Below are positions 1 to 64,000 of a DNA stretch of 64,000 nucleotides, one piece after another. Every line of letters starts with the position of its first letter. Positions within the stretch are counted from its first letter, which is position 1. The position numbers and the translations under genes are program-made. Below the pieces are notes generated by a model. The model saw only the letters and a program-made list of their open reading frames with translations, did no database searches and was not told the origin of the DNA. Source of the stretch: Actinomycetota bacterium. Lineage in GTDB: Bacteria; Actinomycetota; UBA4738; HRBIN12. The DNA lies in the NCBI GenBank assembly GCA_036390995.1, contig DASWAT010000083.1, positions 3,052-67,051 on the forward strand, in the 5' to 3' direction.

Positions 1-191
1 CCGGCGCGGTGGTGATCGACGTCGGTGTGCATCGCACCGAGCACGGCCTGACCGGCGACGTCCGCTTCGAGGAGGTCCGCGAGGTGGCCGGCATGATCAC
101 GCCGGTACCCGGCGGCGTCGGGCCCATGACCACCGCGATGCTCCTGCTGAACGCCGTGACCGCGGCCGAGAGGCTGGCCGAACGACGGTGA
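1..191 (+). CDS. folD: Methylenetetrahydrofolate dehydrogenase/cyclohydrolase FolD, C-terminal fragment (gene starts upstream of window)
   Basis: C-terminal ...[16 protein letters not shown]...[17 protein letters not shown], the FolD NAD(P)-binding/C-terminal signature. The stop TGA 189-191 overlaps the GTG of the next gene (GTGA). Confidence 0.75.
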
Positions 192-1105
192 GCCCCTCCG
201 AGAGCGGGCTCGGGCGGATCCTCCGCTCCGGCCGGTTCAGCGTGACCGCCGAGATGGTCCCGCCGCGTTCTGCCGATCGGTCTGGCATCGAAGGGCGCGC
301 CCGCGGACTCGTGGGCTACGCGGACGCGGTGAACGTGACGGACAACCCCACGTCCTCCGCGCACATGTCACCCCTGGCCGGGGTGGCGGTCCTGTCCGCG
401 GCGGGCATCGAGCCGACGATCCAGCTGACGTGCCGGGACCGCAACCGGCTGGCGCTGACCGCCGACCTGCTCGGTGCATGGGCCCTGGGAGCCCGGAACC
501 TGCTCTGTCTCTCGGGCGATCCCGCGGGGCGAGGGGACCATCCGGATGCCACGGAGGTCTTCGACCTGTCGGTCCTGGACCTGGTCCGCCTGGCGGTGCG
601 CCTTCGCGACGAGTCCCGGCTGCTCTCCGGCGCGCAGATCGACGGCCCCCCACGGTACCTGGTCGGGGTGGCCGACACGCCGCTCGTCGAGCGGTACGAT
701 CCCGCGCGTCTGGAGGCGAAGATCGACGCGGGGGCCGACTTCGTGCAGACCCAGATCGTCTACGACGTCGACGCCTTCGCGACCTGGGCGGACCTCGTGC
801 GCCCGCTCGGGCTCCTGGAGCGAGCGTTCCTCTTGGCCGGCGTCGTGCCGCTCCGCAGCGCGAAGCACGCGCGGTTCATGGGCCGGCTGCCCGGCGTCAG
901 CGTTCCGCCGGCGCTGATCCGCAGGCTGGAGGAGGCGGGCCCCGACGCCGCGGAGGTGGGCACGTCGATCGCGGTCGACGTGATCGAGGCGCTCCGCGCC
1001 ATCGCCGGCCTCGCCGGGGTCCACCTCATGGGGCTGGGCGACGACGGCATCGCATCGGTCGTGGAGGGCGCCGGGTTGCTCCCGCGCCCCGTCGTGGCCG
1101 ACTAG
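188..1105 (+). CDS. metF: 5,10-methylenetetrahydrofolate reductase
   Basis: 305 aa with MTHFR motifs ([21 protein letters not shown]). GTG start coupled to the folD stop, and the one-carbon context with folD fits. Confidence 0.8.
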
Positions 1106-1131
1106 ACTCGGGCGGGAACGAGGGGAGCGAG

Positions 1132-1566
1132 ATGGCAGAGACCGTCACCATCGCGGGCCAGTCGTACCTGAAGCGCAATCCGCTCGGCGTGCTTGGACTC
1201 ACCTTCATCACGGCGGGGATCTACGGGCTGTATTGGTATTACAAGGTGAACCAGGAGATCCAGCGATTCACGCGGGACGACTCGATCAGCCCCGTGCGGT
1301 CGCTCATGGCGCTGATCTTCGGATGGCTCATCATCGTCCCGCCCTTCATCGCCGTGTACAACACCGCGAGACACGTCCAGGAGATCGAGCAGCGCGTCGG
1401 CGTGCAGCAGCAGATCGAGCCGGCCCTGGCCATCGTCCTGCTGCTCGTGATCTCGCTGCTCATCGGGATCTACGTGCAGGAGCACCTGAACAGGGTGTGG
1501 GATCGCGCGTCGGGCCCCTCGGCCCCGGCCCCGCCGATGCCGGCGCCACCGCCGCCCACCGGCTGA
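1132..1566 (+). CDS. DUF4234-like small membrane protein with proline-rich C-terminus
   Basis: ATG at 1132 preceded by ggggag. Two hydrophobic helices (LGVLGLTFITAGIYGLYWYY and ALAIVLLLVISLLIGIY), typical of the DUF4234 family, followed by a Pro/Ala-rich tail. Confidence 0.55.
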   Translation: MAETVTIAGQSYLKRNPLGVLGLTFITAGIYGLYWYYKVNQEIQRFTRDDSISPVRSLMALIFGWLIIVPPFIAVYNTARHVQEIEQRVGVQQQIEPALAIVLLLVISLLIGIYVQEHLNRVWDRASGPSAPAPPMPAPPPPTG

Positions 1567-1579
1567 GCGCCTCGGCCCG

Positions 1580-2698
1580 TCAGCTCCGCTGGTCGATCGG
1601 GACGTACGTCTGGTCTCGCGGGCCGATGTACTCGGACTCCGGCCGGATCAGCCGGTTGTCCGCGTACTGCTCCCGAACGTGCGCGGTCCACCCCGACATC
1701 CGGGCGAGCGCGAAGATCGGCGTCATGAGATCGTGCGGGATGCCGAGGTAGTGGTAGACACTGGCGGCGTAGAAGTCCACGTTCGGGTGCAGGCCCTTCT
1801 CGTCACCGACCACGCGTTCGATCTCGGCCGAGATCTCGTACCACCGGGTATCGCCCTTGCGCTCGCCGGTCTCCTTCGACAGGCGGCGGAGCACCGCCGC
1901 CCGGGGGTCCCCGGTCTTGTAGACGCGATGGCCGAACCCCATGATCCGCTCCTTGCGGGCGAGCTTGTCCTTCACGATCCTCGCCGCGTTGGCCGGGTCG
2001 CCGACCTCCTCGAGCAGTTTCATGGCCTCCTCGTTCGCCCCACCGTGCAGGGGGCCCTTGAGGGCGGCGATCGCCCCGGTGATGGCCGAGTGCATGTCGG
2101 CCAGCGTCGAGGCGATGACCCGCGCCGTGAAGGTGGATGCGTTCATCGTGTGGTCCGCGTACAGGATCAGCGTGGTGTCGAGGACCGCAGCGTCCTCCTG
2201 ATCCGGCTCCTCGCCGAGGAGCATCCACAGGAAGTTCGCGGCGTGCGGGAGCTTCGGGTTCGGCAGCACCACCTCCTGGTCGGTGCGCAGCCGGTGGTAC
2301 ATGGCGATCATCGTCGGAACGCGGGCGATCAACCGGAGGGCCTTGCGCTCGTTCGCCTCGGGCGTCTGCTCCCAACCGTCCGGGTCGTACGCAGAGGCGG
2401 CGGACACGCCGGTCCGCAGCATCGACATGGGAGAGGTCTGTTGGGCGAGCGTGGGCATGAGATCGGCCAGGAAGGTGGAGACCTCGCGCTCGGCCACGAG
2501 CCGCTCGGACAGGTCCTCCAGTTGGCTCTCGGTCGGCAGCTGGAGGTTCTGGAGCAGGTAGATGACCTCCTCGGAGGTGGAGTGCTCGGCGAGATCCTCG
2601 ATGCCGTAGCCCACGTACCAGAGCCGCCCGGCCTTGCCATCCACGTCCGAGAGCCGGGTGGACGCGGCGATGACTTCCTCGAGACCCTTGTCGGCCAT
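1580..2698 (-). CDS. gltA: Citrate synthase (short, CitZ-type)
   Basis: 372 aa with the citrate synthase catalytic motifs (GFGHRVYK, MNASTFTARV, HGGANE). Confidence 0.9.
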   Translation of the reverse strand: MADKGLEEVIAASTRLSDVDGKAGRLWYVGYGIEDLAEHSTSEEVIYLLQNLQLPTESQLEDLSERLVAEREVSTFLADLMPTLAQQTSPMSMLRTGVSAASAYDPDGWEQTPEANERKALRLIARVPTMIAMYHRLRTDQEVVLPNPKLPHAANFLWMLLGEEPDQEDAAVLDTTLILYADHTMNASTFTARVIASTLADMHSAITGAIAALKGPLHGGANEEAMKLLEEVGDPANAARIVKDKLARKERIMGFGHRVYKTGDPRAAVLRRLSKETGERKGDTRWYEISAEIERVVGDEKGLHPNVDFYAASVYHYLGIPHDLMTPIFALARMSGWTAHVREQYADNRLIRPESEYIGPRDQTYVPIDQRS

Positions 2699-2844
2699 CG
2701 GTCGGCTCCCTCCCCAGGGAATATCTTGATGTCGTGATAATTGGGGCAGACGGTATCAGCGTACCGCCTTCGGTGGGAAGGCGCCCTCCCGGGCAACGGC
2801 CCGGATGACACAATGACGGCATCTGGCACGAGGAGCGTGAGTCC

Positions 2845-3927
2845 ATGACGCATCGAGTCACCTTCATCCCGGGCGACGGCGTCGGCCCCGAGCTTTCGGA
2901 GGCCACACGGCGGGTGCTGGAGGGCACCGGCGTGGGCTTCGAGTGGGACGTCCAGGACGCCGGCGCCGACGTGATGGAGCGGTTCGGCACGCCGCTGCCC
3001 GAGCCCGTCCTGGACTCGATCCGCGACACGAAGGTCGCCATCAAGGGACCGATCACGACGCCGGTCGGCAGCGGGTTCCGCAGCGTGAACGTCGCGCTCC
3101 GCAAGGAGCTCGACCTCTACGCGTGTCTGCGGCCCACGAAATCCTACCCGGGGGTCCGCTCCCGGTATCAGGACGTCGACATCGTGATCGTGCGCGAGAA
3201 CACCGAGGATCTCTACGCGGGGATCGAGTTCGAACAGGGGACCCCGCAGGCGAAGGAGCTCATCGAGTTCGTGGCGGAGAAGACCGGCACGCGCATCCGC
3301 GACGACGCGGGGATCTCGATCAAGCCGATCTCGGTGTGGGGAACGCAGCGGATCGTCCGTTTCGCGTTCGACTACGCGAAGCGGTACGGCCGGCGGAAGG
3401 TCACGGCAGTGCACAAGGCGAACATCATGAAGTTCTCCGACGGCCTGTTCCTGGAGACGGCCCGCCAGGTCGCCGCCGAGTACCCGGACGTGGAGTTCGA
3501 GGACCGGATCGTGGACAACCTCACGATGCAGCTCGTCCAGCGGCCCGAGGAGTACGACGTCCTGGTGCTCCCGAACCTGTACGGCGACATCGTCTCGGAT
3601 CTGTGTGCAGGCCTCGTGGGCGGCCTGGGGCTGGCCCCGGGAGCGAACATCGGGGACGAGGCCGCCGTGTTCGAGGCGACGCACGGGAGCGCCCCGAAGT
3701 ACAAGGGCATGAACAAGGTGAACCCGATGGCCATGATGCTCTCCGGCGTGCTGATGCTCCGTCACCTCGGCGAGGGCGACGCCGCGGACCGGCTGGAGCG
3801 AGCCATCGCCGCCGTCATCGCCGAGGGGACGTCCGTCACCTACGACATGAAGCCCACGCGGGACGACCCCACCGCGGTGGGGACGTCGCAGGTGGCCGAC
3901 GCCATCATCGAGAAGCTGGAGGACTAG
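2845..3927 (+). CDS. icd: Isocitrate dehydrogenase (homodimeric isocitrate/isopropylmalate DH family, NAD(P)-dependent)
   Basis: 360 aa. Carries [19 protein letters not shown] (the Ser-x-Asn isocitrate-binding signature of IDH), [11 protein letters not shown], and the metal-binding [20 protein letters not shown]. Confidence 0.8.
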
Positions 3928-3929
3928 GC

Positions 3930-4853
3930 ATGCGTGTCACCGTCGTCGGAAGCGGGTTCGTGGGACAGACCACGGCCATGCGGATCCTGGAGAAGGACCT
4001 GGCCGAGGTCGTGCTCATCGACATCATCGAGGGTCTGCCGCACGGCCTGGCCCTCGACATGAGGGAGGCGGCCCCGATCGAGGGCTACGAGCCGAACATC
4101 ATCGGGACGAACGACTACGCCGACACGGCGGGCTCGGACGTCGTGGTGATCACGGCAGGGTTCCCGCGGCAGCCGGGTATGAGTCGGATGGACCTGCTCG
4201 GCAAGAACGCCGCGGTGATCCGGGACGTGGTGGAGAAGACCGGTACGGTCTCGCCGAACGCCATCATCGTGATGGTCACCAACCCGCTCGACGAGATGAC
4301 ATACCTGGCGGCCGAGGTCTCGGGGTTCCCGAAGCAGCGGGTGATCGGCATGGCCGGTGTCCTGGACTCGTCCCGCCTTCGGTACTTCATCGCGGAGGAG
4401 CTCGGTGTCTCGCCGTTGGAGGTCGAGGCCATGACCCTCGGGTCCCACGGCGAGTCGATGGTGCCGTTGCCGCGGCACGCCACGGTGGGCGGCAAGCCAC
4501 TCACCGAGCTGGCCGACGAGGCTACGCTCGAGCGCCTCTACCAGCGGACCCGGGACGCCGGAGCCGAGATCGTGGCACTCCTCAAGAAGGGGAGCGCCTA
4601 CTACGCCCCGTCGGCCGCCATCACGAAGATGGTCGAGTCGATCGCCCACAACACGGAGGAGCTGCTGCCGGTCTGCGCGTGGTGCACCGGCCAGTACGGC
4701 ATCCAGGACGTCTACGTGGGCGTACCGGTGCGGCTGTCCCGCAGCGGCGTCGAGGAGATCGTCGAGCTCGATCTCTCCGAGGGCGAGCTGCGGGCGCTCC
4801 GCGAGGCGGCCGAGGGCATCCGCGGCAAGTGCGCGGACCTGGCCGCGCTCTGA
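3930..4853 (+). CDS. mdh: Malate dehydrogenase (LDH-like MDH)
   Basis: MRVTVVGSGFVGQT Rossmann N-terminus, MVTNPLD, and the catalytic-loop Arg (GFPRQPGMSRMDLL) of LDH-like MDHs. ATG at 3930 is 2 nt after the icd stop. Confidence 0.9.
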   Translation: MRVTVVGSGFVGQTTAMRILEKDLAEVVLIDIIEGLPHGLALDMREAAPIEGYEPNIIGTNDYADTAGSDVVVITAGFPRQPGMSRMDLLGKNAAVIRDVVEKTGTVSPNAIIVMVTNPLDEMTYLAAEVSGFPKQRVIGMAGVLDSSRLRYFIAEELGVSPLEVEAMTLGSHGESMVPLPRHATVGGKPLTELADEATLERLYQRTRDAGAEIVALLKKGSAYYAPSAAITKMVESIAHNTEELLPVCAWCTGQYGIQDVYVGVPVRLSRSGVEEIVELDLSEGELRALREAAEGIRGKCADLAAL

Positions 4854-4865
4854 GCGGCCGGCGAC

Positions 4866-5465
4866 CTATCCGGCGGCGGGGTCGGACCCGGCCGTCTGCT
4901 CCGTCGCCTCCGGTGGGGCCGGCTCGGTCCGGGGCGTTCGGGCCCACGCCACGCTGAGCGCCCCGCCCGCCGCCGCGACCACGCCGCCGGCCATCACGAG
5001 CCAGATCCCCATCTCCAGGCCGACGCTGAAGCGCCGGTCGAACTGCTGCTCGATCTGTGCCCGCACCTGCGCGTAGGGCAGACCCAGCTGCCCGGCCAGC
5101 TCCCTGGCGATGCGGTCGCGCTGTCCGGGCGACGAGAAGCGGTCCTGCGCGCGCGCGGCGTCCAGTCCGCCCAGCACGGTCGCCGCGAGACCGAGGACGA
5201 TGATGGCCGCCGCCACCGAGGTCCTGGGCCTCGGCGTGGACAGCACCCGCATCACGATCATCCCGACCAGCACGGCCATCCCGAGTCCGAAGGTCACCTT
5301 GCCCTCCCACACGTCGATGCCGGGAGTGGGCGTCTGGAACGGCCGCACGGTGGCCCAGTCCAGGAGCGAACCGAGGGCGACCGCCCCGCCGCCGAGCGTG
5401 AGCGCGAGGAACCCGGCCAGGCGCAGGCGGGTGGGCGGTGCCGTCGAGGTGAGCTCGGGACCCAT
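4866..5465 (-). CDS. Hypothetical integral membrane protein (4 predicted TM helices)
   Basis: Only the 3' 600 nt of the 525-aa minus ORF is protein-like (MGPELTSTAPP...LAGFLALTLGGGAVALGSLL, GLGMAVLVGMIVM, AAAIIVLGLAATVLGG, GIWLVMAGGVVAAAGG). ATG at 5465-5463. The upstream part of that ORF is antisense to the fumarase gene. Confidence 0.45.
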   Translation of the reverse strand: MGPELTSTAPPTRLRLAGFLALTLGGGAVALGSLLDWATVRPFQTPTPGIDVWEGKVTFGLGMAVLVGMIVMRVLSTPRPRTSVAAAIIVLGLAATVLGGLDAARAQDRFSSPGQRDRIARELAGQLGLPYAQVRAQIEQQFDRRFSVGLEMGIWLVMAGGVVAAAGGALSVAWARTPRTEPAPPEATEQTAGSDPAAG

Positions 5466-5531
5466 GGCCGGGCAGCAGTGTGCCACCCGGCCCGCGCCGG
5501 GCAAAGCACCCTCGGCGAGGATGGCGTCGGG

Positions 5532-6404
5532 ATGGATGCCGTACGCGCCGAGGGAGCCGTTCGCGAGATCCGGGCTGAGGCGATCACGGACGCCGTGCGC
5601 GAGCTGTGCGTCCGGGTCAACTACGAGGTCCCCGAGGACCTGGCCGAGGCCGTCCGCCGGGCGCGCGAGCAAGAGCGGTCGCCGCTCGGCCGGCAGGTCC
5701 TGGACCTGTTGATCCAGAACCAGGAGCTCGCTGCGCAGGGCGAGTACCCGTACTGCCAGGACACCGGCTCCACCGTGGTGTTCGTCGATCTCGGGCAGGA
5801 CGTCCACGTGGTGGGGGCGGACCTGGAGGACGCCATCGACGAGGGGGTCCGACGGGGCTATAAGGAGGGCTACCTGCGGAGCTCCATCGTGCGCGACCCG
5901 CTGTTCGAGCGGACGAACACCGGCGACAACACGCCGGCCTTCGTCCACACGCGGATCGTGCCGGGCGATCAGGTCCGGATCCAGGTCGACGCGAAGGGCG
6001 GCGGCTCCGAGAACAAGGGCCGCCACGCCATGCTGAAGCCGGCCGACGGGCTGGAGGGCGTGAAGGCGTTCGTGCTCAGAGCGGTGGCCGAGGCCGGTCC
6101 GGACGCCTGTCCGCCGGGGATCATCGGCGTCGGGATCGGCGGCAACTTCGAATACGTGGCGATCCTCGCGAAGCGAGCGCTGATGCGCAAGGTGGGGCAG
6201 CCGAGCCCGGACCCAAGGGTGGCGGAGCTGGAGGCGGAGCTGTTCGAGCGGTGCAACGCGCTCGGGCTCGGCCCCCAGTCGCTCGGGGGGACGCAGACCG
6301 TGCTGGCGGTCCACGTGGAGACGATGCCCACGCACATCGCGTCGCTGCCGGTTGCCGTGAACATCGAGTGCCACGCGCACCGAACGGGGACGAAGGTGAT
6401 CTGA
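5532..6404 (+). CDS. Class I fumarate hydratase / Fe-S hydro-lyase, alpha (catalytic) subunit
   Basis: AQGEYPYCQDTGS Fe-S hydro-lyase alpha-subunit signature, with GIIGVGIGG and ECHAHRTG. Start taken at MDAVRAEG (5532); an in-frame ATG at 5478 is the alternative. Confidence 0.8.
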   Translation: MDAVRAEGAVREIRAEAITDAVRELCVRVNYEVPEDLAEAVRRAREQERSPLGRQVLDLLIQNQELAAQGEYPYCQDTGSTVVFVDLGQDVHVVGADLEDAIDEGVRRGYKEGYLRSSIVRDPLFERTNTGDNTPAFVHTRIVPGDQVRIQVDAKGGGSENKGRHAMLKPADGLEGVKAFVLRAVAEAGPDACPPGIIGVGIGGNFEYVAILAKRALMRKVGQPSPDPRVAELEAELFERCNALGLGPQSLGGTQTVLAVHVETMPTHIASLPVAVNIECHAHRTGTKVI

Positions 6405-6405
6405 G

Positions 6406-7020
6406 GTGAGCGTCGAGGTCCTGGACGACGGGAGCAAGCGCATCCGGGCCCCGCTGTCGGACGAGGACGTCCGAAGCCTCTCGGCCGGCGACGTGGTGCT
6501 GATCTCCGGAACGATCTACGCGGCCCGGGACGCCGCTCACAAGCGCCTCGTCGAGATGCTGGACGCCGGCGAGCCCCTGCCGTTCGATCCCGCGGGGCAG
6601 ATCGTCTACTACGTGGGTCCCACGCCCGAGCGGCCGGGCAACGTCATCGGCTCGGCCGGGCCCACCACCGCCAGCCGGATGGACCCGTACACCCCGCGGA
6701 TGCTCGAGGTCGGCCTGAAGGGGATCGTCGGCAAGGGCGGACGCGGACCGGCGGTCCGGGAGGCCCTGAAGGCCCACACCGCGGTCTACATGGCCGCGTT
6801 GGGCGGTGGGGGGGCGCTGGCCGCACTCCGGATCCGGTCGCAGCGGGTCATCGCCTTCGAGGAGCTCGGGCCGGAGTCGGTCCGGGAGATGGAGGTCGAG
6901 GACTTCCCGGTGTGGGTCGTGAACGACCGCGAGGGCCGCGACTTCTACGCCGAGACCATCCGGCCGTGGCGTGCGAACGAGCTCCTTCCCGACGAGCTGC
7001 GGCTCCCGGCCGACGCGTAG
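6406..7020 (+). CDS. Class I fumarate hydratase / Fe-S hydro-lyase, beta subunit
   Basis: 204 aa swivel beta domain (GDVVLISGTIYAARDAAHKRL, GKGGRG). GTG at 6406 is 2 nt after the alpha-subunit stop. Confidence 0.8.
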   Translation: MSVEVLDDGSKRIRAPLSDEDVRSLSAGDVVLISGTIYAARDAAHKRLVEMLDAGEPLPFDPAGQIVYYVGPTPERPGNVIGSAGPTTASRMDPYTPRMLEVGLKGIVGKGGRGPAVREALKAHTAVYMAALGGGGALAALRIRSQRVIAFEELGPESVREMEVEDFPVWVVNDREGRDFYAETIRPWRANELLPDELRLPADA

Positions 7021-7073
7021 GTACGCCGCGACCTCGCGTGCGGCCCGGTCGTAGCATCGGATCGGAGGTGAGC

Positions 7074-7232
7074 ATGAGCGAGCGACGTCCCGGTCCCCGA
7101 GCGTTCTTCACGAACTGGCGCACGTACGACGGGCCATTCGCGACGAAGGTGCGCCTGACGATCCGCAACCGGTTCCGGGCCGTGGTGCTGTTGAAGGGCT
7201 GCTGCGGCCACCACGGCGAGCCGGGGTGCTGA
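7074..7232 (+). CDS. Putative small Cys/His-rich protein (52 aa)
   Basis: ATG at 7074 preceded by ggaggtgagc, an AGGAGG-like RBS. MSERRPGPRAFFTNWRTYDGPFATKVRLTIRNRFRAVVLLKGCCGHHGEPGC ends in a CCGHHGxxGC cluster. Confidence 0.3.
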   Translation: MSERRPGPRAFFTNWRTYDGPFATKVRLTIRNRFRAVVLLKGCCGHHGEPGC

Positions 7233-7289
7233 CAGCTCCCCGCGGAGGGCTCCGGTCGGAGCCCCGGGGAGCACCCGCGCTGAGCCGGG

Positions 7290-7505
7290 TTATCGTTTGC
7301 CCGTCTTGGCCGGGGCCTTCTTGACGGGGATGATCCTTGCCGAACCGCCGCTCGGCGTGAAGAGAGTCTCGTGCCCGTCCTCCCAGCGGACCCGGTAGCG
7401 GATCCCCACCTCGCCCTCGAGGATCTCGAGGATCTCGCCCTCGCGGGTCGGCTGGCCGACGGTCTCGGACTCGACGACGATCCTGTCTCCGACCTTCGCG
7501 GTCAT
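7290..7505 (-). CDS. DUF1918-like small protein
   Basis: 71 aa: MTAKVGDRIVVESETVGQPTREGEILEI...RYRVRWEDGHETLFTPSGG, the DUF1918 pattern. Confidence 0.5.
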   Translation of the reverse strand: MTAKVGDRIVVESETVGQPTREGEILEILEGEVGIRYRVRWEDGHETLFTPSGGSARIIPVKKAPAKTGKR

Positions 7506-7562
7506 GACCGGAACCTCCGTGGACGCTTACCCTTGATTTCTAGCGCGCCGGACGGCCGCTGG

Positions 7563-8642
7563 CTACCCCGGGCGACCCGGCCCTCGCAGGGCCTTCGTCA
7601 CTGCCTCGGCCATCTCCTCGGTGGACGCCGTCCCGCCCAGGTCGCGGGTCCGGACCCGTCCGGCGGAGAGCACCACGTCGACGGCCCTGGTCACGGCATC
7701 GGCGGCCCCGGCCTCGCCGAGGTGGCGAAGCATCATGGCGCCCGACAGGATCATGGCCACCGGGTTCGCCCGGCCCTTGCCGGCGATGTCCGGCGCGCTG
7801 CCGTGCACCGGCTCGAACACCGCGTACTCCCAGCCGAGGTTCGCCCCGGCCGCGAGCCCCAGTCCGCCGACGAGCCCGGCGCAGAGATCCGACAGGATGT
7901 CCCCGTACAGGTTCGGCAGCAGGAGCACGTCGAAGTCCTCGGGCGACCGGGTAAGGCGCATCGAGAGGTGGTCGATCTGCATCTCCTCGAACGCCACGTC
8001 CGGATGGCCGAGCGCCTCCTCCTGCGCGATCCGCAGGAACAGGCCGTCGGAGAACAGCATGATGTTGGCCTTGTGTCCCAGCGTGACCTTGCGTCGGCTG
8101 TTCGCGCGGGCGTGCTCGAACGCGAACCGGACGATGCGCCGGGCTCCGGTCACCGAGATCGGCTTCAGCGTGATGCCGGCGTCGTCGCGCACCTCGATGC
8201 CGGACAGCCTACGGAGCTCCTCCCGAAGCTGCTTCGTCTCCTGCGCCTCCCGCTCGAACTCGATCCCCGCGTAGAGGTCCTCGGTGTTCTCCCGGATCAC
8301 AACCAAGTCGACGCCGGCGTACCGCGTGGGAACGCCGGGAAGCGTCCGCGACGGACGGACGGCGGCGAACAGGTCGAGCTCGTGGCGGAGCGCGACGTTC
8401 ACGCTCCGGAACCCCGTCCCGACCGGCGTCGTGATCGGCCCCTTCATCGCGACTCGGGTCCGCCGGATCTGCTCGAGGACTCGGCCGGGGAGGGTCGTGC
8501 CCTCCCGGTCCAGGGCTGCGGCGCCCGCCTCCTCCACGATCCACTCGAACGCCACGCCGGTGGCCTCGAGCACGCGGCGGGTGGCCTCGGAGACCTCGGG
8601 GCCGATGCCGTCGCCGGGGATCAGCGTGATCAGGTGGGCCAT
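7563..8642 (-). CDS. Second isocitrate dehydrogenase-family paralog (isocitrate/isopropylmalate DH superfamily)
   Basis: Start at MAHLITLIPGDGIGPE (ATG 8642-8640). Roughly 60% identical to the 2845-3927 product and again carries [19 protein letters not shown] and [20 protein letters not shown]. Lies in inverted orientation to the first copy. Confidence 0.75.
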   Translation of the reverse strand: MAHLITLIPGDGIGPEVSEATRRVLEATGVAFEWIVEEAGAAALDREGTTLPGRVLEQIRRTRVAMKGPITTPVGTGFRSVNVALRHELDLFAAVRPSRTLPGVPTRYAGVDLVVIRENTEDLYAGIEFEREAQETKQLREELRRLSGIEVRDDAGITLKPISVTGARRIVRFAFEHARANSRRKVTLGHKANIMLFSDGLFLRIAQEEALGHPDVAFEEMQIDHLSMRLTRSPEDFDVLLLPNLYGDILSDLCAGLVGGLGLAAGANLGWEYAVFEPVHGSAPDIAGKGRANPVAMILSGAMMLRHLGEAGAADAVTRAVDVVLSAGRVRTRDLGGTASTEEMAEAVTKALRGPGRPG

Positions 8643-8871
8643 GCCCGCACGATATCGAACGATCCACCCGGCGCGGCCGCCCGTACACGGCCAGACGTTC
8701 ACCCTTCGAGTTCGCGGGCGTCTTCGCCTAGCACTGCTGGATCCATCCCACCACGATGACCGGCGTCGTTCGTGTGCCGGTCAAGGCGGCGCCGGGCGTC
8801 GGGTCCCCGGGACCCGGTTCCGCATCACGATCGCCTCCGTCGTCGTCCCCGACGGTTCGCGCACGCCGTGG

Positions 8872-9558
8872 ATGTGGGGGCCATCGAGACCCACCCGCCG
8901 GTCGATGGTGAACACGGCGGACTCGGCGGCACTCGCCGCGGCCCAGTCCTGCATCGACCCAACGACGCGCGGGGACCCCGAGACCCTGGCGGACCGGTAC
9001 GCGACCCAGAACGAGGCCAACTCGCAGGGCGGGATCGTCTGGACCGACACGGTGAACTGCGGGGCGGGAGCGGCCGGTCACGTCTCGGTCAGGTACACGG
9101 CGCCGCACGAGTACTTCTTCGCGCCGGCGATCGGCTTCCCGTCCAGCACCACGGTGGCCGGTGTGGCCACGGCGGCGTGGGGGCCGACCTCCGGGACGAG
9201 CCCGATCCCGCTGGTGCTCGACCTCGGGAGCATCAACGCGACCTGCGACGTCCCGAACATCCAGATCGGGAGCGTGTGCTACTTCTGGTACGACAACGAC
9301 AAGTTCTCGGGCTCCAACTGGGGGTTCCTCAACCTCGGCCTATGGAACGTCGACAGCGGCGACCCCTGCCCCAACCGTGGAGGCGCGAACGAGCTGGCCG
9401 GATACCTGGACGGCTCGTTGAGCTTCTACGGCGACCTGAGATACCCCGACCCGACCTACGTCTGCCGGATCCCCGGCCTCACCGACAACCTGTGGTTCAA
9501 CGAGATCGCATGGCTGGTCGACGGGGCCGACATCGGCGGGACGCCGGGGAACACATAG
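8872..9558 (+). CDS. Hypothetical Cys/Trp-rich protein, possibly secreted
   Basis: Only the 3' part of ORF 8284-9558 is non-antisense. Candidate starts are ATG 8872 and ATG 8905. Cys-rich and aromatic-rich (CIDPTTRGD, NCGAGAAG, GSVCYFWYDNDKFSGSNWGFLNLGLWN, CPNRGG, VCRIPG). I did not recognise the family. Confidence 0.35.
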   Translation: MWGPSRPTRRSMVNTADSAALAAAQSCIDPTTRGDPETLADRYATQNEANSQGGIVWTDTVNCGAGAAGHVSVRYTAPHEYFFAPAIGFPSSTTVAGVATAAWGPTSGTSPIPLVLDLGSINATCDVPNIQIGSVCYFWYDNDKFSGSNWGFLNLGLWNVDSGDPCPNRGGANELAGYLDGSLSFYGDLRYPDPTYVCRIPGLTDNLWFNEIAWLVDGADIGGTPGNT

Positions 9559-9598
9559 GACTTCGGGCTCTACGGGGTGAGGCTCATCTGGTAAGGGG

Positions 9599-10369
9599 TC
9601 AGAAGCGGTCGAACAGGATCGAGCGCTTCACGTCCTGGATCGCCTTCGTCACCTCGATGCCGCGAGGACAGGCCTCGGTGCAGTTGAAGGTGGTCCGGCA
9701 GCGGAACACGCCGGTCTTCTCGGACAGGATCTTCAGGCGCTCGTCGGCGGCGCGGTCGCGGCTGTCGTAGATGAACCGGTGGGCGTTCACGATGGCCGCC
9801 GGGCCGACGTACTCCTCGTCGCCCCAGAAGATCGGACACGACGTGGTGCAGCAGGCGCACAGGATGCACTTCGTGGTGTCGTCGAAGCGGTGGCGCTCCT
9901 CGGGGGACTGCACGCGCTCGGTGTTCGGCTCGCCCTCTTCGTTGATGAGGTAGGGGAGGACCGATCGGTACCCTGCGAAGAACGGCTCCATGTCCACGTA
10001 CAGGTCCTTCAGGACCGGCAGGCCGCGGATCGGCTCCACCGTCACCCTCGGGACGAGGTCGCGTACCAGGACCTTGCAGGCCAGGCGGTTCTTGCCGTTC
10101 ACCATCATGGCGTCCGAGCCGCAGATGCCGTGGGCGCACGAGCGCCGCAGCGCCAGGGTGCCGTCGTGGCGCCACTTCACCTCGTGGAGCGCGTCGAGCA
10201 GGCGGTCGTTCGGGAACGCCTCGATCGTGAACTCGTCCCACCACGACTCTTCGCCCCGCAGCTCCGGGTTGTACCGGCGGATCTTCAGCGTGAGCGAGAC
10301 CTTGCCGGTGGCGCCCGCCCGCCGTTGATCGGAGGAGTCGAGGACGTCCCCGAGTGGCTGCGAGCTCAT
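9599..10369 (-). CDS. sdhB: Succinate dehydrogenase/fumarate reductase iron-sulfur subunit
   Basis: CAHGICGSDAMMVNG (2Fe-2S), CILCACCTTSCP and CTEACPRG cluster motifs. Confidence 0.9.
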   Translation of the reverse strand: MSSQPLGDVLDSSDQRRAGATGKVSLTLKIRRYNPELRGEESWWDEFTIEAFPNDRLLDALHEVKWRHDGTLALRRSCAHGICGSDAMMVNGKNRLACKVLVRDLVPRVTVEPIRGLPVLKDLYVDMEPFFAGYRSVLPYLINEEGEPNTERVQSPEERHRFDDTTKCILCACCTTSCPIFWGDEEYVGPAAIVNAHRFIYDSRDRAADERLKILSEKTGVFRCRTTFNCTEACPRGIEVTKAIQDVKRSILFDRF

Positions 10370-12105
10370 CAGTACTTCCTCTCCATGGGCACGTAGGGCC
10401 CGAGCTTCACGTCCTTGTACTCCAGGCGGATCCCGCCGTCGTCCTCCCGGTACGCGAGCGAGTGCTTCAGCCAGTGCTCGTCGTCGCGCAGCGGATGGTC
10501 TTCGCGGTAGTGCCCGCCCCGGCTCTCGTCACGGGCCAGCGCGGCGGCCACGAGCGCGTCGGCGCAATCGAGGAGGAAGCCCAGCTCCACGACCTCCATG
10601 AGGTCGGTGTTGTACATCTTGCCCTTGTCCTGCACGAGGACGTGGTCGAAGCGCTCGCGCAGGCCGCCCAGGACCTCCTGCATCTTGCGCAGGCTCTCCT
10701 CCGTTCGGACCACGAACGCGAGGTCGTACATCTGGTCCTGCAGGTCCGTCCGGATGTCGGCCGCGTTGGCTCCCTCCGCCCGCTCGAGCATCGCGCCGAG
10801 CATCTCGGTCACGAACCCCTCCGGGCGCTCGGGCAGGTCGGGCAGGTGGGCCTCCGTCGCGAACTCGGCCATGTGCCTCCCGCCCCGGCGGCCGAACACC
10901 ACGATGTCGAGGAGCGAGTTCGTGCCCAGACGGTTCGCGCCGTGCACCGAGACGCACGCGCACTCACCCGCCGCGTACAGGCCCGGCACCGGCGTCTCGT
11001 CCGGTCCGACCACCACCCGGCCGTCGACGTCGGTGGGGATGCCGCCCATCGCGTAGTGCGCGGTGGGCTGGATCGGGACCGGTTCGGTGGTGGGCTCGAC
11101 GTTCAGGTAGATCCGGGCGAACTCGGTGACGTCGGGCAGCTTCTCCTCGATGACGTCGCGGGGCAGATGCCGAACGTCGAGATACACCCCGTCCTTGTGC
11201 GGGCCGATGCCCCGGCCCTCCCGGACCTCCTGGAAGATGGCTCGGGAGACGAGGTCGCGCGGAGCCAGATCCTTCACCGTGGGGGCGTAGCGCTCCATGA
11301 ACCGCTCGCCCTCGCTGTTCAGCAGGATCCCGCCCTCGCCGCGGACGGCTTCGGAGAGCAGGATGCCCATCCCGTAGACCCCCGTGGGGTGGAACTGGAA
11401 GAACTCCATGTCCTCGAGCGGCAGCCCGCGCCGGAACACCACCGAGGGACCGTCGCCGGTCAGCGTGTGGGCGTTCGAGGAGACCCGGAACATCCGGCCG
11501 AACCCGCCGGTAGCGAACAGCACGGCCTTGGCCCGGAAGACGTGGAGCTCGCCGGTGGCCAGCTCGTACGCGACGACGCCGGCCGTGCGACCCTCGCTCA
11601 TCAGGAGGTCGAGGACGTAGAACTCGTTGAAGAACCGGATGCCGCGCTTCACGCACTGCTGGTACAGGGTCTGCAGGATCATGTGGCCGGTGCGGTCGGC
11701 GGCGTAGCATGCCCGCTTGACCGGTGCCTCGCCGTGGTTGCGGGTGTGACCGCCGAACCGGCGTTGGTCGATCTTGCCGTCGGGGGTTCTGTTGAACGGC
11801 AGCCCCCAGTGCTCCAGCTCGTAGATCGCGTCGATGGCCTCCTCGCACATCAGCTGGGCTGCGGACTGGTCGACCAGGTAGTCGCCGCCCTTCACCGTGT
11901 CGAAGGCGTGCCACTCAGGAGAGTCCTCCTCCACGTTGGCAAGGGCCGCGCACACCCCGCCCTGCGCCGTGCCCGTGTGCGAGCGCGTGGGGTACAGCTT
12001 CGAGATCACGGCGGTTCGCCCGCGGTCCGCCGCCTCGATGGCCGCCCGCATCCCGGCGCCGCCGGCGCCGACGATCACGGAGTCGTACGTGTGGGTGACC
12101 GTCAC
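10369..12105 (-). CDS. sdhA: Succinate dehydrogenase flavoprotein subunit
   Basis: [18 protein letters not shown] fold, [10 protein letters not shown], and the HPTG and HGANRLG motifs. 578 aa. Confidence 0.9.
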
Positions 12106-12106
12106 G

Positions 12107-12565
12107 TCACGTCGCCCCCGGCCACCTGCTGGGTTCGAACGTGAACACGATCACGGTCCCCAGCACGAAGAGCACGAACCCGACGATGTAGAAGAACATG
12201 TTCACCACGAAGCGCCAGGCCACCGGCCGCACGTAGTCCTGCACGACGACGCGGAGCCCGTTGATCCCGTGCAGCAGGGCGAGCGAGAGCAGCGCCCAGT
12301 CCCAGGTGCGCCAGAACGGGCTCTGCCACCGGGTTGCCACGAAGCCGAAATCCACCCGACCGACCCCGCCACCGACGACGTGCATGATCAGCACGTGACC
12401 CACGACCAGGAACAGCAGCACGATGCCGCTGATGCGCATGAACAGCCAGGTCCACAGCTCCCAGCCTCCGGCCGGCCGATCCCGGCCGCTCCGATACCCC
12501 AGGATGGATCCGCCGCGCGGAGCGGGGTTCTCGGCTGCCGGTCGGCTCTCGGTCCGTGTGGCCAT
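12107..12565 (-). CDS. sdhD: Succinate dehydrogenase membrane anchor subunit
   Basis: 152 aa, three TM helices with a His-containing helix ([11 protein letters not shown]). ATG 12565-12563 overlaps the sdhC stop by 1 nt (TGATG). Confidence 0.7.
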
Positions 12566-12966
12566 CACAGGTTCCAATGGAGGGCGAGGTCGAGGATGTC
12601 CTTGCCCATGATCCAGGTGATCGGGACCATGCTGAGCACGAAGATGCCGGTGCTGGCGAGGGAGATCGCCTTGAAGTGGCGGGTGGAGCTCGGCCAGAAG
12701 TCGAACACCATGATCTTGACGCCGTTGATCGCGTGGTACATGACCGCAGCGACGAGCCCGAGCTCGAGGATCCGCACCGCCCAGTTCTCGTAGACCGACA
12801 CCACGCGATCGTAGGCATGAGGGCCCCAGCCGATGACTGCGGTGTCGATGACATGCGCGAACAGGAAGAGGATGACTGCGACGCCGGTGATCCGATGGGC
12901 GATCCAGGACCATTGCCCCGGACTGCCCCTGTACAGCGTCCCGACGTCGGTCTTCCGTTTCGCCAT
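12565..12966 (-). CDS. sdhC: Succinate dehydrogenase cytochrome b subunit
   Basis: 133 aa, HRITGVAVILFLFAHV heme-ligand helix. First gene of the sdhCDAB operon. Confidence 0.75.
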   Translation of the reverse strand: MAKRKTDVGTLYRGSPGQWSWIAHRITGVAVILFLFAHVIDTAVIGWGPHAYDRVVSVYENWAVRILELGLVAAVMYHAINGVKIMVFDFWPSSTRHFKAISLASTGIFVLSMVPITWIMGKDILDLALHWNL

Positions 12967-13072
12967 CGTCGTTGCCCCAAAGACTAGCGCGCCGGTTGTG
13001 GGTCGTTCCGGCCGAAGCGGTGCGCGGCCGCGGGGAGTCTACTCCGGAACGGCGGGCATCGACCGGGGCGCG

Positions 13073-13705
13073 TTACGCCAGCCGGAGCGCCACCAGCACG
13101 CCTTCGCGCGTCGGGACGATGTTCGAGAGGAAGCGCTCGTCCTCGGCGATGAGGCGGTTGTGCTCGCGGATCGCGTCGGGACCCTCTCCCTCGTCGAGCA
13201 CCGTGCCGGCCCCGTATCCGATCGTGTTGTCGCACAGGTACAGGCCGCCCACGCGGATCCGCTCTCGGGCGGCCCGCCATGCCTCCGGGTAGCCGCGCTT
13301 GTCGATGTCGCAGAAGACCACGTCGAACTCGCCTTCGACGCCGGCGAGACTCGTGAGGGCGTCGCCGGCGTGCCAGCGGATCCGCTCCCCGAGGCCGGCC
13401 CTCCCGAGGTAGCCCATCGCCTTCGGCTCGTTCGCGGGGTCGCCGTCGGTGGCGTGGACCTCGCCGTTCGGGCCCACCGCGCGCGAGAACCAGAACGCGG
13501 AGTACCCGAAGCCGGAGCCGAGCTCGAAGACGCGCCTCGCGCCGATCGAGCGGGCGAGCAGCTCGAGCCACACGCCGCAGAGGCGGCCGATGATGGGGAA
13601 GCCGTTCGCCTCGGCCTCGGTCTCCATCTCCAGGAGTACCGGCTCGTCGTGACGGACGAGCAGATCCCCCACGTAGGCCTCGACGCGAGGGTCGACGATG
13701 TCCAC
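13073..13705 (-). CDS. Class I SAM-dependent O-methyltransferase (caffeoyl-CoA OMT / family-3 like)
   Basis: VFELGSGFGYSAFWFSRAV (SAM motif I), VVFCDIDKRGY, VGGLYLCDN. GTG at 13705, only 10 nt downstream of the nadB stop. Confidence 0.7.
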   Translation of the reverse strand: MDIVDPRVEAYVGDLLVRHDEPVLLEMETEAEANGFPIIGRLCGVWLELLARSIGARRVFELGSGFGYSAFWFSRAVGPNGEVHATDGDPANEPKAMGYLGRAGLGERIRWHAGDALTSLAGVEGEFDVVFCDIDKRGYPEAWRAARERIRVGGLYLCDNTIGYGAGTVLDEGEGPDAIREHNRLIAEDERFLSNIVPTREGVLVALRLA

Positions 13706-13715
13706 GGGCGGAACC

Positions 13716-15209
13716 CTAACGCGCCGCGTCGTGGTCCGTGAGCCGCACCGTCCACCATCCCCGAGGGTCGACGGCCTGCCGGACGCGCCAGGTCGGTTCG
13801 GGGCGCGGGAAGTCGGTCCGGAAGTGCCCGCCTCGGCTCTCGGTGCGGCGGAGCGCGGCGAGCGCGACCAGGCGGGCCACGAGGGTGGCGGCGCGGCTCC
13901 CGCCCTCCTCGGTCCCGCCGGCCGTCTCGAGCTTCGCGGCGAGCGCGGCCAGGTCCTCTCCGGTCCGGCGCACGCCGAGGAACCGGTCGCACAGGTCCCG
14001 GAGCTCGGGAAGCGGAAGGCCCCCGATCGGGTCGGCGCCCTCGACCGGTGTCTCGGGTCGTCCCTCCGGGAGCTCCCACGGCCCGTCCTCGGCCACGGCG
14101 GCCCGGCGTCCGAACACCAGCGCCTCCGCCAGTGAGTTGGAGGCCAGACGGTTCGCGCCGTGGACACCCGTGGCCGCCACCTCGCCGCAGGCGAACAGGC
14201 CCGGCACCGAGGTGCGCCCCCACGTGTCGGTGAGGGCGCCGCCGACGAAGTAGTGCGCGGCCGGCGCCACCGGCACGAGATCGCGGGCGATGTCCAGGCC
14301 GACCTGACGACACTGCTCGGCCGCAACGGGGAACCGTCGAGCCACGTCGGGGACCGCCCGGGCGTCGAGGAAGACGGGACCAACCGTCTCCTCCCGGACG
14401 TGCACCACCGCTCGGGCCACCACGTCCCGCGGCGCGAGATCGGCGAGCTCGTGGAAGCGGGACATGAAGGGCTCGCCCTTCCCATCGACGAGCACGGCGC
14501 CCTCGCCGCGCAGGGCCTCCGTCAGCAGCCGGGCCGGATGTCCCGGCACGTCGAGCGCCGTCGGATGGAACTGCACGAACTCGAGGTCGGCCAGCGCGGC
14601 GCCGGCGTCCCAGGCGAGCACGAGCCCGTCGCCCGTGGAGGTCTCCGGACCGGTCCGATGTCCGAAGATCCCACACGCCCCACCGGTGGCCAGGATCACC
14701 CGGTCTGCGGGAAGCTCCGACCCGTCCTCCATGACCACGCCGGTCGCGACGCCCTCGCCGGTCACGACCCGTCGGACCAACGCGTGGACCCGGTCGATCC
14801 GCCCGTCCCCTTCGACGCGGCCTGCGAGGAACCGGTGGAGCTCCCGCCCGGAGGCATCGCCCCCCGCGTGGAGCACGCGTCGCACGTGGTGGCCGCCCTC
14901 GAGCGCGGTCGCCCCCCGGTCGAAGGGCATGCCGAGGTCGAGGAGCTCCCCGACCGCCTCCGGCGCCTCGCGGGTGAGCACGCCGACCGCGCGTGGGTCG
15001 CACAGCTCGTGCCCCGCGGCCATGGTGTCGGCCGCGTGGAGCTCCGGCGAGTCGTCCGGCCCGGTCGCGGCGGCGATGCCCCCCTGGGCCCAGGCGGTGG
15101 CGCTGTCGAGCGCGGCCGCCGGCGCCACGATCGCGACCGGTCCGCGCTCGGCCGCGTGGAGGGCGCAGAACAGGCCCGCGGCACCCGCGCCGACCACCAC
15201 GGTTCGCAC
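13716..15209 (-). CDS. nadB: L-aspartate oxidase
   Basis: VVVGAGAAGL FAD fold, HYFVGG, HGANRLASNSL, RTESRGGHFRTDFP. 497 aa. Confidence 0.85.
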   Translation of the reverse strand: MRTVVVGAGAAGLFCALHAAERGPVAIVAPAAALDSATAWAQGGIAAATGPDDSPELHAADTMAAGHELCDPRAVGVLTREAPEAVGELLDLGMPFDRGATALEGGHHVRRVLHAGGDASGRELHRFLAGRVEGDGRIDRVHALVRRVVTGEGVATGVVMEDGSELPADRVILATGGACGIFGHRTGPETSTGDGLVLAWDAGAALADLEFVQFHPTALDVPGHPARLLTEALRGEGAVLVDGKGEPFMSRFHELADLAPRDVVARAVVHVREETVGPVFLDARAVPDVARRFPVAAEQCRQVGLDIARDLVPVAPAAHYFVGGALTDTWGRTSVPGLFACGEVAATGVHGANRLASNSLAEALVFGRRAAVAEDGPWELPEGRPETPVEGADPIGGLPLPELRDLCDRFLGVRRTGEDLAALAAKLETAGGTEEGGSRAATLVARLVALAALRRTESRGGHFRTDFPRPEPTWRVRQAVDPRGWWTVRLTDHDAAR

Positions 15210-15216
15210 TGGACCC

Positions 15217-16269
15217 CTACGCGGTGCGGGCGCCGGCCGGCGGCGTCCCCGCCGAGGCCGGTCCGAGCTCGATCATCCGCTCCACGGCGCGGCGGGCCCT
15301 GGCCGCGACCTCGTCCGGGACGGTGATCTCGAACACGCCCTCGCGGAGGGAGCGCAGCAACTTGTCCGGGGTGATGGTCTTCATGAACCGGCACACGGCG
15401 TCCTCGTCCACCGGATCGAACGTCTTGCCCGGCGCGGCCTTCCGCAGCTGGTGGAGGATCCCGGTCTCGGTGGCGACGAGGAAGCGCGAAGCCGAGGACC
15501 GGGCGGCCTCGGCCACCATGCCGCCGGTGGAGAGCACCTTCGTGCGCTCGGCGGGGAGCACCCCTTCCGACAGGAGCCAGAGCGCCGTGGTGGTGCACCC
15601 ACACTCCGGGTGGATCATGAGCTCCGCCTCGGGGTCCTCGGCCGCCCTGCCCTCGAGCTTCTGCGGGTCGATCGCGGCATGCACGTGGCACTCGCCCATC
15701 CACACCTGCATCTTCCGTCCGGTCACACGTTCCACGTGCGCGCCGAGGAACATGTCCGGCAGGAACAGGATCTCCCGGTCCTCGGGGATCGATCCCACGA
15801 CGTCGACGGCGTTCGAGGAGGTGCAGCACACGTCGGACTCGGCCTTCACCTCGGCCGTGGTGTTCACGTAGGCCACGACGACCGCGCCGGGGTGCTCGTC
15901 CTTCCACGCCCGGAGCTGGTCGGCGGTGATCGAGTCGGCGAGCGAGCACCCGGCCCCGAGGTCCGGGAGCAGCACGGTCTTGTCCGGGGACAGGAGCTTC
16001 GCCGTCTCGGCCATGAAGTGCACGCCGCAGAACACGATGACATCGGCATCGGTGGCCGCGGCCTGCCGCGACAGCGCGAGCGAGTCGCCCACGAAGTCCG
16101 CGACGTCCTGGATCCAGGGCACCTGGTAGTTGTGGGCCAGGATCACCGCGTTCCGTTCCTCGGCCAGGCGCCGGACCTCGGCCGCCCATGCGGCGAAATC
16201 CCTGCCCGCGCCGTTCCGCTCAGCCGCGTGCGTCTTCGTCCACATCGAGGACCTCCAGCGAGATGTCAA
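15217..16269 (-). CDS. nadA: Quinolinate synthase
   Basis: [10 protein letters not shown], the Fe-S Cys ligands ([22 protein letters not shown]). The start may be the second Met (16245). Confidence 0.85.
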
Positions 16270-17116
16270 GCGCGGGCGCCGAATGCGTGAGGCGCCCTAC
16301 CGAAACCACCCGAGCGCCGGCGGCAACGAGCTCGCCCACCGTCTCCAGCCGCACGCCCCCTGAGATCTCCAGCCGCTCCGGATCGCGCACCCGCGCCGCG
16401 GCCGCCCGGACGAGGTCCTGGGTGGGGTTGTCCAGCAGGATCCGGTCGGCACCCTCAGCGAGGGCCTCCTCCAGCTCCCGCAGGGTCTCCACCTCCACCT
16501 CCACGGGAACGCCGCCCCTCTTGGCCAGGCGGACGGCGGGCGTCACGCCGCCGGCGATCCTGACGTGGTTGTCCTTGATCAGCACGGCGTCGGAGAGCGA
16601 GGCGCGGTGCAGCGTCCCGCCGCCGGCGGCCACGGCCTCGCGCTCCAGCTCTCGGAGGCCCGGGATCGTCTTGCGGGTGCACAGGATCCTCGCCGGCACA
16701 GCCGCATCCACGTACCGGCGGGTGAGCGTGGCGACGCCCGACAGGTGCGAGAGGAAGTTCACGGCGATCCGCTCGGCCCGAAGCACCGTGCGAGCCGGGC
16801 CCCGGATCGCCGCGAGCACGTCGCCCGGCTCCACCCGGGTGCCGTCGTCCACCTTCGGCTCGACGGCGACCGGGCCGGCCCCGTCCTGCTCCGCGGCCGT
16901 TCGGAAGACCTCGGCGGCAACGGCCATCCCGGCGATCACGCCCGCGGCCTTCGCCCGGAGCTCCGCGGTACAGGCGGCCCCGGCAGGGACGACGAGCTCG
17001 CTCGTGAGGTCGCCGCCCGGCGCGTCCTCGGCCAGCGCGCGACGGATCAGGTCCGTTCGCGTCCCGGCCGGCGCCGTTCCCGTGGCTCCGTTGGCAGGTG
17101 ACAAGACAGCTACCAT
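16220..17116 (-). CDS. nadC: Nicotinate-nucleotide pyrophosphorylase (carboxylating)
   Basis: [18 protein letters not shown]-terminus, [23 protein letters not shown] at 17116, with an alternative at 17128. Overlaps the nadA start. Confidence 0.8.
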
Positions 17117-17126
17117 CGTACCCGGC

Positions 17127-17651
17127 ATGCTCCGGACCGAGGACCGACGCCGAGCCCTCGTCGCCCGGCTCCGACGGACCAGCCATCCGGTGCGGGGCTC
17201 GGACCTGGCGGCGGAGCTCGGGGTGAGCCGCCAGGTCGTGGTGAACGACGTGGCCATCCTTCGGGCGGGGGGCCTTCCGGTCGTGGGGACGCCCCAGGGG
17301 TACCTCCTGGTGGATCGCGGCGTTGCGGCCGACGAGGCGGTGGTCGCCGTGCGCCACGGGCGCGAGCGCACCGCCGAGGAGCTCGCCGTGTTGGTCGATC
17401 ACGGACTGACCGTCCTGGACGTGGTGGTGGAACACCAGCTCTACGGGGAGATGCGAGCCAATCTGATGCTTCGCACGCGAGAGGACGTGGACCGGTTCGT
17501 GGAGTCGATGGAGCGCGACGGCGCGCAGCTCCTGTCGGCGCTCACCGGCGGCGTCCACCTGCACACCGTGCGGTTCTCCGATGAGGCGGCGCTCGAGGCT
17601 GCCCGGCGCGAGCTCCGCAGGCTCGGGCTGCTGCTGCAGGAGAGCGGCTAG
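17127..17651 (+). CDS. niaR: NiaR-type niacin-responsive transcriptional repressor (HTH_11 + 3H domain)
   Basis: N-terminal HTH ([55 protein letters not shown]) followed by a 3H domain with three His (VAVRHGRER...VDHG...[10 protein letters not shown]...VHLHTV). Divergent from nadC. Confidence 0.7.
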
Positions 17652-17662
17652 GCTGGAGCCTC

Positions 17663-19246
17663 ATGGAGCCCGAGCAGCGCCGTCTCACCGATGCCGGGAT
17701 CGAGATCCGCCCCCTGTACGGCCCGGAGGATCCGCCCGGTTTCGACCCCGAACGCGATCTCGGAGCCCCCGGCGAGGCGCCGTTCACGCGCGGGGTGTAC
17801 CCGTCGATGTACCGCGGTCGCCTGTGGACGATGCGCCAGTACGCGGGCATGGCCACGGCCGAGGAGACGAACCGGCGCTTCCGGTATCTCCTCGATCGCG
17901 GCCAGACCGGGTTGTCGGTGGCCTTCGACCTGCCCACGCAGATGGGTTACGACTCCGACCACCCGCGCTCTGAGGGCGAGGTCGGCAAGACCGGCGTGGC
18001 CGTCGACTCGATCGACGACATGCGCCGCCTGCTCGAGGGGATCCCCCTCGACCGCGTCTCGACCTCGATGACGATCAACGCGACCGCGCCGATCCTGCTG
18101 CTCCTGTACGAGCTGGTGGCCGAAGAACGGGGGATCGACGCGTCGCTGCTGTCCGGCACCGTCCAGAACGATCTGCTGAAGGAGTACGCGGCCCGAGGCA
18201 CGTACATCTACCCGCCGACGCCGTCGATGCGCATCATCACGGACCTATTCGCCTATTGCCACGACCGCATCCCCCGCTGGAACACCATCTCGATCAGCGG
18301 GTATCACATGCGCGAGGCCGGATCCACGGCCGTCCAGGAGGTGGCGTTCACCCTGGCGAACGGGATCGCGTATGTCCGCGCGGCCCTCGACGCCGGACTC
18401 GAGGTGGACGACTTCGCTCCGCGCCTCTCGTTCTTCTTCGCCTGCCACATGCACTTCTTCGAGGAGGTTGCGAAGTTCCGGGCCGCGCGGCGGATGTGGG
18501 CGCGCATCATGACCGAGCGGTTCGGCGCGAAGGATCCGAGAAGCGCGATGCTGCGGTTCCACACCCAGACCGGAGGCGCCACGCTCACCGCGCAACAGCC
18601 CGAGAACAACGTCGTCCGCACCGCATACGAGGCCCTGGCCGCCGTCCTCGGCGGCACGCAGTCGTTGCACACGAACTCGTTCGACGAGGCCCTCGCGCTT
18701 CCCACCGAGCACGCCGTGAAGATCGCGCTCCGGACCCAGCAGATCCTGGGGTACGAGACCGGTGTTCCCGACACCGCCGACCCGCTCGGCGGTTCGTACT
18801 TCGTGGAGTCGTTGACGAACGAGATCGAGGCGCGAGCAGCTGAGTACCTCGACAAGATCGAGGGTCTGGGCGGCGCCGTGGCCGCGATCGAGCAGGGCTT
18901 CTATCAGGACGAGATCCACGAGGCCGCGTTCCGGATCCAGCAGGGCGTCGAGAGCGGCGAGCGGGTGGTGGTGGGCGTGAACCGCTTCCGGGACCCGCAG
19001 GAGCGGCCCGTCGAGATCCAGCGCATCGGGGAGGAGGAGGTCGCCGCTCAGATCGACCGGGTGAGGCAGCTCCGGGCGACCCGGGATCGAACCGCCGTTG
19101 ACCGGGCCCTCGCGGCCGTCGAGGCGGCGGGGAGGGGCACGGAGAACCTGCTCCCGCCGATCAAGGAGTCCCTCCGGGCCCGGGCCACGCTCGGTGAGGT
19201 CTCGGACGTCCTCCGAGGCGTGTTCGGCGAGCATCGCCCCCGGTAG
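17663..19246 (+). CDS. Methylmalonyl-CoA mutase-family catalytic (large) subunit without B12-binding domain (IcmA/McmA-N type)
   Basis: 527 aa, strongly similar to the isobutyryl-/methylmalonyl-CoA mutase TIM-barrel domain ([75 protein letters not shown]). No C-terminal cobalamin domain. Confidence 0.85.
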
Positions 19247-19270
19247 ACGAGAGCCCTTCGGCGGTCGTCT
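19245..19270 (+). terminator. Hairpin overlapping or just after the mutase stop (weak terminator candidate)
   Basis: agacga-gagcccttcggcgg-tcgtct, a 6-bp outer stem plus an inner gcc/ggc pairing. No U-tract follows. Confidence 0.2.
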
Positions 19271-19366
19271 CGGCGAGGGTGGGGCATCGGGAACGGACCT
19301 GGGGCCCTGAGCGACCCCGCCTGAAGTCCCCCCGGCGGGTCGTCCCGTTCCGATAAGCTCCCCGCC

Positions 19367-20068
19367 ATGGACGTCGCGGTGATCGGCGGGACCGGCGAGG
19401 AGGGCTTCGGCCTCACGCTGCGGCTGGCTCGCGCCGGGCATCACGCGATCATCGGCTCGCGCTCGGAGGAGAAGGGCGCCGCCACCGCGCAGAAGGCGCG
19501 CGAGATCCTCGGCGGCGATGCCGCGGTCGACGGCACCACGAACGAGCTTGCAGCCGAACGGGGCGAGGTCGTGGCCGTCACCGTCCCCTACGCGGGGCAG
19601 GCCGACATCTACCGCGCGATCAAGGATCACGTTGCCGCGGGCAAGATCGTGCTCGACTGCACGAGTCCGCTGGCCACCGCGGTGGGAGGCCGAGCCTGGC
19701 AGGTGGTCCGTCCATGGCACGGCTCGGCCGCCGAGCAGGCGAAGGCGCTGCTCGATCCGGGCGTCCTGATGGTGGCCGCTTTCCACACCATCGCAGGCGG
19801 TGCGCTCCAGGATCTGGAGCACCCGCTCGAGAGCGACGTGTTCGTCTGCGGCAAGGACCGGGACGCGAAGGCCACGGTCGGCGGGCTGATCGACCAGATC
19901 CCGAACCTCCGCTGGGTGGACGCCGGAGATCTGGCGATGGCCCGGATCGTGGAGCCGCTCACGGCCGTCCTCGTCTCCGTCAACCGGACGTATCGGATCC
20001 ACGATTCGGGGTTCCGCCTGACCGGCCGCGAGGCTTGGGGTCCTCCGCCGGAGCGATCGTCGCGCTGA
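19367..20068 (+). CDS. NADPH-dependent F420 reductase (NpdG/FNO family)
   Basis: MDVAVIGGTGEEGFGLTLRLARAGHHAIIGSRS Rossmann N-terminus and overall F420:NADP oxidoreductase-family pattern. 233 aa. Confidence 0.7.
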   Translation: MDVAVIGGTGEEGFGLTLRLARAGHHAIIGSRSEEKGAATAQKAREILGGDAAVDGTTNELAAERGEVVAVTVPYAGQADIYRAIKDHVAAGKIVLDCTSPLATAVGGRAWQVVRPWHGSAAEQAKALLDPGVLMVAAFHTIAGGALQDLEHPLESDVFVCGKDRDAKATVGGLIDQIPNLRWVDAGDLAMARIVEPLTAVLVSVNRTYRIHDSGFRLTGREAWGPPPERSSR

Positions 20069-20092
20069 GCGGGATCGCGCCGCGCCCCGCCG

Positions 20093-21817
20093 TCAGTCGA
20101 TGACGGCGATGGTCTCGCCGGGCTGCACCACCTGACCGGCCGAGATCGGCAGGTCCGAGACGATGCCGTCCCGGGGCGCGGGGATCGCGTTCTCCATCTT
20201 CATGGCCTCGAGGATGCACACGACGTCGCCGGCCGCGATCTCCTGCCCTTGCTCCACCAGCACCCGCAGGATCGTTCCCTGCATCGGCGCTGCCACCAGG
20301 CTGTGCACGTGCTCGCCGTGTGCGGCGGCGTGCCGGGACGGCTGCTTCGGAGCCGTGTCCCTCCGGTGGTCGAAGATGCGGATCGGCACGCGCCGGCCGT
20401 CCAGCTCCACGAGCAGCTCGGCCGGGACGGGTTGCCTGGCCTCGACCGGCGGGAGCGCCACCGCCGGCGCCGGCAGCACCGCGCGGCGCAGTGCCCCTTC
20501 CAGCCAGGTGGTGGTGTGCGAGCCCTCGCGGAACTCCGGCGTCCCCAGGACCCACTCGTGGAGCGGGATCGTGGTGGGGACGCCCTCGACCCGGTACTCG
20601 CCGAGGGCCCGGAGCATCCGCCGCCGGGCGCGCTCGCGATCCTGCCCCGAGACGATCGCCTTGGCGAACATCGAGTCGTAGTCCGCGGGGACCTCCTTGC
20701 CCTCCCGGACGTAGGAGTCCACCCGCACGAACGGCCCCGAGGGCTCGCGGTAGCCCAGGATCCGGCCCGGCCCCGGGAGGAAGTTCTTCGAGGGATCCTC
20801 GGCGTTGATCCGGCACTGGATCGCGTGCCCCTGGGGCCGGACGGAGGACAGGTCGATCCGCTCGCCCATGGTCACCGCGATCTGCAGGGCCACGAGGTCG
20901 AGGCCGGTCACCATCTCGGTCACGGTGTGCTCCACCTGGAGCCGGGTGTTCATCTCCAGGAAGTAGTAGTTGCCGTCGTCGTCGACGATGCCCTCGACGG
21001 TGCCCGCGTTCGTGTAGCCGGCCTCCTTCGCCAAGGCCATCGCGGCCTCGCCGATCCGCGACCGGAGCTCCGCATCGACGACGGGCGATGGCGTCTCCTC
21101 GACGAGCTTCTGGTGGCGGCGCTGGACCGAGCAGTCCCGCTCGCCCAGGAAGAACACGTTGCCGTGGTGATCGGCCAGGATCTGCGCCTCGACGTGGTGG
21201 GCGCGCTCGACGTAGCGCTCGAGGAAGACCTCGGGCCGGCCGAAGTACGCCTTGGCCTCGCGGGCGGCCCGGGCCAGGGCCGGGTCGAGCTCGTCGGGGG
21301 AGCGAACCACGTGCATCCCTCGCCCGCCGCCCCCGAACGCCGCCTTCACCAGGATAGGGAAGCCGATCCGCTCGGCGTGCCGGCGCGCTTGCTTCAAGGT
21401 GACCGGTTCCGGGGTCCCCGGGATGATCGGCACGCCGACCCGGTCGGCGGCCTGCCGGGCCGCGGACTTGTCGCCCATCATGTCGATCGCCTCGGCCGGC
21501 GGTCCGATGAACAGGAAGCCAGACTCCTCCACCGCGCGGGCGAAGTGCGCTCGTTCGGACAGGAACCCGTAGCCCGGGTGCACGGCCGTGGCCTTCGCCT
21601 TGCGTGCGGCCTCGAGGATCGCCCCGATCGACAGGTAGGAGTCGGCCGGCAGGGGAGGTCCGATCCGGTAGGCAGCGTCGGCCATCTCGACGTGCATCGA
21701 GTCCCGGTCGGCGTCGGAGTACACGGCGATCGAGCGGTGGCCGAGCTCGCGGATCGTCCGGATGATCCGGACCGCGATCTCTCCTCGGTTCGCGACCAGT
21801 ATGCGGGTCTTCGGCAC
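20093..21817 (-). CDS. Acetyl/propionyl-CoA carboxylase alpha subunit (biotin carboxylase + BCCP)
   Basis: GTG at 21817 with a GGAG 7 nt upstream, then KTRILVANRGEIAVR. ATP-grasp motifs (GGGGRGM, EMNTRLQVEH) and the C-terminal biotinyl motif EAMKMEN. The upstream in-frame extension to 22618 is GC read-through. Confidence 0.85.
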   Translation of the reverse strand: MPKTRILVANRGEIAVRIIRTIRELGHRSIAVYSDADRDSMHVEMADAAYRIGPPLPADSYLSIGAILEAARKAKATAVHPGYGFLSERAHFARAVEESGFLFIGPPAEAIDMMGDKSAARQAADRVGVPIIPGTPEPVTLKQARRHAERIGFPILVKAAFGGGGRGMHVVRSPDELDPALARAAREAKAYFGRPEVFLERYVERAHHVEAQILADHHGNVFFLGERDCSVQRRHQKLVEETPSPVVDAELRSRIGEAAMALAKEAGYTNAGTVEGIVDDDGNYYFLEMNTRLQVEHTVTEMVTGLDLVALQIAVTMGERIDLSSVRPQGHAIQCRINAEDPSKNFLPGPGRILGYREPSGPFVRVDSYVREGKEVPADYDSMFAKAIVSGQDRERARRRMLRALGEYRVEGVPTTIPLHEWVLGTPEFREGSHTTTWLEGALRRAVLPAPAVALPPVEARQPVPAELLVELDGRRVPIRIFDHRRDTAPKQPSRHAAAHGEHVHSLVAAPMQGTILRVLVEQGQEIAAGDVVCILEAMKMENAIPAPRDGIVSDLPISAGQVVQPGETIAVID

Positions 21818-21835
21818 GGGTGGCTCCAGGCTGCG

Positions 21836-22627
21836 ATGATTCCTCGTCACCCGAACGGGAGTCAAACGTTGCCGCTGTCCGAACTCGCCCTCACGCACGC
21901 GCTCGAACGGATCGGCGTCCGTGCCCCCGTTCGGTTCGAGGAGGTTACTCGTTCGACCCAGGCGGCGGCCCTGGGGTTGGCCGCGGAGGGTGCTCCCGAG
22001 TGGAGCATCGTGGCCGCCGGGCACCAGACCGAGGGCAGGGGACGCCTGGGCCGGACGTGGGTGGACGAGCCGGGCGCGGCGCTCATGTTCTCCGTCGTGC
22101 TGCGGCCCGATCTCGACCCCGCCAGCGGCGGCCTGATCCCGCTTTTGGCGGGGTGGGCCATGGCCGTCGCCTGCCGCGAGCTGGCGGGGGCCGACGTCGG
22201 CTGCAAGTGGCCGAACGACCTGCTCCTGGGCGAGGAGAAGGTCGGCGGGCTCCTCGCCGAGTCCCAGATCGACGCCGGCCGCTTCGCCTTCATCGTGCTC
22301 GGCGTCGGCGTGAACCTCTCCGCGGCTCCCGTGGAGGTTCCGGGGGCAGGAGCCCTGGGCCCGGTCGCGCCGGAGGAGCTGCTCGGACGCTTCCTGGAGG
22401 TCTTCGCCAGGAGGTACGAGCCCGCCCACCCGGCGTTCGCGGGGGCGGTCGCGGCCGCCTACCGAGAGGTGTGCCTCACGCTGGGCCGCCACGTCCGGGC
22501 CACCGGCACGGACGGCACCGACTTCGAGGGCGAGGCGATCGACGTCGACGAGACCGGTGCCCTCGTGGTCCGCACGGCCTCCGGCCTCGAGCCGGTCCGC
22601 TCCGGCGAGATCGAGCACCTCCGCTAG
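21836..22627 (+). CDS. birA: Biotin--[acetyl-CoA-carboxylase] ligase (group I, no DNA-binding domain)
   Basis: GHQTEGRGRLGRTW (the GRGRxGR biotin-binding loop) and KWPNDLLL. Divergent from the carboxylase alpha-subunit gene with an 18-bp gap. Confidence 0.8.
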   Translation: MIPRHPNGSQTLPLSELALTHALERIGVRAPVRFEEVTRSTQAAALGLAAEGAPEWSIVAAGHQTEGRGRLGRTWVDEPGAALMFSVVLRPDLDPASGGLIPLLAGWAMAVACRELAGADVGCKWPNDLLLGEEKVGGLLAESQIDAGRFAFIVLGVGVNLSAAPVEVPGAGALGPVAPEELLGRFLEVFARRYEPAHPAFAGAVAAAYREVCLTLGRHVRATGTDGTDFEGEAIDVDETGALVVRTASGLEPVRSGEIEHLR

Positions 22628-22632
22628 CGTGA

Positions 22633-23301
22633 TTGCCGCGGGGCGGCGCGCGCGGTAGCGTCCGAGCCGTGGCGTTCCCGCGGAGGCTGCTGGTCGACGG
22701 CGAGGAGCTGATCCTCGACCTCCGTCCCCATTGGATCGCCCTGGTGGGCCCCGTGTTCGTCACGCTGCTGGTGGTGGTGGGCTACATCCTCGCCCTGGTC
22801 TACGCGCCCGACTCGGGCGCCGCGCGCGCCACGGTGGTCTGGGGCGGGTTGGCCCTCGGCGTGCTGATCCTGCTGTGGTACCCCGTGCGCAAGGCGGTGG
22901 CGTGGGCGACGTCTCACTTCGTGGTGACGAGCGACCGCGTGATCCACCGGCAGGGGTGGATCGCGAAGTCGTCGATGGAGATCCCGCTGGAGGCCATCAA
23001 CGACGTCCGGTTCCACCAGGGCGTGTTCGAGCGGGTCATCGGGGCCGGGGACCTCATCATCGAGTCCGCGGGCGAGCGGGGCACGAACGCCTTCTCGGAC
23101 ATCCGTCATCCCGAAGATGTCCAGAAGACGATCTACCACCAGGGCGAGCTCAACCAGCAGCGGATGATGCGAGGCGCGGGGCCGGGACCGTCCGCGCCGT
23201 CCACCACGGGCGAGCTGGAGCGCCTGGTCGCCCTCCGCGACCGGGGCATCCTCACGCCCGAGGAGTTCGAGGCCCAGAAGCGGAAGATCCTCGGCAGCTA
23301 G
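22633..23301 (+). CDS. Membrane-anchored bacterial PH (bPH_2/YdbS-like) domain protein with C-terminal SHOCT motif
   Basis: Two TM helices, then the PH-like VTSDRVIHRQGWIAKSSMEIPLEAINDVRFHQG and a C-terminal LERLVALRDRGILTPEEFEAQKRKIL (SHOCT). Confidence 0.5.
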   Translation: MPRGGARGSVRAVAFPRRLLVDGEELILDLRPHWIALVGPVFVTLLVVVGYILALVYAPDSGAARATVVWGGLALGVLILLWYPVRKAVAWATSHFVVTSDRVIHRQGWIAKSSMEIPLEAINDVRFHQGVFERVIGAGDLIIESAGERGTNAFSDIRHPEDVQKTIYHQGELNQQRMMRGAGPGPSAPSTTGELERLVALRDRGILTPEEFEAQKRKILGS

Positions 23302-23375
23302 TCTGTCCCAGACTAGCCGTCCCGGCCGCCCCCCGCCGTTCGCCGGTGCGGGCGTTCGGTGATAGAACCGGACAC

Positions 23376-24545
23376 GTGGAACCGCGCGTCGCCGTGATCG
23401 GCATCGGACATTGCGGGTTCGCGCCCATCACGGCGGGGCTCTCCTACAAGGAGCTGATGTTCGAAGCGGCGCAGCGCGCCTATGACGACGCCGGCGTCGA
23501 TCCTCGGCAGGACATCGACTCGTTCGTCTGCTGCTCCGAGGACTTCTTGGAGGGCACGAGCATCTTCGACGAGTACGTGCCGGACCAGCTCGGTGCCGTC
23601 CGCCGGCCCGTGCAGACCGTGGCCGGCGACGGGCTGTTCGGGATCGCCACCGGGATGATGCTGATCCGCTCGGGCGTGGCCCGTGTCGTGGCGGTCGAGG
23701 CCCACAGCAAGGGCTCGGACGTGCGCACCCTCGGCGCGATCGAGCGGTTCGCGCTGGACCCGGTCTTCAACCGGCCGGTGCTGCCGTCGGTGCTGGCCGT
23801 CGCCGGCCTCGACATGAACGCGTTCCTCGAGCGGACCGGGCTGTCCGAGGAGCACTGCGCGATCGTTGCGGCGAAGAACCGCCGGAACGCGCTCGACAAC
23901 CCCCGGGCCGCGTACCCGGCCGACCTGGACGCGGAGGACGTGGACGACTCCGCGCCTGCGTACTGGCCGCTCCGCGAGCTCGAGATCGCCGCGCCGGCCG
24001 ACGGCTGTGTCGTGGCGGTCCTCGCCGTCGAAGAGCTCGCCCGTGAGCTGACCGAGGCGCCGGTGTGGATCCTCGGAGCGGGATGGTCGTCGGGGAGCCC
24101 GACGCTCGAGAGCCGGACCTGGGGCGAGGCCGACACCGTCCGCCGGGCCGCCGAGCGCGCCTACGCGATGGCGGGCATCGGGGACCCGGGCGAGGAGGTG
24201 GACCTGGCGGAGCTCGACGACACGTACGCGTACCGGGAGCTGCAGCACCTCGAGGCGCTCGGTCTGGCCACCGCGGAGGAGCTCCCGGGCTTGCTCGAGG
24301 AGGGCGAGCTGGAGCCCGACGGCGACCTGCCGGTGAACGTGTCCGGTGGGGCGCTCGGGCAGGGGAACCTGTTCGAGGGCAACGGCCTGGCCCGCCTGCA
24401 GGAATGCACGGAGCAGCTGCGAGGCGAGGCCGGTGAGCGGCAGGTGGACGAGGTCTACACGGCGGTCGCGCAGTCGTGGCCGGGCGTGCCGTCGACGTCG
24501 GCCGCGGTCGTCGTCCTCGCGAACGACGAGGGGGCGGGCGGGTGA
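23376..24545 (+). CDS. Thiolase-like protein (SCP-x / nonspecific lipid-transfer type)
   Basis: GTG at 23376 (VEPRVAVIGIGHCGF). Thiolase fold with CSEDF and GGALGQGN-type motifs. 389 aa. Confidence 0.7.
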   Translation: MEPRVAVIGIGHCGFAPITAGLSYKELMFEAAQRAYDDAGVDPRQDIDSFVCCSEDFLEGTSIFDEYVPDQLGAVRRPVQTVAGDGLFGIATGMMLIRSGVARVVAVEAHSKGSDVRTLGAIERFALDPVFNRPVLPSVLAVAGLDMNAFLERTGLSEEHCAIVAAKNRRNALDNPRAAYPADLDAEDVDDSAPAYWPLRELEIAAPADGCVVAVLAVEELARELTEAPVWILGAGWSSGSPTLESRTWGEADTVRRAAERAYAMAGIGDPGEEVDLAELDDTYAYRELQHLEALGLATAEELPGLLEEGELEPDGDLPVNVSGGALGQGNLFEGNGLARLQECTEQLRGEAGERQVDEVYTAVAQSWPGVPSTSAAVVVLANDEGAGG

Positions 24546-24898
24546 GCCTGGAGGCCTTGGACCACGTGTGGTTCTGGGTCGCCGACATGGACCGGGCCGT
24601 GGCCTTCTACACGGACGTGCTGGGTCTGCGGCTGGTTCGCCGCGACGGGGACGAGTGGGCGGAGTTCCAGGCCGGGGGGAGTCGGCTGGCGCTCCACGGG
24701 GCCGGCCCCGGATCCGTACCCGGCGGGACGGTGGTCTTCCGGGTGAACGATCTGACCGCGGCAAGGGCTGGTCTCGAGGCGCGCGGGGTCTCGTTCGATC
24801 ACGCGGGCGAGGTCGACCGCTACGCGAGCTACGCGACCTTCCGGGACCCGTTCGGCAACGGGCTGCAGCTGATCGAGTACGCGGAGGTGGCCCGCTGA
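24542..24898 (+). CDS. VOC/glyoxalase-family protein
   Basis: GTG 24542 overlaps the thiolase stop (GTGA). LDHVWFWVADMDRAVAFYTDVLGL...FRDPFGNGLQL, the glyoxalase/bleomycin-resistance fold. Confidence 0.6.
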   Translation: MSLEALDHVWFWVADMDRAVAFYTDVLGLRLVRRDGDEWAEFQAGGSRLALHGAGPGSVPGGTVVFRVNDLTAARAGLEARGVSFDHAGEVDRYASYATFRDPFGNGLQLIEYAEVAR

Positions 24899-26625
24899 TG
24901 GCGCGACGGGTCGCGGTGGTCGGGGCCGGCATGACCAGGTTCATGCGACGGGCCCAGGAGACCGGCAAGGAGCTCGCGTGGGAGGCGGCCCGCGCCGCGC
25001 TGGACTCGTGCGAGCTGTCGCTCCGCGACGTCGACGGCGTGTGCCTGACCTCGGGGCCGGACGCGTTCGACGGCGTGCACATGAAGGGCGAGTACCTGTC
25101 CGACGGGGCGGGGGCGTTCGGCAAGCCGTTCATCCGGACCTACGTGGGCGGCGGCAGCGGCGTGTTCACGGCGATCCAGGGGTGGTACTCGGTGGCCAGC
25201 GGGATGTTCGACGTGGCCCTGGTGGTGGCCGAGGAGAAGATGTCCTCGACCCAGCCCCACCCGCAGGGCGCGTTCCTCACGATCTTCGACAACGTCCTGG
25301 AGCGCCCGCTCGGCCCGAACCTCCTGTGGATCTTCGCGCTCGAGATGAACCGCTACATGACGGTGCACGGGCTCGACAAGCGCGACATCGCCGCCGTGGC
25401 CGTGAAGAACAAGCGCAACGCCGCCGACCATCCCGCGGCGTTGCTCGGCGACCGCGACATCACCGTCGACGACGTGCTGGCCTCCGAGACGCTCGCGTGG
25501 CCGGTGCAGCGCCTCGACGTGTCGCCGATCTCGGACGGAGCGGTGGCGCTCGTGGTGGCCTCGGAGGAGGCGGCCCGCCGGATCACCGACCGGCCGGTGT
25601 GGATCGACGGCGTCGGGTGGAACCTCGACACCGCGTACTGGACGAACCGCGATCTGGTCTTCCCCGAGTACGTCGCGAACGCCGCCCGCATGGCTTACGA
25701 GATGGCCGGCATCACCGAGCCGCGCAAACAGATCCACGTGGCGGAGCCCTACGACCCCTTCGACTACAAGGAGCTCCACCACCTCGAGGGTCTGCTGCTC
25801 TTCGACAGGGGCAAGGCGCCCGAGGCCGCTCGCGACGGCATCCTGGACCGCGACGGCGACCTTCCCAGCTGCCCGTCGGGGGGCCTGCTCGGGGTGGGCA
25901 ACCCGATCGCCGCGGCGGGCCTCATGAAGATCGCCGAGCTCTTCTGGCAGCTGCGCGGCGAAGCCGGCGCCCGCCAGGTCCCCGGCACTCCCGAGCGCGG
26001 TGTCGCGCAAGCCTGGGGCGATCTCATGCAGGTCGGAACCGTCGTCGTCATGGGTGCCGATGGTGCTCGCGGGGGCGGGGCGACACACCCGACGACCGGC
26101 GAGACGAAGCTGCCGGTGGTGCAGACGCCTCCGTACACGATGGGCGGGCATCCGCTGTCCGATGCGGAGTTCCGATCGGCCGTGGGGGCCGTGGACGACG
26201 CCGTGGACGCCCGGTACGCGTGGGACGCGGGTGTCGCGATCGGCCGGTTCCTCGACGGGCTCCGGGCCGGGAAGATCGTGGCACGCGTGTGCCATCGGTG
26301 CGAGAGGGTCCTCGTGCCGCCCCGGATGTTCTGCGAGCAGTGCTTCCGCGAGACCGACGGCTGGGCGGAGGTGGAGCCGACCGGGGTCGTCCAGACCTTC
26401 TCGATCTGCCACGTCTCGTGGGACATGCAGCGGCTGGAGGTCCCGGAGATGCCGGCCGTGATCGCGATCGACGGCTCGAGCGGCGGGTTCCTGCACAAGC
26501 TGGGCGAGGTGGAGCCCGGCGATCTCGCGGTGGGGATGGCCGTCGAGGCCGTGTGGAAGCCGGAGGCCGAGCGGACCGGCTCGATCCTCGACATCGCGTA
26601 CTTCCGGCCCCGGAGGGAGGCCTGA
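24898..26625 (+). CDS. Thiolase-like domain fused to C-terminal DUF35 (Zn-ribbon + OB-fold) domain
   Basis: ATG 24898 overlaps the VOC stop (ATGA). N-terminal thiolase fold (MARRVAVVGAGMTRF...), C-terminal DUF35 with CHRCERVLVPPRMFCEQC zinc ribbon. 575 aa. Confidence 0.7.
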   Translation: MARRVAVVGAGMTRFMRRAQETGKELAWEAARAALDSCELSLRDVDGVCLTSGPDAFDGVHMKGEYLSDGAGAFGKPFIRTYVGGGSGVFTAIQGWYSVASGMFDVALVVAEEKMSSTQPHPQGAFLTIFDNVLERPLGPNLLWIFALEMNRYMTVHGLDKRDIAAVAVKNKRNAADHPAALLGDRDITVDDVLASETLAWPVQRLDVSPISDGAVALVVASEEAARRITDRPVWIDGVGWNLDTAYWTNRDLVFPEYVANAARMAYEMAGITEPRKQIHVAEPYDPFDYKELHHLEGLLLFDRGKAPEAARDGILDRDGDLPSCPSGGLLGVGNPIAAAGLMKIAELFWQLRGEAGARQVPGTPERGVAQAWGDLMQVGTVVVMGADGARGGGATHPTTGETKLPVVQTPPYTMGGHPLSDAEFRSAVGAVDDAVDARYAWDAGVAIGRFLDGLRAGKIVARVCHRCERVLVPPRMFCEQCFRETDGWAEVEPTGVVQTFSICHVSWDMQRLEVPEMPAVIAIDGSSGGFLHKLGEVEPGDLAVGMAVEAVWKPEAERTGSILDIAYFRPRREA

Positions 26626-27113
26626 TGCGCGAGAAGATCGCGCGACCGGAGCGGGTGCGCCGCGTGCGGGGGGACATCCCCGTCCGGCACCGCTACACGC
26701 CGGGGGTGGCCGGCGAGGCGTTCTTCGCCGCCCTTCGCGACCGCGGCGTGTTGCTGGGATCCCGGTGCGAGAGCTGCGACTACACGTACGTCCCCGCCCG
26801 GCTGTTCTGCGAGCGCTGCTTCGCTGAGCTCGGCGCGGACGCCGAGGTCGGTCCGGGGGGTGAGCTCGTCTCGTTCACGATCGGGTTCGTGGACGCCGAC
26901 GGCGGGGCGCTCGATCTCCCCGAGACCCTCGGCCTGGTCCGTCTCGACGGGGCGGACGCCCTCCTGGTGCACCGGATCCTCGACCCCGGCGACGAGCCGC
27001 TCGAGATCGGAGAGCGGGTCGAGGCGGTCGTGCGCCCGCCCGAGCAGCGCTCCGGCTCGATCCTCGACCTCGAGGGCTTCCGGCTGGCGGAGGGGGAGCC
27101 GGACGCCGGGTAG
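26625..27113 (+). CDS. Stand-alone DUF35 (Zn-ribbon/OB-fold) protein
   Basis: ATG 26625 overlaps the previous stop (ATGA). CESCDYTYVPARLFCERC zinc ribbon followed by an OB-fold region. Confidence 0.65.
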   Translation: MREKIARPERVRRVRGDIPVRHRYTPGVAGEAFFAALRDRGVLLGSRCESCDYTYVPARLFCERCFAELGADAEVGPGGELVSFTIGFVDADGGALDLPETLGLVRLDGADALLVHRILDPGDEPLEIGERVEAVVRPPEQRSGSILDLEGFRLAEGEPDAG

Positions 27114-27161
27114 GCCCGGCGTCGCCCCGGGCTCGTCGGGTGCCCCACGTATGCTTGCGCG

Positions 27162-30100
27162 ATGAGCCAGGTCAGGTGCGAGCGCTGCGGCGAGCCGCTC
27201 CAGGCGACCGCCCGGTTCTGCCCGAACTGCGGGTTCCCCACCACGGCGCCCCCACCGGAGGAGCGCAAGGTCGTGACCGTCGTGTTCACCGACCTGGTGG
27301 GCTCCACGCAGCTGTCCGCCAGGATCGATCCCGAGGCCTACCGGGAGGTCATCGCCGGCTACTACCAGGCCGTGACCGAGGAGCTCGAGTCGCTCCGGGG
27401 ACGCGCGTACAACTTCGCCGGCGACGCCGTGGTCGGCGTGTTCGGATTGCCGCAGGCCCACGACGACGACGCCCTGCGGGCGATCAGAGCCGGCCTGGCC
27501 GTGGTGGACCGTGTGGAGCGTCTCGGGCGGTCGTTCGGCCTGCCGACGCCTCTCCGCTGCCGGGTCGGCGTGAACACGGGCCCCGTGGCCGTCGGGTCCG
27601 AAGGGGCCGAGCAGGGACTGCTCTTCGGCGCCGCCGTGAACGCGGCGGCGCGCCTGCAACAGGCCGCCGAGCCGGGCACGGTCCTCGTGGGCCAGACCAC
27701 CCGGATGATCACCGAGGACCGGGTGGAGTTCGGACCGGATCTGCTCATCGAGGCGAAGGGCTTCGAGGATCCGCTTCCCGCGTGGCCGGTGGTTGCCCTG
27801 GCCCCCCGCTCGTCGCGCCGGACCATCCCGTTCGTCGACCGCCGACGCGAGCTGCGGCTGCTCCACGACACGTTCGAGCGCGCCGTGGAGGCACGGCGCG
27901 CGCACATGGTGACGTTGTTCGGCGAGCCCGGGATCGGGAAGAGCCGGGTGATCGACGAGTTCGTGGCCACGCTCCCCGAGGGGACGAAGGTGCTCACCGG
28001 CAGGGCGAGCCCGTTCGAGGAGGACGTCACGTTCTCGCCGGTCGGGCAGATGCTGCTCCAGGAGCTCGGGGAGCCCCCCGACGCGCCGAAGCAGGAGCTG
28101 CAGCTACGCCTCGAGGAGGTCGTCGTCTCGTGCTGCTCGCCCGACCGCTCGCAGGAGATCGTCGCGCGGCTGGGTCACGCGCTCGGGCTGGTCGACGAAC
28201 CGCGGGAGGAGCGCCGGTCCCGCGTGGCCGAGATCCGGGCGGGCCTGCTCGCGTTCCTCGAGGGCCTCGCGGCTCAAGGGCCGGTGGTCCTCGTGTTCGA
28301 GGACCTTCACCTGGCCGAGCCGCAGCTCCTCGACCTGGTGGAGGAGACCGTCCGCGAGGCTCGGGGCGTGCCGCTGTTCGTCCTGTGCGCCGCCCGGTAC
28401 GACCTCCTGGACGAGCGCCCGGCGTGGGGCGGTGGCCTCGGCGACTCGCTGAACCTGTACCTGGAGTCGATGTCGCTGGAGGATGCCACCGAGCTGGCGC
28501 TGGAGGCGGGGGAGGGTCTGGATCCGCGCACGGCCGAGCGGATCGCCCGGCACGCCGGGGGGAACCCGTTCTTCATCGTAGAGACCACGGGGATGTTCCT
28601 GCACCTGGGGGCGGAGCTGCCCTCCGACACGGGACCGATGCCGCAGGCGCTGTTGCCTCCGACCGTGCAGGCCGTGATCGCGTCTCGGATCGACCACCTG
28701 CCCGCCGACGCGCGCGACCTCATCCGCAAGGCGTCGGTCTTCGCGCGCTCGAGGTTCGACCTCTCCGAGCTCCAGCTGATCGCCGATCCGAACGAGAAGG
28801 TGCTCGCCCTGTTGGAGGACGAGGAGCTCCTCGTCCCCGATCCCGAGCGCCCGGGCGTGTGGCGGTTCCGGCACGGGATGGTCCGCGACGTGGCCTACGA
28901 GAGCCTGCCCAAGCGCGAGCGCCAGCGGCTGCACCTGCTGGTCGCGGATCGGCTCTCCCGGGACCCCTCGACGGCGGCCCGCTACCCACGATCGATCGCT
29001 TACCACCTGGAGCAGGCCGCCCGCGCCTCGCTGGACCTGAACCCCTCGGACCGGTCGCTGGCCGATCGAGCCGTGGAGGCGCTCGCGCACGCAGGCCATC
29101 TGGCGCTCGACGGGTCGGAGCCGCGACCCGCCGCCGACCTGTTCGAGCGGGCCATCGCCCTGGCGGGGCCCGGGTCCGGATGGGGAGGCCGGGAGGCCGA
29201 CGTGCTGGCCCACCTCGGCGAGGCCCGCTACTGGCTGGGCGAGTTCGAGGCCGCCGTCCCGCCGCTCGGCCGCGCGCTCGAGCTGGCCCCGGGTGACCTG
29301 CCGATCCAGGCGCACGCGACCCGGTTCCTCGGCGACATCGAGCTGTCGATCCGCGGCAACCGCGAGCGGGCCGAGGAGCTGTTCGACCGCGCGCTGGCCT
29401 CGGCGCGCGAGCTCGGCGATCCCCGCACCCTGGCCCGGACGCTGCTGACCGCGGCCTGGGCGCCGTACTGGCGGGACGACCTGGACGCGACCAGAGCGAT
29501 GTTCGAGGAGGCGCTGCGAGTGGCCCGGGCCACCCGCGGCGGGGATCCGTGGGCGGAGGCCCGGGCCCTGAGCTCGCTGGCCGCCGTGGTCTCGGAGGTC
29601 GGCGACGAGGACGAGGCATTCGCGCTCGCATCGGAGTCGCTGGCCATCGCGGAGGCCAAGGGGGATCGGTTCGCGATGGCGGTGGCGCGCCAGGAGGTGG
29701 GGGACGCGCTCCGGCACATGTGGAGGCTGGCCGACGCCCTGCCGCACCTCGACAGGTCGGTCGACGCGTTCCGCGAGCTCGGCGCCCGGTGGGAGCTCGC
29801 CAGCGCGCTCACGTCGCGGGGCGTCCTGCACCGGCACGCCGGGCGGATCGACCAGGCGGTCCGGGACCTCCGGGAGGCCTACCGCCTCTGCCGCGAGCTG
29901 AGGGAGCGGAGCATCCTCACGTGGACGGCGCGCTCGCTGGCCGTGGCCCTGGTGATGGCGGAGGACCTGCCCGGGGCCAGAGCCTTGATCGAGGAGACGG
30001 CCACCGTGGCCCAGCCCGAGGGTCCGGGTGCCAGCGAGTGGCTCACCGACGCCGAGATCGTCCTCCTGCTCGCGGGGGGCGACGAGGCGGGGGCCCGGGA

Positions 30101-30299
30101 CCGGGCGATGGAGCTGCTCGCGATCGAGCGCGACCGCGGCCGGGAGAAGGAGATCGCGGGCAGGGTGTGGCTCGTCGGCCGGGTGTTCGGCCCCGACCTG
30201 GTCGGTGGCCAGGATGAGCTCGAACGCGCCCACAAGGTGCTGGCGTCGCTGCACGCCGAGGAGATCCTGCGCGAGCCCGACCTGATCCGGAGGAGGTGA
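27162..30299 (+). CDS. Zinc-ribbon / class III adenylate-guanylate cyclase / STAND (NB-ARC-like AAA) NTPase / TPR multidomain protein
   Basis: N-terminal CERCGEPLQATARFCPNCG double zinc ribbon. Cyclase domain (VVTVVFTDLVGST...FAGDAVVGVFG...GVNTGPV), Walker A GEPGIGKS, Walker B VLVFEDLHLAE, and a long Ala/Leu/Arg-rich TPR-like C-terminus. 1045 aa. Confidence 0.8.
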   Translation: MSQVRCERCGEPLQATARFCPNCGFPTTAPPPEERKVVTVVFTDLVGSTQLSARIDPEAYREVIAGYYQAVTEELESLRGRAYNFAGDAVVGVFGLPQAHDDDALRAIRAGLAVVDRVERLGRSFGLPTPLRCRVGVNTGPVAVGSEGAEQGLLFGAAVNAAARLQQAAEPGTVLVGQTTRMITEDRVEFGPDLLIEAKGFEDPLPAWPVVALAPRSSRRTIPFVDRRRELRLLHDTFERAVEARRAHMVTLFGEPGIGKSRVIDEFVATLPEGTKVLTGRASPFEEDVTFSPVGQMLLQELGEPPDAPKQELQLRLEEVVVSCCSPDRSQEIVARLGHALGLVDEPREERRSRVAEIRAGLLAFLEGLAAQGPVVLVFEDLHLAEPQLLDLVEETVREARGVPLFVLCAARYDLLDERPAWGGGLGDSLNLYLESMSLEDATELALEAGEGLDPRTAERIARHAGGNPFFIVETTGMFLHLGAELPSDTGPMPQALLPPTVQAVIASRIDHLPADARDLIRKASVFARSRFDLSELQLIADPNEKVLALLEDEELLVPDPERPGVWRFRHGMVRDVAYESLPKRERQRLHLLVADRLSRDPSTAARYPRSIAYHLEQAARASLDLNPSDRSLADRAVEALAHAGHLALDGSEPRPAADLFERAIALAGPGSGWGGREADVLAHLGEARYWLGEFEAAVPPLGRALELAPGDLPIQAHATRFLGDIELSIRGNRERAEELFDRALASARELGDPRTLARTLLTAAWAPYWRDDLDATRAMFEEALRVARATRGGDPWAEARALSSLAAVVSEVGDEDEAFALASESLAIAEAKGDRFAMAVARQEVGDALRHMWRLADALPHLDRSVDAFRELGARWELASALTSRGVLHRHAGRIDQAVRDLREAYRLCRELRERSILTWTARSLAVALVMAEDLPGARALIEETATVAQPEGPGASEWLTDAEIVLLLAGGDEAGARDRAMELLAIERDRGREKEIAGRVWLVGRVFGPDLVGGQDELERAHKVLASLHAEEILREPDLIRRR

Positions 30300-30303
30300 G
30301 CGG

Positions 30304-31455
30304 GTGGACTTCGACCTCACGGAGGAGCAGCGTGAGTTCCGCGACGCGGTCCGGGAGTTCGCCGAGGAGGTCGTGGCGCCGCGGATCGCAGAGTTCGATC
30401 GGCGCGAGGAGTTCCCCCTCGAGATCGTGGTGCGCATGGGCGAGCTCGGGCTGTTCGGATTGCCCTTCCCCGAGCGCTACGGCGGGCTCGACGGCGACTT
30501 CCTGACCTTCTGCCTCTGCCTGGAAGAGCTGGCCCGCGTCGACTCCTCGGTGGCCGTCACGCTCGAGGCAGCGGTGGGTCTGGGGGCGAACCCGATCTAC
30601 CGGTTCGGGACCGAGGAGCAGAAGCAGCGGTGGCTCGTCCCGATGTGCCGGGGCCAGGTGCTGGGGGCGTTCGCCCTCACCGAGCCCGGGGGCGGCTCCG
30701 ACGCCCACGCGATCCGCACCACCGCGCGGCTCGAGGGCGACGAGTGGGTGATCGACGGCTCGAAAGCGTTCATCACGAACTCGGGGACGCCGCTGTCGAA
30801 GGTGTGCACGGTCGCGGCGATCACCGGCAACGGGGGCGAGGTCTCGGCGATCCTCGTGCCGACCGACACGCCGGGGCTCACCGTCGGTCCGTCGTACCGG
30901 AAGATCGGCTGGCACGCCAGCGACACGCACGAGCTCGCCTTCTCCGGGTGCCGGGTCCCTCGCGAGAACCTGCTGGGCGAGCAGGGACGCGGCTATGCGC
31001 AGCTCCTCGAGGCGCTCGACGACGGCCGCATCGCCACCGCGGCGATGTCCGTGGGTCTGGCCCGGGGGTGCTTGGAGGAGAGCGTGAAGTACGCGAAGGA
31101 ACGGGAGGCGTTCGGTCGCCCGATCGGCTCGTTCGAGGCCCTGCAGTTCAAGATGGCCGACATGAAGGTGGGGGTCGAGACGGCGCGCCTGGCCTACCTG
31201 AAGGCGGCGTGGCTGAAGGACCGCGGCCGTGCCTACAAGTCCGAGGCCGCGGTGGCCAAGCTGTACGCCAGCGAGATCGCGGTGACGTGCGCGCGCGAGG
31301 CCGTGCAGGTGCACGGTGGCTACGGGTACATCGAGGAGTTCCCCGTCGCGCGGTTCTACCGGGACGCGAAGATCCTCGAGATCGGCGAGGGCACCAGCGA
31401 GATCCAACGGCTCCTGATCGCGCGCGACCTGGGCCTTCCGGGCACCGAGCTGTAG
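30304..31455 (+). CDS. Acyl-CoA dehydrogenase
   Basis: GTG at 30304. MDFDLTEEQREFRDAV..., ALTEPGGGSD, the catalytic YGYIEEFP, and QGGYGY-type motifs. 383 aa. Confidence 0.85.
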   Translation: MDFDLTEEQREFRDAVREFAEEVVAPRIAEFDRREEFPLEIVVRMGELGLFGLPFPERYGGLDGDFLTFCLCLEELARVDSSVAVTLEAAVGLGANPIYRFGTEEQKQRWLVPMCRGQVLGAFALTEPGGGSDAHAIRTTARLEGDEWVIDGSKAFITNSGTPLSKVCTVAAITGNGGEVSAILVPTDTPGLTVGPSYRKIGWHASDTHELAFSGCRVPRENLLGEQGRGYAQLLEALDDGRIATAAMSVGLARGCLEESVKYAKEREAFGRPIGSFEALQFKMADMKVGVETARLAYLKAAWLKDRGRAYKSEAAVAKLYASEIAVTCAREAVQVHGGYGYIEEFPVARFYRDAKILEIGEGTSEIQRLLIARDLGLPGTEL

Positions 31456-31586
31456 GCCTCCCGGCTCAAGGGCGGACCGGCGACCGCCGACGAAGATGGT
31501 TGAACCGGGGGTGGATCCGGGGCACCCTGCTGTGGGCGGGGGAAGGTTGACAATGCTCGGAGCGGTCCGGTAGGAAGGGTCTCCCC

Positions 31587-32750
31587 ATGGCCCACAACCG
31601 AATCCGAACCGGCGGCGTCGTGCGCCGAGCCGCCGTCGTCCTCGCTGTGTTCGCGCTGCTGTCCGGGCTGACGGCCGGAGCCGGCGCAGATCCGAAGCAG
31701 GACCTGCAACAGGCGAAGTCGCGCCTGGCCCAGATCCGAACGGAGATCACGCAGCAGCAGGCCGTGTTGAGCAGGCTGTCCGCACAGGCCGCCGCGCTCG
31801 CGCAGCGGATCGACGAGGCGCAGGGCAAGTACGAGTACATCACGTCGCAGCTCCAGGACACGCGGGCCAAGCTCCTGGACGCCACCCAGCGGTTCCAGGC
31901 GGTCGAGGCCCAGTTGAACTCGCGCGCCCGCGAAACCTACATGCAGGGGCCGGCCAGCCCGCTCGAGTTCCTCCTCGGGGCCACGTCGTTCTCGGACCTG
32001 TCCGACCGGATGGAGTACGTGGGCGCGCTCACGCAGACCGACGCCGACCTGGCGAACCAGGTCCAGAACCTGCGGAACGAGCTCACCGCGCAGCAGCGCG
32101 ACCAGCAGCGCCTCCAGGCCAGGCAGGCGGAGCTGCTGAAGGGCCTGCAGGCCGACCAGGCGCAGCTCGACGCCCAGTTCTCACAGCAGAAGCAGGTCTA
32201 CGACGACATCAAGGCCAAGGAGGCCGAGGCCCAGCAGCTCGTCAGCAAGGCCACCCGCGAGTACCGGCAGTGGCTGAAGTCGCTCAGCGCGCCGGTGAAC
32301 ATCGCCGGCAACCCGCTCCACGTCTGCCCGGTGGACCAGCCGCGCGCCGTGTACGACGGGTTCGGGGCTCCGCGGTACGCCGGCGGGTACCATCCACACG
32401 CCGGCAACGACATCGTCGCGCCGGGGGGAACGCCGATCCGCGCGCCCTTCGACGGCACCGCGCGCGCTTCGTACAACGGCCTCGGCGGCAACGCGGTGTA
32501 CGTCTACGGCTCGGCCGGGTACGTCTACAACGCCCACCTCATGCAGCCCGGCTCCTCGGGCTCGGTCTCGGCCGGCCAGATCATCGGCTACGTCGGCAAC
32601 ACCGGCGACGCGCAGGGGGGCGTGACCCACGACCACTTCGAGTGGCATCCGAACGCGATCCCATCGAACTGGATAGCCAGCCCGTACGGATATTCGGTGA
32701 TCGGCACGGCCATCAACCCGTATCCCTACCTCGAGCAAGTGTGCCGGTAG
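31587..32750 (+). CDS. Secreted M23 family metallopeptidase with N-terminal coiled-coil
   Basis: Signal peptide (AAVVLAVFALLSGLTAGAGA), about 200 aa of Gln/Ala-rich coiled coil, then a LytM/M23 domain (HAGNDIVAPGGTPIRAPFDGT...GNTGDAQGGVTHDHFE). Confidence 0.75.
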   Translation: MAHNRIRTGGVVRRAAVVLAVFALLSGLTAGAGADPKQDLQQAKSRLAQIRTEITQQQAVLSRLSAQAAALAQRIDEAQGKYEYITSQLQDTRAKLLDATQRFQAVEAQLNSRARETYMQGPASPLEFLLGATSFSDLSDRMEYVGALTQTDADLANQVQNLRNELTAQQRDQQRLQARQAELLKGLQADQAQLDAQFSQQKQVYDDIKAKEAEAQQLVSKATREYRQWLKSLSAPVNIAGNPLHVCPVDQPRAVYDGFGAPRYAGGYHPHAGNDIVAPGGTPIRAPFDGTARASYNGLGGNAVYVYGSAGYVYNAHLMQPGSSGSVSAGQIIGYVGNTGDAQGGVTHDHFEWHPNAIPSNWIASPYGYSVIGTAINPYPYLEQVCR

Positions 32751-32792
32751 CTCGTCGGCCCCGGACCGCCGCGCCTGGGTAGGCTGACGGTC

Positions 32793-33683
32793 ATGGCCCA
32801 CGCGCACAGCGCGGCGGCTGAGCATCGCGGACGGCTCCTGGCCGTCTTGGTCGTCACGGCATCGGTCCTCGTCGTCGAGGCGGTGGGCGGGCTCGTGTCC
32901 GGGAGCCTCGCGCTCCTCGCGGACGCCGGCCATATGCTGACCGACGTGGCGGGCATCGGCCTGGCCCTGCTAGCGGTGTTCTTCGCGCAGCGTCCGGCCG
33001 ATCCTGATCGTACCTTCGGCTGGTTCCGGCTGGAGATCCTGGCCGCCGCGGCGAACGCCGTGGTCCTGCTCGGCGTCTCCGCGCTGGTCCTGTGGGAGGC
33101 GTGGCGGCGGTTCGTCGATCCGCCCGAGGTGGCCAGCGGGCTCATGCTGGCCGTCGCCGTGGTGGGCCTTGCCGCGAACGGGCTCTCGATGTGGCTGCTC
33201 CGCGACGGGCAGGTCCGAAGCCTGAACATGCGCGGCGCGTACCTCGAGGTGGTGAGCGACCTCCTCGGTTCGGTCGCGGTGATCGTGGCCGCCGTCGTGA
33301 TCGCCGCGACGGGGATCCGGCGCGCCGACCCGGTAGCCTCGGCGGTCATCGGCCTGTTCATCCTGCCGCGGACGTGGCGGCTGCTCCGCGAGGCGGTGGA
33401 CGTGCTGCTCGAGGCCACGCCGCGTGGCATCGATCTGGAGGAGGTCCGCCGGCACATCGTCGGGACGGGCGGGGTGGAGGACGTGCACGACCTCCACGCC
33501 TGGACCATCACGAGCGGGATGAACGTGGTCTCCGCCCACGTCGTGCTCGGCGAAGGCGCCGATCCGTCTCTCGTGCTCGACGAGCTGTGCGCGTGCCTCA
33601 TGGACGACTTCGACATCGAGCACAGCACGTTCCAGCTCGAGACCAGGGATCGACGCCGGATCGAGGACGCGAGCCATCCCTGA
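32793..33683 (+). CDS. Cation diffusion facilitator family transporter (CzcD/ZitB-like)
   Basis: LADAGHMLTDV signature, HxxxD metal-site motifs, and a C-terminal cytoplasmic domain with HDLHAWTI. 296 aa. Confidence 0.85.
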   Translation: MAHAHSAAAEHRGRLLAVLVVTASVLVVEAVGGLVSGSLALLADAGHMLTDVAGIGLALLAVFFAQRPADPDRTFGWFRLEILAAAANAVVLLGVSALVLWEAWRRFVDPPEVASGLMLAVAVVGLAANGLSMWLLRDGQVRSLNMRGAYLEVVSDLLGSVAVIVAAVVIAATGIRRADPVASAVIGLFILPRTWRLLREAVDVLLEATPRGIDLEEVRRHIVGTGGVEDVHDLHAWTITSGMNVVSAHVVLGEGADPSLVLDELCACLMDDFDIEHSTFQLETRDRRRIEDASHP

Positions 33684-33742
33684 GGCTCGGCCGGTACTTG
33701 CAGCTCCGTTCCGGCCGGCGGGTCCGCGGTACCCTGGGCCCC

Positions 33743-34312
33743 GTGACGGGCACACGGGGGCGGTTCCTTCCCACCGTTGGGATCGCGGCGGGCGGCGTCG
33801 TGCTGGGGCACCTGCTGGCGTACACGATCACGTTCCCCGTGGGAGCCGTGCGGTACCGGCACCTCGCAGAGGCCGGCCACAGTTCCTTCCACCGTGTGGT
33901 CATCGCCGCGGCGCTCCTCGGCGGGCTGGCCGCCGCCACCCTGTGCGTTCGGAGCCTCCGGACGAAGGAGCGGGCGTCCACGCCGACGGTCCGGCTGCTC
34001 GCCGGGCTCCAGGTCGTGGGGTTCCTGCTCCTCGAGGTGATCGAGCGCCACGGCCGCCTGGGTCTCGCGTTCTCCGATCCGGGCGTGCGGGTCGGGCTCG
34101 TGCTCCAGGTGCTGGTCGCCGTGGCCCTGGCCCTCGTGCTCCGAGGGTTCGTTCGAGTGGTCCAGGCGGTGGCCTCGTTGCTCCAACGCCCTCCACGCTC
34201 CCGGCCGGCGCCCATCCTGCCGCCGGCGGTCGCGTTCGTCCGCCCACGCGCCGGGGCCCACCTCCCGTTCGCCCGGCGGCGGGCGCCGCCGCTCCCGTTC
34301 CCGTCGTCCTGA
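33743..34312 (+). CDS. Hypothetical membrane protein (4 TM)
   Basis: Candidate GTG start at 33743 with a weak RBS. Hydrophobic helices (VGIAAGGVVLGHLLAYTITFPVG, VVIAAALLGGLAAATLCV, LAGLQVVGFLLLEVI, VGLVLQVLVAVALALVL). Only the 3' part of ORF 33092-34312 is used. Confidence 0.35.
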   Translation: MTGTRGRFLPTVGIAAGGVVLGHLLAYTITFPVGAVRYRHLAEAGHSSFHRVVIAAALLGGLAAATLCVRSLRTKERASTPTVRLLAGLQVVGFLLLEVIERHGRLGLAFSDPGVRVGLVLQVLVAVALALVLRGFVRVVQAVASLLQRPPRSRPAPILPPAVAFVRPRAGAHLPFARRRAPPLPFPSS

Positions 34313-34366
34313 TGTGGAGGCGGCCGGGCATCGCGGCCGCCGGAACGGAAGCGAGGTGAGTGGCTG

Positions 34367-34831
34367 ATGAGACCTTCCACGCGCTGGATCGCGGCCCTGG
34401 TCGGCATCGCCGTGGTGGTGGCGCTGTTCGTCGTCCTTCGCCCGGACGGGTCGTCCTCGGGCTCGAGCGGGTCGGACGTGTCTCCCACCGGGGCGGCGTC
34501 CCCCGCGACGACGGGGACCGGGGGGCCGTCGCCGACCGGGGCGCCCTCGGCCACGCCCACCGGCGGCGACGTCGCCGAGCTCGACGTCACGGTCCGGAAC
34601 GGCGACGTCCAGGGGCCGGGCGAGTTCGACGTCACGCAGGGCCAGGAGGTCCGGATCGTCGTGGACGCCGACGTCACCGACGAGGTTCACGTCCACGGCT
34701 ACGACCTCCACGACGACGTCTCGCCCGGCGAGCCGGCCGAGATCGAGTTCACGGCGAACGCGCCCGGCGTGTTCGAGGTCGAGCTCGAGAGCCAGGGCAA
34801 GCTGCTGTTCGAGCTGAAGGTGTCGCCGTGA
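34367..34831 (+). CDS. Secreted cupredoxin-like/EfeO-N-like beta-sandwich protein with Pro/Thr/Gly-rich linker
   Basis: TM/signal segment (IAALVGIAVVVALFVVL), a low-complexity PTGAASPATTGTGGPSPTGAPSATPTGG linker, then DVTVRNGDVQGPGEFDVTQGQEVRIVVDADVTDEVHVHGYDL...GVFEVELE. Confidence 0.5.
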   Translation: MRPSTRWIAALVGIAVVVALFVVLRPDGSSSGSSGSDVSPTGAASPATTGTGGPSPTGAPSATPTGGDVAELDVTVRNGDVQGPGEFDVTQGQEVRIVVDADVTDEVHVHGYDLHDDVSPGEPAEIEFTANAPGVFEVELESQGKLLFELKVSP

Positions 34832-36141
34832 TCACCGTCCTGGCCCACGGTTTCGGCGGACGGGTGGACCTGCCGGTGCCGAGGTCGTTGTTCGTGTTCG
34901 GAGCGGCGACCGCGTTGGTCGTGTCGTTCGTCGCGCTCTCCGTGCTGTGGCGCGAACCGCGCCTGGAGGACGGGGGCCGCACGCGCACCGTTCACGGTCT
35001 CCGCCGGTTGCTCACGAGCCCGGTGGTGGAGTGGACGGTTCGGGCCGTCGCGCTCGCGGTGTTCGCGGTGGTCACCGTCGCGGCCTTCGTGCGCCTGGAG
35101 GCCACCGCGACGATCGCGCCGGTGTTCGTGTTCGACTGGTTCTGGGTGGGACTGGCCTTCGCCCACGCGCTGTTCGGCAACCTGTGGGCCACGCTGTCCC
35201 CGTTCGACACCCTTGGGCGGCTGCTCCTGCTCGACGAGCCCGATCACCGTCCGCCGTTCGCGTACCCCAAGGCGTGGGGTCGGTGGCCGGCCGCGATCCT
35301 CCTGTTCGGGTTCGTGTGGCTGGAGCTGGCGAACCCGTTCGCGAACGTCCCGGGGGCGCTCGGCTACCTGATGGTGGGCTACACGTTCCTGAACGTCGGC
35401 GCGATGTACCTGTTCGGCAGGAAGGCGTGGGTGGAGAACGGCGAGGCGTTCGCCGTGTACTTCGGGCTGCTGGCTCGCCTGTCCCCGTTCGCCCGTGACG
35501 GGGAGGGACGGGTGGTGCTCCGCGCTCCGCTTGCGGGGCTCACCTCGCTGGAGCCGAGGCCTGGGCTCCTCGCGGTGATCCTCGTCGCCCTCGGCTCCAC
35601 CACCTTCGACGGCCTGTCGCGGACCACGCTGTGGGTCTCCCGGGCCTCGTCGTTCACGGGGTGGCAGCGCGTGACCCTCGACACCGTGGCGATGCTGGGC
35701 GTGATCCTGCTCATGGCGGGTGCGTACGCCCTTGCCATGGTCGCCGCGGGACGGATCGTCGACGGCCACTGGCATCCGGTGGCGACGCGGTTCGCTCACA
35801 GCCTGGTGCCGATCGTGTTCGCGTACCTGGTGGCGCACTACTTCTCGTTCCTGCTGATCGAGGGGCAGGTGGGGCTGTCCCGGATCTCCGATCCGCTCGG
35901 CCGCGGCTGGGACCTGTTCGGGACCGCGGGATGGACGGTGAACCTCGCGCTGCTGTCGGCCACGCTGATCTGGTACGTGCAGGTGGCCGCGATCGTGCTC
36001 GGCCACGTCGGCGGGGTGGTGCTGGCCCACGATCGAGCCATCTCGTGGTTCGACGCGCGGCACGCCCTTCGGACCCAGTACGCACTGCTCGCCGTGATGG
36101 TGCTGTTCACGTCGGCCGGCCTGCTGATCCTGTCGGGGTGA
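34828..36141 (+). CDS. Polytopic integral membrane protein (about 10 TM, His-rich helices; possibly CopD-like)
   Basis: GTG 34828 overlaps the previous stop (GTGA). Multiple TM helices and conserved His (HGFGG, HWHP, AHYFSF, GHVGGVVLAHD). The family was not recognised confidently. Confidence 0.5.
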   Translation: MITVLAHGFGGRVDLPVPRSLFVFGAATALVVSFVALSVLWREPRLEDGGRTRTVHGLRRLLTSPVVEWTVRAVALAVFAVVTVAAFVRLEATATIAPVFVFDWFWVGLAFAHALFGNLWATLSPFDTLGRLLLLDEPDHRPPFAYPKAWGRWPAAILLFGFVWLELANPFANVPGALGYLMVGYTFLNVGAMYLFGRKAWVENGEAFAVYFGLLARLSPFARDGEGRVVLRAPLAGLTSLEPRPGLLAVILVALGSTTFDGLSRTTLWVSRASSFTGWQRVTLDTVAMLGVILLMAGAYALAMVAAGRIVDGHWHPVATRFAHSLVPIVFAYLVAHYFSFLLIEGQVGLSRISDPLGRGWDLFGTAGWTVNLALLSATLIWYVQVAAIVLGHVGGVVLAHDRAISWFDARHALRTQYALLAVMVLFTSAGLLILSG

Positions 36142-36407
36142 TGGAGATGATCGGAAGCGTTCGGCCCATCTTGGCGCACGGGTCGGGCATCGACGACTTG
36201 GTGATGATCGGGATCGCGACGTTCGGCTTCCTGCTCTACTCCGCCCTCAAGGCGGGACTGAGCGGGGCCGGAGAGGACCATGACCATCGGGAGCGGTGCG
36301 CATACTGCGGCGCGCGGAGGCCGGTGGGATCGCGGTGCCCCGGATGCGGCTTCCGGGTCCGACGAGGTCCGACCTCCACTCGGCGCTCGCTCGACGACGT
36401 GACATGA
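36141..36407 (+). CDS. Small membrane protein with C-terminal CxxC-x7-CxxC zinc ribbon
   Basis: ATG 36141 overlaps the upstream stop by 1 nt. One TM (LVMIGIATFGFLLYSAL) and then DHDHRERCAYCGARRPVGSRCPGCGFRV. Confidence 0.45.
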   Translation: MEMIGSVRPILAHGSGIDDLVMIGIATFGFLLYSALKAGLSGAGEDHDHRERCAYCGARRPVGSRCPGCGFRVRRGPTSTRRSLDDVT

Positions 36408-36443
36408 CAAGAGAGGAACTCCGGTCCGACAGGAGGTGATCCG

Positions 36444-36986
36444 GTGAGCGCGACCCCGCACGGGCACCCAGCCTTTCCGAACGACCGATCCACACCGTCC
36501 TCGCCATGTTCCCTCGCCGCGGCCGCCATCCACTTCGCTGTGATGGGCGAGCACTTCGCTGAGTACTTCGCGTTCGGCCTGTTCTTCTCGGTCGTAGCCT
36601 GGCTGCAGGCGCTCTGGACGGTCGGGATGGTCGTCTCCCCCGGACGTCGTCTGCTCCTGGCAGGTCTCGTCGGCAACGCGCCCGTGGTGCTCCTGTGGCT
36701 CTTCTCTCGGACGACCGGGCTGCCGGTCGGTCCTGACCCGGGGGTGGCCGAGTCGGCGGCGTTCGTCGACGTGCTCTCCACGATGCTGGAGCTGGTGATC
36801 GTCGCTGGGTCGGCGGTCCTGCTCGCTCGTCCTCCCACGCGGAGCGCGGGTAGCCCGAGGGCGACCTTCGCCATCGTCAGCGTCGCCCTGGTCCTCGCGA
36901 TGCTGTCGACATGGGCGGTCGCGGTCGCCAACACCACGAACCACGTGGAGATGGCCTCCGGCAGGGGGATGGTGGGACGAAGATGA
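36444..36986 (+). CDS. Hypothetical 4-TM membrane protein
   Basis: GTG at 36444 preceded by aggaggtgatccg. Helices AAAIHFAVMGEHFAEYFAFGLFFSVVAWL, LLAGLVGNAPVVLLWLF, VDVLSTMLELVIVAGSAVLL and FAIVSVALVLAMLSTWAVAVA. Confidence 0.5.
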   Translation: MSATPHGHPAFPNDRSTPSSPCSLAAAAIHFAVMGEHFAEYFAFGLFFSVVAWLQALWTVGMVVSPGRRLLLAGLVGNAPVVLLWLFSRTTGLPVGPDPGVAESAAFVDVLSTMLELVIVAGSAVLLARPPTRSAGSPRATFAIVSVALVLAMLSTWAVAVANTTNHVEMASGRGMVGRR

Positions 36987-37153
36987 GAGCCGAAGAGGTG
37001 AGGTGGGTCGTGGTCGGTCGGATCCTGGCCGGCCCGGTGTTGCTGGTTGGCTCCGCGTGCACGCGCTCCGACACACTGGCGAAACGGCTCCTTCACCGTT
37101 CCTGAACAGCCTCCTCCTAGCCTGCGGGGGTGAGAGGAAAGGAGGCGGTAGGG

Positions 37154-37609
37154 ATGATGAGGCGACCGATCTTCATCGGGGTCACGGCGATGCTCGCCCT
37201 GGCCCTGACCGCCGGCCTCGCGTACGGCGCGGGCAGGCTGGTCGGAACGCAGACGAGGAGCGCGCAGGCGGTGCGCCAGCGGATCGCGACCATCAGCGTG
37301 GTTCCTGGAACCATCTCGAGCTACCGAGCTCAGGCTCGGCAGCAGGCGGCGTACCGAGCCACGGTCAGGTACCAGACGCGGCAGTGGATGCGCGAATGGA
37401 TGCAGGGGTGGATGGGGGACCACCGTTGGGGCTCGCGCTCAGGCTCGCGCCCGGGCCCGCAGGGCACCTCCTCGTACGGCGGCTTGGGCTCCGGTGGATA
37501 CGGCCATGGCCACCACGGGGACCACTCGTACGGCTCGGGTCAGCAGGGCTCCGGGTCCGGCGGGTACGGATACGGACACGGCTGGGATGACCACGGTCCC
37601 TGCTGGTGA
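37154..37609 (+). CDS. Secreted Met/Trp/His- and Gly-rich protein (possible metal-binding)
   Basis: ATG 37154 after aggaggcggtaggg. Signal peptide (IFIGVTAMLALALTAGLAYG), then QWMREWMQGWMGDHRW (Met-rich, Cu(I)-type spacing) and GGYGHGHHGDHSYGSGQQGSGSGGYGYGHGWDDHGPCW. Confidence 0.55.
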   Translation: MMRRPIFIGVTAMLALALTAGLAYGAGRLVGTQTRSAQAVRQRIATISVVPGTISSYRAQARQQAAYRATVRYQTRQWMREWMQGWMGDHRWGSRSGSRPGPQGTSSYGGLGSGGYGHGHHGDHSYGSGQQGSGSGGYGYGHGWDDHGPCW

Positions 37610-37629
37610 TCCGGCCTCGAAGACCGCCA

Positions 37630-37660
37630 GAAGGCCGCTCGCGTTGCGCGGGCGGCCTTC
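37630..37660 (+). terminator. GC-rich hairpin immediately after the Met/His-rich protein gene (putative intrinsic terminator, no U-tract)
   Basis: gaaggccgc-tcgcgttgcgcgg-gcggccttc, a perfect 9-bp stem starting 21 nt after the TGA at 37607-37609. Confidence 0.4.
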
Positions 37661-37802
37661 CGGCCTTCGCGTGAACATGCACCGGTGCCAACCTAGGGGC
37701 CGACCTGCAGATCCTCCGAAGGTCCTGAGGGCGCCCGGCCGTTCGCCCCTAAGGGCGATGTTGCCTCCCCTGCATCGTGAACGCATCCGACACGCGGAGG
37801 AT

Positions 37803-38504
37803 GTGGTGGGGACAGCGACCGTGCTGGTCGTGGACGACGAGCCGAAGATCCGGAACACGGTCCGCGTCTTCCTCGAGCAGGAGCGATACGCGGTCCTCGC
37901 CGCCGGCACGGGCAGCGAGGCCATCGAGGTGGCGAGCCGCCTGAAGCCGGATCTGGTCGTGCTGGATCTGATGCTGCCCGACCTCCCCGGCGAGGAGGTT
38001 GCCCGCTCGCTCCGAGCCGTTTCCGAGGTCCCCATCATCATGCTCACGGCGAAGGCCGAGGAGGCCGACCGGGTGGCGGGGTTGAAGTTGGGCGCCGACG
38101 ACTACGTCGTCAAGCCGTTCAGCCCGCTCGAGCTGGTGGCTCGGGTCGGAGCGGTGCTGCGACGAGCACGCGGAGGTGACGCGGACGGGGTCCTGTCCTT
38201 CGACGAGGGCCGGCTCGCGATCGACGGTGACGCCCGAGAGGTGACCCTCGACGGCAGCACCGTCCCTCTGACGAAGAGCGAGTTCGACCTGCTCCTGGCG
38301 TTGGCCTCGCAGCCGGGACGAGCGTTCTCCCGGTACGAGCTCGTGGCCCGGGTCCACGGATACGACTACGAGGGGTACGAGCGGACCATCGACGTCCACG
38401 TGAAGAACCTCCGGGCCAAGCTCCGGGACGATCCGAAGGAGCCCCGGTACGTCCGAACGATCCCCGGGGTCGGCTACAAGCTCGGGGTGAAGCCCGATGG
38501 GTAG
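37803..38504 (+). CDS. OmpR-family two-component response regulator
   Basis: GTG at 37803 after cggagg. VLVVDDEPKIRN...DLVVLDLMLPDLPGEE receiver domain and a winged-helix C-terminus (RTIPGVGYKL). Confidence 0.85.
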   Translation: MVGTATVLVVDDEPKIRNTVRVFLEQERYAVLAAGTGSEAIEVASRLKPDLVVLDLMLPDLPGEEVARSLRAVSEVPIIMLTAKAEEADRVAGLKLGADDYVVKPFSPLELVARVGAVLRRARGGDADGVLSFDEGRLAIDGDAREVTLDGSTVPLTKSEFDLLLALASQPGRAFSRYELVARVHGYDYEGYERTIDVHVKNLRAKLRDDPKEPRYVRTIPGVGYKLGVKPDG

Positions 38505-40164
38505 GGGGCGCGGGCTCTGGCACTCGTTCGCCTTCCGGCTCGGGGTGGCGTTCGCGGTGGTCGCCATCGCAGCATCGGCGCTGACCGCCGGGCTGGTGAG
38601 CGCCGCCTTCGGCTCACCCTTCGATCGCTACCTCGAGCAGCAGCGATCGGCGCAGGTCGGCCAGATCACGTCACTGGTCGAGCACGCCTACCGCGGGAAC
38701 GGCAGGTGGAGCAGCGAGGCGTTGTCCGCCGTGGTCCCCCTCCTCGGATCGGGCACACTGCGGCTGGAGGACCCGTACGGCAAGACCGTCTGGCAGTGGC
38801 CCTCCAGACCGTCGCCCAGCCCGACACCGACCGGCACGGCCGGCGAGGGCACGGGCCAAGGCTCGAGTGGCGGCGCCACCCCGACCCCGTCCGGCACGTC
38901 CACGTCTGGCGGTTCCGGTGGATCGGATCACGGGAGCTGGGACCACGGCGACGGCTGGGACAACGGCGACGGTGACTGGACGGGTGGCGGGGGTTGGAGT
39001 CGGAGCAGCTCGGGGGCCATGACGAGGTCCTTCCTGGCTGCCGGCGACGAGATCGACGTCGTGCTGGTGTCCGCATCGGGCTCGCGGTCGAGCACATCCG
39101 CCCTGGGTCCCGCCCAGCGCATCCCGATCGAGGTCGACGGACGGACGGTGGGGTACGCGGTGATCCGGCTCCGCAAGGCGAGTCAGCAACCGAGTGCGGT
39201 CGCGTTCAGGTCGGACCTGGTGAAGCGGCTACTGCTCGGCGGGATCCTGGCGGCGCTCCTCTCGCTCGGGCTCGGTCTGATGTTCGCGCTTCGTGCGACG
39301 GCGCCCGTCCGGCAGGTCCGAGGAGCCGCGCGTGCCCTCACGGCCGGCGACCGATCTGTGTCGCTCCAGACTGAGCGGTCGGACGAGTTCGGCGACGTGG
39401 GCCGCGCGCTGCGGACCATGGCCGACTCCGTGGAGGAGGAGGAGCGCCTTCGCCAGGGCTTCGCTGCACAGGTCGCGCACGAGCTCCGGACGCCACTCAC
39501 GATCCTGCAGTCGCAGGTGGAGGGGCTCCGCATCGGGGTGCTCGAGCCGACGCCCGAGGCCATCGTGTCGCTCCACGAAGAGGTTCTGCGGATCTCGCGG
39601 CTGGTTGCCGACCTCCAGATCCTGGGCTCCGCCGATGCCGCCGGCTTCTCCCTCGAGCGGGCCACGACCGACCTCCGGGAGGCCGTCGACGAGACGGTCC
39701 GGGAGTTCGCCGGGCTGTTCGAGGGCTCGGAGGTGCGCCTGGAGAGCCGCCTGGAACCGGTGATCGCCTGGGTCGACCGCGTTCGGGTGGGCCAGGTGCT
39801 CTCGAACCTGCTCTCGAACGCCCTGAAGTTCACGCCGCCGGGTGGCCTGGTTCGGGTGGAGCTCCGGCGCGACGAGCCGTGGGCCGTGCTGCGGGTCTCG
39901 GACTCAGGTCCCGGCATCCCGGCTGACGAGCTGCCGCACGTGTTCGACCGGTTCTTCCGGGGCCGCGGGTCGCGCTCGAGCGGCTCGGGGATCGGGCTCA
40001 CCGTCGTGAGCGAGCTGGTCCGAGCCCACGGCGGCGAGGTCGAGGTCTCGAGCGACCCGGGGAGCGGTGCCACGTTCACGGTTCGACTCCCCCTGCAACC
40101 GACACCCGCTCGAAGGCGGATCCGCGCGGGATCCGAACCGGCCGTCTCTGCAGCCTCGTCCTGA
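38497..40164 (+). CDS. Two-component sensor histidine kinase with low-complexity D/H/W/G-rich extracytoplasmic loop
   Basis: Overlaps the RR stop by 8 nt. TM1, then about 190 aa of Ser/Thr/Gly-rich periplasmic loop containing GSDHGSWDHGDGWDNGDGDWTGGGGW, TM2, HAMP-like region, H-box AHELRTPLT, and the N/G1/G2 boxes (SNALKFT, DSGPGI, GSGIGL). Confidence 0.85.
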   Translation: MGRGRGLWHSFAFRLGVAFAVVAIAASALTAGLVSAAFGSPFDRYLEQQRSAQVGQITSLVEHAYRGNGRWSSEALSAVVPLLGSGTLRLEDPYGKTVWQWPSRPSPSPTPTGTAGEGTGQGSSGGATPTPSGTSTSGGSGGSDHGSWDHGDGWDNGDGDWTGGGGWSRSSSGAMTRSFLAAGDEIDVVLVSASGSRSSTSALGPAQRIPIEVDGRTVGYAVIRLRKASQQPSAVAFRSDLVKRLLLGGILAALLSLGLGLMFALRATAPVRQVRGAARALTAGDRSVSLQTERSDEFGDVGRALRTMADSVEEEERLRQGFAAQVAHELRTPLTILQSQVEGLRIGVLEPTPEAIVSLHEEVLRISRLVADLQILGSADAAGFSLERATTDLREAVDETVREFAGLFEGSEVRLESRLEPVIAWVDRVRVGQVLSNLLSNALKFTPPGGLVRVELRRDEPWAVLRVSDSGPGIPADELPHVFDRFFRGRGSRSSGSGIGLTVVSELVRAHGGEVEVSSDPGSGATFTVRLPLQPTPARRRIRAGSEPAVSAASS

Positions 40165-40246
40165 ACAGGCTGAGGGTCGGTTCCGGGGTACGCTTCCATG
40201 GTCGTGAGGACCTGTCGGATCGATCTCAGGGGGTGACCGGGCCCTG

Positions 40247-41110
40247 ATGAGAGCCGAAGACGTGCGGCGGGTCGGGGTCGTGGGGTGCGGCGTGATGGGC
40301 TCGGGCATCGTCGAGGTGTGCGTCCGGGCCGGCCTCGACGTGCGGTTCCTCGAGGCCACGCCCGAGCTGGTCGAGCGGGGCCGGGCTCTGATCGAGACCT
40401 CCACCTTGCGCGCGGTCGAACGCGGGAAGCTCTCGGAGGGCGAGCGCGACGCCGCGCTGGCCCGGGTCGGGGCCACCACGAACGTGGAAGACCTCCACGA
40501 CCGCGAGCTCGTGATCGAGGCGGCCACGGAGGACTACGACACGAAGCGCGAGCTGTTCCGTCGGCTCGACGAGGTCACGCCGCCGGACGCGATCTTGGCC
40601 AGCAACACGTCGTCGATCCCCATCGCCGACCTCGGCGCGATGACGAAGCGCCCGGACAAGGTGATCGGGCTCCACTTCTTCAACCCGGTGCCGGTGATGG
40701 GCCTGATCGAGATCGTGAAGTCCATCACCACGGCCGACGAGACCGTCGAGTTCGGGCGTGCGTTCGGGGTGATCCTCGACAAGACCACGGTGCTGTCGCG
40801 CGACCGGGCCGGGTTCATCGTGAACATGCTGCTGATCCCATACCTGAACGGCGCGGTGCGGATGCTCGAGGAGGGGTTCGCCACGCGCGAGGACATCGAC
40901 ACCGCGATCCACCTCGGCCTGAACCACCCGATGGGCCCGCTCAGCCTCATCGACCTGATCGGGGTGGACACCACGCTGTTCGTGGCCAACGTCCTGTACG
41001 AAGAGTTCAAGGAGCCGTTCTTCGCGCCGCCGCCGCTGCTGAAGCGGATGGTCACGGCGGGGCACCTCGGCCGCAAGAGCGGGCGGGGCTTCTACGAGTA
41101 CGAGGACTAG
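40247..41110 (+). CDS. hbd: 3-hydroxybutyryl-CoA (3-hydroxyacyl-CoA) dehydrogenase
   Basis: VGVVGCGVMGSGI Rossmann motif and SNTSSIPI. 287 aa of the HCDH family. Confidence 0.85.
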   Translation: MRAEDVRRVGVVGCGVMGSGIVEVCVRAGLDVRFLEATPELVERGRALIETSTLRAVERGKLSEGERDAALARVGATTNVEDLHDRELVIEAATEDYDTKRELFRRLDEVTPPDAILASNTSSIPIADLGAMTKRPDKVIGLHFFNPVPVMGLIEIVKSITTADETVEFGRAFGVILDKTTVLSRDRAGFIVNMLLIPYLNGAVRMLEEGFATREDIDTAIHLGLNHPMGPLSLIDLIGVDTTLFVANVLYEEFKEPFFAPPPLLKRMVTAGHLGRKSGRGFYEYED

Positions 41111-41562
41111 CTTCCCTCGTCGGGGATCAGCAGGGCCGGACTGGCCACCGCCGCGATCCCGAACAGTGCGAACGCCAGCACGTGGGCGACGGTGCACCAC
41201 AGGCAGATCGCGTCGATGATGAACAGCTCGGCGTAGATCAGCCATAGCGCGAACCCGATCCCGGCGATCGTCGCGGCCAGGCGAACGAGGTGGATGCTGC
41301 GCGCCTCGGATCGCCACGCGGTCGGCACGCACAGGGCGGCCATCGCCACGAACCATGCGAGCCCGAGCAGCGCGACGGGTATCCCCAGGATCGTCGATTG
41401 CGCGCTCGTCGTGACGACCTCGCAGTTCACCCTGTCGCCGGTGCCGCACGCGAGGACATCCGGGCCCGCGTAGTGCGCGATCGTCAGATACGTGGAGACG
41501 GCGATCCCCGCGACGGCGATCGACAGGCTCACCGGTGGGACCCATCGCGCGACCCGACTCAT
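41107..41562 (-). CDS. Vitamin K epoxide reductase (VKOR) family membrane protein
   Basis: 4 TM, a loop Cys pair (ACGTGDRVNCEVV) and the active-site CxxC within TM4 (ICLWCT). Its stop overlaps the hbd stop in a CTAG palindrome. Confidence 0.7.
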   Translation of the reverse strand: MSRVARWVPPVSLSIAVAGIAVSTYLTIAHYAGPDVLACGTGDRVNCEVVTTSAQSTILGIPVALLGLAWFVAMAALCVPTAWRSEARSIHLVRLAATIAGIGFALWLIYAELFIIDAICLWCTVAHVLAFALFGIAAVASPALLIPDEGS

Positions 41563-42494
41563 GACGGTCCTTCCCCTGTAGCCCGTGGCCGGGCGACCAG
41601 GCCGGCCGCGTAGCCGACCAGCTTCGCCGCGTCGACGAACGCGACGAGCGCGGGGACCGTGGCGACGGCCCTCGCGCGTTCGGACGGATCGTCGAACCGC
41701 CGTAGTGCCCGCCGGACCGGGGTGGCCGCATACGCGGCTGCCCCGGCGAGCGTGGCGGCTTCCAGCAGTCGGCTACGCGAGCTCCAGGCCACGAGCGCCC
41801 CGCCGTACACGGCGAACCTGAGCGCGTGCCGCTCGGGATGCATGCCGGCGACGCCGTCGCCGCGCGCGTAGCGGACGTACTGGGTCCAGGTTCCCGCGAG
41901 GGTCGCACGCAGCGGCCACCGCACCACGGCGTCGGGGACGAAGCGGAGGTCAAGGCCGAGCTCGCGCCACCGGTGGTCGACGTACATGTCCTCCCCGATG
42001 TCGAGCCACTCGGGGTACCCATCGGCCGCCTCGATCGCCCCACGCCGGAACGCCACCGAGCGCGAGGACGGCATGAACCTCGACGGGTCGATCTCCGAGA
42101 CGTCGGGAAGGTTCACGCACGCCATGACGCGCGCGAGGAAACCGTCGGCGATCGGCTCGTAGAACCCCATCGCCACGTCGGCCCCCTCCTCGACGGCCGC
42201 CACGAGTCGCTCGAGCCATCGGGGCTCGGGCTCGCAGTCGGCGTCGGAGACGGCGATGGCGTCGTGGGTGGCGGCGGCGATCGCGACGTTGCGGCCGCGG
42301 GCGATGTTCGCGCCCGGCTCCTCGATGAGCGTGATGCCATCCGCGCGCCGGAGGACCTCCACCGTCCCGTCCGTCGATCCGCCGTCAACGACGACAACCT
42401 CGTCGGGCGGCCGCGTCTGCGCCGCAACGCTTTCAAGGAACGACCCGATCCGGCCGCCGGCGTCCTTCACGGTCGCGATCAGCGAGACCTTCAC
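41559..42494 (-). CDS. Glycosyltransferase family 2
   Basis: GTG at 42494 overlaps the upstream stop (GTGA). VSLIATVKDAGG, VVVVDGGSTDGT, and the DxD motif AVSDADCEP. Confidence 0.7.
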   Translation of the reverse strand: MKVSLIATVKDAGGRIGSFLESVAAQTRPPDEVVVVDGGSTDGTVEVLRRADGITLIEEPGANIARGRNVAIAAATHDAIAVSDADCEPEPRWLERLVAAVEEGADVAMGFYEPIADGFLARVMACVNLPDVSEIDPSRFMPSSRSVAFRRGAIEAADGYPEWLDIGEDMYVDHRWRELGLDLRFVPDAVVRWPLRATLAGTWTQYVRYARGDGVAGMHPERHALRFAVYGGALVAWSSRSRLLEAATLAGAAAYAATPVRRALRRFDDPSERARAVATVPALVAFVDAAKLVGYAAGLVARPRATGEGPS

Positions 42495-43618
42495 TTCGTC
42501 CCCGCGACCTGCTCGTAGACCTGCAGCGTGAGGCGCGCCGTCTCGTCCCAGGAGAAACGCTCCGCCTGCGCGCGTCCCCACGTGGCGAGCCGCTCGGCCA
42601 GGCTCACGTCCGTCAGCACCTGCTCGATCGCGTGGGCGATCTCCCGCACCGATCGCGGGTTCACACCGAGCGCGGCGTCGCCGGCCACCTCAGGGATCGA
42701 CGACGTGTTCGACGCGATCGTGGGCACGCTGCGCGCCATCGCCTCGACGACGGGCAGGCCGAATCCCTCGTACAGCGACGGGTACACGAACGCGGTGGCG
42801 CCTCGGTACAGCGCGTCGAGATCCTCCGCCGGCAACGCCCCGGTCATGACGATGTCCCCCGGGCCCTGCAGCGCGATCTCGCGCATGAGCGCCTCGTGGT
42901 GCCAGCCGAGGGCGCCGGCCAGGACCAGCGCGTGTGGGAGCCCGGACGCGGCCACCCGCCGGTAGGCTCGGATCAACCGCACGAGGTTCTTCCGGGGCTC
43001 GAGCGTTCCCACGAACAGCACGTACGGCTGCGGGATCTTCAGCCTGGCGAGCGCCTCGTCGGGATCCCTCCCACTCGGTTCCAGGGACGAGGCGAGCGGG
43101 ATCACGTGGAGCCGCTCCGGGTCCACCGATGTCCGGGACACGAGATCCTCGGCCGTGTTCCGCGAGGGCGTCAGGATCGCGTCGGCCCTGCGGACGGCGG
43201 CGCGGAGCCCCAGCCGGTACAGCCATCGCCAGCCCCGAGGGAACAGGTTCGGGAAGTGCACGAACGCGAGGTCGTGCACCGTCACGACGAGACCCTGGCC
43301 GGCGGCTGCGGGGGGGATCGCCGCGGGATTCGTGCCATGCACCACGTCGGCCGAGCCGAGCGATGCCGGAAGGCCGGGGCGCCCCAGGAGGTCCCACCGC
43401 GGATACAACGCCTTGATCGAGGCGGGGAGCTCCTCCACCCAGAAGTCCCGGACCCACCGCTCGGGGGGCTGTTGCCCGTCGAAGCGCGCATGGAACAGCG
43501 CGAGCTCCAGGCCGGGATCCTGCCGGGCAAGAGCGGGGACGAGGTTCCGGACGTACGTGCCGATCCCCCCCGGCGCCTGGAACCACAGCTGGTCGATGTG
43601 GATCGCGACCCTCGTCAC
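42491..43618 (-). CDS. Glycosyltransferase family 4 (GT-B, RfaB-like)
   Basis: GTG at 43618 (VTRVAIHIDQ). C-terminal EX7E-type motif (YPSLYEGFGLPVVEAMA). The upstream 5' part of ORF 42491-44119 is read-through. Confidence 0.75.
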   Translation of the reverse strand: MTRVAIHIDQLWFQAPGGIGTYVRNLVPALARQDPGLELALFHARFDGQQPPERWVRDFWVEELPASIKALYPRWDLLGRPGLPASLGSADVVHGTNPAAIPPAAAGQGLVVTVHDLAFVHFPNLFPRGWRWLYRLGLRAAVRRADAILTPSRNTAEDLVSRTSVDPERLHVIPLASSLEPSGRDPDEALARLKIPQPYVLFVGTLEPRKNLVRLIRAYRRVAASGLPHALVLAGALGWHHEALMREIALQGPGDIVMTGALPAEDLDALYRGATAFVYPSLYEGFGLPVVEAMARSVPTIASNTSSIPEVAGDAALGVNPRSVREIAHAIEQVLTDVSLAERLATWGRAQAERFSWDETARLTLQVYEQVAGTK

Positions 43619-43646
43619 CGGGAGGCCGCCTCCGGGTCGGCCGCGG

Positions 43647-43943
43647 TCACCGCGACGCCTCCACGCAGGACACGCCGTCCGCTCCCACGGTGGCCGCGTG
43701 CTCGGTCCCCGGGTCCATATCCAGCCGGTCGCCCTCCGCGAGCTCGACGTCGCCCTCGCGCGTGTGGAACACGATCGATCCCTCCAGGCAGAAGAGCACC
43801 TTGTGGTAGTCGTGCGTGTGCCAATCGTACGCAGCCCTCGGCGCGTTGCTCCACGGCCGGGGAGCCGAACAGGCTTCGTCGCGGAAGGCCGCGAGCGCCT
43901 CTTCCCGTCCGGGGACCGCTGCCCGGGTCCGCAGGGCGCCCAC
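43647..43943 (-). CDS. Cupin-domain protein
   Basis: WHTHDYHKVLFCLEGSIVFHTREGDVELAEGDRLDMDPGTEHAA cupin beta-barrel motif. GTG at 43943 is chosen because the upstream ATG (44030) would overlap the AccE-like gene. Confidence 0.5.
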   Translation of the reverse strand: MGALRTRAAVPGREEALAAFRDEACSAPRPWSNAPRAAYDWHTHDYHKVLFCLEGSIVFHTREGDVELAEGDRLDMDPGTEHAATVGADGVSCVEASR

Positions 43944-43971
43944 CGGGATCCGATCCTCGCCGGCCTCTGGG

Positions 43972-44238
43972 CTACCGCGCGTCGCTTCGCCCGGTGAGGA
44001 TCGGCACCCCCGGCCGAACGAACCGGGCATGCCCCAGCATGCCCCAGGCCGAGTCGGCGTAGGGCCGGGCCTGGAGCGCTCCCCATCCCGTGGCCTCGAT
44101 ACGGCCGGCGAGCACCCACGGATGGGGGCGCGGGCTCTCCTGGGCGAAGTACCGCTCGAGGGCGCGCAGCACGGCGCGCTCTTCCTCGGGGGAGAGGCCC
44201 TCGGGCACCTCGAAGCTGCGTTCGTGCGTCATCGGCAC
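43972..44238 (-). CDS. Putative acyl-CoA carboxylase epsilon subunit (AccE/PccE-like)
   Basis: 88 aa, 7 nt downstream of pccB. GLSPEEERAVLRALERYFAQE...SAW resembles the ACC_epsilon family pattern (PEE-ϕAAϕ-ϕ-ϕL...W), and its position matches the canonical pccB-pccE arrangement. Confidence 0.45.
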   Translation of the reverse strand: MPMTHERSFEVPEGLSPEEERAVLRALERYFAQESPRPHPWVLAGRIEATGWGALQARPYADSAWGMLGHARFVRPGVPILTGRSDAR

Positions 44239-44244
44239 CTCACC

Positions 44245-45834
44245 TCACAGGGGGATGTTGCCGTGCTTGCGGGCCGGCACGGCTTCGCGCTTGGTCGCCA
44301 GCATGTTCAGCGCGCGGATCAGCCGGGGACGCGTCTCGGCGGGCTCGATCACGTCGTCGACGTATCCCCACTCGGCCGCGACGTAGGGGTTCGCGAACTT
44401 CCGCTCGTACTCGGCGATGAGCTCGCCCCGGCGCCGCACCGGATCCTCGGCCTTCTCGATCTCCTTCTTGAAGACCACGTTCACCGCGGCGTCGGGGCCC
44501 ATCACCGCGATCTCGGCGGTGGGCCAGGCGAACGAGACGTCGGCGCGAAGGTGCTTGGAGTTCATGACGAGGTACGCGCCGCCGTATGCCTTGCGGGTGA
44601 TCACGGTGAGCCTCGGCACGGTGGCCTCCGCGAACGCGTACAGGAGCTTCGCCCCCCGCCGGATGATCCCGCCGAACTCCTGCGCGGTCCCCGGCAGGAA
44701 CCCCGGCACGTCCACGAACGTGACGAGCGGGACGTTGAACGCGTCGCAGACCCGCACGAATCGCGACGCCTTCTCGCTGGAGTCGATGTCGAGCGTGCCG
44801 GCGAGCACCTTCGGTTGGTTCGCCACGATGCCCACCGTGCGGCCGTCCAGCCGCGCGAACCCGACCACGATGTTCATGGCCCAGAACGGGAAGACCTCGA
44901 AGAAGTCGCCGTCGTCCATCACGCGGCGGATCACCTCGTGCATGTCGTACGGCTCGCGCGCGGAGTCTGGGATCAGATGTGTGAGGCCCTCGTCGTGGCG
45001 CTCGGGGTCGTCGACCGGCGCGTACGAGGGTGGGTCCTCGAGGTTGTTCGACGGCAGGTACGAGAGGAGGTGGCGGACCATCGCGAGGCACTCCTCCTCG
45101 TCCGTGGCCACGAACGACGCCACACCGGAGCGCGACGCGTGGGTCATCGCCCCGCCGAGCTCCTCGAACGTCACGTCCTCGCCGGTCACGGTCTTGATCA
45201 CGTCGGGGCCCGTGATGAACATGTGCGCGGTCTCACGCACCATGAACGTGAAGTCGGTCAGGGCCGGCGAGTAGACGGCGCCGCCGGCGCACGGCCCGGT
45301 GATCACGCTGATCTGGGGGATCACCCCGGAGGCCCGGACGTTGCGCTCGAAGATGTACCCGTAGCCGGCCAGGGACGCCGCGCCCTCCTGGATCCGCGCC
45401 CCGCCCGAGTCGTTGATCTGGATGAACGGCGAGCCGGTGGACATCGCGAGGTCGAGGACCTTGCAGATCTTCTGCGCGTGCACCTCGCCGAGCGAGCCGC
45501 CGAACACCGTGAAGTCCTGCGAGGCCGCGAAGGCGCGCCGGCCGTCCACGGTACCGTAGCCGGTGACCACGCCGTCGCCCGGCGGCCGGTTCCGGTCCAT
45601 CCCGAAGTCGTGGGACCGGTGCGCGACGAGCGGATCCGTCTCCTGGAACGAATCCTTGTCGAACAGCAGGTCGATCCGCTCGCGGGCGGTGAGCTTGCCG
45701 CGCTCGTGCTGCTTGCGGACGGCCTCCTTGCGGCGCTCGTCGAGCATGGCCGCCTTGCGCTTGCGCAGCTCCTCGATCCGCTGCTCGACCGTCACGACGG
45801 GGACGGCGGGCGGCTGTTCCTCGGTCTTGGCCAT
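44245..45834 (-). CDS. pccB: Propionyl-/acyl-CoA carboxylase carboxyltransferase beta subunit
   Basis: 529 aa carboxyltransferase with [33 protein letters not shown], and [11 protein letters not shown] motifs. Confidence 0.9.
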
Positions 45835-45969
45835 GGTCCCCGGAGTCTACCGTCGGTGCGGCGATGGGGCTCCGGGACGGGCCCACGGCGTGGCCGCGAT
45901 CGTCCGTGCGTGCTTGACCGGCTCTCGGCCCCCGGCGAGACTCCGTGCGGGGCTCGCGAGGAGGGGACG

Positions 45970-46455
45970 ATGCCGACGTCCTGGTCATGGTTCACGTTCT
46001 GGCTCCTCGTGCATCTGCTGGCCGTCGCAGTGGCGCTGGGTCCGACGTTCGTCTTTCCACTGATCATCCGCTTGTCCGAGCGTCGACCACGGCACGCCGT
46101 CTTCGGCAAGGAGCTCGACGTGTTGATCCAGACGCGCCTGGTCCTGCCAGCGCTCCTGGTGGCCGGCCTCTCCGGTATCGGACTGATCGTGACCGCGAAC
46201 GTGGATCCGGCCGGCTCCGAGTGGCTCCTGATCTCGCTGGGGCTCTACGCGGTGTTGCTGGCGTTCTCCGTGGCGATCCAACTGCCGGCCACCAGGCGAG
46301 CGGTAGTGCTGCTGCGCGACGCGGCCGGCGGCGACCCCTCGCCGAAGCTCGCTGCCGTGAACCGTCAGCTGCGCCGCGCCGGAGGCGTCCTGTCGATCCT
46401 GTTCCTCTCGATCCTCGTGCTGATGATCTGGCGGCCGGGCGCCGCCGTGGGTTGA
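45970..46455 (+). CDS. DUF2269-like 4-TM membrane protein
   Basis: ATG 45970 after gaggagggga. Four TM helices (WFTFWLLVHLLAVAVALGPTFVFPLI etc.). Confidence 0.55.
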   Translation: MPTSWSWFTFWLLVHLLAVAVALGPTFVFPLIIRLSERRPRHAVFGKELDVLIQTRLVLPALLVAGLSGIGLIVTANVDPAGSEWLLISLGLYAVLLAFSVAIQLPATRRAVVLLRDAAGGDPSPKLAAVNRQLRRAGGVLSILFLSILVLMIWRPGAAVG

Positions 46456-46516
46456 GGGGGGCGAGGAGCCCCCGGAGGTCATCCGGGGGCTCTCGCGGGT
46501 GAGGTCGTCGCTCGCG

Positions 46517-47872
46517 CTAGGTGTAGAGCGTCACCTGGCCGGCGATCCTGCCCTGCTCGTCGAACAGGAAGGCCGTGACACCGTACATGCCCTCCCAGCC
46601 ACCGCTCCCGTGGTAGAGCTCGAGGTACCCGGCGAGCCGCCCCCGGATGGTGACGTCGGATGCCCGTTCGAGCGTCAGATCGCCGAACTGGTTCATCGAC
46701 GTGAGCGCCCCCCGGATCGCGTTGCGACCCTCGTAGACGTCCGGCGTCGTCCCGTCGGTCGTGACCATGATCGCGTCCTCGGCGTAGAGCTCGGCCGCCG
46801 CGTCCATGTTGCCGGTGCTGATGGTGGCGAGCAGCTCGTCGATGGTCGCCACCCGTTTGCTGATCGCCTTCGGTTTGATCCACGTCCCCGCCGACTCGGG
46901 GCCGGACGTGTAGAGCGTCGCCTGGCCGGCGATCCTGCCCTCCTCGTCGAACAGGAAGGCGGTGACACCGTACGTGCTCTCCCAGTTGGTCCCGTGGTAG
47001 AGCTCGAGGTACCCGGCGAGCCGCCCCCGGCCGATGACGTCGGATGCCCGTTCGAGCGTCCAGTCGCCGGACACGTTCATCGAGGTGAGCGCTCCCCGGA
47101 TCGTGTCGCGTCCTTGGACGACCTCCGGGATGGACCCGTCGGTCGTAACCATGGTCGCGTCCTCGGCGTAGAGGTCGGCCGCGGCCTGCATGTCATGACT
47201 GCTGATGGTGGCGAGCAGTTCGTCGATCGCCGCCTCGGCGTTCAGCGGCACCGGCGTCGGCAGCCTCGCCGGCTCCGAGGGCGCGAACAGGCTCACGCCC
47301 ATGACGACGAGGCCGACGGCGACCACCAGGCCGGCGAACGGCAGCCAGCGGAAGAGCCGTGGCCGCCCGGCCTTCTCGGGCCGGACCTCGGGGAGCTGCA
47401 TGCTCGGGATCCGGATCTCCTGCCGTGCCTTGCTGTCCATCTCGGTTCCCCCTTCCGATGGAGCGGTGCGTGGCTCGGCCGCCGGTCCATGGGCCGGAGC
47501 CGTCCCCGCACCGATTGCCCCGTGAGCGGCAAGGGCGGATCGTCCGCGGAGGCGGACGATCACGAGCGCGCTGACCCCCAGCAGCACGATCCCCGCGCCG
47601 ATGGCCAGGGTGGGCAGGACGACCCCCGCCACACCGTCGCCCGGGGTCGTCGGGGCCGAGACCCCGCCGGCCGGCTGCGTCGCACCCTGCTCGCGGAGCG
47701 CGAGCAGGGCGCTGCCGATCCCGACGGCGGCGATCACCAGGCTGGCGACGATCGTGGCGATCCGCTGGGTGCGGAGCTTGCGCTCTCGCCGTCGGACCAG
47801 GCGATCCATCGCCGGCTCGGGCATGTCGAACCGCCGGCCCGCCCGCTCGAGCATCACAGACGTGTCCCTCAT
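46517..47872 (-). CDS. Sigma-coupled 3-TM membrane protein (putative anti-sigma/sensor) with two tandem NTF2/SnoaL-like domains
   Basis: ATG 47872-47870 overlaps the sigma stop (ATGA). N-terminal MRDTSVMLER...RRRERKLRTQRIAT, three TM helices, then two approximately 80%-identical NTF2-like/SnoaL_2 (DUF4440-like) repeats (ATIS..MD/QAAA[DE]LYAEDA.MVTTDG...GRLAGYLELYHG...GVTAFLFDE.GRIAGQ.TLYT). Confidence 0.6.
   Translation of the reverse strand: MRDTSVMLERAGRRFDMPEPAMDRLVRRRERKLRTQRIATIVASLVIAAVGIGSALLALREQGATQPAGGVSAPTTPGDGVAGVVLPTLAIGAGIVLLGVSALVIVRLRGRSALAAHGAIGAGTAPAHGPAAEPRTAPSEGGTEMDSKARQEIRIPSMQLPEVRPEKAGRPRLFRWLPFAGLVVAVGLVVMGVSLFAPSEPARLPTPVPLNAEAAIDELLATISSHDMQAAADLYAEDATMVTTDGSIPEVVQGRDTIRGALTSMNVSGDWTLERASDVIGRGRLAGYLELYHGTNWESTYGVTAFLFDEEGRIAGQATLYTSGPESAGTWIKPKAISKRVATIDELLATISTGNMDAAAELYAEDAIMVTTDGTTPDVYEGRNAIRGALTSMNQFGDLTLERASDVTIRGRLAGYLELYHGSGGWEGMYGVTAFLFDEQGRIAGQVTLYT
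46524..47297. repeat. Intragenic in-frame tandem duplication (2 x 387 bp) encoding two NTF2-like domains
   Basis: Copies at about 46524-46910 and 46911-47297, for example gtgtagagcgtcacctggccggcgatcctgccctgctcgtcgaacaggaaggccgtgacaccgtacatgcc versus gtgtagagcgtcgcctggccggcgatcctgccctcctcgtcgaacaggaaggcggtgacaccgtacgtgct. The protein repeats are about 80% identical. Confidence 0.7.
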
Positions 47873-48366
47873 CGTTGCGCTCCGAGTTCGTCCTTCATGG
47901 CCGCCCGCGCCTCGGCTGCGAGCGAGCGGACCGACGTTGGCTTGACCCCGAGGAGCCGGCCGGCCTCGGCCGACCCGTACCCGAGCAGGTCCGTGAGGAC
48001 GACGGCCGCGCGCTGGCGCCGCCCCAGCTTGCCGAGGGCCCGCAGGACGGCGTCGCGGAGATCCGCTTCCTCGTAGGGGTCGTTCGATCGGAGCGGCTGG
48101 ACCACCACGCGGGCGGCCCGCAGCACCCGTCGCTTCCGACTTCGGAACCCATTCATGGCCGACCGGTACAGGTAGCCGGTCGGCTTCTCCATCTCGCGCA
48201 CCCGGTCCCACCGCTCCCAGATGTGGAGGAAGGCGTCCTGGGTGAGCTCCTCGGCCTCGTGCGGGTCACCCGTCATGAGGCAGAGCGCCCGGAAGAGCCC
48301 TCGACGCTCGGACTCGAAGAACTCCTCGAAGGTCGCCGCGCCCGTGGTCGCGGTCGCTTGGGCCAT
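47869..48366 (-). CDS. ECF (sigma-70 family) RNA polymerase sigma factor
   Basis: Start at MAQATATTG (ATG 48366) with RBS gggaggga. Region 2 (DAFLHIWERWDRVRE, YLYRSAMNGFRSRKRR) and region 4 (QRAAVVLTDLLGYGSAEAGRLLGVKPTSVRS). Confidence 0.8.
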   Translation of the reverse strand: MAQATATTGAATFEEFFESERRGLFRALCLMTGDPHEAEELTQDAFLHIWERWDRVREMEKPTGYLYRSAMNGFRSRKRRVLRAARVVVQPLRSNDPYEEADLRDAVLRALGKLGRRQRAAVVLTDLLGYGSAEAGRLLGVKPTSVRSLAAEARAAMKDELGAQR

Positions 48367-48410
48367 GGGCCGTCCCTCCCGAACGGCCAGTGCCGCGAAG
48401 GACGTGTACG

Positions 48411-48434
48411 CGCTCACGTCCCATGAACGCTCGG
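48411..48434 (-). promoter_or_regulatory. Conserved dyad element upstream of ECF sigma gene 1 (candidate autoregulated promoter/operator)
   Basis: + strand cgctcacgtcccatgaacgctcgg (sense strand CCGAGCGTTCATGGGACGTGAGCG), 45-68 nt upstream of ATG 48366. A near-identical element sits in the same position relative to the second sigma gene. Confidence 0.35.
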
Positions 48435-48663
48435 TCCGCCCTCGTCGTCCACCGGGCCCTGCTCGCGAGGGTCGCCCGAGCGTCCGGGGAGATCCGTGTG
48501 CCCCGAGTCCCCATGCTCGATGGGGCTCGCCCCGTCACCAAGGGCCTATCGGGCTATGGTCCACAGGACCGGTCGGCGACCGGCTCGAAGGACGACACCG
48601 CGGGACCGGGCGTGGCCGGTCCCTGCAACCCGCGCCCGGTCCCTGAACCAGGTGAGCCCTTGG

Positions 48664-49692
48664 TTACCCTCCGATCACCCGGAGCATGACCGCCGGGAAC
48701 ATCCGATCCGCGCTCGTGTTCCCCGTTGCGCATGTCACGGCGTAGAGGCCCTCGTCGAGGGGCCACGAACGGAGCGTGCCCGAGCCGACGATGTACTGCG
48801 CGTCGGTCACCCACGACGGCGGCGCCGAGGGGGGGTCACGACGGCTCGACCGCTCGACCTGCTCCCATGTGACGCTGGGTTCCAGGCTCGCGAGCGTGAG
48901 CCCGGAGCTCTTCGCGGCGGTCGTGTACCGGAAGATCCCCACGGTACCGGCGGCGACTTCCGTCGGACCGGCGTAGGAGCACCGCGTGCCGTCGAAGGTC
49001 ACCTGTGCCTCCATGACCGAGCTCGTCGTGTAGGGGACGATGGCGGTCGCGCCGGTCCCGCTCGGGGGGGCCGCCGCCTCCTCGCCGGAGCGGTCGATCA
49101 ACACGAAGGTGCCGAGGGCGACCAGCCCCGCGGCGAGCACGATCACCGCGATCGTGAGCCACCGGTTCGTGCGGCGGACCCTCCCGTCGTCCATGCGGAT
49201 GTCGGGAAGACGCACGCCGCCTGTCGTCTCGATCCGTGACTTGCTGTCCATGGTGGTACCTCCCTCCTCCGTCCCGGCGCGCGTGCCGGTCGCCGGTCCA
49301 TGGCCCGGACCCGGTGACGCGCCGGTTCGTCGCTCGTGTGCGCCCGATGCCCCGGGGCGAGCCCGGAGTCGGGCGATCGTCATGGCGGTGAGCCCCACCA
49401 CGGCGATGCCGATCCAGATGGCCAGGGTCGGCAGGACGAAGCCCGCGATCCCGTCGCCGCCGGGAGACGGCGGCGACGAAGCTCCGCCGGCCGGCTCCAT
49501 GGCGCCGCCCTCCCGCAGCGCGAGGAGGGCGCTGCCGATCCCGACCACGGCGATCGCCAGCGCCCCGACTACGGTGGCGATCCGCTGCGCGCGCAGCTTG
49601 CGCTCCCGCCGACGGAGCAGGCGTTCGATCGCGGGCTCGGGCATGGGGACCCGTCGCTCGATGCGCTCGAGGGTGGACCGGTAATCAGGCAT
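48664..49692 (-). CDS. Second sigma-coupled 3-TM membrane protein with unrelated beta-rich C-terminal domain
   Basis: ATG 49692 overlaps the sigma-2 3' end by 8 nt. N-terminus and TM region are collinear with the 46517-47872 product (MPDYRSTLERIERRVPMPEPAIERLLRRRERKLRAQRIATVVGALAIAVVGIGSALLALREGGA...), but the C-terminus is a different domain (TAIVPYTTSSVMEAQVTFDGTRCSYAG...). Confidence 0.6.
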   Translation of the reverse strand: MPDYRSTLERIERRVPMPEPAIERLLRRRERKLRAQRIATVVGALAIAVVGIGSALLALREGGAMEPAGGASSPPSPGGDGIAGFVLPTLAIWIGIAVVGLTAMTIARLRARPGASGAHERRTGASPGPGHGPATGTRAGTEEGGTTMDSKSRIETTGGVRLPDIRMDDGRVRRTNRWLTIAVIVLAAGLVALGTFVLIDRSGEEAAAPPSGTGATAIVPYTTSSVMEAQVTFDGTRCSYAGPTEVAAGTVGIFRYTTAAKSSGLTLASLEPSVTWEQVERSSRRDPPSAPPSWVTDAQYIVGSGTLRSWPLDEGLYAVTCATGNTSADRMFPAVMLRVIGG

Positions 49693-50185
49693 GGTCGTGC
49701 TCCATCGCTCGCCGGAGCGCCGCCCGGCCCTGGGCAGCGAGGTTCCGGATCGTGGTGGGTCGGACGCCCAACAGCTCCGAAGCCTCGGAGGATCCGAAGC
49801 CGAGGAGCTCGGTCAGGACCAGCGCCGCGCGCTGCCTGGGGGCGAGCCCGCGGAGCGCCCGGACCACCTCGTCGTGCAGATCGGCGCGCTCGTACGGGTC
49901 CTCGGACGTCTGCGACGGCAGGAGCTCGCGGGTCATCCGCGCCAGGCGTCGCCGCCGGCTGCGGAACCCGTTCATCGCGGTCCGGAACAGGTAGCCGTCC
50001 GCGTGCTCCATCTCGCGGACCCGGTCCCAGCGCTCCCAGACCGCCAGGAACGCGTCCTGGAGGATCTCCTCGGCCTCGCCGACGTCGCCGGTCATGAGGT
50101 AGACCGCCCCGAACAGCCGGCGCCGCTCGGCCTCGAAGAACTCCTCGAAGGCCCGGGCGGGCGCGAGGACGGTCTCTTGGGCCAT
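49685..50185 (-). CDS. ECF sigma factor (paralog of 47869-48366)
   Basis: Start at MAQETVLAPARAFEEFF (ATG 50185) after ggaggagggacgg. Region 2 (DAFLAVWERWDRVRE, YLFRTAMNGFRSRRRR) and region 4 (QRAALVLTELLGFGSSEASELLGVRPTTIRN). Confidence 0.8.
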   Translation of the reverse strand: MAQETVLAPARAFEEFFEAERRRLFGAVYLMTGDVGEAEEILQDAFLAVWERWDRVREMEHADGYLFRTAMNGFRSRRRRLARMTRELLPSQTSEDPYERADLHDEVVRALRGLAPRQRAALVLTELLGFGSSEASELLGVRPTTIRNLAAQGRAALRRAMEHDHA

Positions 50186-50229
50186 CGGCCGTCCCTCCTC
50201 CACGGCCACGGACCCCGACGGCGCGCATC

Positions 50230-50253
50230 CGTTCACGTCCCATGAACGTTCGG
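50230..50253 (-). promoter_or_regulatory. Conserved dyad element upstream of ECF sigma gene 2
   Basis: + strand cgttcacgtcccatgaacgttcgg, containing a perfect inverted repeat CGTTCA-N7-TGAACG, 45-68 nt upstream of ATG 50185. Confidence 0.35.
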
Positions 50254-50347
50254 GAGCGGATCCGCGTCTAGACGCCTCGATGCTCGTTCGGAACCGGTTC
50301 GGCCGGCAGGGGCGTTGGGCCCCTCGGGCGGGTGCCCGGGTCCGACC

Positions 50348-50897
50348 TCAAACGTCCACGCGGCCGCCGGTCCGCCAGTACTCGCCGCGCTCGCGGGCCA
50401 GGAAGCCCTCGTCCACCAGGTACCGGCGGAGGGACGCGTGGTCGTTGAGGAAGCGGCCGACGATGACGTTGACCTGCTTCTCGTCGTAGCGGACGCCGGG
50501 CTCGAACTCGAGCGCGATCCGCTCGAGCACGATGCGCCGCTTCGTCTCCTTCGAGGGGATCTCGACGAGGCGGCCGTTGCGGAAGAAGGCCCGGAGCACC
50601 GCCTCCTCGCTCTCGTCGGCGGCCCCCAGGGCGATGCCGGTCTCCCTGGGCGGCCCGACCTGCTCGGCGGCCCACCGGAGGGTCTCGGGCAGCCGATAGA
50701 TCCGGCGGTCGTCCTGGAGGCGGACCACCCCGGTCCCGGTGAGACGGTTCAGGTGCTTGCGAACCCGCGCGAGCGGCAGGCCGAGCTCCGACGCGAGCTC
50801 CCCCGCCGGTGAGCGCCCGCCGTGCCCAGGCACCCGCGATGGCCAGGCGCTCGGGGTCGGCCAGCGCTCGGAGGATCTCCTCGGGGGTCTCGGCCAT
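50348..50897 (-). CDS. ArsR-like HTH + DUF2087 regulator, apparently frameshifted in the HTH (possible pseudogene or sequencing error)
   Basis: The N-terminus MAETPEEILRALADPERLAIAGA is in one frame (ATG 50897-50895). The rest of the HTH and the DUF2087 domain (GELASELGLPLARVRKHLNRLTGTGVV...LRRYLVDEGFLARERGEYW) is in the -1 frame of ORF 50348-50833. The switch occurs around the C5 homopolymer at 50811-50815. Confidence 0.5.
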
Positions 50898-51855
50898 GTC
50901 GGTGGCTACTCCTACCATCCGGAGCGTGGAGGCAACCATCCCGCTCACCGCGACCCAGCGAAGGACGCTCGATGGCCTCATCGGCACCGGTGAGCGCCCC
51001 ACGTTCCCGGGCGACCTCGTGTCCCGGGTGCGGGACCGTATCGAGGAGGCAGCCCGCGGGTGCGAGCTTGCCGAGCCCCTGTGGCTCGGCAAGTCGAACC
51101 TCAGCGATCTCGGGCGGTGCCCTGGCCTGTTCGACGCCGTCCGCGCGGGAGAGCGGGGCCCGTTCGCGTTCTCGGCGCGGTTCGCCGCCGGCCGCCTCGC
51201 GCACAAGGCGGTCGAGCTGGAGGTCGCCGGGCGCGAGGACCGGGATCCGCACGGTCTGGTCCAGGAGGCCGTGGATCGCCTCGTCGAGGACGACGCCTTC
51301 CGCGCGTTCTGGGACGGGCTCGACCACCTCCGGCGCGACGAGACCCTCATGGAGTCGGCGAAGTCGCTCGAGCTGTTCCGCTCGACGCTGCCGCCGCTCC
51401 GGCGGATGCGCCGGGACCTCGCTCCCTCCACCGAATGGCACGTGCGTGCCGAGCTCCTCGGCGGCGCGGTCGTGCTCTCGGGGACCCTCGATCTGGTCCT
51501 CGGCTCCTCCTCGGCGGCCGAGCCCACCCGGGCAACCCGGCTGGCGATCGACCTGAAGACCGGCCGGGCCTGGCCCGAGCACGCGGAGGACATGCGCTTC
51601 TACGCGCTCCTGCTCGCGCTCCGCTTCGGCGTGCCTCCGTACCGGGTCGCGACGCTGTACCTCGACTCGGGGGAGTGGGTGGCCGAGGACGTCGACGCCC
51701 GGGTCCTCGACCGGGCAGCCGACCGCGTGATCGACGCTGTCCGCGCAGTCGCCGCCGCCTCGGCGGGTCGGGCGCCTGTGCTCCGTCCCGGTCCCTACTG
51801 CACCTGGTGCCCGCGCGCGGCGACGTGCCCATCCAGCGCCGCCCGCATCGCCTGA
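50896..51855 (+). CDS. PD-(D/E)XK nuclease, Cas4/RecB-like with 4-Cys Fe-S cluster signature
   Basis: An N-terminal Cys (LSDLGRCPGLF), motif II (GTLDLVLG), motif III D-x-K (RLAIDLKTGR), the QhxxY-like RFYALLLA, and a C-terminal C-x2-C-x5-C (YCTWCPRAATCP). This is the Cas4/AddB-type Cys ligand arrangement. Confidence 0.65.
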   Translation: MSVATPTIRSVEATIPLTATQRRTLDGLIGTGERPTFPGDLVSRVRDRIEEAARGCELAEPLWLGKSNLSDLGRCPGLFDAVRAGERGPFAFSARFAAGRLAHKAVELEVAGREDRDPHGLVQEAVDRLVEDDAFRAFWDGLDHLRRDETLMESAKSLELFRSTLPPLRRMRRDLAPSTEWHVRAELLGGAVVLSGTLDLVLGSSSAAEPTRATRLAIDLKTGRAWPEHAEDMRFYALLLALRFGVPPYRVATLYLDSGEWVAEDVDARVLDRAADRVIDAVRAVAAASAGRAPVLRPGPYCTWCPRAATCPSSAARIA

Positions 51856-51948
51856 TCGCCCACCACGCATCCGCCCGCATTTGTCGGCCCCCCGGGCCTC
51901 GCCTATCGTGCCGTTCGTCCGTCCGTGGCCTTCGAATGGGGTGAAAGC

Positions 51949-53190
51949 ATGGGCAAGGACCTGTACGAGATCGGCGAGATCCCGCCCGTCGGCGAGGTGC
52001 CGAAGCGGATGCACGCGCAGCTCGTCCGTCCCGACCGGTACGGCGAGCCGAAAGACGCGATCCGGGACGAGGTGATCGACGTTCCCGAGATCGGGCCGCA
52101 CGAGGCGCTCGTGATGGTCATGGCCGCAGGCGTGAACTTCAACAACGTGTGGGCCGCGCGCGGCGTGCCGGTCGACGTGACGAAGACGCAGGCCCGCTGG
52201 GGCGAGCCCACGGACTTCCACATCGTCGGCTCCGACGCCTCCGGGATCGTGTACGCGGTCGGCTCGGAGGTCACGAGCGTGAAGGTCGGCGACCGCGTGG
52301 TCGTGCACGCCGGGCAGTGGGATCTGGACGACCCGTGGGTGACGGGCGGCGGCGATCCCGGCCTCGCGGCGACCTTCCGCGTGTGGGGCTACGACTCGTG
52401 CTGGGGCTCGTTCGGCCAGTTCTGCAAGGTCCAGGCCCACCAGTGCCTGCCGAAGGCCGAGCACCTCACGTGGGAGGAAGCCGCCGCCCCCACGCTCACC
52501 GGAGCCACCGCGTACCGGATGCTCCACGGCTGGCCGCCGAACACCGTCAAGGAGGGGGACGTCGTCCTGGTGTGGGGGGCGTCCGGCGGCCTTGGCTCGC
52601 TGGCGGTCCAGCTCGTCACGCTGGCGGGGGCGAAGGCGGTCGGCGTGGTCTCGAGCACGGAAAAGGGCGAGTTCGCGACGTCCCTCGGGGCGGTGGGCTA
52701 CATCAACAGGAAGGACTTCGACCACTGGGGCGTTCCGCCGACGTGGGACTCGCCCGAGTGGAAGCAGTGGTTCGACGGCGCGAAAGCCTTCGGCAAGGCC
52801 ATCTGGGACGTGCTCGGCGAGCGGCGAAGCCCGAACATCGTGTTCGATCATCCCGGGCAGGACACGATCCCTACCTCGATCTTCGTGTGCGAGCGGGGCG
52901 GCATGGTCGTGATCTGCGCGGGGACGTCCGGGTACGACACGATGGTGGACGTCCGGTACCTCTGGTACCTGCAGAAGCGCTACCAGGGTTCGCACCTGTT
53001 CAACGACGAGCAGGCGGCCGCGTTCAACGACCTCGTGCGCGAGGGGAAGGTACAGCCCACGCTCGGCCACACCTACCGCTATGGCGAGAGCGGGGAGGTC
53101 CACCAGCTCATGGGCGGAGGCCGTCTCCCAGAGGGCAACGTCGCCGTCCTGATCAACGCGCCGGGGCCGGGCCTGAAGGACCTGCCCTAG
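51949..53190 (+). CDS. ccr: Crotonyl-CoA carboxylase/reductase family enoyl-CoA reductase
   Basis: Collinear similarity to Ccr: VPEIGPHEALVMVMAAGVNFNNVW, HIVGSDASGIVY, TWEEAAAPTLTGATAYRML, VLVWGASGGLGS, VVSSTEKGE, IVFDHPGQDT, AGTSGY...VRYLWYLQKRYQGSH. Confidence 0.7.
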   Translation: MGKDLYEIGEIPPVGEVPKRMHAQLVRPDRYGEPKDAIRDEVIDVPEIGPHEALVMVMAAGVNFNNVWAARGVPVDVTKTQARWGEPTDFHIVGSDASGIVYAVGSEVTSVKVGDRVVVHAGQWDLDDPWVTGGGDPGLAATFRVWGYDSCWGSFGQFCKVQAHQCLPKAEHLTWEEAAAPTLTGATAYRMLHGWPPNTVKEGDVVLVWGASGGLGSLAVQLVTLAGAKAVGVVSSTEKGEFATSLGAVGYINRKDFDHWGVPPTWDSPEWKQWFDGAKAFGKAIWDVLGERRSPNIVFDHPGQDTIPTSIFVCERGGMVVICAGTSGYDTMVDVRYLWYLQKRYQGSHLFNDEQAAAFNDLVREGKVQPTLGHTYRYGESGEVHQLMGGGRLPEGNVAVLINAPGPGLKDLP

Positions 53191-56100
53191 CCGGCGGACG
53201 CCTCGTCCACCTCGAAGAGGAACGCCCGCGCGCCGCAATCGACGAGGATCTCGCGGGCGCGTTCGAAGACGGGGGAGGGGTCCTCGCCCGTACGGGACAT
53301 CGCACGGCCGAGATCGACCATCGCCCGCGCGGCATCGATCCGTAGTCCGAGTTCTTCGAGGGCCGTGGCGCCGTCGGCGAGCAGCCTTCGCGCCTCGACA
53401 GGATCGTCGGCGAGGAGCCCCTCCATCAGGAGCGCGTTGGCACGCGCGGCCGGCGAGCGGCCGTGCTCGGACAGATCATGGTACGCCTCCGCCTCGTTTC
53501 GCCGTCCGGCGCGGATGAACGACCGAGCGAGGTCCGTGAACGCCTCCGGGATGTAGTCGACGTTGAAACCTCGCACGTCCGCGACGAACCCCACGAAGCA
53601 CGCGGCCGCCTCGTCGTTCGCGCCCCGCACGAGCGCGAGGAGGCCCTTAACGAGAGGGATCAACACGTCACTCTGCGGCTCGGGGTTCGCGTGGAGGAAC
53701 GGGAGCGATCCGAGATGCGCGGCCTCCGCCTCGTCGAGGTGCCCCGCGAACAGCAGCGCCATGGCGAGTCCCGTCAGGCGCATCCCGCGGAGCGGCTCGT
53801 CACCGACCTGAACGGCGAGGTCGATCGCCTCGCGCTGGAGGGCTTCCGCTTCGGCGACCCGACCGAGCCGGAGCACGACGTCGCCGAGGCTCCCGACGAG
53901 CCATCCGACGTGCCCGAGGGCGCCCGCGCGTCTGGCGACCTCGAGTCCCTCGCGGAGCACCTCCTCGGCCCGCCGACCGTCCGACGCGAAGTCGGCGAGG
54001 ACCGACGCAAGGTTGTTGTAGCAGCGCATCAGGTTCGAGAACTCCCCGACCTCCTTGGCCAGGCGGTACGCCTCCTCGAGCGTCTCGACGGCCTCTGCCG
54101 AGCGGCCCGTCTGCGAGATACACACGCCGAGCGTCTGCGTCGCTTCCGCGTGGACGAGCGGAGCGTCGACGCGCCGAGCCATCTCGACGGCGCGGCGCAG
54201 CAACGGCTCCGCCTCATCGGTCCGGCCCCGACGCCACAGGAACCACCCGAGGCGGTGGAGCGCGTCGGCGAGCTCGACCCGCTCCCCGAGTGGCTCGAGC
54301 GTCGCAACGGCGCCCCGTCCCGCGTCCTCGGCTTCCTCGTGCCGCGCGAGCGTCAGCAGCGGCAGCACGGCCTGTGCGCGCGCCCAGCCGATCCCCACCG
54401 GATCGCCGATCTCCTCATACGCGGCCAGGGCTTGCCCGAGGACCCGGACGCCCTCCTCGATCGGGTCGGTGCCCCACGAGGCGTCCGCGTGCGCTCGGGC
54501 GAGCTCGGCCCGGTCTCGGGCGGGGAGGCCGAGCGCGTCGGCCAGGTGCTCCGCCTCTCGGAACCATCTGGTCGCTTCTGCCCGCTGCCAGAGCGCCGCG
54601 GTCCGTTCCCCCGCCGCCTTCGTCCATCGGAAGGCGAGCCGTCGCAGCTCGGTCCGTCGCCCGCCGGTCTCGCCGAGCTCGTCGAGGTACCGGAGCGCCT
54701 CGAGCAGGTGGCTCGCGATGAGCTCGGCGATCTCCTCGGCGCGGTCGCCCGCGCGCCGCTCGGCCCACCGGGCTACGCCCGCGTGCTTCTCGGCGCGGAG
54801 CGCCTTCGGCAGCGAGTCGTACGAGCCGTCGCGGATCAGGTTGTGGCGGAACGAGAACTCGTGCTCATCGGAGAACGACGAGGGCTCGTGCGGTACCACG
54901 AGCTCCTTCACGCGCAACCGTCCGAGCGCGTCCCGCACCTGACCCATCTCCCGGCCCGTGAGCTCGCCGACGGCGCCGACCCAGAAGACCCTGCCGACGA
55001 CGGCCGCGTCCTGCAGGATGGTCTTCTCGTCGTCGGGGAGTCCGTCCAGCCGCGCGGCGATGAGCCCTTGGACCGAGCGAGGGAGCTCGACGTCCTCGAC
55101 CGGACGCGCGACCTCCCACCGGGAGGCCTCGGTCGCGCGGAGCACGCCGTCGTCGATCAGCTTGCGGACGATCTCCTCCACGTAGAGCGGGTTGCCCTCG
55201 CTCCGCTCGACGATCGTTCGCTTCAGGTCGGGCGCGATCTGCCCCGGGAGCAGGTCGTCCAGCATCGCCTCGCCCTCGGCCTCCGAGAGCGGATCCAGGT
55301 AGATCGAGGCCGCGTTCCGCTTCCCGCCACCCCACGTCGGCCGCGTCTCGAACAGCTCGGCGCGCGCGGTGGCGACCATCATGATCGGTCCCTGCGCCCA
55401 ATCGGCGACGTGATCGACGAAGTCCAGGAGCCCCTCGTCGGCCCAGTGGAGGTCGTCGAGGACCACCACGAGCGGGTAACGAGCGGCCAACCGCTCGAGG
55501 AACCGGCGCCAGGTCTCGAACAGCTCCTCGCGGCTCATCGAGCGCGGCTCCCCGGCGCCCACGAGCACGCGGATCTGTGGCGCGACGCTTTCGTCGCCGA
55601 ACAGCTCGCGGACCGCGGCGTCCGCCTTCTTCCCGGCGACCTCCGCGAGGTCGTCGTCGAAGATCTCGCATTGCGCCTTGATCGCGTCGGCGAAGGCCGA
55701 GTACGACGTGTTGCCGTACGCGAGGCATCGACCGCGGCGCCAGTACATCGTCTGCGGCAGTCCCTCCACGTAGCGCTCGAGCTCGGCGACCAGGCGCGAC
55801 TTCCCGACGCCCGCCGGCCCCACGATCGTGACGAGCGCGGGTCGCCCCTCGGCCTCCACCCGCCGGAGCGTCTGCTTGAGGACGGCGAGCTCCTCGTCCC
55901 GCCCCACCAGCCGGGCCTCCAGACCCAGACGCGGTCGCTCGCCTCGAACGCGCGCCTTGATGCGGAGGGCCCGCCACGCCGGCACGGGCTCGGCCTTGCC
56001 CTTCAGCGTCAGCGGCTCGAGCTCCCGGTACTCGATCACGTCCTTGGTGCTCGCGTAGACGCCCGGTCCGACGACGATGTGGCCCGGCTCCGCCGCGGTC

Positions 56101-56612
56101 TGCAACCGCGCCGCCGTGTTGACCGCGTCGCCGGTGAGCATCCGGTCTCGAGGGCCCGCCGCCCGCTCGAGGTCCACGAGCACCTCGCCGGCTTCGATGC
56201 CGATCCGCATCGCGAGCGCCGGCTTCCCCTCCGCCTCGAACCCCCGGTTCAGCTCGGAGAGCACCGCCAGCATCTCGATGGCTGCCCGGACGGCGTGCTC
56301 GGCGTCGTCCTCGTGCGCCCGAGGGACGCCGAAGATCGCCAGGACGGCGTCGCCCATGAACTTCTCGAGCAGGCCCTCGTACCGCTCGATCTCCTGGGAC
56401 AGACGATCGAAGGCCCGTCCCACCACCGATTGCACAACCTCGGGGTCCTCCTGCTCGGCCAGGGAGGTGGACCCGACGAGGTCCGCGAACAGCGCCGTGG
56501 CGAACTTGCGCTCCTTGCGTCTCGGCTCCGGCTGCACGAGCGCCGTTGCGCACTCGTTGCAGAACTTCGCCCCATCGGGGTTGTGCGCTCCGCACACGGG
56601 GCAGGTCAGCAT
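53187..56612 (-). CDS. Second zinc-ribbon / adenylate-guanylate cyclase / STAND NTPase / TPR multidomain protein
   Basis: MLTCPVCGAHNPDGAKFCNECA zinc ribbon. Cyclase domain (FATALFADLVGST...FMGDAVLAIFG...RIGIEAGEV), Walker A GPAGVGKS, Walker B VVVLDDLHWAD, and a TPR-like C-terminus. 1141 aa, the same architecture as 27162-30299. Confidence 0.8.
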   Translation of the reverse strand: MLTCPVCGAHNPDGAKFCNECATALVQPEPRRKERKFATALFADLVGSTSLAEQEDPEVVQSVVGRAFDRLSQEIERYEGLLEKFMGDAVLAIFGVPRAHEDDAEHAVRAAIEMLAVLSELNRGFEAEGKPALAMRIGIEAGEVLVDLERAAGPRDRMLTGDAVNTAARLQTAAEPGHIVVGPGVYASTKDVIEYRELEPLTLKGKAEPVPAWRALRIKARVRGERPRLGLEARLVGRDEELAVLKQTLRRVEAEGRPALVTIVGPAGVGKSRLVAELERYVEGLPQTMYWRRGRCLAYGNTSYSAFADAIKAQCEIFDDDLAEVAGKKADAAVRELFGDESVAPQIRVLVGAGEPRSMSREELFETWRRFLERLAARYPLVVVLDDLHWADEGLLDFVDHVADWAQGPIMMVATARAELFETRPTWGGGKRNAASIYLDPLSEAEGEAMLDDLLPGQIAPDLKRTIVERSEGNPLYVEEIVRKLIDDGVLRATEASRWEVARPVEDVELPRSVQGLIAARLDGLPDDEKTILQDAAVVGRVFWVGAVGELTGREMGQVRDALGRLRVKELVVPHEPSSFSDEHEFSFRHNLIRDGSYDSLPKALRAEKHAGVARWAERRAGDRAEEIAELIASHLLEALRYLDELGETGGRRTELRRLAFRWTKAAGERTAALWQRAEATRWFREAEHLADALGLPARDRAELARAHADASWGTDPIEEGVRVLGQALAAYEEIGDPVGIGWARAQAVLPLLTLARHEEAEDAGRGAVATLEPLGERVELADALHRLGWFLWRRGRTDEAEPLLRRAVEMARRVDAPLVHAEATQTLGVCISQTGRSAEAVETLEEAYRLAKEVGEFSNLMRCYNNLASVLADFASDGRRAEEVLREGLEVARRAGALGHVGWLVGSLGDVVLRLGRVAEAEALQREAIDLAVQVGDEPLRGMRLTGLAMALLFAGHLDEAEAAHLGSLPFLHANPEPQSDVLIPLVKGLLALVRGANDEAAACFVGFVADVRGFNVDYIPEAFTDLARSFIRAGRRNEAEAYHDLSEHGRSPAARANALLMEGLLADDPVEARRLLADGATALEELGLRIDAARAMVDLGRAMSRTGEDPSPVFERAREILVDCGARAFLFEVDEASAG

Positions 56613-56678
56613 GGCACGAAGACTACGCCGCGGTCGGTTCCCGGGGAACGGTCGCCCGGGTTGCCGAGCGGTTCCGGC

Positions 56679-57098
56679 CTACGGGCTTGGGGAGGCCGAG
56701 GGCTCCTGGACGAGCTCCACCAGGACCCCGCCCATCCCTTTCGGGTGGACGAAGGCGATCGTCGTCCCGCGCGAGCCGGGACGAGGCGTCTCGTCGATCA
56801 GCGGGACGCCCTCGGCCCGGAGCCGCTCGAGCGCCGCCGCGACGTCGTCAACCCGGTATCCGATGTGGTGCACGCCCGGGCCGCGGCTGGCGAGGAACCG
56901 TCCCACCGGCGTGTCCGGCTCGAGCGCGCCGAGTAGCTGGATGTACGAGGCCCCCACGCGGAACACCACCTCCTCGACGCCCTGGGACTCCACCCGCTCG
57001 CGGTGCGCGGGTTCGAGCCCGAACGCCCGCACGTAGTGCAGAACGGCCGCGTCGAGGTCCACCACCGCGATCCCGACGTGGTCGATCTCGGTGAGCAC
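56679..57098 (-). CDS. mce: Methylmalonyl-CoA epimerase (VOC family)
   Basis: GTG at 57098. IDHVGIAVVDLDAAVLHY...GPGVHHIGYRVDDVAAALERLRAEG...AFVHPKGMGGVLVELVQ, the typical MCE pattern. 139 aa. Confidence 0.7.
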   Translation of the reverse strand: MLTEIDHVGIAVVDLDAAVLHYVRAFGLEPAHRERVESQGVEEVVFRVGASYIQLLGALEPDTPVGRFLASRGPGVHHIGYRVDDVAAALERLRAEGVPLIDETPRPGSRGTTIAFVHPKGMGGVLVELVQEPSASPSP

Positions 57099-57100
57099 GG

Positions 57101-57481
57101 CTACCGCTTGGTCCGGAGCGGGGGCTGCAGCCGCTCGATCAGGTCCATCGCGGTGACGACGTGGTAGGCGGGCAGTTGCAGGGCCCGATGCACCGCCGCC
57201 ACCGCCTGGGTCCGTAGGTCGTCGGGTGCCTTGGCCGGACGGCCGGAATGGCCCTTCAAGGCGTAGAACTCCACCAGCTCCAGGAACTGCTTCAAGGAAG
57301 GCGTGAGGGCTCCACGCTCGTAGGCATAGATGGTCTGACGGGCGGCCGGGCACCCGGGCGCCTCGGCGGCGTCCTGGACGGCCCGGAACCCGGCGCTGCG
57401 CCGCAGCCCTCGCAACAAGGCTCCGACGGTGCGCGCGTCCTCCTCGGCGACCGGCGTCTGTTTCTTCCTGGCCATGGGCAT
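57101..57481 (-). CDS. Small HTH (XRE-like) transcriptional regulator
   Basis: 126 aa. TVGALLRGLRRSAGFRAVQDAAEAPGCPAARQTIYAYERGALTPSLKQFLEL is HTH-like. Its stop abuts the mce start. Confidence 0.45.
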   Translation of the reverse strand: MPMARKKQTPVAEEDARTVGALLRGLRRSAGFRAVQDAAEAPGCPAARQTIYAYERGALTPSLKQFLELVEFYALKGHSGRPAKAPDDLRTQAVAAVHRALQLPAYHVVTAMDLIERLQPPLRTKR

Positions 57482-57606
57482 GTCCTCCCGGCCGTTGCAC
57501 GATAGCGGCTCGACGCCGCCACGTGCGAGCCGGGCCCGGTGCTCGGGAGGCGTGGGAGACGCTCTACGCCAAAGGTCGGATGCGCGGAAGGGAAGGCTTC
57601 CCTACG

Positions 57607-59454
57607 ATGAAAGGCGGAGGCACGCGCGAAGGGGAGTACGTGAGGAAGACGGAGCGGTCCACAGCAGCCACGCTGCAGGGTTCCGAGATCCTCCGGGCCG
57701 GGAAGGCCGACGTGTTCCGGGTGCGCGAGCGGACCCGGCGGCGCCGGGTCTGGCGGCTGTTCTTCCTCCTCGGCGCGATCGACCTGTTCCTGTGGTACCG
57801 CTACGTCACGCACAACCCGCTCCGTCCGCCGGCCTTCGGCCCGCAGTGGGTCATCTGGCTGCCGATCCTGTTCCTGTTCTTCGCCATCGCGCTCATGATG
57901 GCGATGCCGCTGTTCAGCGGCCGGTCGCCGCACCTACTGGTCCGGCCTGAGGACATCGAGGTCGGGCTCACCGAGGTCCGCGGCCTGGACACCCAGGTCG
58001 ACGAGGTCGTCCGCACGCTCGACGTGTTCCTGGGTTATGCGACCTTCCGCGACGAGCTGGGGGGGAACCCCCGGCGAGGGATCCTGTTCGAGGGCCCTCC
58101 GGGAACGGGCAAGACGTACCTGGCGAAGGCCATGGCGAAGCAGGCGGGGGTCCCGTTCCTGTTCATCTCGGCCCCGGCGTTCCAGTCGATGTGGTTCGGG
58201 ATGACCGGGGCCCGCATCCGGTCGTTCTTCAAGCGGCTGCGGAAGCTCGCCCGGAAGGAGGGCGGTGCGATCGGGTTCATCGAGGAGATCGACGCCATCG
58301 GGACGGACCGGGGCGCCGGGCTCACCGGTGCCTCGCCCGACGGCACCGGCCTGGGGCGCACGATCTCGTCGATGTTCGGCCCCGGCGGCTCGGGCATGGT
58401 GAACGAGCTGCTGATCCAGATGCAGTCCTTCGACCAGCCAACGTTCCGACAGCGGTTCTCCTCGCGCTTCGTGGAGTGGGTGAACGGGTACCTGCCGCCC
58501 GAGAAACGCTGGCGCGTGGGCAAGCCCGCGTACAACAACATCCTGCTCATCGCGGCCACGAACCGGGCCGAGCAGCTCGACCAGGCGCTGATGCGCCCCG
58601 GCCGGTTCGACCGGCGCCTGTACTTCGACCTGCCGACGAAGCAGGGGCGGCGGGAGCTGATCGACTTCTTCATGGCGCGCAAGGCCCATCACGAGCAGCT
58701 GGACGCCGAGGGCGTCCGCGAGCGGCTGGCGCACGACACCTTCGGCTACACGCCGGTCATGATCGAGCACCTGTTCGACGAGGCGCTCCTGGTGGCGCTG
58801 CGGGGCGGCCGACGGGCGATGAACCTCGACGACATCTACGAGGCCAAGCTGACCGAGGAGATCGGGATCAAGCAGCCCGTCGTGTACACCGACGCGGAAC
58901 GCGCGGCGGTGGCCACGCACGAGGCCGGCCATGCGGCCACGGCGTACTTCTTCGGGAAGGGCCGCCGGCTCGAGGTCCTGTCGATCATCAAGCGTCGTCA
59001 GGCCCTCGGCCTGCTGGCGCACGGCGATCTGGAGGAGCGGTTCACACGGTCGCGGTCCGACATCGAGGCGCACATCGCGATCGCCCTCGGAGGGCTGGTG
59101 GCCGAGGAGCTGTTCGTCGGGGAATCGGGCACGGGGCCGGCGTCGGACCTGGCGGGCGCCACGCAGCTCGCGGCGCAGATGGTGGGATCGCTCGGGATGG
59201 CGGGTTCGCTGATCTCGTACGAGGCGGTCGCCGAGGGGCCGCTGTCGAAGAACCTCGTGGGCAAGGTTCTCGCGGACAAGGACGCGAAGCAGCGGGTCGA
59301 GGACATCCTTGCCGCCCAGAAGGAGCGGGTCGGGGCGCTCCTGGACGAGCACCGCAACGTGGTCATGGCCCTTCGCGACGCGCTCATCGAGCGGGACGAG
59401 CTGGTGGGCGACGAGATCTTGACCGTGATCGAGGAGGCGCTCGCCGACCGATAG
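57607..59454 (+). CDS. FtsH-like membrane AAA+ ATPase / M41 zinc metalloprotease
   Basis: Two N-terminal TM helices, Walker A GPPGTGKT, Walker B IGFIEEIDA, SRH (ATNRAEQLDQALMRPGRFDRR), and the HEAGH zinc motif (THEAGHAATAYF). Confidence 0.75.
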   Translation: MKGGGTREGEYVRKTERSTAATLQGSEILRAGKADVFRVRERTRRRRVWRLFFLLGAIDLFLWYRYVTHNPLRPPAFGPQWVIWLPILFLFFAIALMMAMPLFSGRSPHLLVRPEDIEVGLTEVRGLDTQVDEVVRTLDVFLGYATFRDELGGNPRRGILFEGPPGTGKTYLAKAMAKQAGVPFLFISAPAFQSMWFGMTGARIRSFFKRLRKLARKEGGAIGFIEEIDAIGTDRGAGLTGASPDGTGLGRTISSMFGPGGSGMVNELLIQMQSFDQPTFRQRFSSRFVEWVNGYLPPEKRWRVGKPAYNNILLIAATNRAEQLDQALMRPGRFDRRLYFDLPTKQGRRELIDFFMARKAHHEQLDAEGVRERLAHDTFGYTPVMIEHLFDEALLVALRGGRRAMNLDDIYEAKLTEEIGIKQPVVYTDAERAAVATHEAGHAATAYFFGKGRRLEVLSIIKRRQALGLLAHGDLEERFTRSRSDIEAHIAIALGGLVAEELFVGESGTGPASDLAGATQLAAQMVGSLGMAGSLISYEAVAEGPLSKNLVGKVLADKDAKQRVEDILAAQKERVGALLDEHRNVVMALRDALIERDELVGDEILTVIEEALADR

Positions 59455-59501
59455 CGGGCCGGGCTCCATCGTTCGCCGCGGCGACGCCTACCCTTGTCGT
59501 T

Positions 59502-61892
59502 GTGCAGCCGCGCCGTGTCCTGGAGGAGGGGTCCGAGCTCGAGGGTCTCGCTTCGGAGGAGGCGGCCGCCAGGCTTGCCCGGTACGGACCCAACGCCATC
59601 CCGGAGGGGCGCCCACGGCTGATCCGCGCGTTCCTGTCCAAGCTCTGGGCGCCGGTCCCCTGGATGCTCGAGGCCGCCATCGTGCTGGAGGTCTTCCTCC
59701 ACGAGGCGATGGAGGCCATCGTCTTCGGGGCACTCCTCGTGTTCAACGCGATCCTCGGCTTCGCCCAAGAGCGTCGCGCGCAGCAGGCCCTCCAGCTGCT
59801 GCGTCACCGGCTGGAGATCCGGGCCCGGGTCCTCCGGGACGGCCGGTGGAGCCTGGCGCCGGCCGAGGAGCTGGTCCCCGGCGACGTCGTGCACCTGCGG
59901 ATGGGAGACGTCGTGCCCGCCGACATGCGGCTCTCCTCCGGAGACCTGCAGGTGGACCAGTCCTCCCTCACGGGCGAATCGCTCCCCGTCGGCGCTGGTC
60001 CGGACTCGACGGTCTACAGCGGCTCGGTGGTGAGCCGAGGCGAAGCCACGGGGCTCGTCGTGGCCACTGGCACGTCCACGTTCTTCGGACGAACGGCGGA
60101 GCTGGTACGCACCGCCGAGCCCCCCAGCCAGCTCGCCCAGATCATCTACGGGATCGTCCGCTACCTCGTGGCGATCGACATCGTCCTCGTGGTGGCGCTC
60201 CTCGGGTACTCGCTGTTCCGAGGCGTCGATCCGGTCCGGATCACGTCCTTCGCCCTGATCCTGCTGATCGCCTCGGTGCCGGTGGCGCTGCCGGCCACGT
60301 TCACCCTGGCCACCGCTCTCGGGGCGCAGGAGCTGGCCGGGCGCGGCGTCCTGGTGACCCGGCTGGCGGCCATCGAGGAGGCCGCCGCGATGGACGTGCT
60401 CTGCTCGGACAAGACCGGGACGATCACCGAGAACCGACTGGCGGTGGCGGACGTCCGCCCCGTCGCTCCCCACTCGGGGGGCGAGCTGCTGCGGATGGCG
60501 ACGCTGGCCAGCGACGAGGCCACCCAAGATCCCATCGACCTGGCGATCCTGGCCGCGGCCGGCGGGGACCGCGAGGCCGGCGGGGACGGCACCGCCGATG
60601 GCGAGGTCCCGGTCCGGTCCCGGTTCGTGCCCTTCGACCCCGCGACGAAGCGCTCCGAGGCCCTCGTCAGGATCGGCGGCCACGAGGTTCGCGTGGCCAA
60701 AGGCGCGCCCCAGGTGATCGAGGGGCTGGTGGGTCAAGACGGGGACGCCTTTGCACGCGAGGTCGAGGAACTGTCCGGCCGGGGCGACCGGGTGATCGCC
60801 GTGGCGGCCGGTGCGGATGGGGGGATGGAGCTGATCGGCCTCATCGGCCTGCACGATCCGGTCCGATCCGATTCGAAGGACCTGGTGGGGCGGCTGAAGA
60901 GCCTGGGCGTGCGGGTGATCATGGTCACGGGAGACGGCCTGGCGACGGCCCAGGCTGTGGCGACGGAGGTGGGGCTGGAGGCGCGGGCCAGGACCGCCGA
61001 GTGGCTGCGTGGGGGCCGAGCAGGTCGTGCGCTCGACTTCGACGTGGTCGCCGAGGTCCTTCCCGAGGACAAGCTGAACCTGGTCCGGGAGCTCCAGCAG
61101 GACGGGCACGTCGTGGGCATGACCGGCGACGGCGTGAACGACGCGCCGGCCCTCAAGCAGGCCCAGGTGGGCACCGCCGTCTCGAACGCCACCGATGTGG
61201 CGAAGGCGTCGGCGAGCCTGGTGCTGACCGACCCGGGCCTCACCAACATCGTCGATGGGGTGCAGACGAGCCGCCAGATCTACCAGCGGATGCTCACCTA
61301 CACGCTGAACAAGATCATCAAGACGTTCCAGATCGCGATGTTCCTCAGCGTCGGCTTCCTGCTCACGGGGACGTTCGTGACCACGCCCCGGCTTGTGGTC
61401 CTCCTCCTGTTCACGAACGACTTCGTGACGATGTCGATCGCCGCCGACCGGGTCTCGTTCTCACGCGCGCCGGATCGGTGGCCTGTGCGAGCCATGGTGA
61501 CGAGCGCCCTCGGCCTCGCCGTGCCGCTGCTCCTGCTCTCGTTCGGGGTGTGGTGGGCGGCGCGGGACGTGTTCCACCTGGACCCGCGGCAGATCCAGAC
61601 GGTGGTGTTCCTGTGGCTGGTCCTGAGCGGCCAGGCCACCGTGTACCTGGTCCGGGAGCGCGGCCGCTTCTGGTCGTCGGTGCCGGGCCGGTGGATCCTG
61701 GTCAGCTCGGCGGCCGATCTGGTGGTGGTCACGCTGCTGGCCACGCGGGGCTGGCTGATGGCGGCCGTTCCGGTGGGCGTGGCGGCCTGGCTCCTGCTCC
61801 CGGTCGCCGTCTATCTGCTCGGGAGCGAGGCCATCAAGGGCACGGTGCTCCGCCGGAGCGGTCTGGTCTCATCCGCTCGAGCGCCGACGTAG
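59502..61892 (+). CDS. P-type cation-transporting ATPase (P3A/PMA-like)
   Basis: GTG at 59502. The TGES actuator motif, the DKTGTIT phosphorylation site, MTGDGVNDAPALK hinge, and 8-10 TM helices. About 796 aa. Confidence 0.85.
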   Translation: MQPRRVLEEGSELEGLASEEAAARLARYGPNAIPEGRPRLIRAFLSKLWAPVPWMLEAAIVLEVFLHEAMEAIVFGALLVFNAILGFAQERRAQQALQLLRHRLEIRARVLRDGRWSLAPAEELVPGDVVHLRMGDVVPADMRLSSGDLQVDQSSLTGESLPVGAGPDSTVYSGSVVSRGEATGLVVATGTSTFFGRTAELVRTAEPPSQLAQIIYGIVRYLVAIDIVLVVALLGYSLFRGVDPVRITSFALILLIASVPVALPATFTLATALGAQELAGRGVLVTRLAAIEEAAAMDVLCSDKTGTITENRLAVADVRPVAPHSGGELLRMATLASDEATQDPIDLAILAAAGGDREAGGDGTADGEVPVRSRFVPFDPATKRSEALVRIGGHEVRVAKGAPQVIEGLVGQDGDAFAREVEELSGRGDRVIAVAAGADGGMELIGLIGLHDPVRSDSKDLVGRLKSLGVRVIMVTGDGLATAQAVATEVGLEARARTAEWLRGGRAGRALDFDVVAEVLPEDKLNLVRELQQDGHVVGMTGDGVNDAPALKQAQVGTAVSNATDVAKASASLVLTDPGLTNIVDGVQTSRQIYQRMLTYTLNKIIKTFQIAMFLSVGFLLTGTFVTTPRLVVLLLFTNDFVTMSIAADRVSFSRAPDRWPVRAMVTSALGLAVPLLLLSFGVWWAARDVFHLDPRQIQTVVFLWLVLSGQATVYLVRERGRFWSSVPGRWILVSSAADLVVVTLLATRGWLMAAVPVGVAAWLLLPVAVYLLGSEAIKGTVLRRSGLVSSARAPT

Positions 61893-61908
61893 ACTCGGGC
61901 GGCGGGAG

Positions 61909-62300
61909 ATGCGGGCCCGCAACCTGCTGCACCGCTGCACCTACGTCCTCGTCCTCGACCCGCGGGGACAGATCTACGTGCACCGGCGGACCGACACCAA
62001 GGACATCTATCCCGGCATGTACGACATGACCGCGGGAGGCGTCTGCGCGAGCGGCGAATCCTACGACGACGGGGCGGCCCGCGAGCTGGAGGAAGAGCTC
62101 GGCATCGGCGGGGTCGCGCGACGCTTCCGCTTCATGCACCGCTACGAAGCTGCTGCGGATGATCGAGCCCGAGCGGTTCTGTCCCGATGGGCTCGAGATA
62201 TTCGACCGGTGGCGCCGGGAGGTCGGTTCGCTCACGCCGTGAGCTCGCGCACCGCCGGGAGGACCTCGCGCGCGAGCAGCTCGCGCTGTGCGGCGCGGTC
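61909..62300 (+). CDS. Nudix hydrolase (3' end uncertain)
   Basis: Nudix box GGVCASGESYDDGAARELEEELGI (GX5EX7REUXEEXGU). The ORF has no stop until 62598 because of GC content, so the true end is unresolved. It probably overlaps the convergent LLM gene 3' end. Confidence 0.45.
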
Positions 62301-63104
62301 GCCCGACAGCATGAGGTTCAGGCAGGTGAACCCCATCCGCACGAGCTCGGCGAGCCGTTCGGCGACCGCCGCGGCCTCGCCGGCGACCTGCCGGTCGGGG
62401 TCCTCGGGGGGCGGACCGCCCACGCGCACGGGCACGTTGTACGCGAACGTGAGCGCGTCGGGATCGCGCCCGGCGCGTTCGGCGATCCCCCGGATCCTCC
62501 CGAGCCGCCGTGCGGCTTCCGCCGGCGACAGGTACGGCATCGACGGGAGCCAGCCGTCGGCCATCCTGCCGACCAGCTCGAGCCCGCGGGGCCCGTAGGT
62601 CCCGAGCCAGACCGGGATAGCGCGCTCCGGTTTCGGTTCCACCGCGGCCTCGCGCACGGCGTAGAACCTCCCCTGGAACGTGAACGAACCCTCGGACCAT
62701 ATGCCCTGGATCACCGAGAGCGCCTCCGCGAGCGCGTCGATCTTCTCCTTCGGCGTGCGCACCGGCACGCCGAAGCCCTCGAACTCACGGTCGTTCCCGC
62801 CGGCGCCGAGACCGAGCACGAACCTCCCACCGGACAGCCGGTCCAGGCTCTCGGCCATCTTCGCGACGACGGCGGGCGCTCGGTAGGGAAGGCCCAGGAC
62901 GTTCGTCCCCAGCCCGATCCGCGACGTCGAGGCGGCCATCCACGTGAGGAGCGTCCACGTCTCGTAGGAGGGGTGCTCGCCGTGGAGGTGATCCCACACG
63001 GTCACGAGGTCGAACCCGGCCTCCTCCGCGTGCACGGCCTCGCCGACGGGATCCGATCGCGGAGAGGCCGAAGGGATCACCGTGACACCGAATCGCGGTT
63101 GCAT
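62232..63104 (-). CDS. LLM-class F420-dependent oxidoreductase (luciferase-like monooxygenase fold)
   Basis: Start at MQPRFGVTVIP. Luciferase-like TIM-barrel pattern (GFDLVTVWDHL, GRFVLGLGAGG, GWLPS). About 290 aa. The upstream 5' extension of ORF 62232-63764 is read-through. Confidence 0.7.
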   Translation of the reverse strand: MQPRFGVTVIPSASPRSDPVGEAVHAEEAGFDLVTVWDHLHGEHPSYETWTLLTWMAASTSRIGLGTNVLGLPYRAPAVVAKMAESLDRLSGGRFVLGLGAGGNDREFEGFGVPVRTPKEKIDALAEALSVIQGIWSEGSFTFQGRFYAVREAAVEPKPERAIPVWLGTYGPRGLELVGRMADGWLPSMPYLSPAEAARRLGRIRGIAERAGRDPDALTFAYNVPVRVGGPPPEDPDRQVAGEAAAVAERLAELVRMGFTCLNLMLSGDRAAQRELLAREVLPAVRELTA

Positions 63105-63215
63105 GGCTCGAGGTCCGTTCCCTCCCCGCGTTCGTTCCGCTTGCGGTGAGCGTCCCCGTGCCGACGGACATTCCGAGCGGCGTAGACTGGATGCTCCCAC
63201 GATCAGGAGCGTTCC

Positions 63216-64000
63216 ATGACCGCACCCGTCATCGTCGCCGGAGCCCGGACCCCCATCGGCAAGCTGGGCCAGTCGCTGGCGGGGCTCTCGGCCGTGGATC
63301 TCGGGACCGTGGCCATCCGTGAGGCGCTCGCCCGAGCGGGCGTCGCGCCCGAGCGCGTGGACTACGTGATCATGGGCCACGTGCTCCGCGCGGGAACCGG
63401 GCAGATCACCGCGCGTCAGGCAGCCGTGGCCGCGGGGATCCCGAAGGAGGTTCCGGCGATCTCCATCGACAAGGTCTGCCTGTCCGGCATCAACGCCATC
63501 GCGCTCGCCGATGCGCTGATCCGCGCCGGCGAGGTCGAGGTGGTCGTGGCCGGCGGCATGGAGTCGATGACCCAGGCTCCGTACCTCGTGCCGGCCGCCC
63601 GCGGCGGCGCGCGCCTCGGCCACACCGGGTTCGTGGACTCGATGGTCCGCGACGGTCTGTGGTCGACCTTCACGAAGCAGGTCATGGGCGAGTCGTCGGA
63701 CGAGGTGAACGACGAGCTCGGCATCACCCGAGAGGAGCAGGACGCCTGGGCGCTCCGGAGCCACCGGCGCGCGGATGCCGCCTGGGTGTCGGGGGCGCTG
63801 GCGGAGGAGGTCGTCCCGGTCGAGGTTCCTCAGAGGAAGGGCGAGCCGGTCGTCGTCGCTCGCGACGAGGGCATCCGGCCCGACACCACGCTCGAGACCC
63901 TCGCCGGCCTCCCCCCGGCTTTCCGCGAGGGCGGCACCATCACGGCCGGCAACGCGGCGCAGATCTCCGACGGCGCCGCCGCCGTCGTGGTGACGAGCCG
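63216..64000 (+). CDS. Acetyl-CoA C-acetyltransferase (thiolase II), N-terminal part; continues past window end
   Basis: ATG at 63216 after caggagcgttcc. MTAPVIVAGARTPIGKLGQSLAG, the active-site Cys in IDKVCLSGINAI, and GGMESMTQAPY. Confidence 0.8.
   Translation, partial: MTAPVIVAGARTPIGKLGQSLAGLSAVDLGTVAIREALARAGVAPERVDYVIMGHVLRAGTGQITARQAAVAAGIPKEVPAISIDKVCLSGINAIALADALIRAGEVEVVVAGGMESMTQAPYLVPAARGGARLGHTGFVDSMVRDGLWSTFTKQVMGESSDEVNDELGITREEQDAWALRSHRRADAAWVSGALAEEVVPVEVPQRKGEPVVVARDEGIRPDTTLETLAGLPPAFREGGTITAGNAAQISDGAAAVVVTS

Follow-up and report, generated by a model that had tools for sequence, protein, structure and literature searches.

When two thiolase-like proteins are encoded together with two DUF35 modules and neither of them carries the residues of a thiolase, the question arises which reaction, if any, such a gene set supports. 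The question is raised by four genes of the window, i.e., the whole 64,000-nucleotide stretch of DNA that was analyzed, and it was approached through domain assignments, alignments to solved structures and a comparison set of 82 related loci, Actinomycetota and Chloroflexota among them.

Gene content and distribution of the module

The module consists of the following genes:

23376..24545, + strand: g1, 389 aa, thiolase-like subunit A, cysteine-less and weakly conserved
24542..24898, + strand: g2, 118 aa, small VOC/glyoxalase-fold protein, between both thiolase-like genes
24898..26625, + strand: g3, 575 aa, thiolase-like subunit B followed by a linker and DUF35-1
26625..27113, + strand: g4, 162 aa, free DUF35-2 with a CxxC...CxxC zinc ribbon and an OB fold

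The codon-position GC of these ORFs (GC1 0.71–0.80, GC2 0.48–0.49, GC3 0.91–0.95, with a GC3 of 0.94 in g1) fits a window of 71% GC and thus supports all four as real genes; long ORFs overlapping them in other frames do not have this pattern. As read from the sequence, g1 and g2 overlap by 4 nt (GTGA), while the g2/g3 and g3/g4 junctions are TGATG, with one base common to the stop codon and the ATG. The tight translational coupling of the sequence-only reading and its GTGA junction are therefore retained, but the two ATGA overlaps it described are corrected to TGATG. Its domain assignments were confirmed by Pfam, which returned Thiolase_C_1 for g1 (1e-31), Glyoxalase for g2 (PF00903; 7e-16, 59 bits), Thiolase_N, Thiolase_C_1, zf-ChsH2 and OB_ChsH2_C for g3, and zf-ChsH2 and OB_ChsH2_C for g4. 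In g3, the thiolase part (aa 1–388) is followed by a variable linker (aa 389 to ~435) and by the C-terminal DUF35-1, with its Zn ribbon at aa 453–485 and OB fold at aa 489–554. DUF35-1 and DUF35-2 are paralogues (38% identity) that both exceed the Pfam cut-offs (PF12172 and PF01796) and both match SSO2064 (3irb) best, the closest solved relative of g4 (7e-14). CxxC...CxxC is found in both window copies; the fourth Cys of DUF35-1 varies among orthologues (e.g., CERDF in P0013).

The order A-B-D1-D2 (thiolase-like A, thiolase-like B, DUF35-1, DUF35-2) is kept in nearly every sufficiently long locus of the comparison set, and the matching gene order seen in all 82 loci makes the gene set more than chance. 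Besides Actinomycetota and Chloroflexota, one Bathyarchaeia MAG and one WOR-3 MAG have it. These four components are the conserved core (80+ loci, two phyla); among uncultured soil Actinomycetota and in Chloroflexota, the module is found very widely and its conservation is strong. DUF35-2 is present in nearly every sufficiently long locus and invariably follows DUF35-1. In Chloroflexota, thiolase B and DUF35-1 are encoded by two genes; their fusion is specific to Actinomycetota, some of which carry triple B-D1-D2 fusions (P0013, P0097, P0121). The occurrence of the same parts split, fused or triple-fused gives Rosetta-stone backing to the earlier proposal of a DUF35-scaffolded, multi-subunit complex of thiolase-fold proteins.

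The glyoxalase-fold protein g2, counted as a member of that complex in the sequence-only reading, is a lineage-specific insert outside the conserved core. It occurs in the clade of the window and a few loci of group B; most group B Actinomycetota loci and all Chloroflexota loci examined lack it. The His/Glu metal ligands that VOC metalloenzymes (glyoxalase I, methylmalonyl-CoA epimerase) carry on beta1, beta4, beta5 and beta8 are not conserved in g2: among 35 orthologues, His8 and Glu41 vary and His52 and Glu112 are kept. Matches in NCBIfam and among solved structures were weak, and no epimerase or glyoxalase I model came close to its cut-off, only the generic PF00903 applying.

Active-site residues and known relatives

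The thiolase-like subunit A and the thiolase part of g3 are paralogues as well (38% identity). In NCBIfam, g3 scored 632.6 bits against NF004721/PRK06065 (above the cut-off of 455) and g1 470 bits against NF004722/PRK06066 (just under the cut-off of 516), both being 'thiolase domain-containing protein' models of unfused, ~390-aa proteins, unlike the fused g3. None of the canonical thiolase residues (nucleophilic Cys, acid/base Cys, catalytic His) was found in the alignments of g1 or g3; the full Cys-His-Cys triad, named earlier as an argument against the proposed complex, is thus absent from both thiolase domains.

In g1, aligned to the SCP2 thiolase 6hsj, a 3-residue deletion takes out the nucleophile Cys loop (A-G-D-G is left), D-D-T-Y stands for HDCF and G-N-L for G-H-P. 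With this loop deleted, the label of SCP-x-type thiolase previously given to g1 holds at the level of fold and family and no further. The pair of features seen in Ltp2 and Sal, a Gly at the nucleophile position and a catalytic-base Tyr in Y-D-x-F, is missing from g1, and only 11% of its positions are invariant (71 orthologues). The g1 product is probably a non-catalytic or auxiliary partner.

In g3, Gly85 lies opposite the nucleophilic Cys of 7yvy, Y285 of Y285-D-P-F falls on the His of the 6hsj HDCF motif, and G-N-P replaces G-H-P, with Asn335 in place of the catalytic His. The thiolase part has 52% invariant positions (75 orthologues, two phyla) and is better conserved than the neighboring mutase, biotin carboxylase and acyl-CoA dehydrogenase genes, with the strongest conservation in motifs lining the active site (E-P-Y-D-P-F and C-P-S-G-G-L-L-G-V-G-N-P-I-A-A-A-G). 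We propose, from these sequence features, that g3 provides the catalytic subunit.

The SCP2-type thiolase fold of g3 is common to Ltp2-ChsH2(DUF35) (TcLtp2, 6ok1) and Sal-Shy(DUF35) (CtSal, PMC12329534). Sal has a Gly where the nucleophilic Cys would be, and the catalytic base is the Tyr of Y-D-H-F in Ltp2 and of Y-D-C-Y in Sal, the counterpart of the HDCF motif of SCP2 thiolases (PMC12329534). Gly85 and Y285 of g3 agree with this Gly and with a Tyr opening H/Y-D-x-F, the equivalence being transitive and based on the account of HDCF in PMC12329534. Further points of likeness are an obligatory DUF35 and an amide or hydroxyl side chain 50 residues past the motif Tyr, a spacing identical for Y285 and N335 of g3, Y294/Y344 of Ltp2 and Y302/Q352 of Sal; by spacing only, Asn335 would be the counterpart of Ltp2 Tyr344 and Sal Gln352. 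The third motif position differs, with Pro287 in g3 vs. His296 in Ltp2 and Cys304 in Sal, as does Asn335 vs. Tyr344 of Ltp2, and g3 has neither of the proton donors known from the two enzymes. Moreover, Ltp2 and Sal are homodimers with one kind of DUF35, which belongs to a MaoC hydratase (ChsH2/Shy), and have a steroid gene context, whereas the module has two diverged thiolase-fold subunits, two diverged DUF35 modules that are fused to a thiolase-fold protein or free, and no such context. In sequence searches with g3, 6ok1 was the 8th best solved relative (E 1e-24), below archaeal true thiolases, and Sal was not detected, so the likeness is perhaps convergent or simply permissive.

Two different thiolase-superfamily proteins and a DUF35 in one operon are also found in the archaeal thiolase/HMG-CoA synthase/DUF35 and PhlACB assemblies, all three components of which are detectable homologues (6esq and 5m3k matched). 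These pair a Cys-bearing thiolase or PhlC with an HMG-CoA synthase/KAS III-like partner and use one kind of DUF35, in contrast to the two Cys-less SCP2-thiolase paralogues and two DUF35 paralogues seen here; neither g1 nor g3 gave an HMG_CoA_synt or ACP_syn_III Pfam match. Membership of the archaeal complex was rejected, as both the HMG-CoA synthase subunit and the Cys-bearing thiolase are missing. Benzoylsuccinyl-CoA thiolase BbsAB (7pxp; BbsB ranks 3rd among the solved matches of g3) and the Sulfolobus ketothiolase/DUF35 pair Saci_1121/1120 are alpha2beta2 complexes with one DUF35 per thiolase-fold subunit but, unlike A and B, are true thiolases with a catalytic Cys and identical subunits. 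In the thiolase-like ST0096 (4yzo), the nucleophile position is likewise not Cys.

An aldol-lyase role in removing C24-branched side chains has reportedly been proposed for another thiolase-like pair, Ltp3 and Ltp4. The NCBIfam models PRK08256 and PRK07937, which we take to represent Ltp3 and Ltp4, gave weak matches (96–153 bits); the sequences were compared through these models only, and the module has no sterol genes beside it. According to Wilbrink et al. 2012, as cited in PMC10398937, the two are adjacent genes of actinobacterial sterol catabolism and both are genetically required.

Neighboring genes

The genomic context of the module includes the following genes:

27162..30299, + strand: Zn-ribbon/adenylate-cyclase/AAA/TPR regulator (Pfam), co-directional, starting 49 nt after g4
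30304..31455, + strand: short-chain (butyryl-CoA-type) acyl-CoA dehydrogenase (Pfam ACAD N, M and C domains)
56679–57098: epimerase-like VOC, separate from g2
63216–end of window: canonical Cys-bearing thiolase

The regulator is a variable insert outside the core: group A loci L012, L019 and L023, like the group B loci, lack it between g4 and the dehydrogenase. The dehydrogenase, with 7szv as best solved match (492 bits) and SCAD/BCAD entries next, has counterparts that abut g4 (0–20 nt between tblastn matches) in ~12 group B and 3 group A loci and, in Chloroflexota loci L062 and L068, follow DUF35-2 within ~1–2 kb. It is a possible pathway partner of the module. An old accA/birA/fadE/accD synteny block exists in mycobacterial genomes, and the adjacency in Actinomycetota may partly be due to this synteny and not to a common function. 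Near the module, an acetate-CoA-ligase-like enzyme is encoded in 22 of the 25 group B loci, and in Chloroflexota locus L072 such a gene follows it directly. Acetoacetate-CoA ligase, CoA-transferase A/B and enoyl-CoA hydratase were each neighbors at a single locus, and Chloroflexota neighborhoods hold mostly uninformative housekeeping genes (NusB, Asp23).

No MaoC or enoyl-CoA hydratase (ECH) domain was found among the window genes scanned, so that neither the nearby hydratase considered in the sequence-only reading nor a hydratase-aldolase unit in the style of ChsH/Ltp2 is encoded there; most related loci have no hydratase or MaoC adjoining the module either. The surrounding genes belong to core metabolism and not to steroid or isoprenoid pathways. 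The window also encodes a biotin carboxylase, a carboxyltransferase, a methylmalonyl-CoA mutase and the epimerase-like gene. As the window has a canonical thiolase gene at another position, the ordinary thiolase of the cell is not this module.

Proposed assembly and alternatives

We infer a role in forming or cleaving C-C bonds, and, as far as sequence can tell, the module most likely forms a complex of the C-C lyase/aldolase type. The specific arrangement that we favor, tentatively and at somewhat less than even confidence, is a pseudo-symmetric heteromer of a catalytic B, a degenerate A and two DUF35 staples, with cysteine-independent, aldol-type chemistry on short-chain acyl-CoA; its stoichiometry, active subunit, reaction type and substrate class are all inferred. 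One pair of thiolase and DUF35 would have been duplicated to give A, B, D1 and D2. In solved thiolase-DUF35 complexes (Ltp2-ChsH2DUF35, Sal-ShyDUF35, BbsAB, Saci_1121/1120), two DUF35 modules flank a thiolase-fold dimer, and by analogy, with the BbsAB type as proposed template, A and B would form a pseudo-symmetric heterodimer in which D1 staples B (covalently in this lineage) and D2 staples A. Since its nucleophilic Cys is missing, B would be incapable of thiolysis; as the presumed active subunit it retains the Gly and the Tyr of Y-D-x-F that Ltp2 and Sal use in the retro-aldol cleavage of beta-hydroxyacyl-CoA, which would suit cysteine-independent enolate chemistry (aldol/retro-aldol, lyase type) on a short-chain acyl-CoA. 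Subunit A would be a degenerate partner with a structural or substrate-shaping part, and g2 a clade-specific accessory. The short-chain acyl-CoA neighbors (SCAD-type dehydrogenase, acetate-CoA-ligase-like enzyme) count in favor of this reading, as does the asymmetric constraint on B and A; the absent hydratase or MaoC, given that known aldolase systems keep their DUF35 on the hydratase, and the lack of both known proton donors in g3 count against it.

A DUF35-bridged (A2)(B2) arrangement, as in the thiolase/HMG-CoA synthase complex, matches the data equally well. A full two-enzyme channeling complex, in which homodimers of A and B, joined by two DUF35 bridges, would both be active and carry a single CoA-bound intermediate through successive steps other than thiolase reactions, we consider unlikely. 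The genes are translationally coupled, and the composition of two thiolase-fold proteins plus DUF35 is that of solved complexes (6esq, 5m3k; PMC6392133), but these have a single kind of DUF35, neither A nor B is of the HMG-CoA synthase or KAS III type in Pfam or NCBIfam, and low invariance together with the deleted active-site loop makes A unlike a second enzyme.

Slightly less probable still is a cysteine-independent decarboxylase or enolate generator acting on malonyl- or methylmalonyl-type CoA esters in the style of KS-Q/chain-length factors or the T. brucei SLP. The lost nucleophile with an amide (Asn335) retained at the oxyanion-hole position would suit it, as would the carboxylase, carboxyltransferase, mutase and epimerase-like genes of the window and the slow decarboxylation of malonyl-CoA by TbSLP (PMC12329534). 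The latter activity is, however, very low and its relevance doubted by the citing authors (PMC12329534), the carboxylase and mutase genes, of the housekeeping kind, are not linked to the module outside the clade of the window, and nothing positive indicates a malonyl substrate.

That the complex is non-catalytic, an acyl-CoA-binding, carrier, scaffold or regulatory unit recruiting other enzymes, has a low probability, a little under that of the decarboxylase. Both subunits are devoid of canonical catalytic residues and DUF35 is a known scaffold that recruits reductase and dehydratase in the fatty-acid synthase complex of Sulfolobus (bioRxiv 10.1101/2024.07.05.601840), yet the strong conservation of B sits in motifs lining the active site, which is more typical of an enzyme. 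The automatic annotation, an ordinary acetyl-CoA C-acetyltransferase or a 3-ketoacyl-CoA thiolase, is highly improbable: A and B do belong to the thiolase fold and family and relatives are named 'acetyl-CoA C-acetyltransferase' in their source records, but the missing catalytic residues of A and B contradict a canonical SCP2-type thiolase (EC 2.3.1.9 / 2.3.1.16) for g1 or g3, and a canonical thiolase with the Cys is encoded at 63216–end.

On a bolder reading, which we regard as a long shot, A-B-D1-D2 would be an unrecognized enzyme that acts on C-C bonds independently of cysteine in core short-chain acyl-CoA metabolism, possibly an aldol/Claisen-type lyase or synthase replacing a textbook enzyme in hundreds of species of uncultured soil Actinomycetota and Chloroflexota. 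If this were true, Gly/Tyr/Pro/Asn would be a third active-site solution, distinct from those of thiolases, Ltp2 and Sal.

Gene content, distribution and probable origin of the module

Because the GC content of the window is ~71%, spurious long ORFs are found in every frame, and real genes were told apart from them by codon-position GC. The four module genes have a GC1 of 0.71-0.80, a GC2 of 0.48-0.49 and a GC3 of 0.91-0.95, a pattern that is missing from the alternative overlapping ORFs. Their domains, first assigned from the sequence alone, were borne out by Pfam, including the thiolase-DUF35 fusion in g3.

Genes of the module (coordinates, strand, Pfam domains)
23376-24545 (+): g1, thiolase-like subunit A; thiolase C-terminal-like
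24542-24898 (+): g2; glyoxalase/VOC fold
24898-26625 (+): g3, thiolase-like subunit B fused to DUF35-1; Thiolase_N, Thiolase_C_1, ChsH2-type zinc ribbon and ChsH2-type OB fold
26625-27113 (+): g4, DUF35-2; unfused DUF35

The sequence-only reading described GTGA, ATGA and ATGA overlaps; the tight coupling and the GTGA at g1/g2 stand, but the g2/g3 and g3/g4 junctions are TGATG (1 nt). A promoter and terminator scan of 21800-31800 was uninformative, as the DNA is GC-rich. g3 is a member of NCBIfam NF004721 and g1 falls just below the NF004722 cut-off, both families being named merely 'thiolase domain-containing protein'; a literature search found no functional data on the NCBIfam/PRK identifiers or 4YZO, and an exact-sequence look-up of g3 gave no match.

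The top 120 database clusters were all g3-like fusions (78-90% identity), and a scan of one genome per species yielded at least 583 confirmed relatives. The best 80 of these came from uncultured Actinomycetota MAGs (73-87%), Chloroflexota (Anaerolineae, Dehalococcoidia, Chloroflexia and Thermoflexus, 62-69%), one Bathyarchaeia MAG and one WOR-3 MAG, while a plasmid collection held only distant relatives (identity at most 34%). The window proteins were mapped onto all 82 loci, with genes called in the distant ones, and the set and order thiolase-like A, thiolase-like B, DUF35-1, DUF35-2 proved invariant, the VOC gene (g2) being limited to the clade of the window and a few further ones. Chloroflexota encode B (~389 aa) and DUF35-1 (~170 aa) as unfused proteins followed by DUF35-2 (~155 aa); the fusion of B to DUF35-1 is confined to Actinomycetota, some members of which (relatives P0013, P0097 and P0121) have B and both DUF35 modules in a single protein. 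The closest relative of A is B, and vice versa (38% identity, E 6e-57), and DUF35-1 and DUF35-2 also share 38% identity. This double paralogy suggests that the module arose when a thiolase+DUF35 pair was duplicated long ago. A second paralogous set adjoins the module in three loci.

Second Cys-less sets, divergent to the main module
L074 5815-8630 (-) and L080 5820-8627 (-): g1-like, g3-like and one DUF35 (36-41% identity); TLP1-type thiolase and enoyl-CoA hydratase after the main module
L077 7077-8658 (-): only g3-like and DUF35 detected (31-32% identity)

Active-site residues and asymmetric constraint

Residue positions were read off by aligning both proteins with solved structures of SCP2-type and archaeal thiolases (7yvy, 6hsj, 4yzo, 7pxp) and with 91 full-length cluster representatives.

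Residues at the catalytic positions
Nucleophile: SCP2 thiolase Cys; Ltp2 Gly; Sal Gly; g3 Gly85; g1 loop deleted (A-G-D-G)
HDCF motif: SCP2 thiolase H-D-C-F; Ltp2 Y-D-H-F; Sal Y-D-C-Y; g3 Y285-D-P-F; g1 D-D-T-Y
G-H-P: SCP2 thiolase His; Ltp2 Tyr344; Sal Gln352; g3 Asn335; g1 Asn

The C-terminal CxG cysteine was absent from both g1 and g3 in these alignments. In the steroid side-chain aldolase Sal the nucleophile position is likewise occupied by Gly, and the catalytic base is the Tyr of Y-D-H-F (Ltp2) or Y-D-C-Y (Sal), the HDCF counterpart (PMC12329534). g3 shares this Gly and this Tyr with both aldolases, but in place of the essential Cys of Sal and the His of Ltp2 it carries Pro; its Asn lies 50 positions past the Tyr, the spacing of Ltp2 294/344, Sal 302/352 and the thiolase His/His. 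As aligned, g3 has a third residue combination, Gly/Tyr/Pro/Asn, its equivalence to Ltp2 and Sal being drawn by transitivity from the HDCF motif and the spacing, since a search of solved structures with g3 ranked Ltp2 (6ok1) low and did not detect Sal. Of the 91 nearest full-length representatives, just 15 have retained a Cys close to the nucleophile position and 27 have in common the signature of no Cys, Tyr and Asn; the Cys-less relatives split into a g3-like and a g1-like type. An AlphaFold2 model of g3 (47 homologues, 79-90% identity) was unusable (mean pLDDT 48.9, pTM 0.41), as the alignment lacked depth.

Constraint was measured as the share of positions at least 97% invariant among orthologues.

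Invariant positions
B (thiolase part of g3): 75 orthologues from two phyla, 52%
A (g1): 71 orthologues, 11%
DUF35-1: 78 orthologues, 23%
DUF35-2: 45 orthologues, 10%

The same-locus neighbours (methylmalonyl-CoA-mutase-like, biotin carboxylase, acyl-CoA dehydrogenase) are conserved less than B, whose invariant stretches include the motifs lining the active site of a thiolase, E-P-Y-D-P-F-D-Y-K and C-P-S-G-G-L-L-G-V-G-N-P-I-A-A-A-G. From this constraint we infer that B would be the subunit that does the work, and A its degenerate partner. In some orthologues (P0013, P0093) the fourth zinc-ribbon Cys of DUF35-1 is replaced (C-E-R-D-F vs C-E-R-C-F); given that the zinc site of Shy-DUF35 is Cys3His (PMC12329534), the site may be variable in the DUF35-1 family as well.

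Genomic context

The window holds core metabolism: citrate synthase, isocitrate dehydrogenase, malate dehydrogenase, class I fumarase, succinate dehydrogenase, NadA and NadB, together with a mutase large subunit, F420 reductase, biotin carboxylase/BCCP, biotin ligase, carboxyltransferase and 3-hydroxyacyl-CoA dehydrogenase.

Further features of the window
188-12966: dense central-metabolism run with MTHFR, citrate synthase, two Iso_dh-family dehydrogenases, malate dehydrogenase, two-subunit class I fumarase and succinate dehydrogenase (flavoprotein, Fe-S subunit, two membrane subunits)
13716-16269: NadB-like and NadA genes, after this run
17663-19246 (+): methylmalonyl-CoA-mutase-type large subunit (527 aa)
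20093-22618 (-): over-extended 841-aa ORF, its biotin carboxylase/BCCP domains beginning at residue 271 (orthologue in related locus L001, 575 aa)
21977-22627 (+): real biotin-protein ligase gene (BPL_LplA_LipB and BPL_C), overlapped by the upstream part of the 841-aa ORF
27162-30299 (+) and 53187-56612 (-): paralogous large proteins with N-terminal zinc ribbon, adenylate/guanylate cyclase, AAA_16 ATPase and TPR repeats
43647-45834 (-): acyl-CoA carboxylase carboxyltransferase (529 aa), then two small ORFs of 88 and 98 aa whose codon bias is gene-like
56679-57098 (-): epimerase-like VOC (139 aa, Glyoxalase_4 type, 91 bits)
63216-63998 (+), running off the window end: canonical thiolase (Thiolase_N, 310 bits; nucleophilic Cys in D-K-V-C-L-S-G)

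The Cys-bearing thiolase means that an ordinary thiolase accompanies the Cys-less pair in this genome. The mutase matches the N-terminal (substrate) domain model only, so its B12-binding domain must be encoded elsewhere; L077, the locus labelled Bathyarchaeia, has a partial tblastn match to the mutase downstream of the module (60% identity, a short piece where the locus ends). The two small ORFs beside the carboxyltransferase, the 88-aa one having no Pfam match, may be epsilon-type small subunits. Methylmalonyl-CoA epimerase was rejected as the identity of g2, which has no specific model match and no conserved ligands. The separate VOC at 56679-57098 carries His and Glu where we take the epimerase metal ligands to lie; it is probably the true epimerase, and so speaks against this role for g2.

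The enoyl-CoA hydratase or MaoC gene for which the sequence-only reading had suggested looking nearby was absent from the scanned window genes. Outside the window's clade, a SCAD-type acyl-CoA dehydrogenase is a recurrent neighbour; a short-chain acyl-CoA dehydrogenase directly abuts g4 in many Actinomycetota loci, and in part of the clade the cyclase/AAA/TPR gene (27162-30299) is a variable insert between the two. In Actinomycetota, inherited synteny may account for part of this adjacency. An acetate-CoA-ligase-like enzyme is divergent and upstream in 22/25 loci of group B (one set of related Actinomycetota loci, distinct from the window's clade) and directly downstream of the module in the Chloroflexota locus L072, while single loci have acetoacetate-CoA ligase, CoA-transferase A/B, enoyl-CoA hydratase, TLP1-type thiolase or CitE-like lyase. 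These neighbours point to short-chain acyl-CoA metabolism without pinpointing one substrate. A leucine/HMG-CoA-lyase-like role, raised by the acyl-CoA dehydrogenase, biotin carboxylase, acetoacetate-CoA ligase and CoA-transferase neighbours, was demoted to one candidate substrate class, as these are scattered across loci and partly housekeeping synteny. A mevalonate link via a GHMP kinase beside the module (Chloroflexota L066) was dropped, the kinase being a homoserine kinase (TIGR00191, 232 bits). The module follows asp23-nusB in seven Chloroflexota loci. Two Chloroflexia loci share a conserved ORF of 107-108 aa (L061, 8482-8805, +; L063, 8479-8805, +) in the interval from nusB to thiolase-like A, roughly where an accessory gene could be; the L061 copy, the sole one scanned, has no Pfam match.

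Candidate reaction and relation to known systems

Solved thiolase-DUF35 assemblies consist of a thiolase-fold dimer flanked by two DUF35 modules (PMC12329534; bioRxiv 10.1101/2024.07.05.601840), and we therefore propose a pseudo-symmetric A-B heterodimer in which DUF35-1 would staple B and DUF35-2 would staple A. A single active site, in B, would perform cysteine-independent enolate chemistry, most likely cleaving a short-chain beta-hydroxyacyl-CoA in an aldol or retro-aldol reaction. We hold this heteromer with aldol-type chemistry in B only tentatively, at somewhat less than even odds. The Ltp2/Sal aldolases would be nearest in working to the module; they are, however, not close in sequence, and two of the features that define them are missing from the module, namely the general acid and a DUF35 borne by the hydratase.

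A two-enzyme channelling complex on the thiolase/HMG-CoA synthase model is a rival reading: the module equals thiolase/HMG-CoA synthase/DUF35 and PhlACB in composition, but is without their active Cys enzymes. Other rivals are a decarboxylase of the kind of SLP (the T. brucei SCP2-thiolase-like protein) or KS-Q, and a non-catalytic scaffold, to be set against the constraint on the active-site motifs of B. An ordinary thiolase, as the database annotation has it, is contradicted by the sequence.

Pairs of thiolase-fold and DUF35 proteins are emerging as versatile C-C bond machines, with known roles in archaeal mevalonate entry, archaeal fatty-acid synthesis, steroid side-chain cleavage by aldolases and Friedel-Crafts acylation. 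The module is a duplicated, asymmetrically diverged version of this pair, with B among the most constrained proteins of its neighbourhood. Several hundred species-level genomes from abundant, uncultured soil lineages carry the module. Its abundance in these lineages is surprising, as are the duplicated asymmetric architecture and the extreme degree to which a Cys-less subunit is conserved between phyla. Cluster members carry automatic names only, the label being 'acetyl-CoA C-acetyltransferase', which B, by its residues, cannot be. Assigning the module's reaction would correct a widespread misannotation and might uncover a new active-site design among proteins of the thiolase superfamily.

Follow-up and report, generated by a model that had tools for sequence, protein, structure and literature searches.

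Tandem paralogous ECF sigma factor and putative membrane anti-sigma factor operons with probably exchangeable sensor cassettes in an Actinomycetota genome

The canonical membrane-anchored anti-sigma factors of ECF sigma factors (RseA, RsiW and RskA) are encoded at position +1 of their sigma genes, and this class was surveyed previously (PMC7826278). In that survey, three TM segments were recorded in 1 of 157 ECF groups and a single one in 82 groups, and two putative anti-sigma factors were assigned to ECF107 (PMC7826278). SnoaL-like domains are also part of ECF signalling. As pointed out in a preliminary description of the DNA studied here, they occur fused to ECF sigma factors, and the literature names groups ECF41, 56, 205, 294 and 295 (PMC7826278, PMC8999054), with SigJ of M. 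tuberculosis and SigG1 of S. tsukubaensis among the extended proteins (PMC5766207, PMC7730460, PMC8999054). In these groups the SnoaL domain is cytoplasmic and acts on the sigma2-sigma4 linker. Other arrangements are also relevant: SigM-YhdL-YhdK of B. subtilis contains a two-protein anti-sigma complex, and polymorphic toxin loci (CdiA-CT/CdiI, Rhs) carry orphan C-terminal cassettes.

The window analyzed in this study is a 64,000-nucleotide stretch of contig DASWAT010000083.1. It contains two paralogous operons, sig2/par2 and sig1/par1, neighbouring in tandem on the minus strand. We consider it likely that these are ECF sigma/membrane anti-sigma operons with exchangeable sensor cassettes, sig2-par2 representing type A and sig1-par1 type B. 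Their main features are:

50244..50270, minus strand: predicted ECF-type promoter of sig2, type A, conserved motif TAGACG-N16-CGTTC
50186..50243, minus strand: sig2 leader, from the -10 element to the ATG, with SD GGAGGAGGG and two predicted hairpins
49685..50185, minus strand: sig2, type A ECF sigma factor, 166 aa from ATG, Pfam Sigma70_r2 and Sigma70_r4_2
48664..49692, minus strand: par2, 3-TM partner, 342 aa, overlapping sig2 by ATGCCTGA
49573..49692, minus strand: par2 residues 1-40, arginine-rich cytoplasmic segment (LERIERRV.MPEPA..RLLRRRERK), putative sigma-binding module
48425..48451, minus strand: predicted ECF-type promoter of sig1, type B, conserved motif TGGACG-N16-CGTTC
47869..48366, minus strand: sig1, type B ECF sigma factor, 165 aa from ATG
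46517..47872, minus strand: par1, 3-TM partner, 451 aa, overlapping sig1 by ATGA

The preliminary description of two adjacent units of like design, with overlapping sigma and partner genes, thus holds at this place; sig2 ends in ...GACCATGCCTGATTAC and sig1 in ...CAACGATGAGGGAC, each running into its partner gene. The end of the unit had been set at 50253, which falls within the sig2 promoter, and since this promoter belongs to the unit, the true end is 50270. In-frame GTG alternatives to the ATG starts are located at 50236 (sig2) and 48417 (sig1). The tandem A-B order and the synteny recur in a JGI relative (partners approx. 70% identical to those of the window) as well as in L002, L009 and L016.

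The two sigma factors share 63% identity over 158 aa (E 1e-63) and contain no Pfam domain besides the two listed for sig2. With sigma2 and sigma4 only, neither sigma3 nor sigma1.1, and lengths inside the usual range of about 160-200 aa, both are ECF (group 4) proteins, and both score above the cut-off of TIGR02937 (sigma70-ECF; 58-65 bits versus 42.9). The best NCBIfam model was TIGR02983 (SigE-family, actinobacterial), with 112.9 bits for sig1 and 124.2 bits for sig2 against a curated cut-off of 141.55 bits, which makes them relatives of that family and not members by this criterion; the nearest solved relative is M. tuberculosis SigE (E 5e-12). Assignment to the ECF41/ECF56 type, whose sigma factors continue C-terminally into 100-150 aa of SnoaL-like sequence, was rejected, as both proteins stop a few residues past region 4.2. 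In several genomes, types A and B can be told apart by their sigma factors, partner N-termini and -35 elements, and therefore the A/B duplication is old.

Each sigma gene is preceded by its own predicted ECF-type promoter (T[A/G]GACG-N16-CGTTCATGGG), assigned by motif and position. This motif is present upstream of every sigma gene of the sig1/sig2 family (17 distinct loci), its -35 variant (TAGACG or TGGACG) tracks the sigma type across the same loci, and the 64-kb window holds only these two sites. The sig2 leader is conserved (14 leaders aligned), and a structure with weak covariation was obtained for it with RNAalifold. Both operons are probably autoregulated from their own promoters, and translation of each partner would be coupled to that of its sigma factor.

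Comparison of par1 and par2 revealed 54% identity across residues 1-199 (E 7e-47) and no significant similarity beyond, which bears out what had been proposed for the partners, namely collinear N-termini followed by unrelated C-termini. Therefore, the collinearity reaches far past the N-terminal motif initially quoted and takes in all three TM segments as well as the cytoplasmic loop between TM2 and TM3. The three TM helices proposed for each partner correspond to three hydrophobic segments in a Kyte-Doolittle scan (residues 41-59, 88-106 and 179-197 of par1; 41-59, 81-99 and 181-199 of par2). The predicted topology is N-in, C-out, and the K+R distribution agrees with it.

The C-terminal parts, described beforehand as tandem NTF2/SnoaL-like domains (par1) and a Cys-containing beta-rich domain (par2), indeed have these folds, as predicted from profiles and models:

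46907..47245, minus strand: par1 NTF2/SnoaL-like domain 1, predicted extracytoplasmic (Pfam SnoaL_2, SnoaL_3 and DUF4440; AF2 and Foldseek)
46520..46855, minus strand: par1 NTF2/SnoaL-like domain 2, 76% identical to domain 1 (AF2 and Foldseek)
48667..49029, minus strand: par2 cupredoxin-like beta-sandwich, with invariant Cys in FDGTRC, Cys in VTCATG and Met in MFPAV

In par1, SnoaL_2 was matched in two stretches (52.3 bits versus a cut-off of 27). The AF2 model of the C-terminus (pLDDT 80) gave the tandem-NTF2 proteins Lsd19 and MonB as the best Foldseek matches (E 4e-12), together with ketosteroid isomerases (TM-score 0.75-0.85 on target). Both the Pfam score and the alpha+beta cone fold place it in the NTF2-like/SnoaL superfamily. 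As in ECF41, 56, 205, 294 and 295, an NTF2/SnoaL-like domain has thus been recruited to ECF signalling; in contrast to these groups, sig1 and sig2 are minimal sigma factors (165-166 aa), and the SnoaL domains reside on par1, after TM3, predicted outside the cell. The literature searched contained no report of an anti-sigma partner that carries a SnoaL-like domain.

The par2 C-terminus yielded no Pfam match and displays the Greek-key beta-sandwich of the cupredoxin fold. Its invariant residues include C36, C119 and M129 (domain numbering), and because no His is conserved among them, the domain is not a classical type 1 (blue) copper site, which has a His, Cys, His, Met ligand set. As read from the alignment and model, the seventh strand terminates in one of the invariant Cys and the last strand begins with the invariant Met, and these are the positions of the Cys and Met ligands of cupredoxins. 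Alternatively, the two Cys may be joined by a disulfide. The ligands of the Cu(I) chaperone CupA are Cys/Cys/Met. Together with the EfeO/FtrB cupredoxin-like domain it is nearest to the par2 domain among cupredoxin-fold metal-binding domains (PDB 7wgu, 8vuk, 4f2e), at 6-17% identity and with the difference that par2 has no conserved His ligands.

The C-terminal domains belong to larger segments, each opening at an internal start-like site:

49249..49268, minus strand: par2 internal SD GGAGGAGGGAGG and invariant ATG (codon 148, 49249-49251), opening the par2 sensor cassette
47438..47457, minus strand: par1 internal SD-like GGAAGGGGGA and invariant ATG (codon 145, 47438-47440), opening the par1 sensor cassette
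48664..49251, minus strand: par2 sensor cassette, comprising the MDSK juxtamembrane segment, TM3 (aa 181-199) and the extracytoplasmic domain; the left breakpoint of L010 lies at its ATG

The anti-SD duplex energy of the par2 site (-15.2 kcal/mol) was the strongest among 54 internal in-frame ATGs, and that of the par1 site (-13.3 kcal/mol) ranked second of 54. The mean for MDSK sites was -13.65 kcal/mol (n=18), compared with -5.0 +/- 3.5 for background internal ATGs, and these SDs are stronger than those of the sigma genes themselves. The internal Met is invariant, and the SD-ATG junction is the most conserved nucleotide stretch. We give about even odds to the use of the internal ATG in the fused genes as well, which would yield a free TM3-sensor protein beside the full-length partner.

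MDSK could also be conserved as a protein motif, and this belongs to the strongest competing explanation, in which plain duplicated ECF sigma/anti-sigma operons acquired different C-termini by divergence or a single fusion long ago, the SD-like codons merely encode Gly-Gly-x-x-Met-Asp-Ser-Lys, and there is neither internal initiation nor ongoing exchange. The age of the A/B duplication agrees with this, as does the protein-level conservation of the cytoplasmic segment past MDSK, but the codons themselves do not: GGA, a rare codon that accounts for 9% of local Gly codons, encodes the first Gly of the SD in 7 of 8 distinct sequences, and the purine-rich core is kept despite amino-acid changes (GGA GCG, GGA GTG, GGG GAG). 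More directly, two pairs of near-identical genomes differ by whole cassettes, and in both the left breakpoint is the MDSK ATG. In the first, L010 matches the window at 129 of 131 nt up to the ATG, is then unrelated, and matches again at 272 of 273 nt in sig1; in the second, identity between L023 and L016 is 97-100% ahead of the ATG and reaches 99.7% over 906 nt past the cassette. Moreover, cassettes exist as genuine stand-alone genes with in-frame stops 5-70 codons upstream (L015, L032, L014 and L018 1946-2539), and the L018 orphan retains approx. 30 nt of the upstream region as non-coding DNA. It has to be mentioned that contigs were examined for seven MDSK-start proteins, and three of these (L010, L028 and L033) proved to be only truncated gene calls on short contigs, a point in favour of the plain duplication. 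Taken together, the latter is improbable.

The modular diversification after duplication that was suggested originally is hence supported by an old A/B duplication, by cassette replacement between near-identical genomes and by stand-alone and orphan genes. As read from these alignments, diversification is the replacement of a defined cassette (internal SD-ATG MDSK, TM3 and sensor domain) and not slow divergence. The same comparisons show, at the level of the compared alleles, sensor cassettes moving as units by recombining at the conserved SD-ATG junction; in this way, close strains would come to have different inputs on one sigma/anti-sigma chassis.

The N-module (approx. 40 N-terminal residues plus TM1) is widespread in Actinomycetota. 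A profile search recovered 1003 representative proteins, the majority of which share only residues 1 to ~75, with PD40/WD40/PQQ beta-propellers as the most frequent recognised C-terminal domains. A gene with this module lies directly 3' of a same-family ECF sigma gene in L011, L013 and every metagenome locus that extends far enough upstream. The partners could instead be co-transcribed membrane proteins (effectors or receptors) driven by a sigma factor that is controlled elsewhere, e.g. only by transcription. Consistent with this, neither partner matched an anti-sigma Pfam or NCBIfam model (zf-HC2, RskA or other anti-sigma domains) at E <= 0.1. Residues 1-40 contain no His and no Cys, the N-module profile had no match in PDB, and assignment to ZAS, RskA or another described anti-sigma type was rejected, given the absence of both the HxxxCxxC zinc motif and a domain match. 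Classical anti-sigma domains are approx. 80-90 aa long, and the cytoplasmic N-terminal segment of the partners is shorter. Against this reading, the partner gene of every locus occupies +1 and overlaps the sigma coding sequence, and its N-terminus is conserved and co-varies with the sigma type (residues 1-26; identity of par2 is 65-85% with type A partners, compared with 54% with par1), the outside domains being free to change. Furthermore, the partners combine sigma adjacency, TM helices and a conserved cytoplasmic region, the operational definition of putative ECF anti-sigma factors, most of which also lack a Pfam match (PMC7826278). The co-transcribed-protein explanation is less probable than the plain duplication, and by their genomic association par1 and par2 are putative anti-sigma factors.

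That paralogues were joined into chimeras during metagenome assembly, making the cassette swaps only apparent, is very improbable: the contigs are short and the junction coincides with the best-conserved nucleotides, but the cases come from separate data sets (a Logan contig and an NCBI MAG; JGI contigs against each other and an ENA contig), each needs two junctions per contig, the 12 identical nt shared by par1 and par2 at the junction look too short for a k-mer join, the cassettes found inserted are absent from the window, and P0011 and P0004 independently record both alleles of the L023/L016 case.

Like RseA, RsiW and RskA, the partners directly follow their sigma genes with translational coupling, proceed from a cytoplasmic N-terminus through the membrane to a variable extracytoplasmic domain, and stand behind a probably autoregulated ECF-type promoter. 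They differ in having three TM segments, in an N-module of only ~40 aa that matches no described anti-sigma domain, and in a sensor part with its own SD-ATG that also occurs as a separate gene. Control of a sigma factor by two membrane proteins, as in SigM-YhdL-YhdK and ECF107, is mirrored by the split forms L015, L032 and L018; in par1 and par2, in turn, both parts reside in one ORF that keeps a second start signal, and there is no sequence relation to YhdL or YhdK. The junction sequence between a constant N-terminal part and a variable C-terminal module, the downstream orphan retaining a short junction piece (L018) and the whole-module replacement between close strains resemble CdiA-CT/CdiI and Rhs loci, as an organisational analogy only, since the module is a signal-input domain with neither toxin nor immunity gene.

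In the mechanism proposed, each partner would consist of three parts: the arginine-rich N-terminus with TM1 as the sigma-binding (anti-sigma) module, a TM2 hairpin with a disordered cytoplasmic linker, and the sensor cassette, composed of the MDSK Met, a conserved 30-residue cytoplasmic segment, TM3 and the extracytoplasmic domain. The outside domain would bind a signal, a small hydrophobic ligand in par1 and, in par2, perhaps Cu(I) or the thiol redox state; this would relieve sequestration of the cognate sigma factor, which would then amplify its own operon. More tentatively, the sensor half may be an independently translatable and exchangeable cassette, occurring free, orphan or fused to the chassis, in which recombination at the junction re-wires the input of the ECF sigma factor and internal initiation co-produces a free sensor subunit tuning the full-length anti-sigma factor, e.g. 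by NTF2-type dimerisation. If this is true, closely related strains could re-wire which signal governs a given ECF sigma factor.

The window carries two autonomous sigma-partner operons (with predicted promoters), the partners of which are composite proteins with exchangeable sensor cassettes. Its proteins are on record as originating from a metagenome-assembled Actinomycetota genome, the organism being known only as a MAG, and its G+C content is approximately 71%. The four genes are arranged head to tail on the minus strand:

49685-50185, minus strand: sig2, ECF sigma gene (type A)
48664-49692, minus strand: par2, its partner gene
47869-48366, minus strand: sig1, ECF sigma gene (type B)
46517-47872, minus strand: par1, its partner gene

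Sigma and partner genes overlap as proposed in the preliminary description, by ATGCCTGA in sig2/par2 and by ATGA in sig1/par1. A tblastn search of the rest of the window revealed no extra copy of the sigma, the partner or the cassette, and scans for sigma-70 promoters and intrinsic terminators gave no match. The number of modules varies between related loci: two are present in the window, its JGI relative, L002, L009 and L016, and a single one in L001 and L006. Open reading frames at 46499-48076 (plus strand), 43816-46455 (plus) and 50749-53238 (minus), of 525-879 aa, are antisense to or overlap real genes and were discarded as typical artefacts of DNA of such G+C content. A gene for a DUF2269 integral membrane protein of 161 aa (45970-46455, plus) separates par1 from a carboxyltransferase gene and is encoded on the strand opposite to par1; the syntenic JGI contig lacks it and leaves a gap of only 101 nt. 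In two other loci, L004 (1324-2647) and L017 (3639-4208), a SnoaL-type partner is followed by a different ECF sigma (LADLYVRHAP...LLTGD), which in L004 has its own unrelated partner of 269 aa with one TM helix; ECF module arrays at this locus are therefore not restricted to one sigma family.

Both sigmas consist solely of the Pfam domains Sigma70_r2 and Sigma70_r4_2 and are 63% identical to each other. Their closest named family is the actinobacterial SigE family (TIGR02983), under whose cut-off both of them score. The system does not belong to ECF41 or ECF56, in which the SnoaL-like domain is located on the sigma and is cytoplasmic (PMC5766207, PMC7730460, PMC8999054).

The partners had been described as proteins with collinear N-termini, three TM helices and unrelated C-termini, and each of these features was borne out. 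The alignment of par1 and par2 gives 54% identity over residues 1-199 (E 7e-47), no relationship is found after residue 199, and hydropathy analysis places three membrane segments in each protein. Lysine and arginine cluster at the N-terminus, with 12 among the first 40 residues, and between TM2 and TM3, with 12-14 in that loop; the C-terminal domains are therefore predicted to lie outside the cell. Few putative anti-sigma factors have three TM helices: a published survey reports them for one ECF group of 157 (PMC7826278).

The tandem NTF2/SnoaL-like domains claimed for par1 are supported by a SnoaL_2 match of 52.3 bits (cut-off 27), and the two copies share 76% identity. An AlphaFold2 model of this part, built on a three-sequence alignment (pLDDT 80; one of five models confident), has structural matches to Lsd19 and MonB, both tandem-NTF2 epoxide hydrolases, and to ketosteroid isomerases. 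In the cupredoxin-like domain of par2, two Cys and one Met are invariant, also in P0158, the one protein retrieved in a homology search with this domain alone. P0158 (Logan contig, 181 aa) is a lipoprotein (lipobox LALAAC) composed of the cupredoxin-like domain alone, and could represent the type of gene that donated the par2 domain. Since no His is conserved in the cupredoxin-like domain, it does not form a classical blue-copper site. It may instead hold a Cu(I) or thiol site similar to that of CupA, or the two Cys may simply form a disulfide. In the limited literature collection searched, no anti-sigma partner with an NTF2-like or a cupredoxin-like sensor was encountered, and we found no report of either an extracytoplasmic NTF2/SnoaL-like domain or a cupredoxin-like Cys/Cys/Met domain on the membrane partner of an ECF sigma.

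The modular diversification suggested earlier is seen in two pairs of near-identical genomes, the members of which differ by a whole sensor cassette. In the first pair, the locus L010 agrees with par2 of the window in 129 of the 131 nt that lead up to ATGGACAGCAAG and continues with an unrelated cassette (TM3 and a SnoaL-like domain). Similarity to the window resumes in the region of the sig1 promoter, where 90/116 nt match, and within sig1, where 272/273 nt match. In the second, the first 360 nt of the type A partner gene of L023 match those of L016 and L009 at 97-100%, the similarity collapses at the internal ATG, and 99.7% identity is regained over 906 nt, starting upstream of the next sigma; the replaced segment comprises a cupredoxin-like cassette in L016/L009, and a tandem SnoaL cassette together with an additional secreted-protein gene in L023. 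Chimeric assembly is an unlikely source of these differences, since two junctions would be required in each case, the two cases come from independent data sets, and in the window par1 and par2 have only 12 identical nucleotides in common at the junction. The secreted protein of L023 (1380-1880, approximately 160 aa) has a signal peptide followed by ...VTERxxTSGVDV... and no Pfam match, and a similar gene follows a SnoaL-type partner in L005 (1437-1919).

The unit formed by a Shine-Dalgarno (SD) sequence, ATG, 30-residue juxtamembrane peptide, TM helix and NTF2-like domain is also found as a gene of its own. Genuine cases are limited to four loci:

L015: stand-alone cassette gene, with a stop nine codons upstream
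L032: stand-alone cassette gene, with a stop five codons upstream, located after a beta-propeller gene
L014: stand-alone cassette gene with its own N-terminal extension; in a second contig, the upstream neighbour is divergently oriented
L018 (L018b): orphan copy of the cassette, separated by 37 nt from the complete partner gene that precedes it

The L018 orphan retains about 30 nt of the sequence preceding the ATG; past the TM helix it resembles the full gene less and less. Among the proteins of 179-206 aa from the profile search that start with MDSK, those of L010, L028 and L033 were rejected as separate genes, as they come from truncated contigs with the frame open upstream.

Within the fused genes, a single Met (codon 148 in par2, 145 in par1), in the motif MDSK, is invariant in all family members, in a cytoplasmic loop that is otherwise poorly conserved. 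In a divergent subgroup of 3-TM partners (P0017 and P0020), MGTH stands in place of MDSK after ...RKEG[AT], the Met being kept and the next residues altered. A purine-rich core of the GGAGG type is always present 6-10 nt upstream of the internal ATG; it uses the rare codon GGA (9% of local Gly codons) and is kept even where the encoded residues change. The anti-Shine-Dalgarno pairing energies of the internal sites (-15.2 kcal/mol for the par2 site, -13.3 kcal/mol for the par1 site) rank first and second among 54 in-frame internal ATGs of eight local genes, against a background of -5.0 +/- 3.5 and values of -12.5 and -10.8 for the sigma genes' own sites. Judging from these sequence features, the chances are about even that the internal ATG is used in the fused genes, yielding a free sensor subunit. 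No internal start in an anti-sigma gene was found in the limited literature collection searched.

The first part of the partner, the N-module (the Arg-rich N-terminus and TM1), is far more widespread than the whole protein. A profile of the shared 209 N-terminal positions matched 1003 representative proteins, the whole 3-TM module being present in about 10 clusters of these matches; most others have only residues 1 to ~75 in common (LER...R..PEPA.ERL.RRRDRK.RN.RI and TM1), followed by other outside domains, among which PD40/WD40/PQQ beta-propellers are the commonest recognised (121 proteins scanned). A locus search with a narrower N-module alignment yielded three genome loci. A same-family sigma is located immediately upstream of the partner in the GTDB MAG loci L011 and L013, and in all metagenome loci whose upstream sequence is long enough. 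In residues 1-26, partners of type A sigmas carry LERIERRV and those of type B sigmas carry LE.AG.RF, a co-variation that would be expected of a contact surface. Residues 27-107 group instead by genome lineage, par1 and par2 being 68% identical to each other and 41-47% identical to their orthologues:

49372-49614, minus strand: par2 TM1-loop-TM2 region
47552-47794, minus strand: par1 TM1-loop-TM2 region

Such a grouping suggests that gene conversion has acted on the tandem copies and spared the type-specific first 26 residues. Comparison of the N-module with described anti-sigma domains and solved structures gave no match, and the system does not belong to the ZAS or RskA families. The N-module, short and widespread in actinobacteria, is a candidate new anti-sigma domain. 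The system is classed with the membrane ECF anti-sigma systems and probably works like one, the putative anti-sigma role of the partners being inferred from genomic context.

In 17 distinct loci, every sigma of the sig1/sig2 family is preceded by T[A/G]GACG-N16-CGTTCATGGG, which is laid out as an ECF promoter (a GGAC-like -35 and a CGTT -10). Its fit defines two predicted promoters:

50244-50270, minus strand: predicted sig2 promoter (-35 at 50265-50270)
48425-48451, minus strand: predicted sig1 promoter (-35 at 48446-48451)

These are the only motif sites in promoter position in the window, and a regulon search of the window with the motif gave nothing besides the two autoregulatory sites. 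Type A sigmas are preceded by the -35 hexamer TAGACG and type B sigmas by TGGACG, with no exception in the 17 loci seen, which suggests self-driving pairs insulated from each other; a single base of the -35 may insulate the two paralogous systems. The leader that separates the -10 element from the sigma start codon, about 55 nt in length, is conserved (48367-48424 and 50186-50243, minus strand, and the leaders of L001-L027). RNAalifold predicts two hairpins in it, the second around the Shine-Dalgarno sequence, with weak covariation support, including a C-G to U-A pair change in three sequences. A leaderless sigma start at a conserved in-frame GTG, 51 nt upstream and directly after the -10, is weakened by indels of non-multiples of three in L024 and L026, and the ATG starts were therefore kept.

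In the proposed mechanism, the N-terminal helix of the partner would sequester its cognate sigma, perception of a signal by the outside domain would free the sigma through proteolysis or a conformational change, and the freed sigma would amplify its own operon. If the internal start is used, one anti-sigma gene would give two products. The way in which ECF systems gain new inputs is usually inferred from deep phylogeny, whereas here the unit of exchange and its breakpoints are visible in near-identical genomes, and the exchangeable cassette amounts to a naturally occurring plug-in format for the sensors of anti-sigma factors.

Follow-up and report, generated by a model that had tools for sequence, protein, structure and literature searches.

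The promoters of SigE and SigH of Mycobacterium tuberculosis are of the form GGAAC-N16-17-CGTT, and those of SigE of Streptomyces coelicolor are of the 'AAC ... TC' type. Bipartite motifs that are over-represented in front of ECF sigma genes, with 16-18 bp between their two parts, are an accepted signature of autoregulation, and autoregulatory promoters of ECF sigma factors have been predicted one group at a time (PMC7826278; PMC7776599). The predicted ECF promoters of actinobacteria include those of leaderless transcripts, and their preference at -1 is for a pyrimidine, at +1 for a purine (PMC7776599). Leaderless genes are common among actinobacteria, and in mycobacteria a 5' ATG or GTG is both necessary and sufficient for leaderless translation (PMC4633059). 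For the sigR gene of S. coelicolor, a sigma-dependent promoter that yields an N-terminally longer product has been described (PMC4921905, citing Kim et al. 2009).

The locus described here carries two ECF sigma genes in tandem, each preceded by a copy of the same 24-nt element. Sequence comparison established a conserved bipartite motif at this position, a fixed spacing between its parts, an in-frame start and a link between the -35 box and a residue of σ4. We hold with good confidence that the element would be the downstream half of an ECF promoter joined to a leaderless-type GTG, with each sigma factor reading its own promoter; it is probably not a separate operator.

Organisation of the locus

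The window, by which is meant the whole 64,000-nucleotide stretch of DNA that was analysed, contains two modules on the minus strand, in each of which a sigma gene overlaps the gene of a membrane protein. The features of the two modules are as follows.

47869..48417, minus strand: ECF sigma factor 1 (182 aa from GTG, 165 aa from ATG), with Pfam domains Sigma70_r2 and Sigma70_r4_2
46517..47872, minus strand: module 1 membrane protein with two SnoaL-like (SnoaL/NTF2-like) domains, its start overlapping the sigma stop codon
49685..50236, minus strand: ECF sigma factor 2 (183 aa from GTG, 166 aa from ATG), with Pfam domains Sigma70_r2 and Sigma70_r4_2
48664..49692, minus strand: module 2 membrane protein, its first 8 nt shared with the end of the sigma gene
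48411..48434, minus strand: copy 1 of the 24-nt motif, reading CCGAGCGTTCATGGGACGTGAGCG (48434..48411)
50230..50253, minus strand: copy 2 of the 24-nt motif, reading CCGAACGTTCATGGGACGTGAACG (50253..50230)

The best NCBIfam match of the two sigma factors is TIGR02983 (SigE family, Streptomyces-type), with 112.5 and 123.7 bits, which is below the cutoff of 141.55, and the structures of M. tuberculosis SigE are matched weakly (49 bits); the proteins are therefore assigned to an uncharacterised ECF subfamily. The N-terminal 199 aa of the module 2 membrane protein are 54% identical to the module 1 protein, the similarity being limited to these ~199 residues, and its C-terminal domain had no match in Pfam or NCBIfam. 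For the membrane protein of module 1, a role as anti-sigma factor or sensor is putative and suggested by position only.

Both membrane-protein ORFs possess an in-frame internal Shine-Dalgarno (SD) sequence and ATG (47438-47440 and 49249-49251, minus strand), encoding '...GG(T)(E/T)-MDSK...', after which a second short segment on the cytoplasmic side leads into a transmembrane helix and then an outer domain. This could represent internal initiation or the fusion of two genes. The fused layout is also present in L082, L001 and L093 (loci of the comparison set, described below, are cited by L number), and L001 has in addition a stand-alone gene starting at the MDSK motif. Just upstream of module 2 is a gene for an HTH/DUF2087 regulator (50348-50897, minus strand) which looks frameshifted, its start ('MAETPEEILRALADPERLAIAG') being in one frame and the rest ('SPAGELASELGLPLARV...DUF2087') in another. 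DUF2087 homologs are also found near the sigma gene in L003, L093 and L081.

The original prediction, that one motif stands upstream of both sigma genes, holds for the sequences at both positions. The two copies are identical at 22 of 24 positions, and a search of the 64-kb window with up to three mismatches revealed no third copy (0.00 expected by chance). From the 3' end of each copy to an SD-led ATG (at 48366 and 50185) is 45 nt, and both ATGs are preceded by the Shine-Dalgarno sequence GGAGGG. The DNA 5' of the motif does not align between the modules, the 21 nt 3' of it have diverged, and the two sigma proteins show only 63% identity; the duplication must therefore be old, and the identity at 22 of 24 positions reflects selection. 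The motif is thus no leftover of a recent duplication. The tandem order is conserved in another MAG (L082, CAZXFA010000006.1), where a TAGAC-type module is followed by a TGGAC-type one ~3.2 kb downstream, and the paralog pair is therefore considered old and syntenic. The tandem promoters of L082 are as follows.

L082:2880-2908: TAGAC-type promoter
L082:6109-6137: TGGAC-type promoter

Probable promoter motif

The comparison set consisted of 159 homologous loci, 80 from metagenomes and 79 from species-representative genomes. All the genome records in it are MAGs of uncultured Actinomycetota, and the source genome of the window is not among them (best match 79% identity). The upstream regions of most homologs carry GCGTTCATG. 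Using [GA]TTCAT alone as an anchor, the 150 nt upstream of the sigma gene were searched in the 154 loci with enough upstream sequence; the anchor was found in 106 non-redundant loci out of the 154 searched, as against 2 of 312 control windows. Upstream of the anchor, T[AG][AG]AC stands at a spacer of 17 bp in 51 of the 106 non-redundant loci, whereas none of the other spacers between 11 and 24 has it, and the dinucleotide AC is at the -35 place defined by this spacer in 80 of them. The family promoter pattern is thus T(A/G)(A/G)AC-N17-(C/G/T)GTTCAT, with the consensus T-(A/G)-A-A-C-G ... (C)GTTCAT, and the window contains it as follows.

48447..48451, minus strand: module 1 -35 box TGGAC, exactly 17 bp upstream of CGTTCAT and outside the 24 nt of the original prediction
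48423..48429, minus strand: module 1 -10 box CGTTCAT, the left half of the 24-nt motif
50266..50270, minus strand: module 2 -35 box TAGAC, 17 bp upstream of CGTTCAT and likewise outside the 24 nt
50242..50248, minus strand: module 2 -10 box CGTTCAT, placed by the family anchor and the clade alignment

Copy 1 accordingly begins within the spacer, of which it contains the final 5 nt, and continues with the -10 box, GGGAC (5 nt), GTG, the AGC codon and a G. In the 11-sequence alignment of the window clade T.GAC, GTTCATGG, CGTG and the next CG are all invariant and the spacer varies; the core of the -35 box in this clade is GAC in place of the commoner AAC, which counts against the promoter reading.

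In the 795 kb of homologous loci together with the window, the strict pattern matched 60 times. Of these matches 58 are on the forward strand, each of them directly 5' of a sigma gene of this family (the second paralogs in L082 and L141 among them), and two arise where the palindromic promoters of L135 and L147 are read on the reverse strand. Within the window the strict pattern is present at the two sigma genes only (chance expectation 0.13-0.43), and in the 795 kb plus the window no promoter targets beyond the sigma operons were found. In the N17 spacer, the types of -35 and -10 core, the position and strand 5' of the sigma gene and the conservation among orthologs, both copies agree with an ECF promoter.

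In L135 (2938-2967) and L147 (2941-2970) the whole promoter is palindromic, ATGAACG-N15-CGTTCAT, so that the pattern matches on both strands; in promoters of the TGAAC subfamily, TGAACG at -35 and CGTTCA at -10 are reverse complements of each other. A relaxed search of the window gave one extra match with a single mismatch, TGGAC-N17-GGTTCAC at 34662-34690 (plus strand), which lies in overlapping long ORFs and is probably due to chance (0.43 expected per window).

Predicted start site and start codon

The right half of the motif, GTGA(A/G)CG, opens with a GTG, whose distance from the C of CGTT is 13 nt. Since this C is located at about -12 in ECF promoters, +1 would fall on the G of the GTG, and the preference for a pyrimidine at -1 and a purine at +1 is matched in the window clade by an invariant C|G. 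Two candidate start codons are present in each module.

48415..48417, minus strand: module 1 GTG, predicted transcription start and leaderless-type start codon, in frame with ORF 47869..48417
50234..50236, minus strand: module 2 GTG, predicted transcription start and leaderless-type start codon, in frame with ORF 49685..50236
48364..48379, minus strand: module 1 alternative start, with SD GGAGGG at 48374-48379 and ATG at 48364-48366, 17 codons after the GTG
50183..50198, minus strand: module 2 alternative start, with SD GGAGGG at 50193-50198 and ATG at 50183-50185

In 99 of 106 homologs an open, in-frame start codon (ATG or GTG) is located 12-18 nt from the C of the -10 box. The ATG and GTG codons in this interval number 114 in frame as against 10 out of frame, and most of those loci are without an SD-led alternative start. 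Both window copies do possess such an alternative, GGAGGG and an ATG 51 nt after the GTG. It is possible, if rather unlikely, that the promoter is correctly placed and the GTG is only the initiating nucleotide, in which case the mRNA would have a 51-nt leader and translation would begin solely at the SD-led ATG, giving the 165- and 166-aa products of the NCBI annotation. GGAGGG followed by ATG is found in 9 of the 11 clade members, database gene calls in the clade are mostly of 166-168 aa, and the GTG is out of frame in L093. The 17-codon stretch between the two starts also shows weak peptide conservation, and the nucleotide substitutions in it have, as we read the clade alignment, no clear third-codon-position bias; both points count against a start at the GTG. 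Against translation from the ATG only, the GTG is invariant in 11 of 11 clade members and in frame in 10, and the stretch between GTG and ATG varies in length by whole codons only (16 codons in L001). At the place of the downstream ATG, L081 has ATA and L082b has ATC with no SD, which leaves the GTG as the sole canonical start in these two, and the homolog P0005 has 179 aa, a length equal to that of the GTG-started L081 product. The wider family, moreover, starts at the position of the GTG, and a 5' GTG suffices for leaderless translation in mycobacteria (PMC4633059). From these comparisons the GTG is probably a working start codon in the window clade, and the SD-led ATG is probably used as a second one. 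The annotated starts of sigma genes in the clade may thus be 17 codons too short.

The frame of the GTG in L093 is altered by a 1-nt deletion relative to the clade alignment (L093:2433-2520), which is either an assembly error or the mark of a lineage relying on the SD-led ATG only. In nine more distant homologs (L004, L021, L023, L047, L064, L065, L066, L072 and L076) the gene starts with ATG(A/G)ACGAAC or ATGACCGAAC, specifying M-(N/D/T)-E-, so that a -35-like (A/G)ACGAAC string is repeated right after the leaderless ATG. Conservation of an N-terminal peptide, or else a signal at the DNA level, could account for this repeat.

Other readings of the element

The motif, which contains the inverted repeat CGTTCA-N7-TGAACG, had also been proposed as a possible operator for an additional regulator. 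The repeat is present as described, perfect in copy 2 and with 5 of 6 positions complementary in copy 1 (0.09 expected by chance), and a dimeric regulator, for example the neighbouring HTH/DUF2087 protein, might be imagined to bind it across the -10 box and the start and so repress both modules. Arm complementarity of at least 5/6 is commoner in the homologous promoters than in shifted control windows (28 of 106, five of them perfect, against 4 of 106), and the DUF2087 gene recurs near the sigma gene in the three loci named above; those three loci, however, have no better dyads than the others, and in 78 of the 106 homologous promoters complementarity is at most 4/6. The two arms are not equally conserved. 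The left one, being the -10 box, does not vary, but GAA in the right arm is changed to GAT, GAG, GGA or GCT among close orthologs, and the symmetric half-site conservation by which an operator is recognised is not seen across them. As to the excess over the controls, it is explained by the start codon, since CAT, with which the -10 box ends, has ATG as its reverse complement; the GTG of the window pairs through its TG with the CA of the box, and second codons beginning with A, which are common among the homologs, add to the excess. With the right arm made up of GTG and a variable second codon, an operator is disfavoured and we regard it as very unlikely. Nor is it at all probable that a transcript from further upstream carries the element in its leader as a sense-strand hairpin (8-9 bp stem, 3-nt loop) affecting the stability or translation of the RNA. 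When both strands were folded the sense RNA gave -12.7 kcal/mol, but this energy is unexceptional (z = -1.1 and -1.8, with 25 and 9 of 200 shuffles at least as stable). Within the clade an A-to-G change keeps a G-U pair, on the sense strand only, in three sequences (W_mod1, L036 and L042), but a T or C breaks the pair in six, including T in L001-L003 and L081 and C in L093. The left arm, furthermore, is upstream of the predicted transcription start, and a scan of 48300-50400 for sigma-70 promoters and terminators found none. No Rfam family matched the element in a scan of 46000-51500; the sole match with E<=1 was to a CRISPR-repeat model, sub-threshold, on the other strand ~500 nt from the element and unrelated to the motif.

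The ECF-type promoter is thus the preferred reading. The suggestion that the motif is a shared autoregulated ECF promoter stands in that the motif belongs to an ECF-type promoter of the sigma genes, which is probably autoregulated; it fails in taking GGGAC for the -35 box. GGGAC resembles the ECF -35 sequence GGAAC, and copy 2 has a CGTC 16 nt downstream of it which might serve as a -10 box within the diverged DNA. The CGTC of copy 1 is, however, only 13 nt downstream, so that the spacings differ, the orthologs have GGGGC, GGTGC or GGTTC in place of GGGAC, and the family-wide -35 and -10 boxes are elsewhere: GGGAC comes after the -10 box and ahead of the start, and the real -35 box is T(G/A)GAC. 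A -35 function for GGGAC is hence scarcely credible. CGA(A/G)C at the beginning of the motif was also considered as a -35 box and rejected, the orthologs having AGGC or GGGC there.

Specificity of the paralogs

The sigma-2 orthologs L001, L002, L003, L081 and L082a, which are 71-75% identical to sigma 2, all have TAGAC as the -35 box, and the sigma-1 orthologs L014, L036, L042, L108 and L082b, 69-72% identical to sigma 1, all have TGGAC. The σ4 residue following T-V/I-R, read from a MAFFT alignment, is distributed among the types of -35 box as follows.

TAGAC: N in 6 of 6
TGGAC: S or T in 8 of 8, with E or D four residues further on
TAAAC: V in 18 of 19
TGAAC: S in 16 of 18
GTAGC: T in 10 of 10

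Such covariation is what self-recognition predicts and, confounded as it is by phylogeny, is suggestive. Because the -35 box is lineage-specific and covaries with σ4, diverged specificity and separate self-regulation are favoured over the common control of both modules that had been envisaged from the motif; the shared 24 nt are the family-wide part of the promoter, and the part that tracks the σ4 residue differs between the lineages. Cross-talk between the modules is possible, since their -35 boxes differ by a single base. In tandem paralogs the covariation would be a small natural example of promoter insulation.

Proposed mode of expression

In the scheme that we propose, region 4 of each sigma factor would bind the -35 box (TGGAC for module 1, TAGAC for module 2), and region 2 would bind the -10 box CGTTCAT 17 bp downstream. 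The first nucleotide transcribed is most likely the G that opens the GTG of the invariant C|GTG (13 nt from the C of CGTT), to give an mRNA of the leaderless type in which the GTG would occupy the position of the only start codon of most relatives; in the window clade the SD-led ATG 17 codons downstream is probably also usable. Each sigma factor most likely reads its own promoter, constituting positive autoregulation, and the co-transcribed membrane protein may hold its activity in check. The transcription start site, the sigma factor acting at each promoter and the start codon used are predictions of this scheme.

The conserved block is thereby given a corrected anatomy, comprising the -10 box, the predicted start site and the start codon, with a module-specific -35 box outside the coordinates first flagged. 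The resulting promoter model, T(A/G)(A/G)AC-N17-CGTTCAT and then an ATG or GTG, is usable for regulon searches, and it covers a large uncharacterised ECF subfamily of uncultured Actinomycetota.

A more extended scenario, which we think unlikely in its entirety and offer tentatively, is that an ancestral leaderless gene gained an SD-led start, so that one promoter specifies two sigma isoforms, and that the paralogs became insulated by one base of the -35 box. If so, the long form would arise by leaderless translation and the short one from the SD, and their ratio could shift under conditions favouring leaderless translation; the insulation would consist in the reading of A or G in the -35 box by N or by S/T at the σ4 position. 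The result would be a one-promoter analogue of sigma-R/sigma-R'.

Comparison with known systems

Autoregulated ECF promoters and leaderless genes of actinobacteria are both well established, and nothing in the present locus is surprising to a specialist. In having two in-frame starts, the sigma genes of the window resemble that of sigma-R/sigma-R' of S. coelicolor (PMC4921905, citing Kim et al. 2009). The sigR gene has two separate promoters, whereas only one promoter is seen per sigma gene in the window, and the sigma-R' extension destabilises the long form, whereas the two products of each window gene are hypothetical.

The likeness to actinobacterial leaderless mRNAs lies in the in-frame ATG or GTG, set close to the -10 box at a constant distance, the pyrimidine at -1 and the lack of an SD in most members of the sigma family. 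The window clade is unlike them in that its GTG coexists with an SD-led ATG 17 codons downstream, and it uses GTG where the wider family mostly uses ATG. With respect to the promoter itself, the -10 box is unusually long and invariant (GTTCATG) in comparison with known ECF promoters, and the -35 core of the window clade is GAC. In their rigid 17-bp spacer, a -35 box ending in (A/G)AC, a -10 box built on CGT(T), the position immediately 5' of a sigma/membrane-protein operon and conservation across orthologs, the two promoters resemble the autoregulatory promoters of ECF (group 4) sigma factors.
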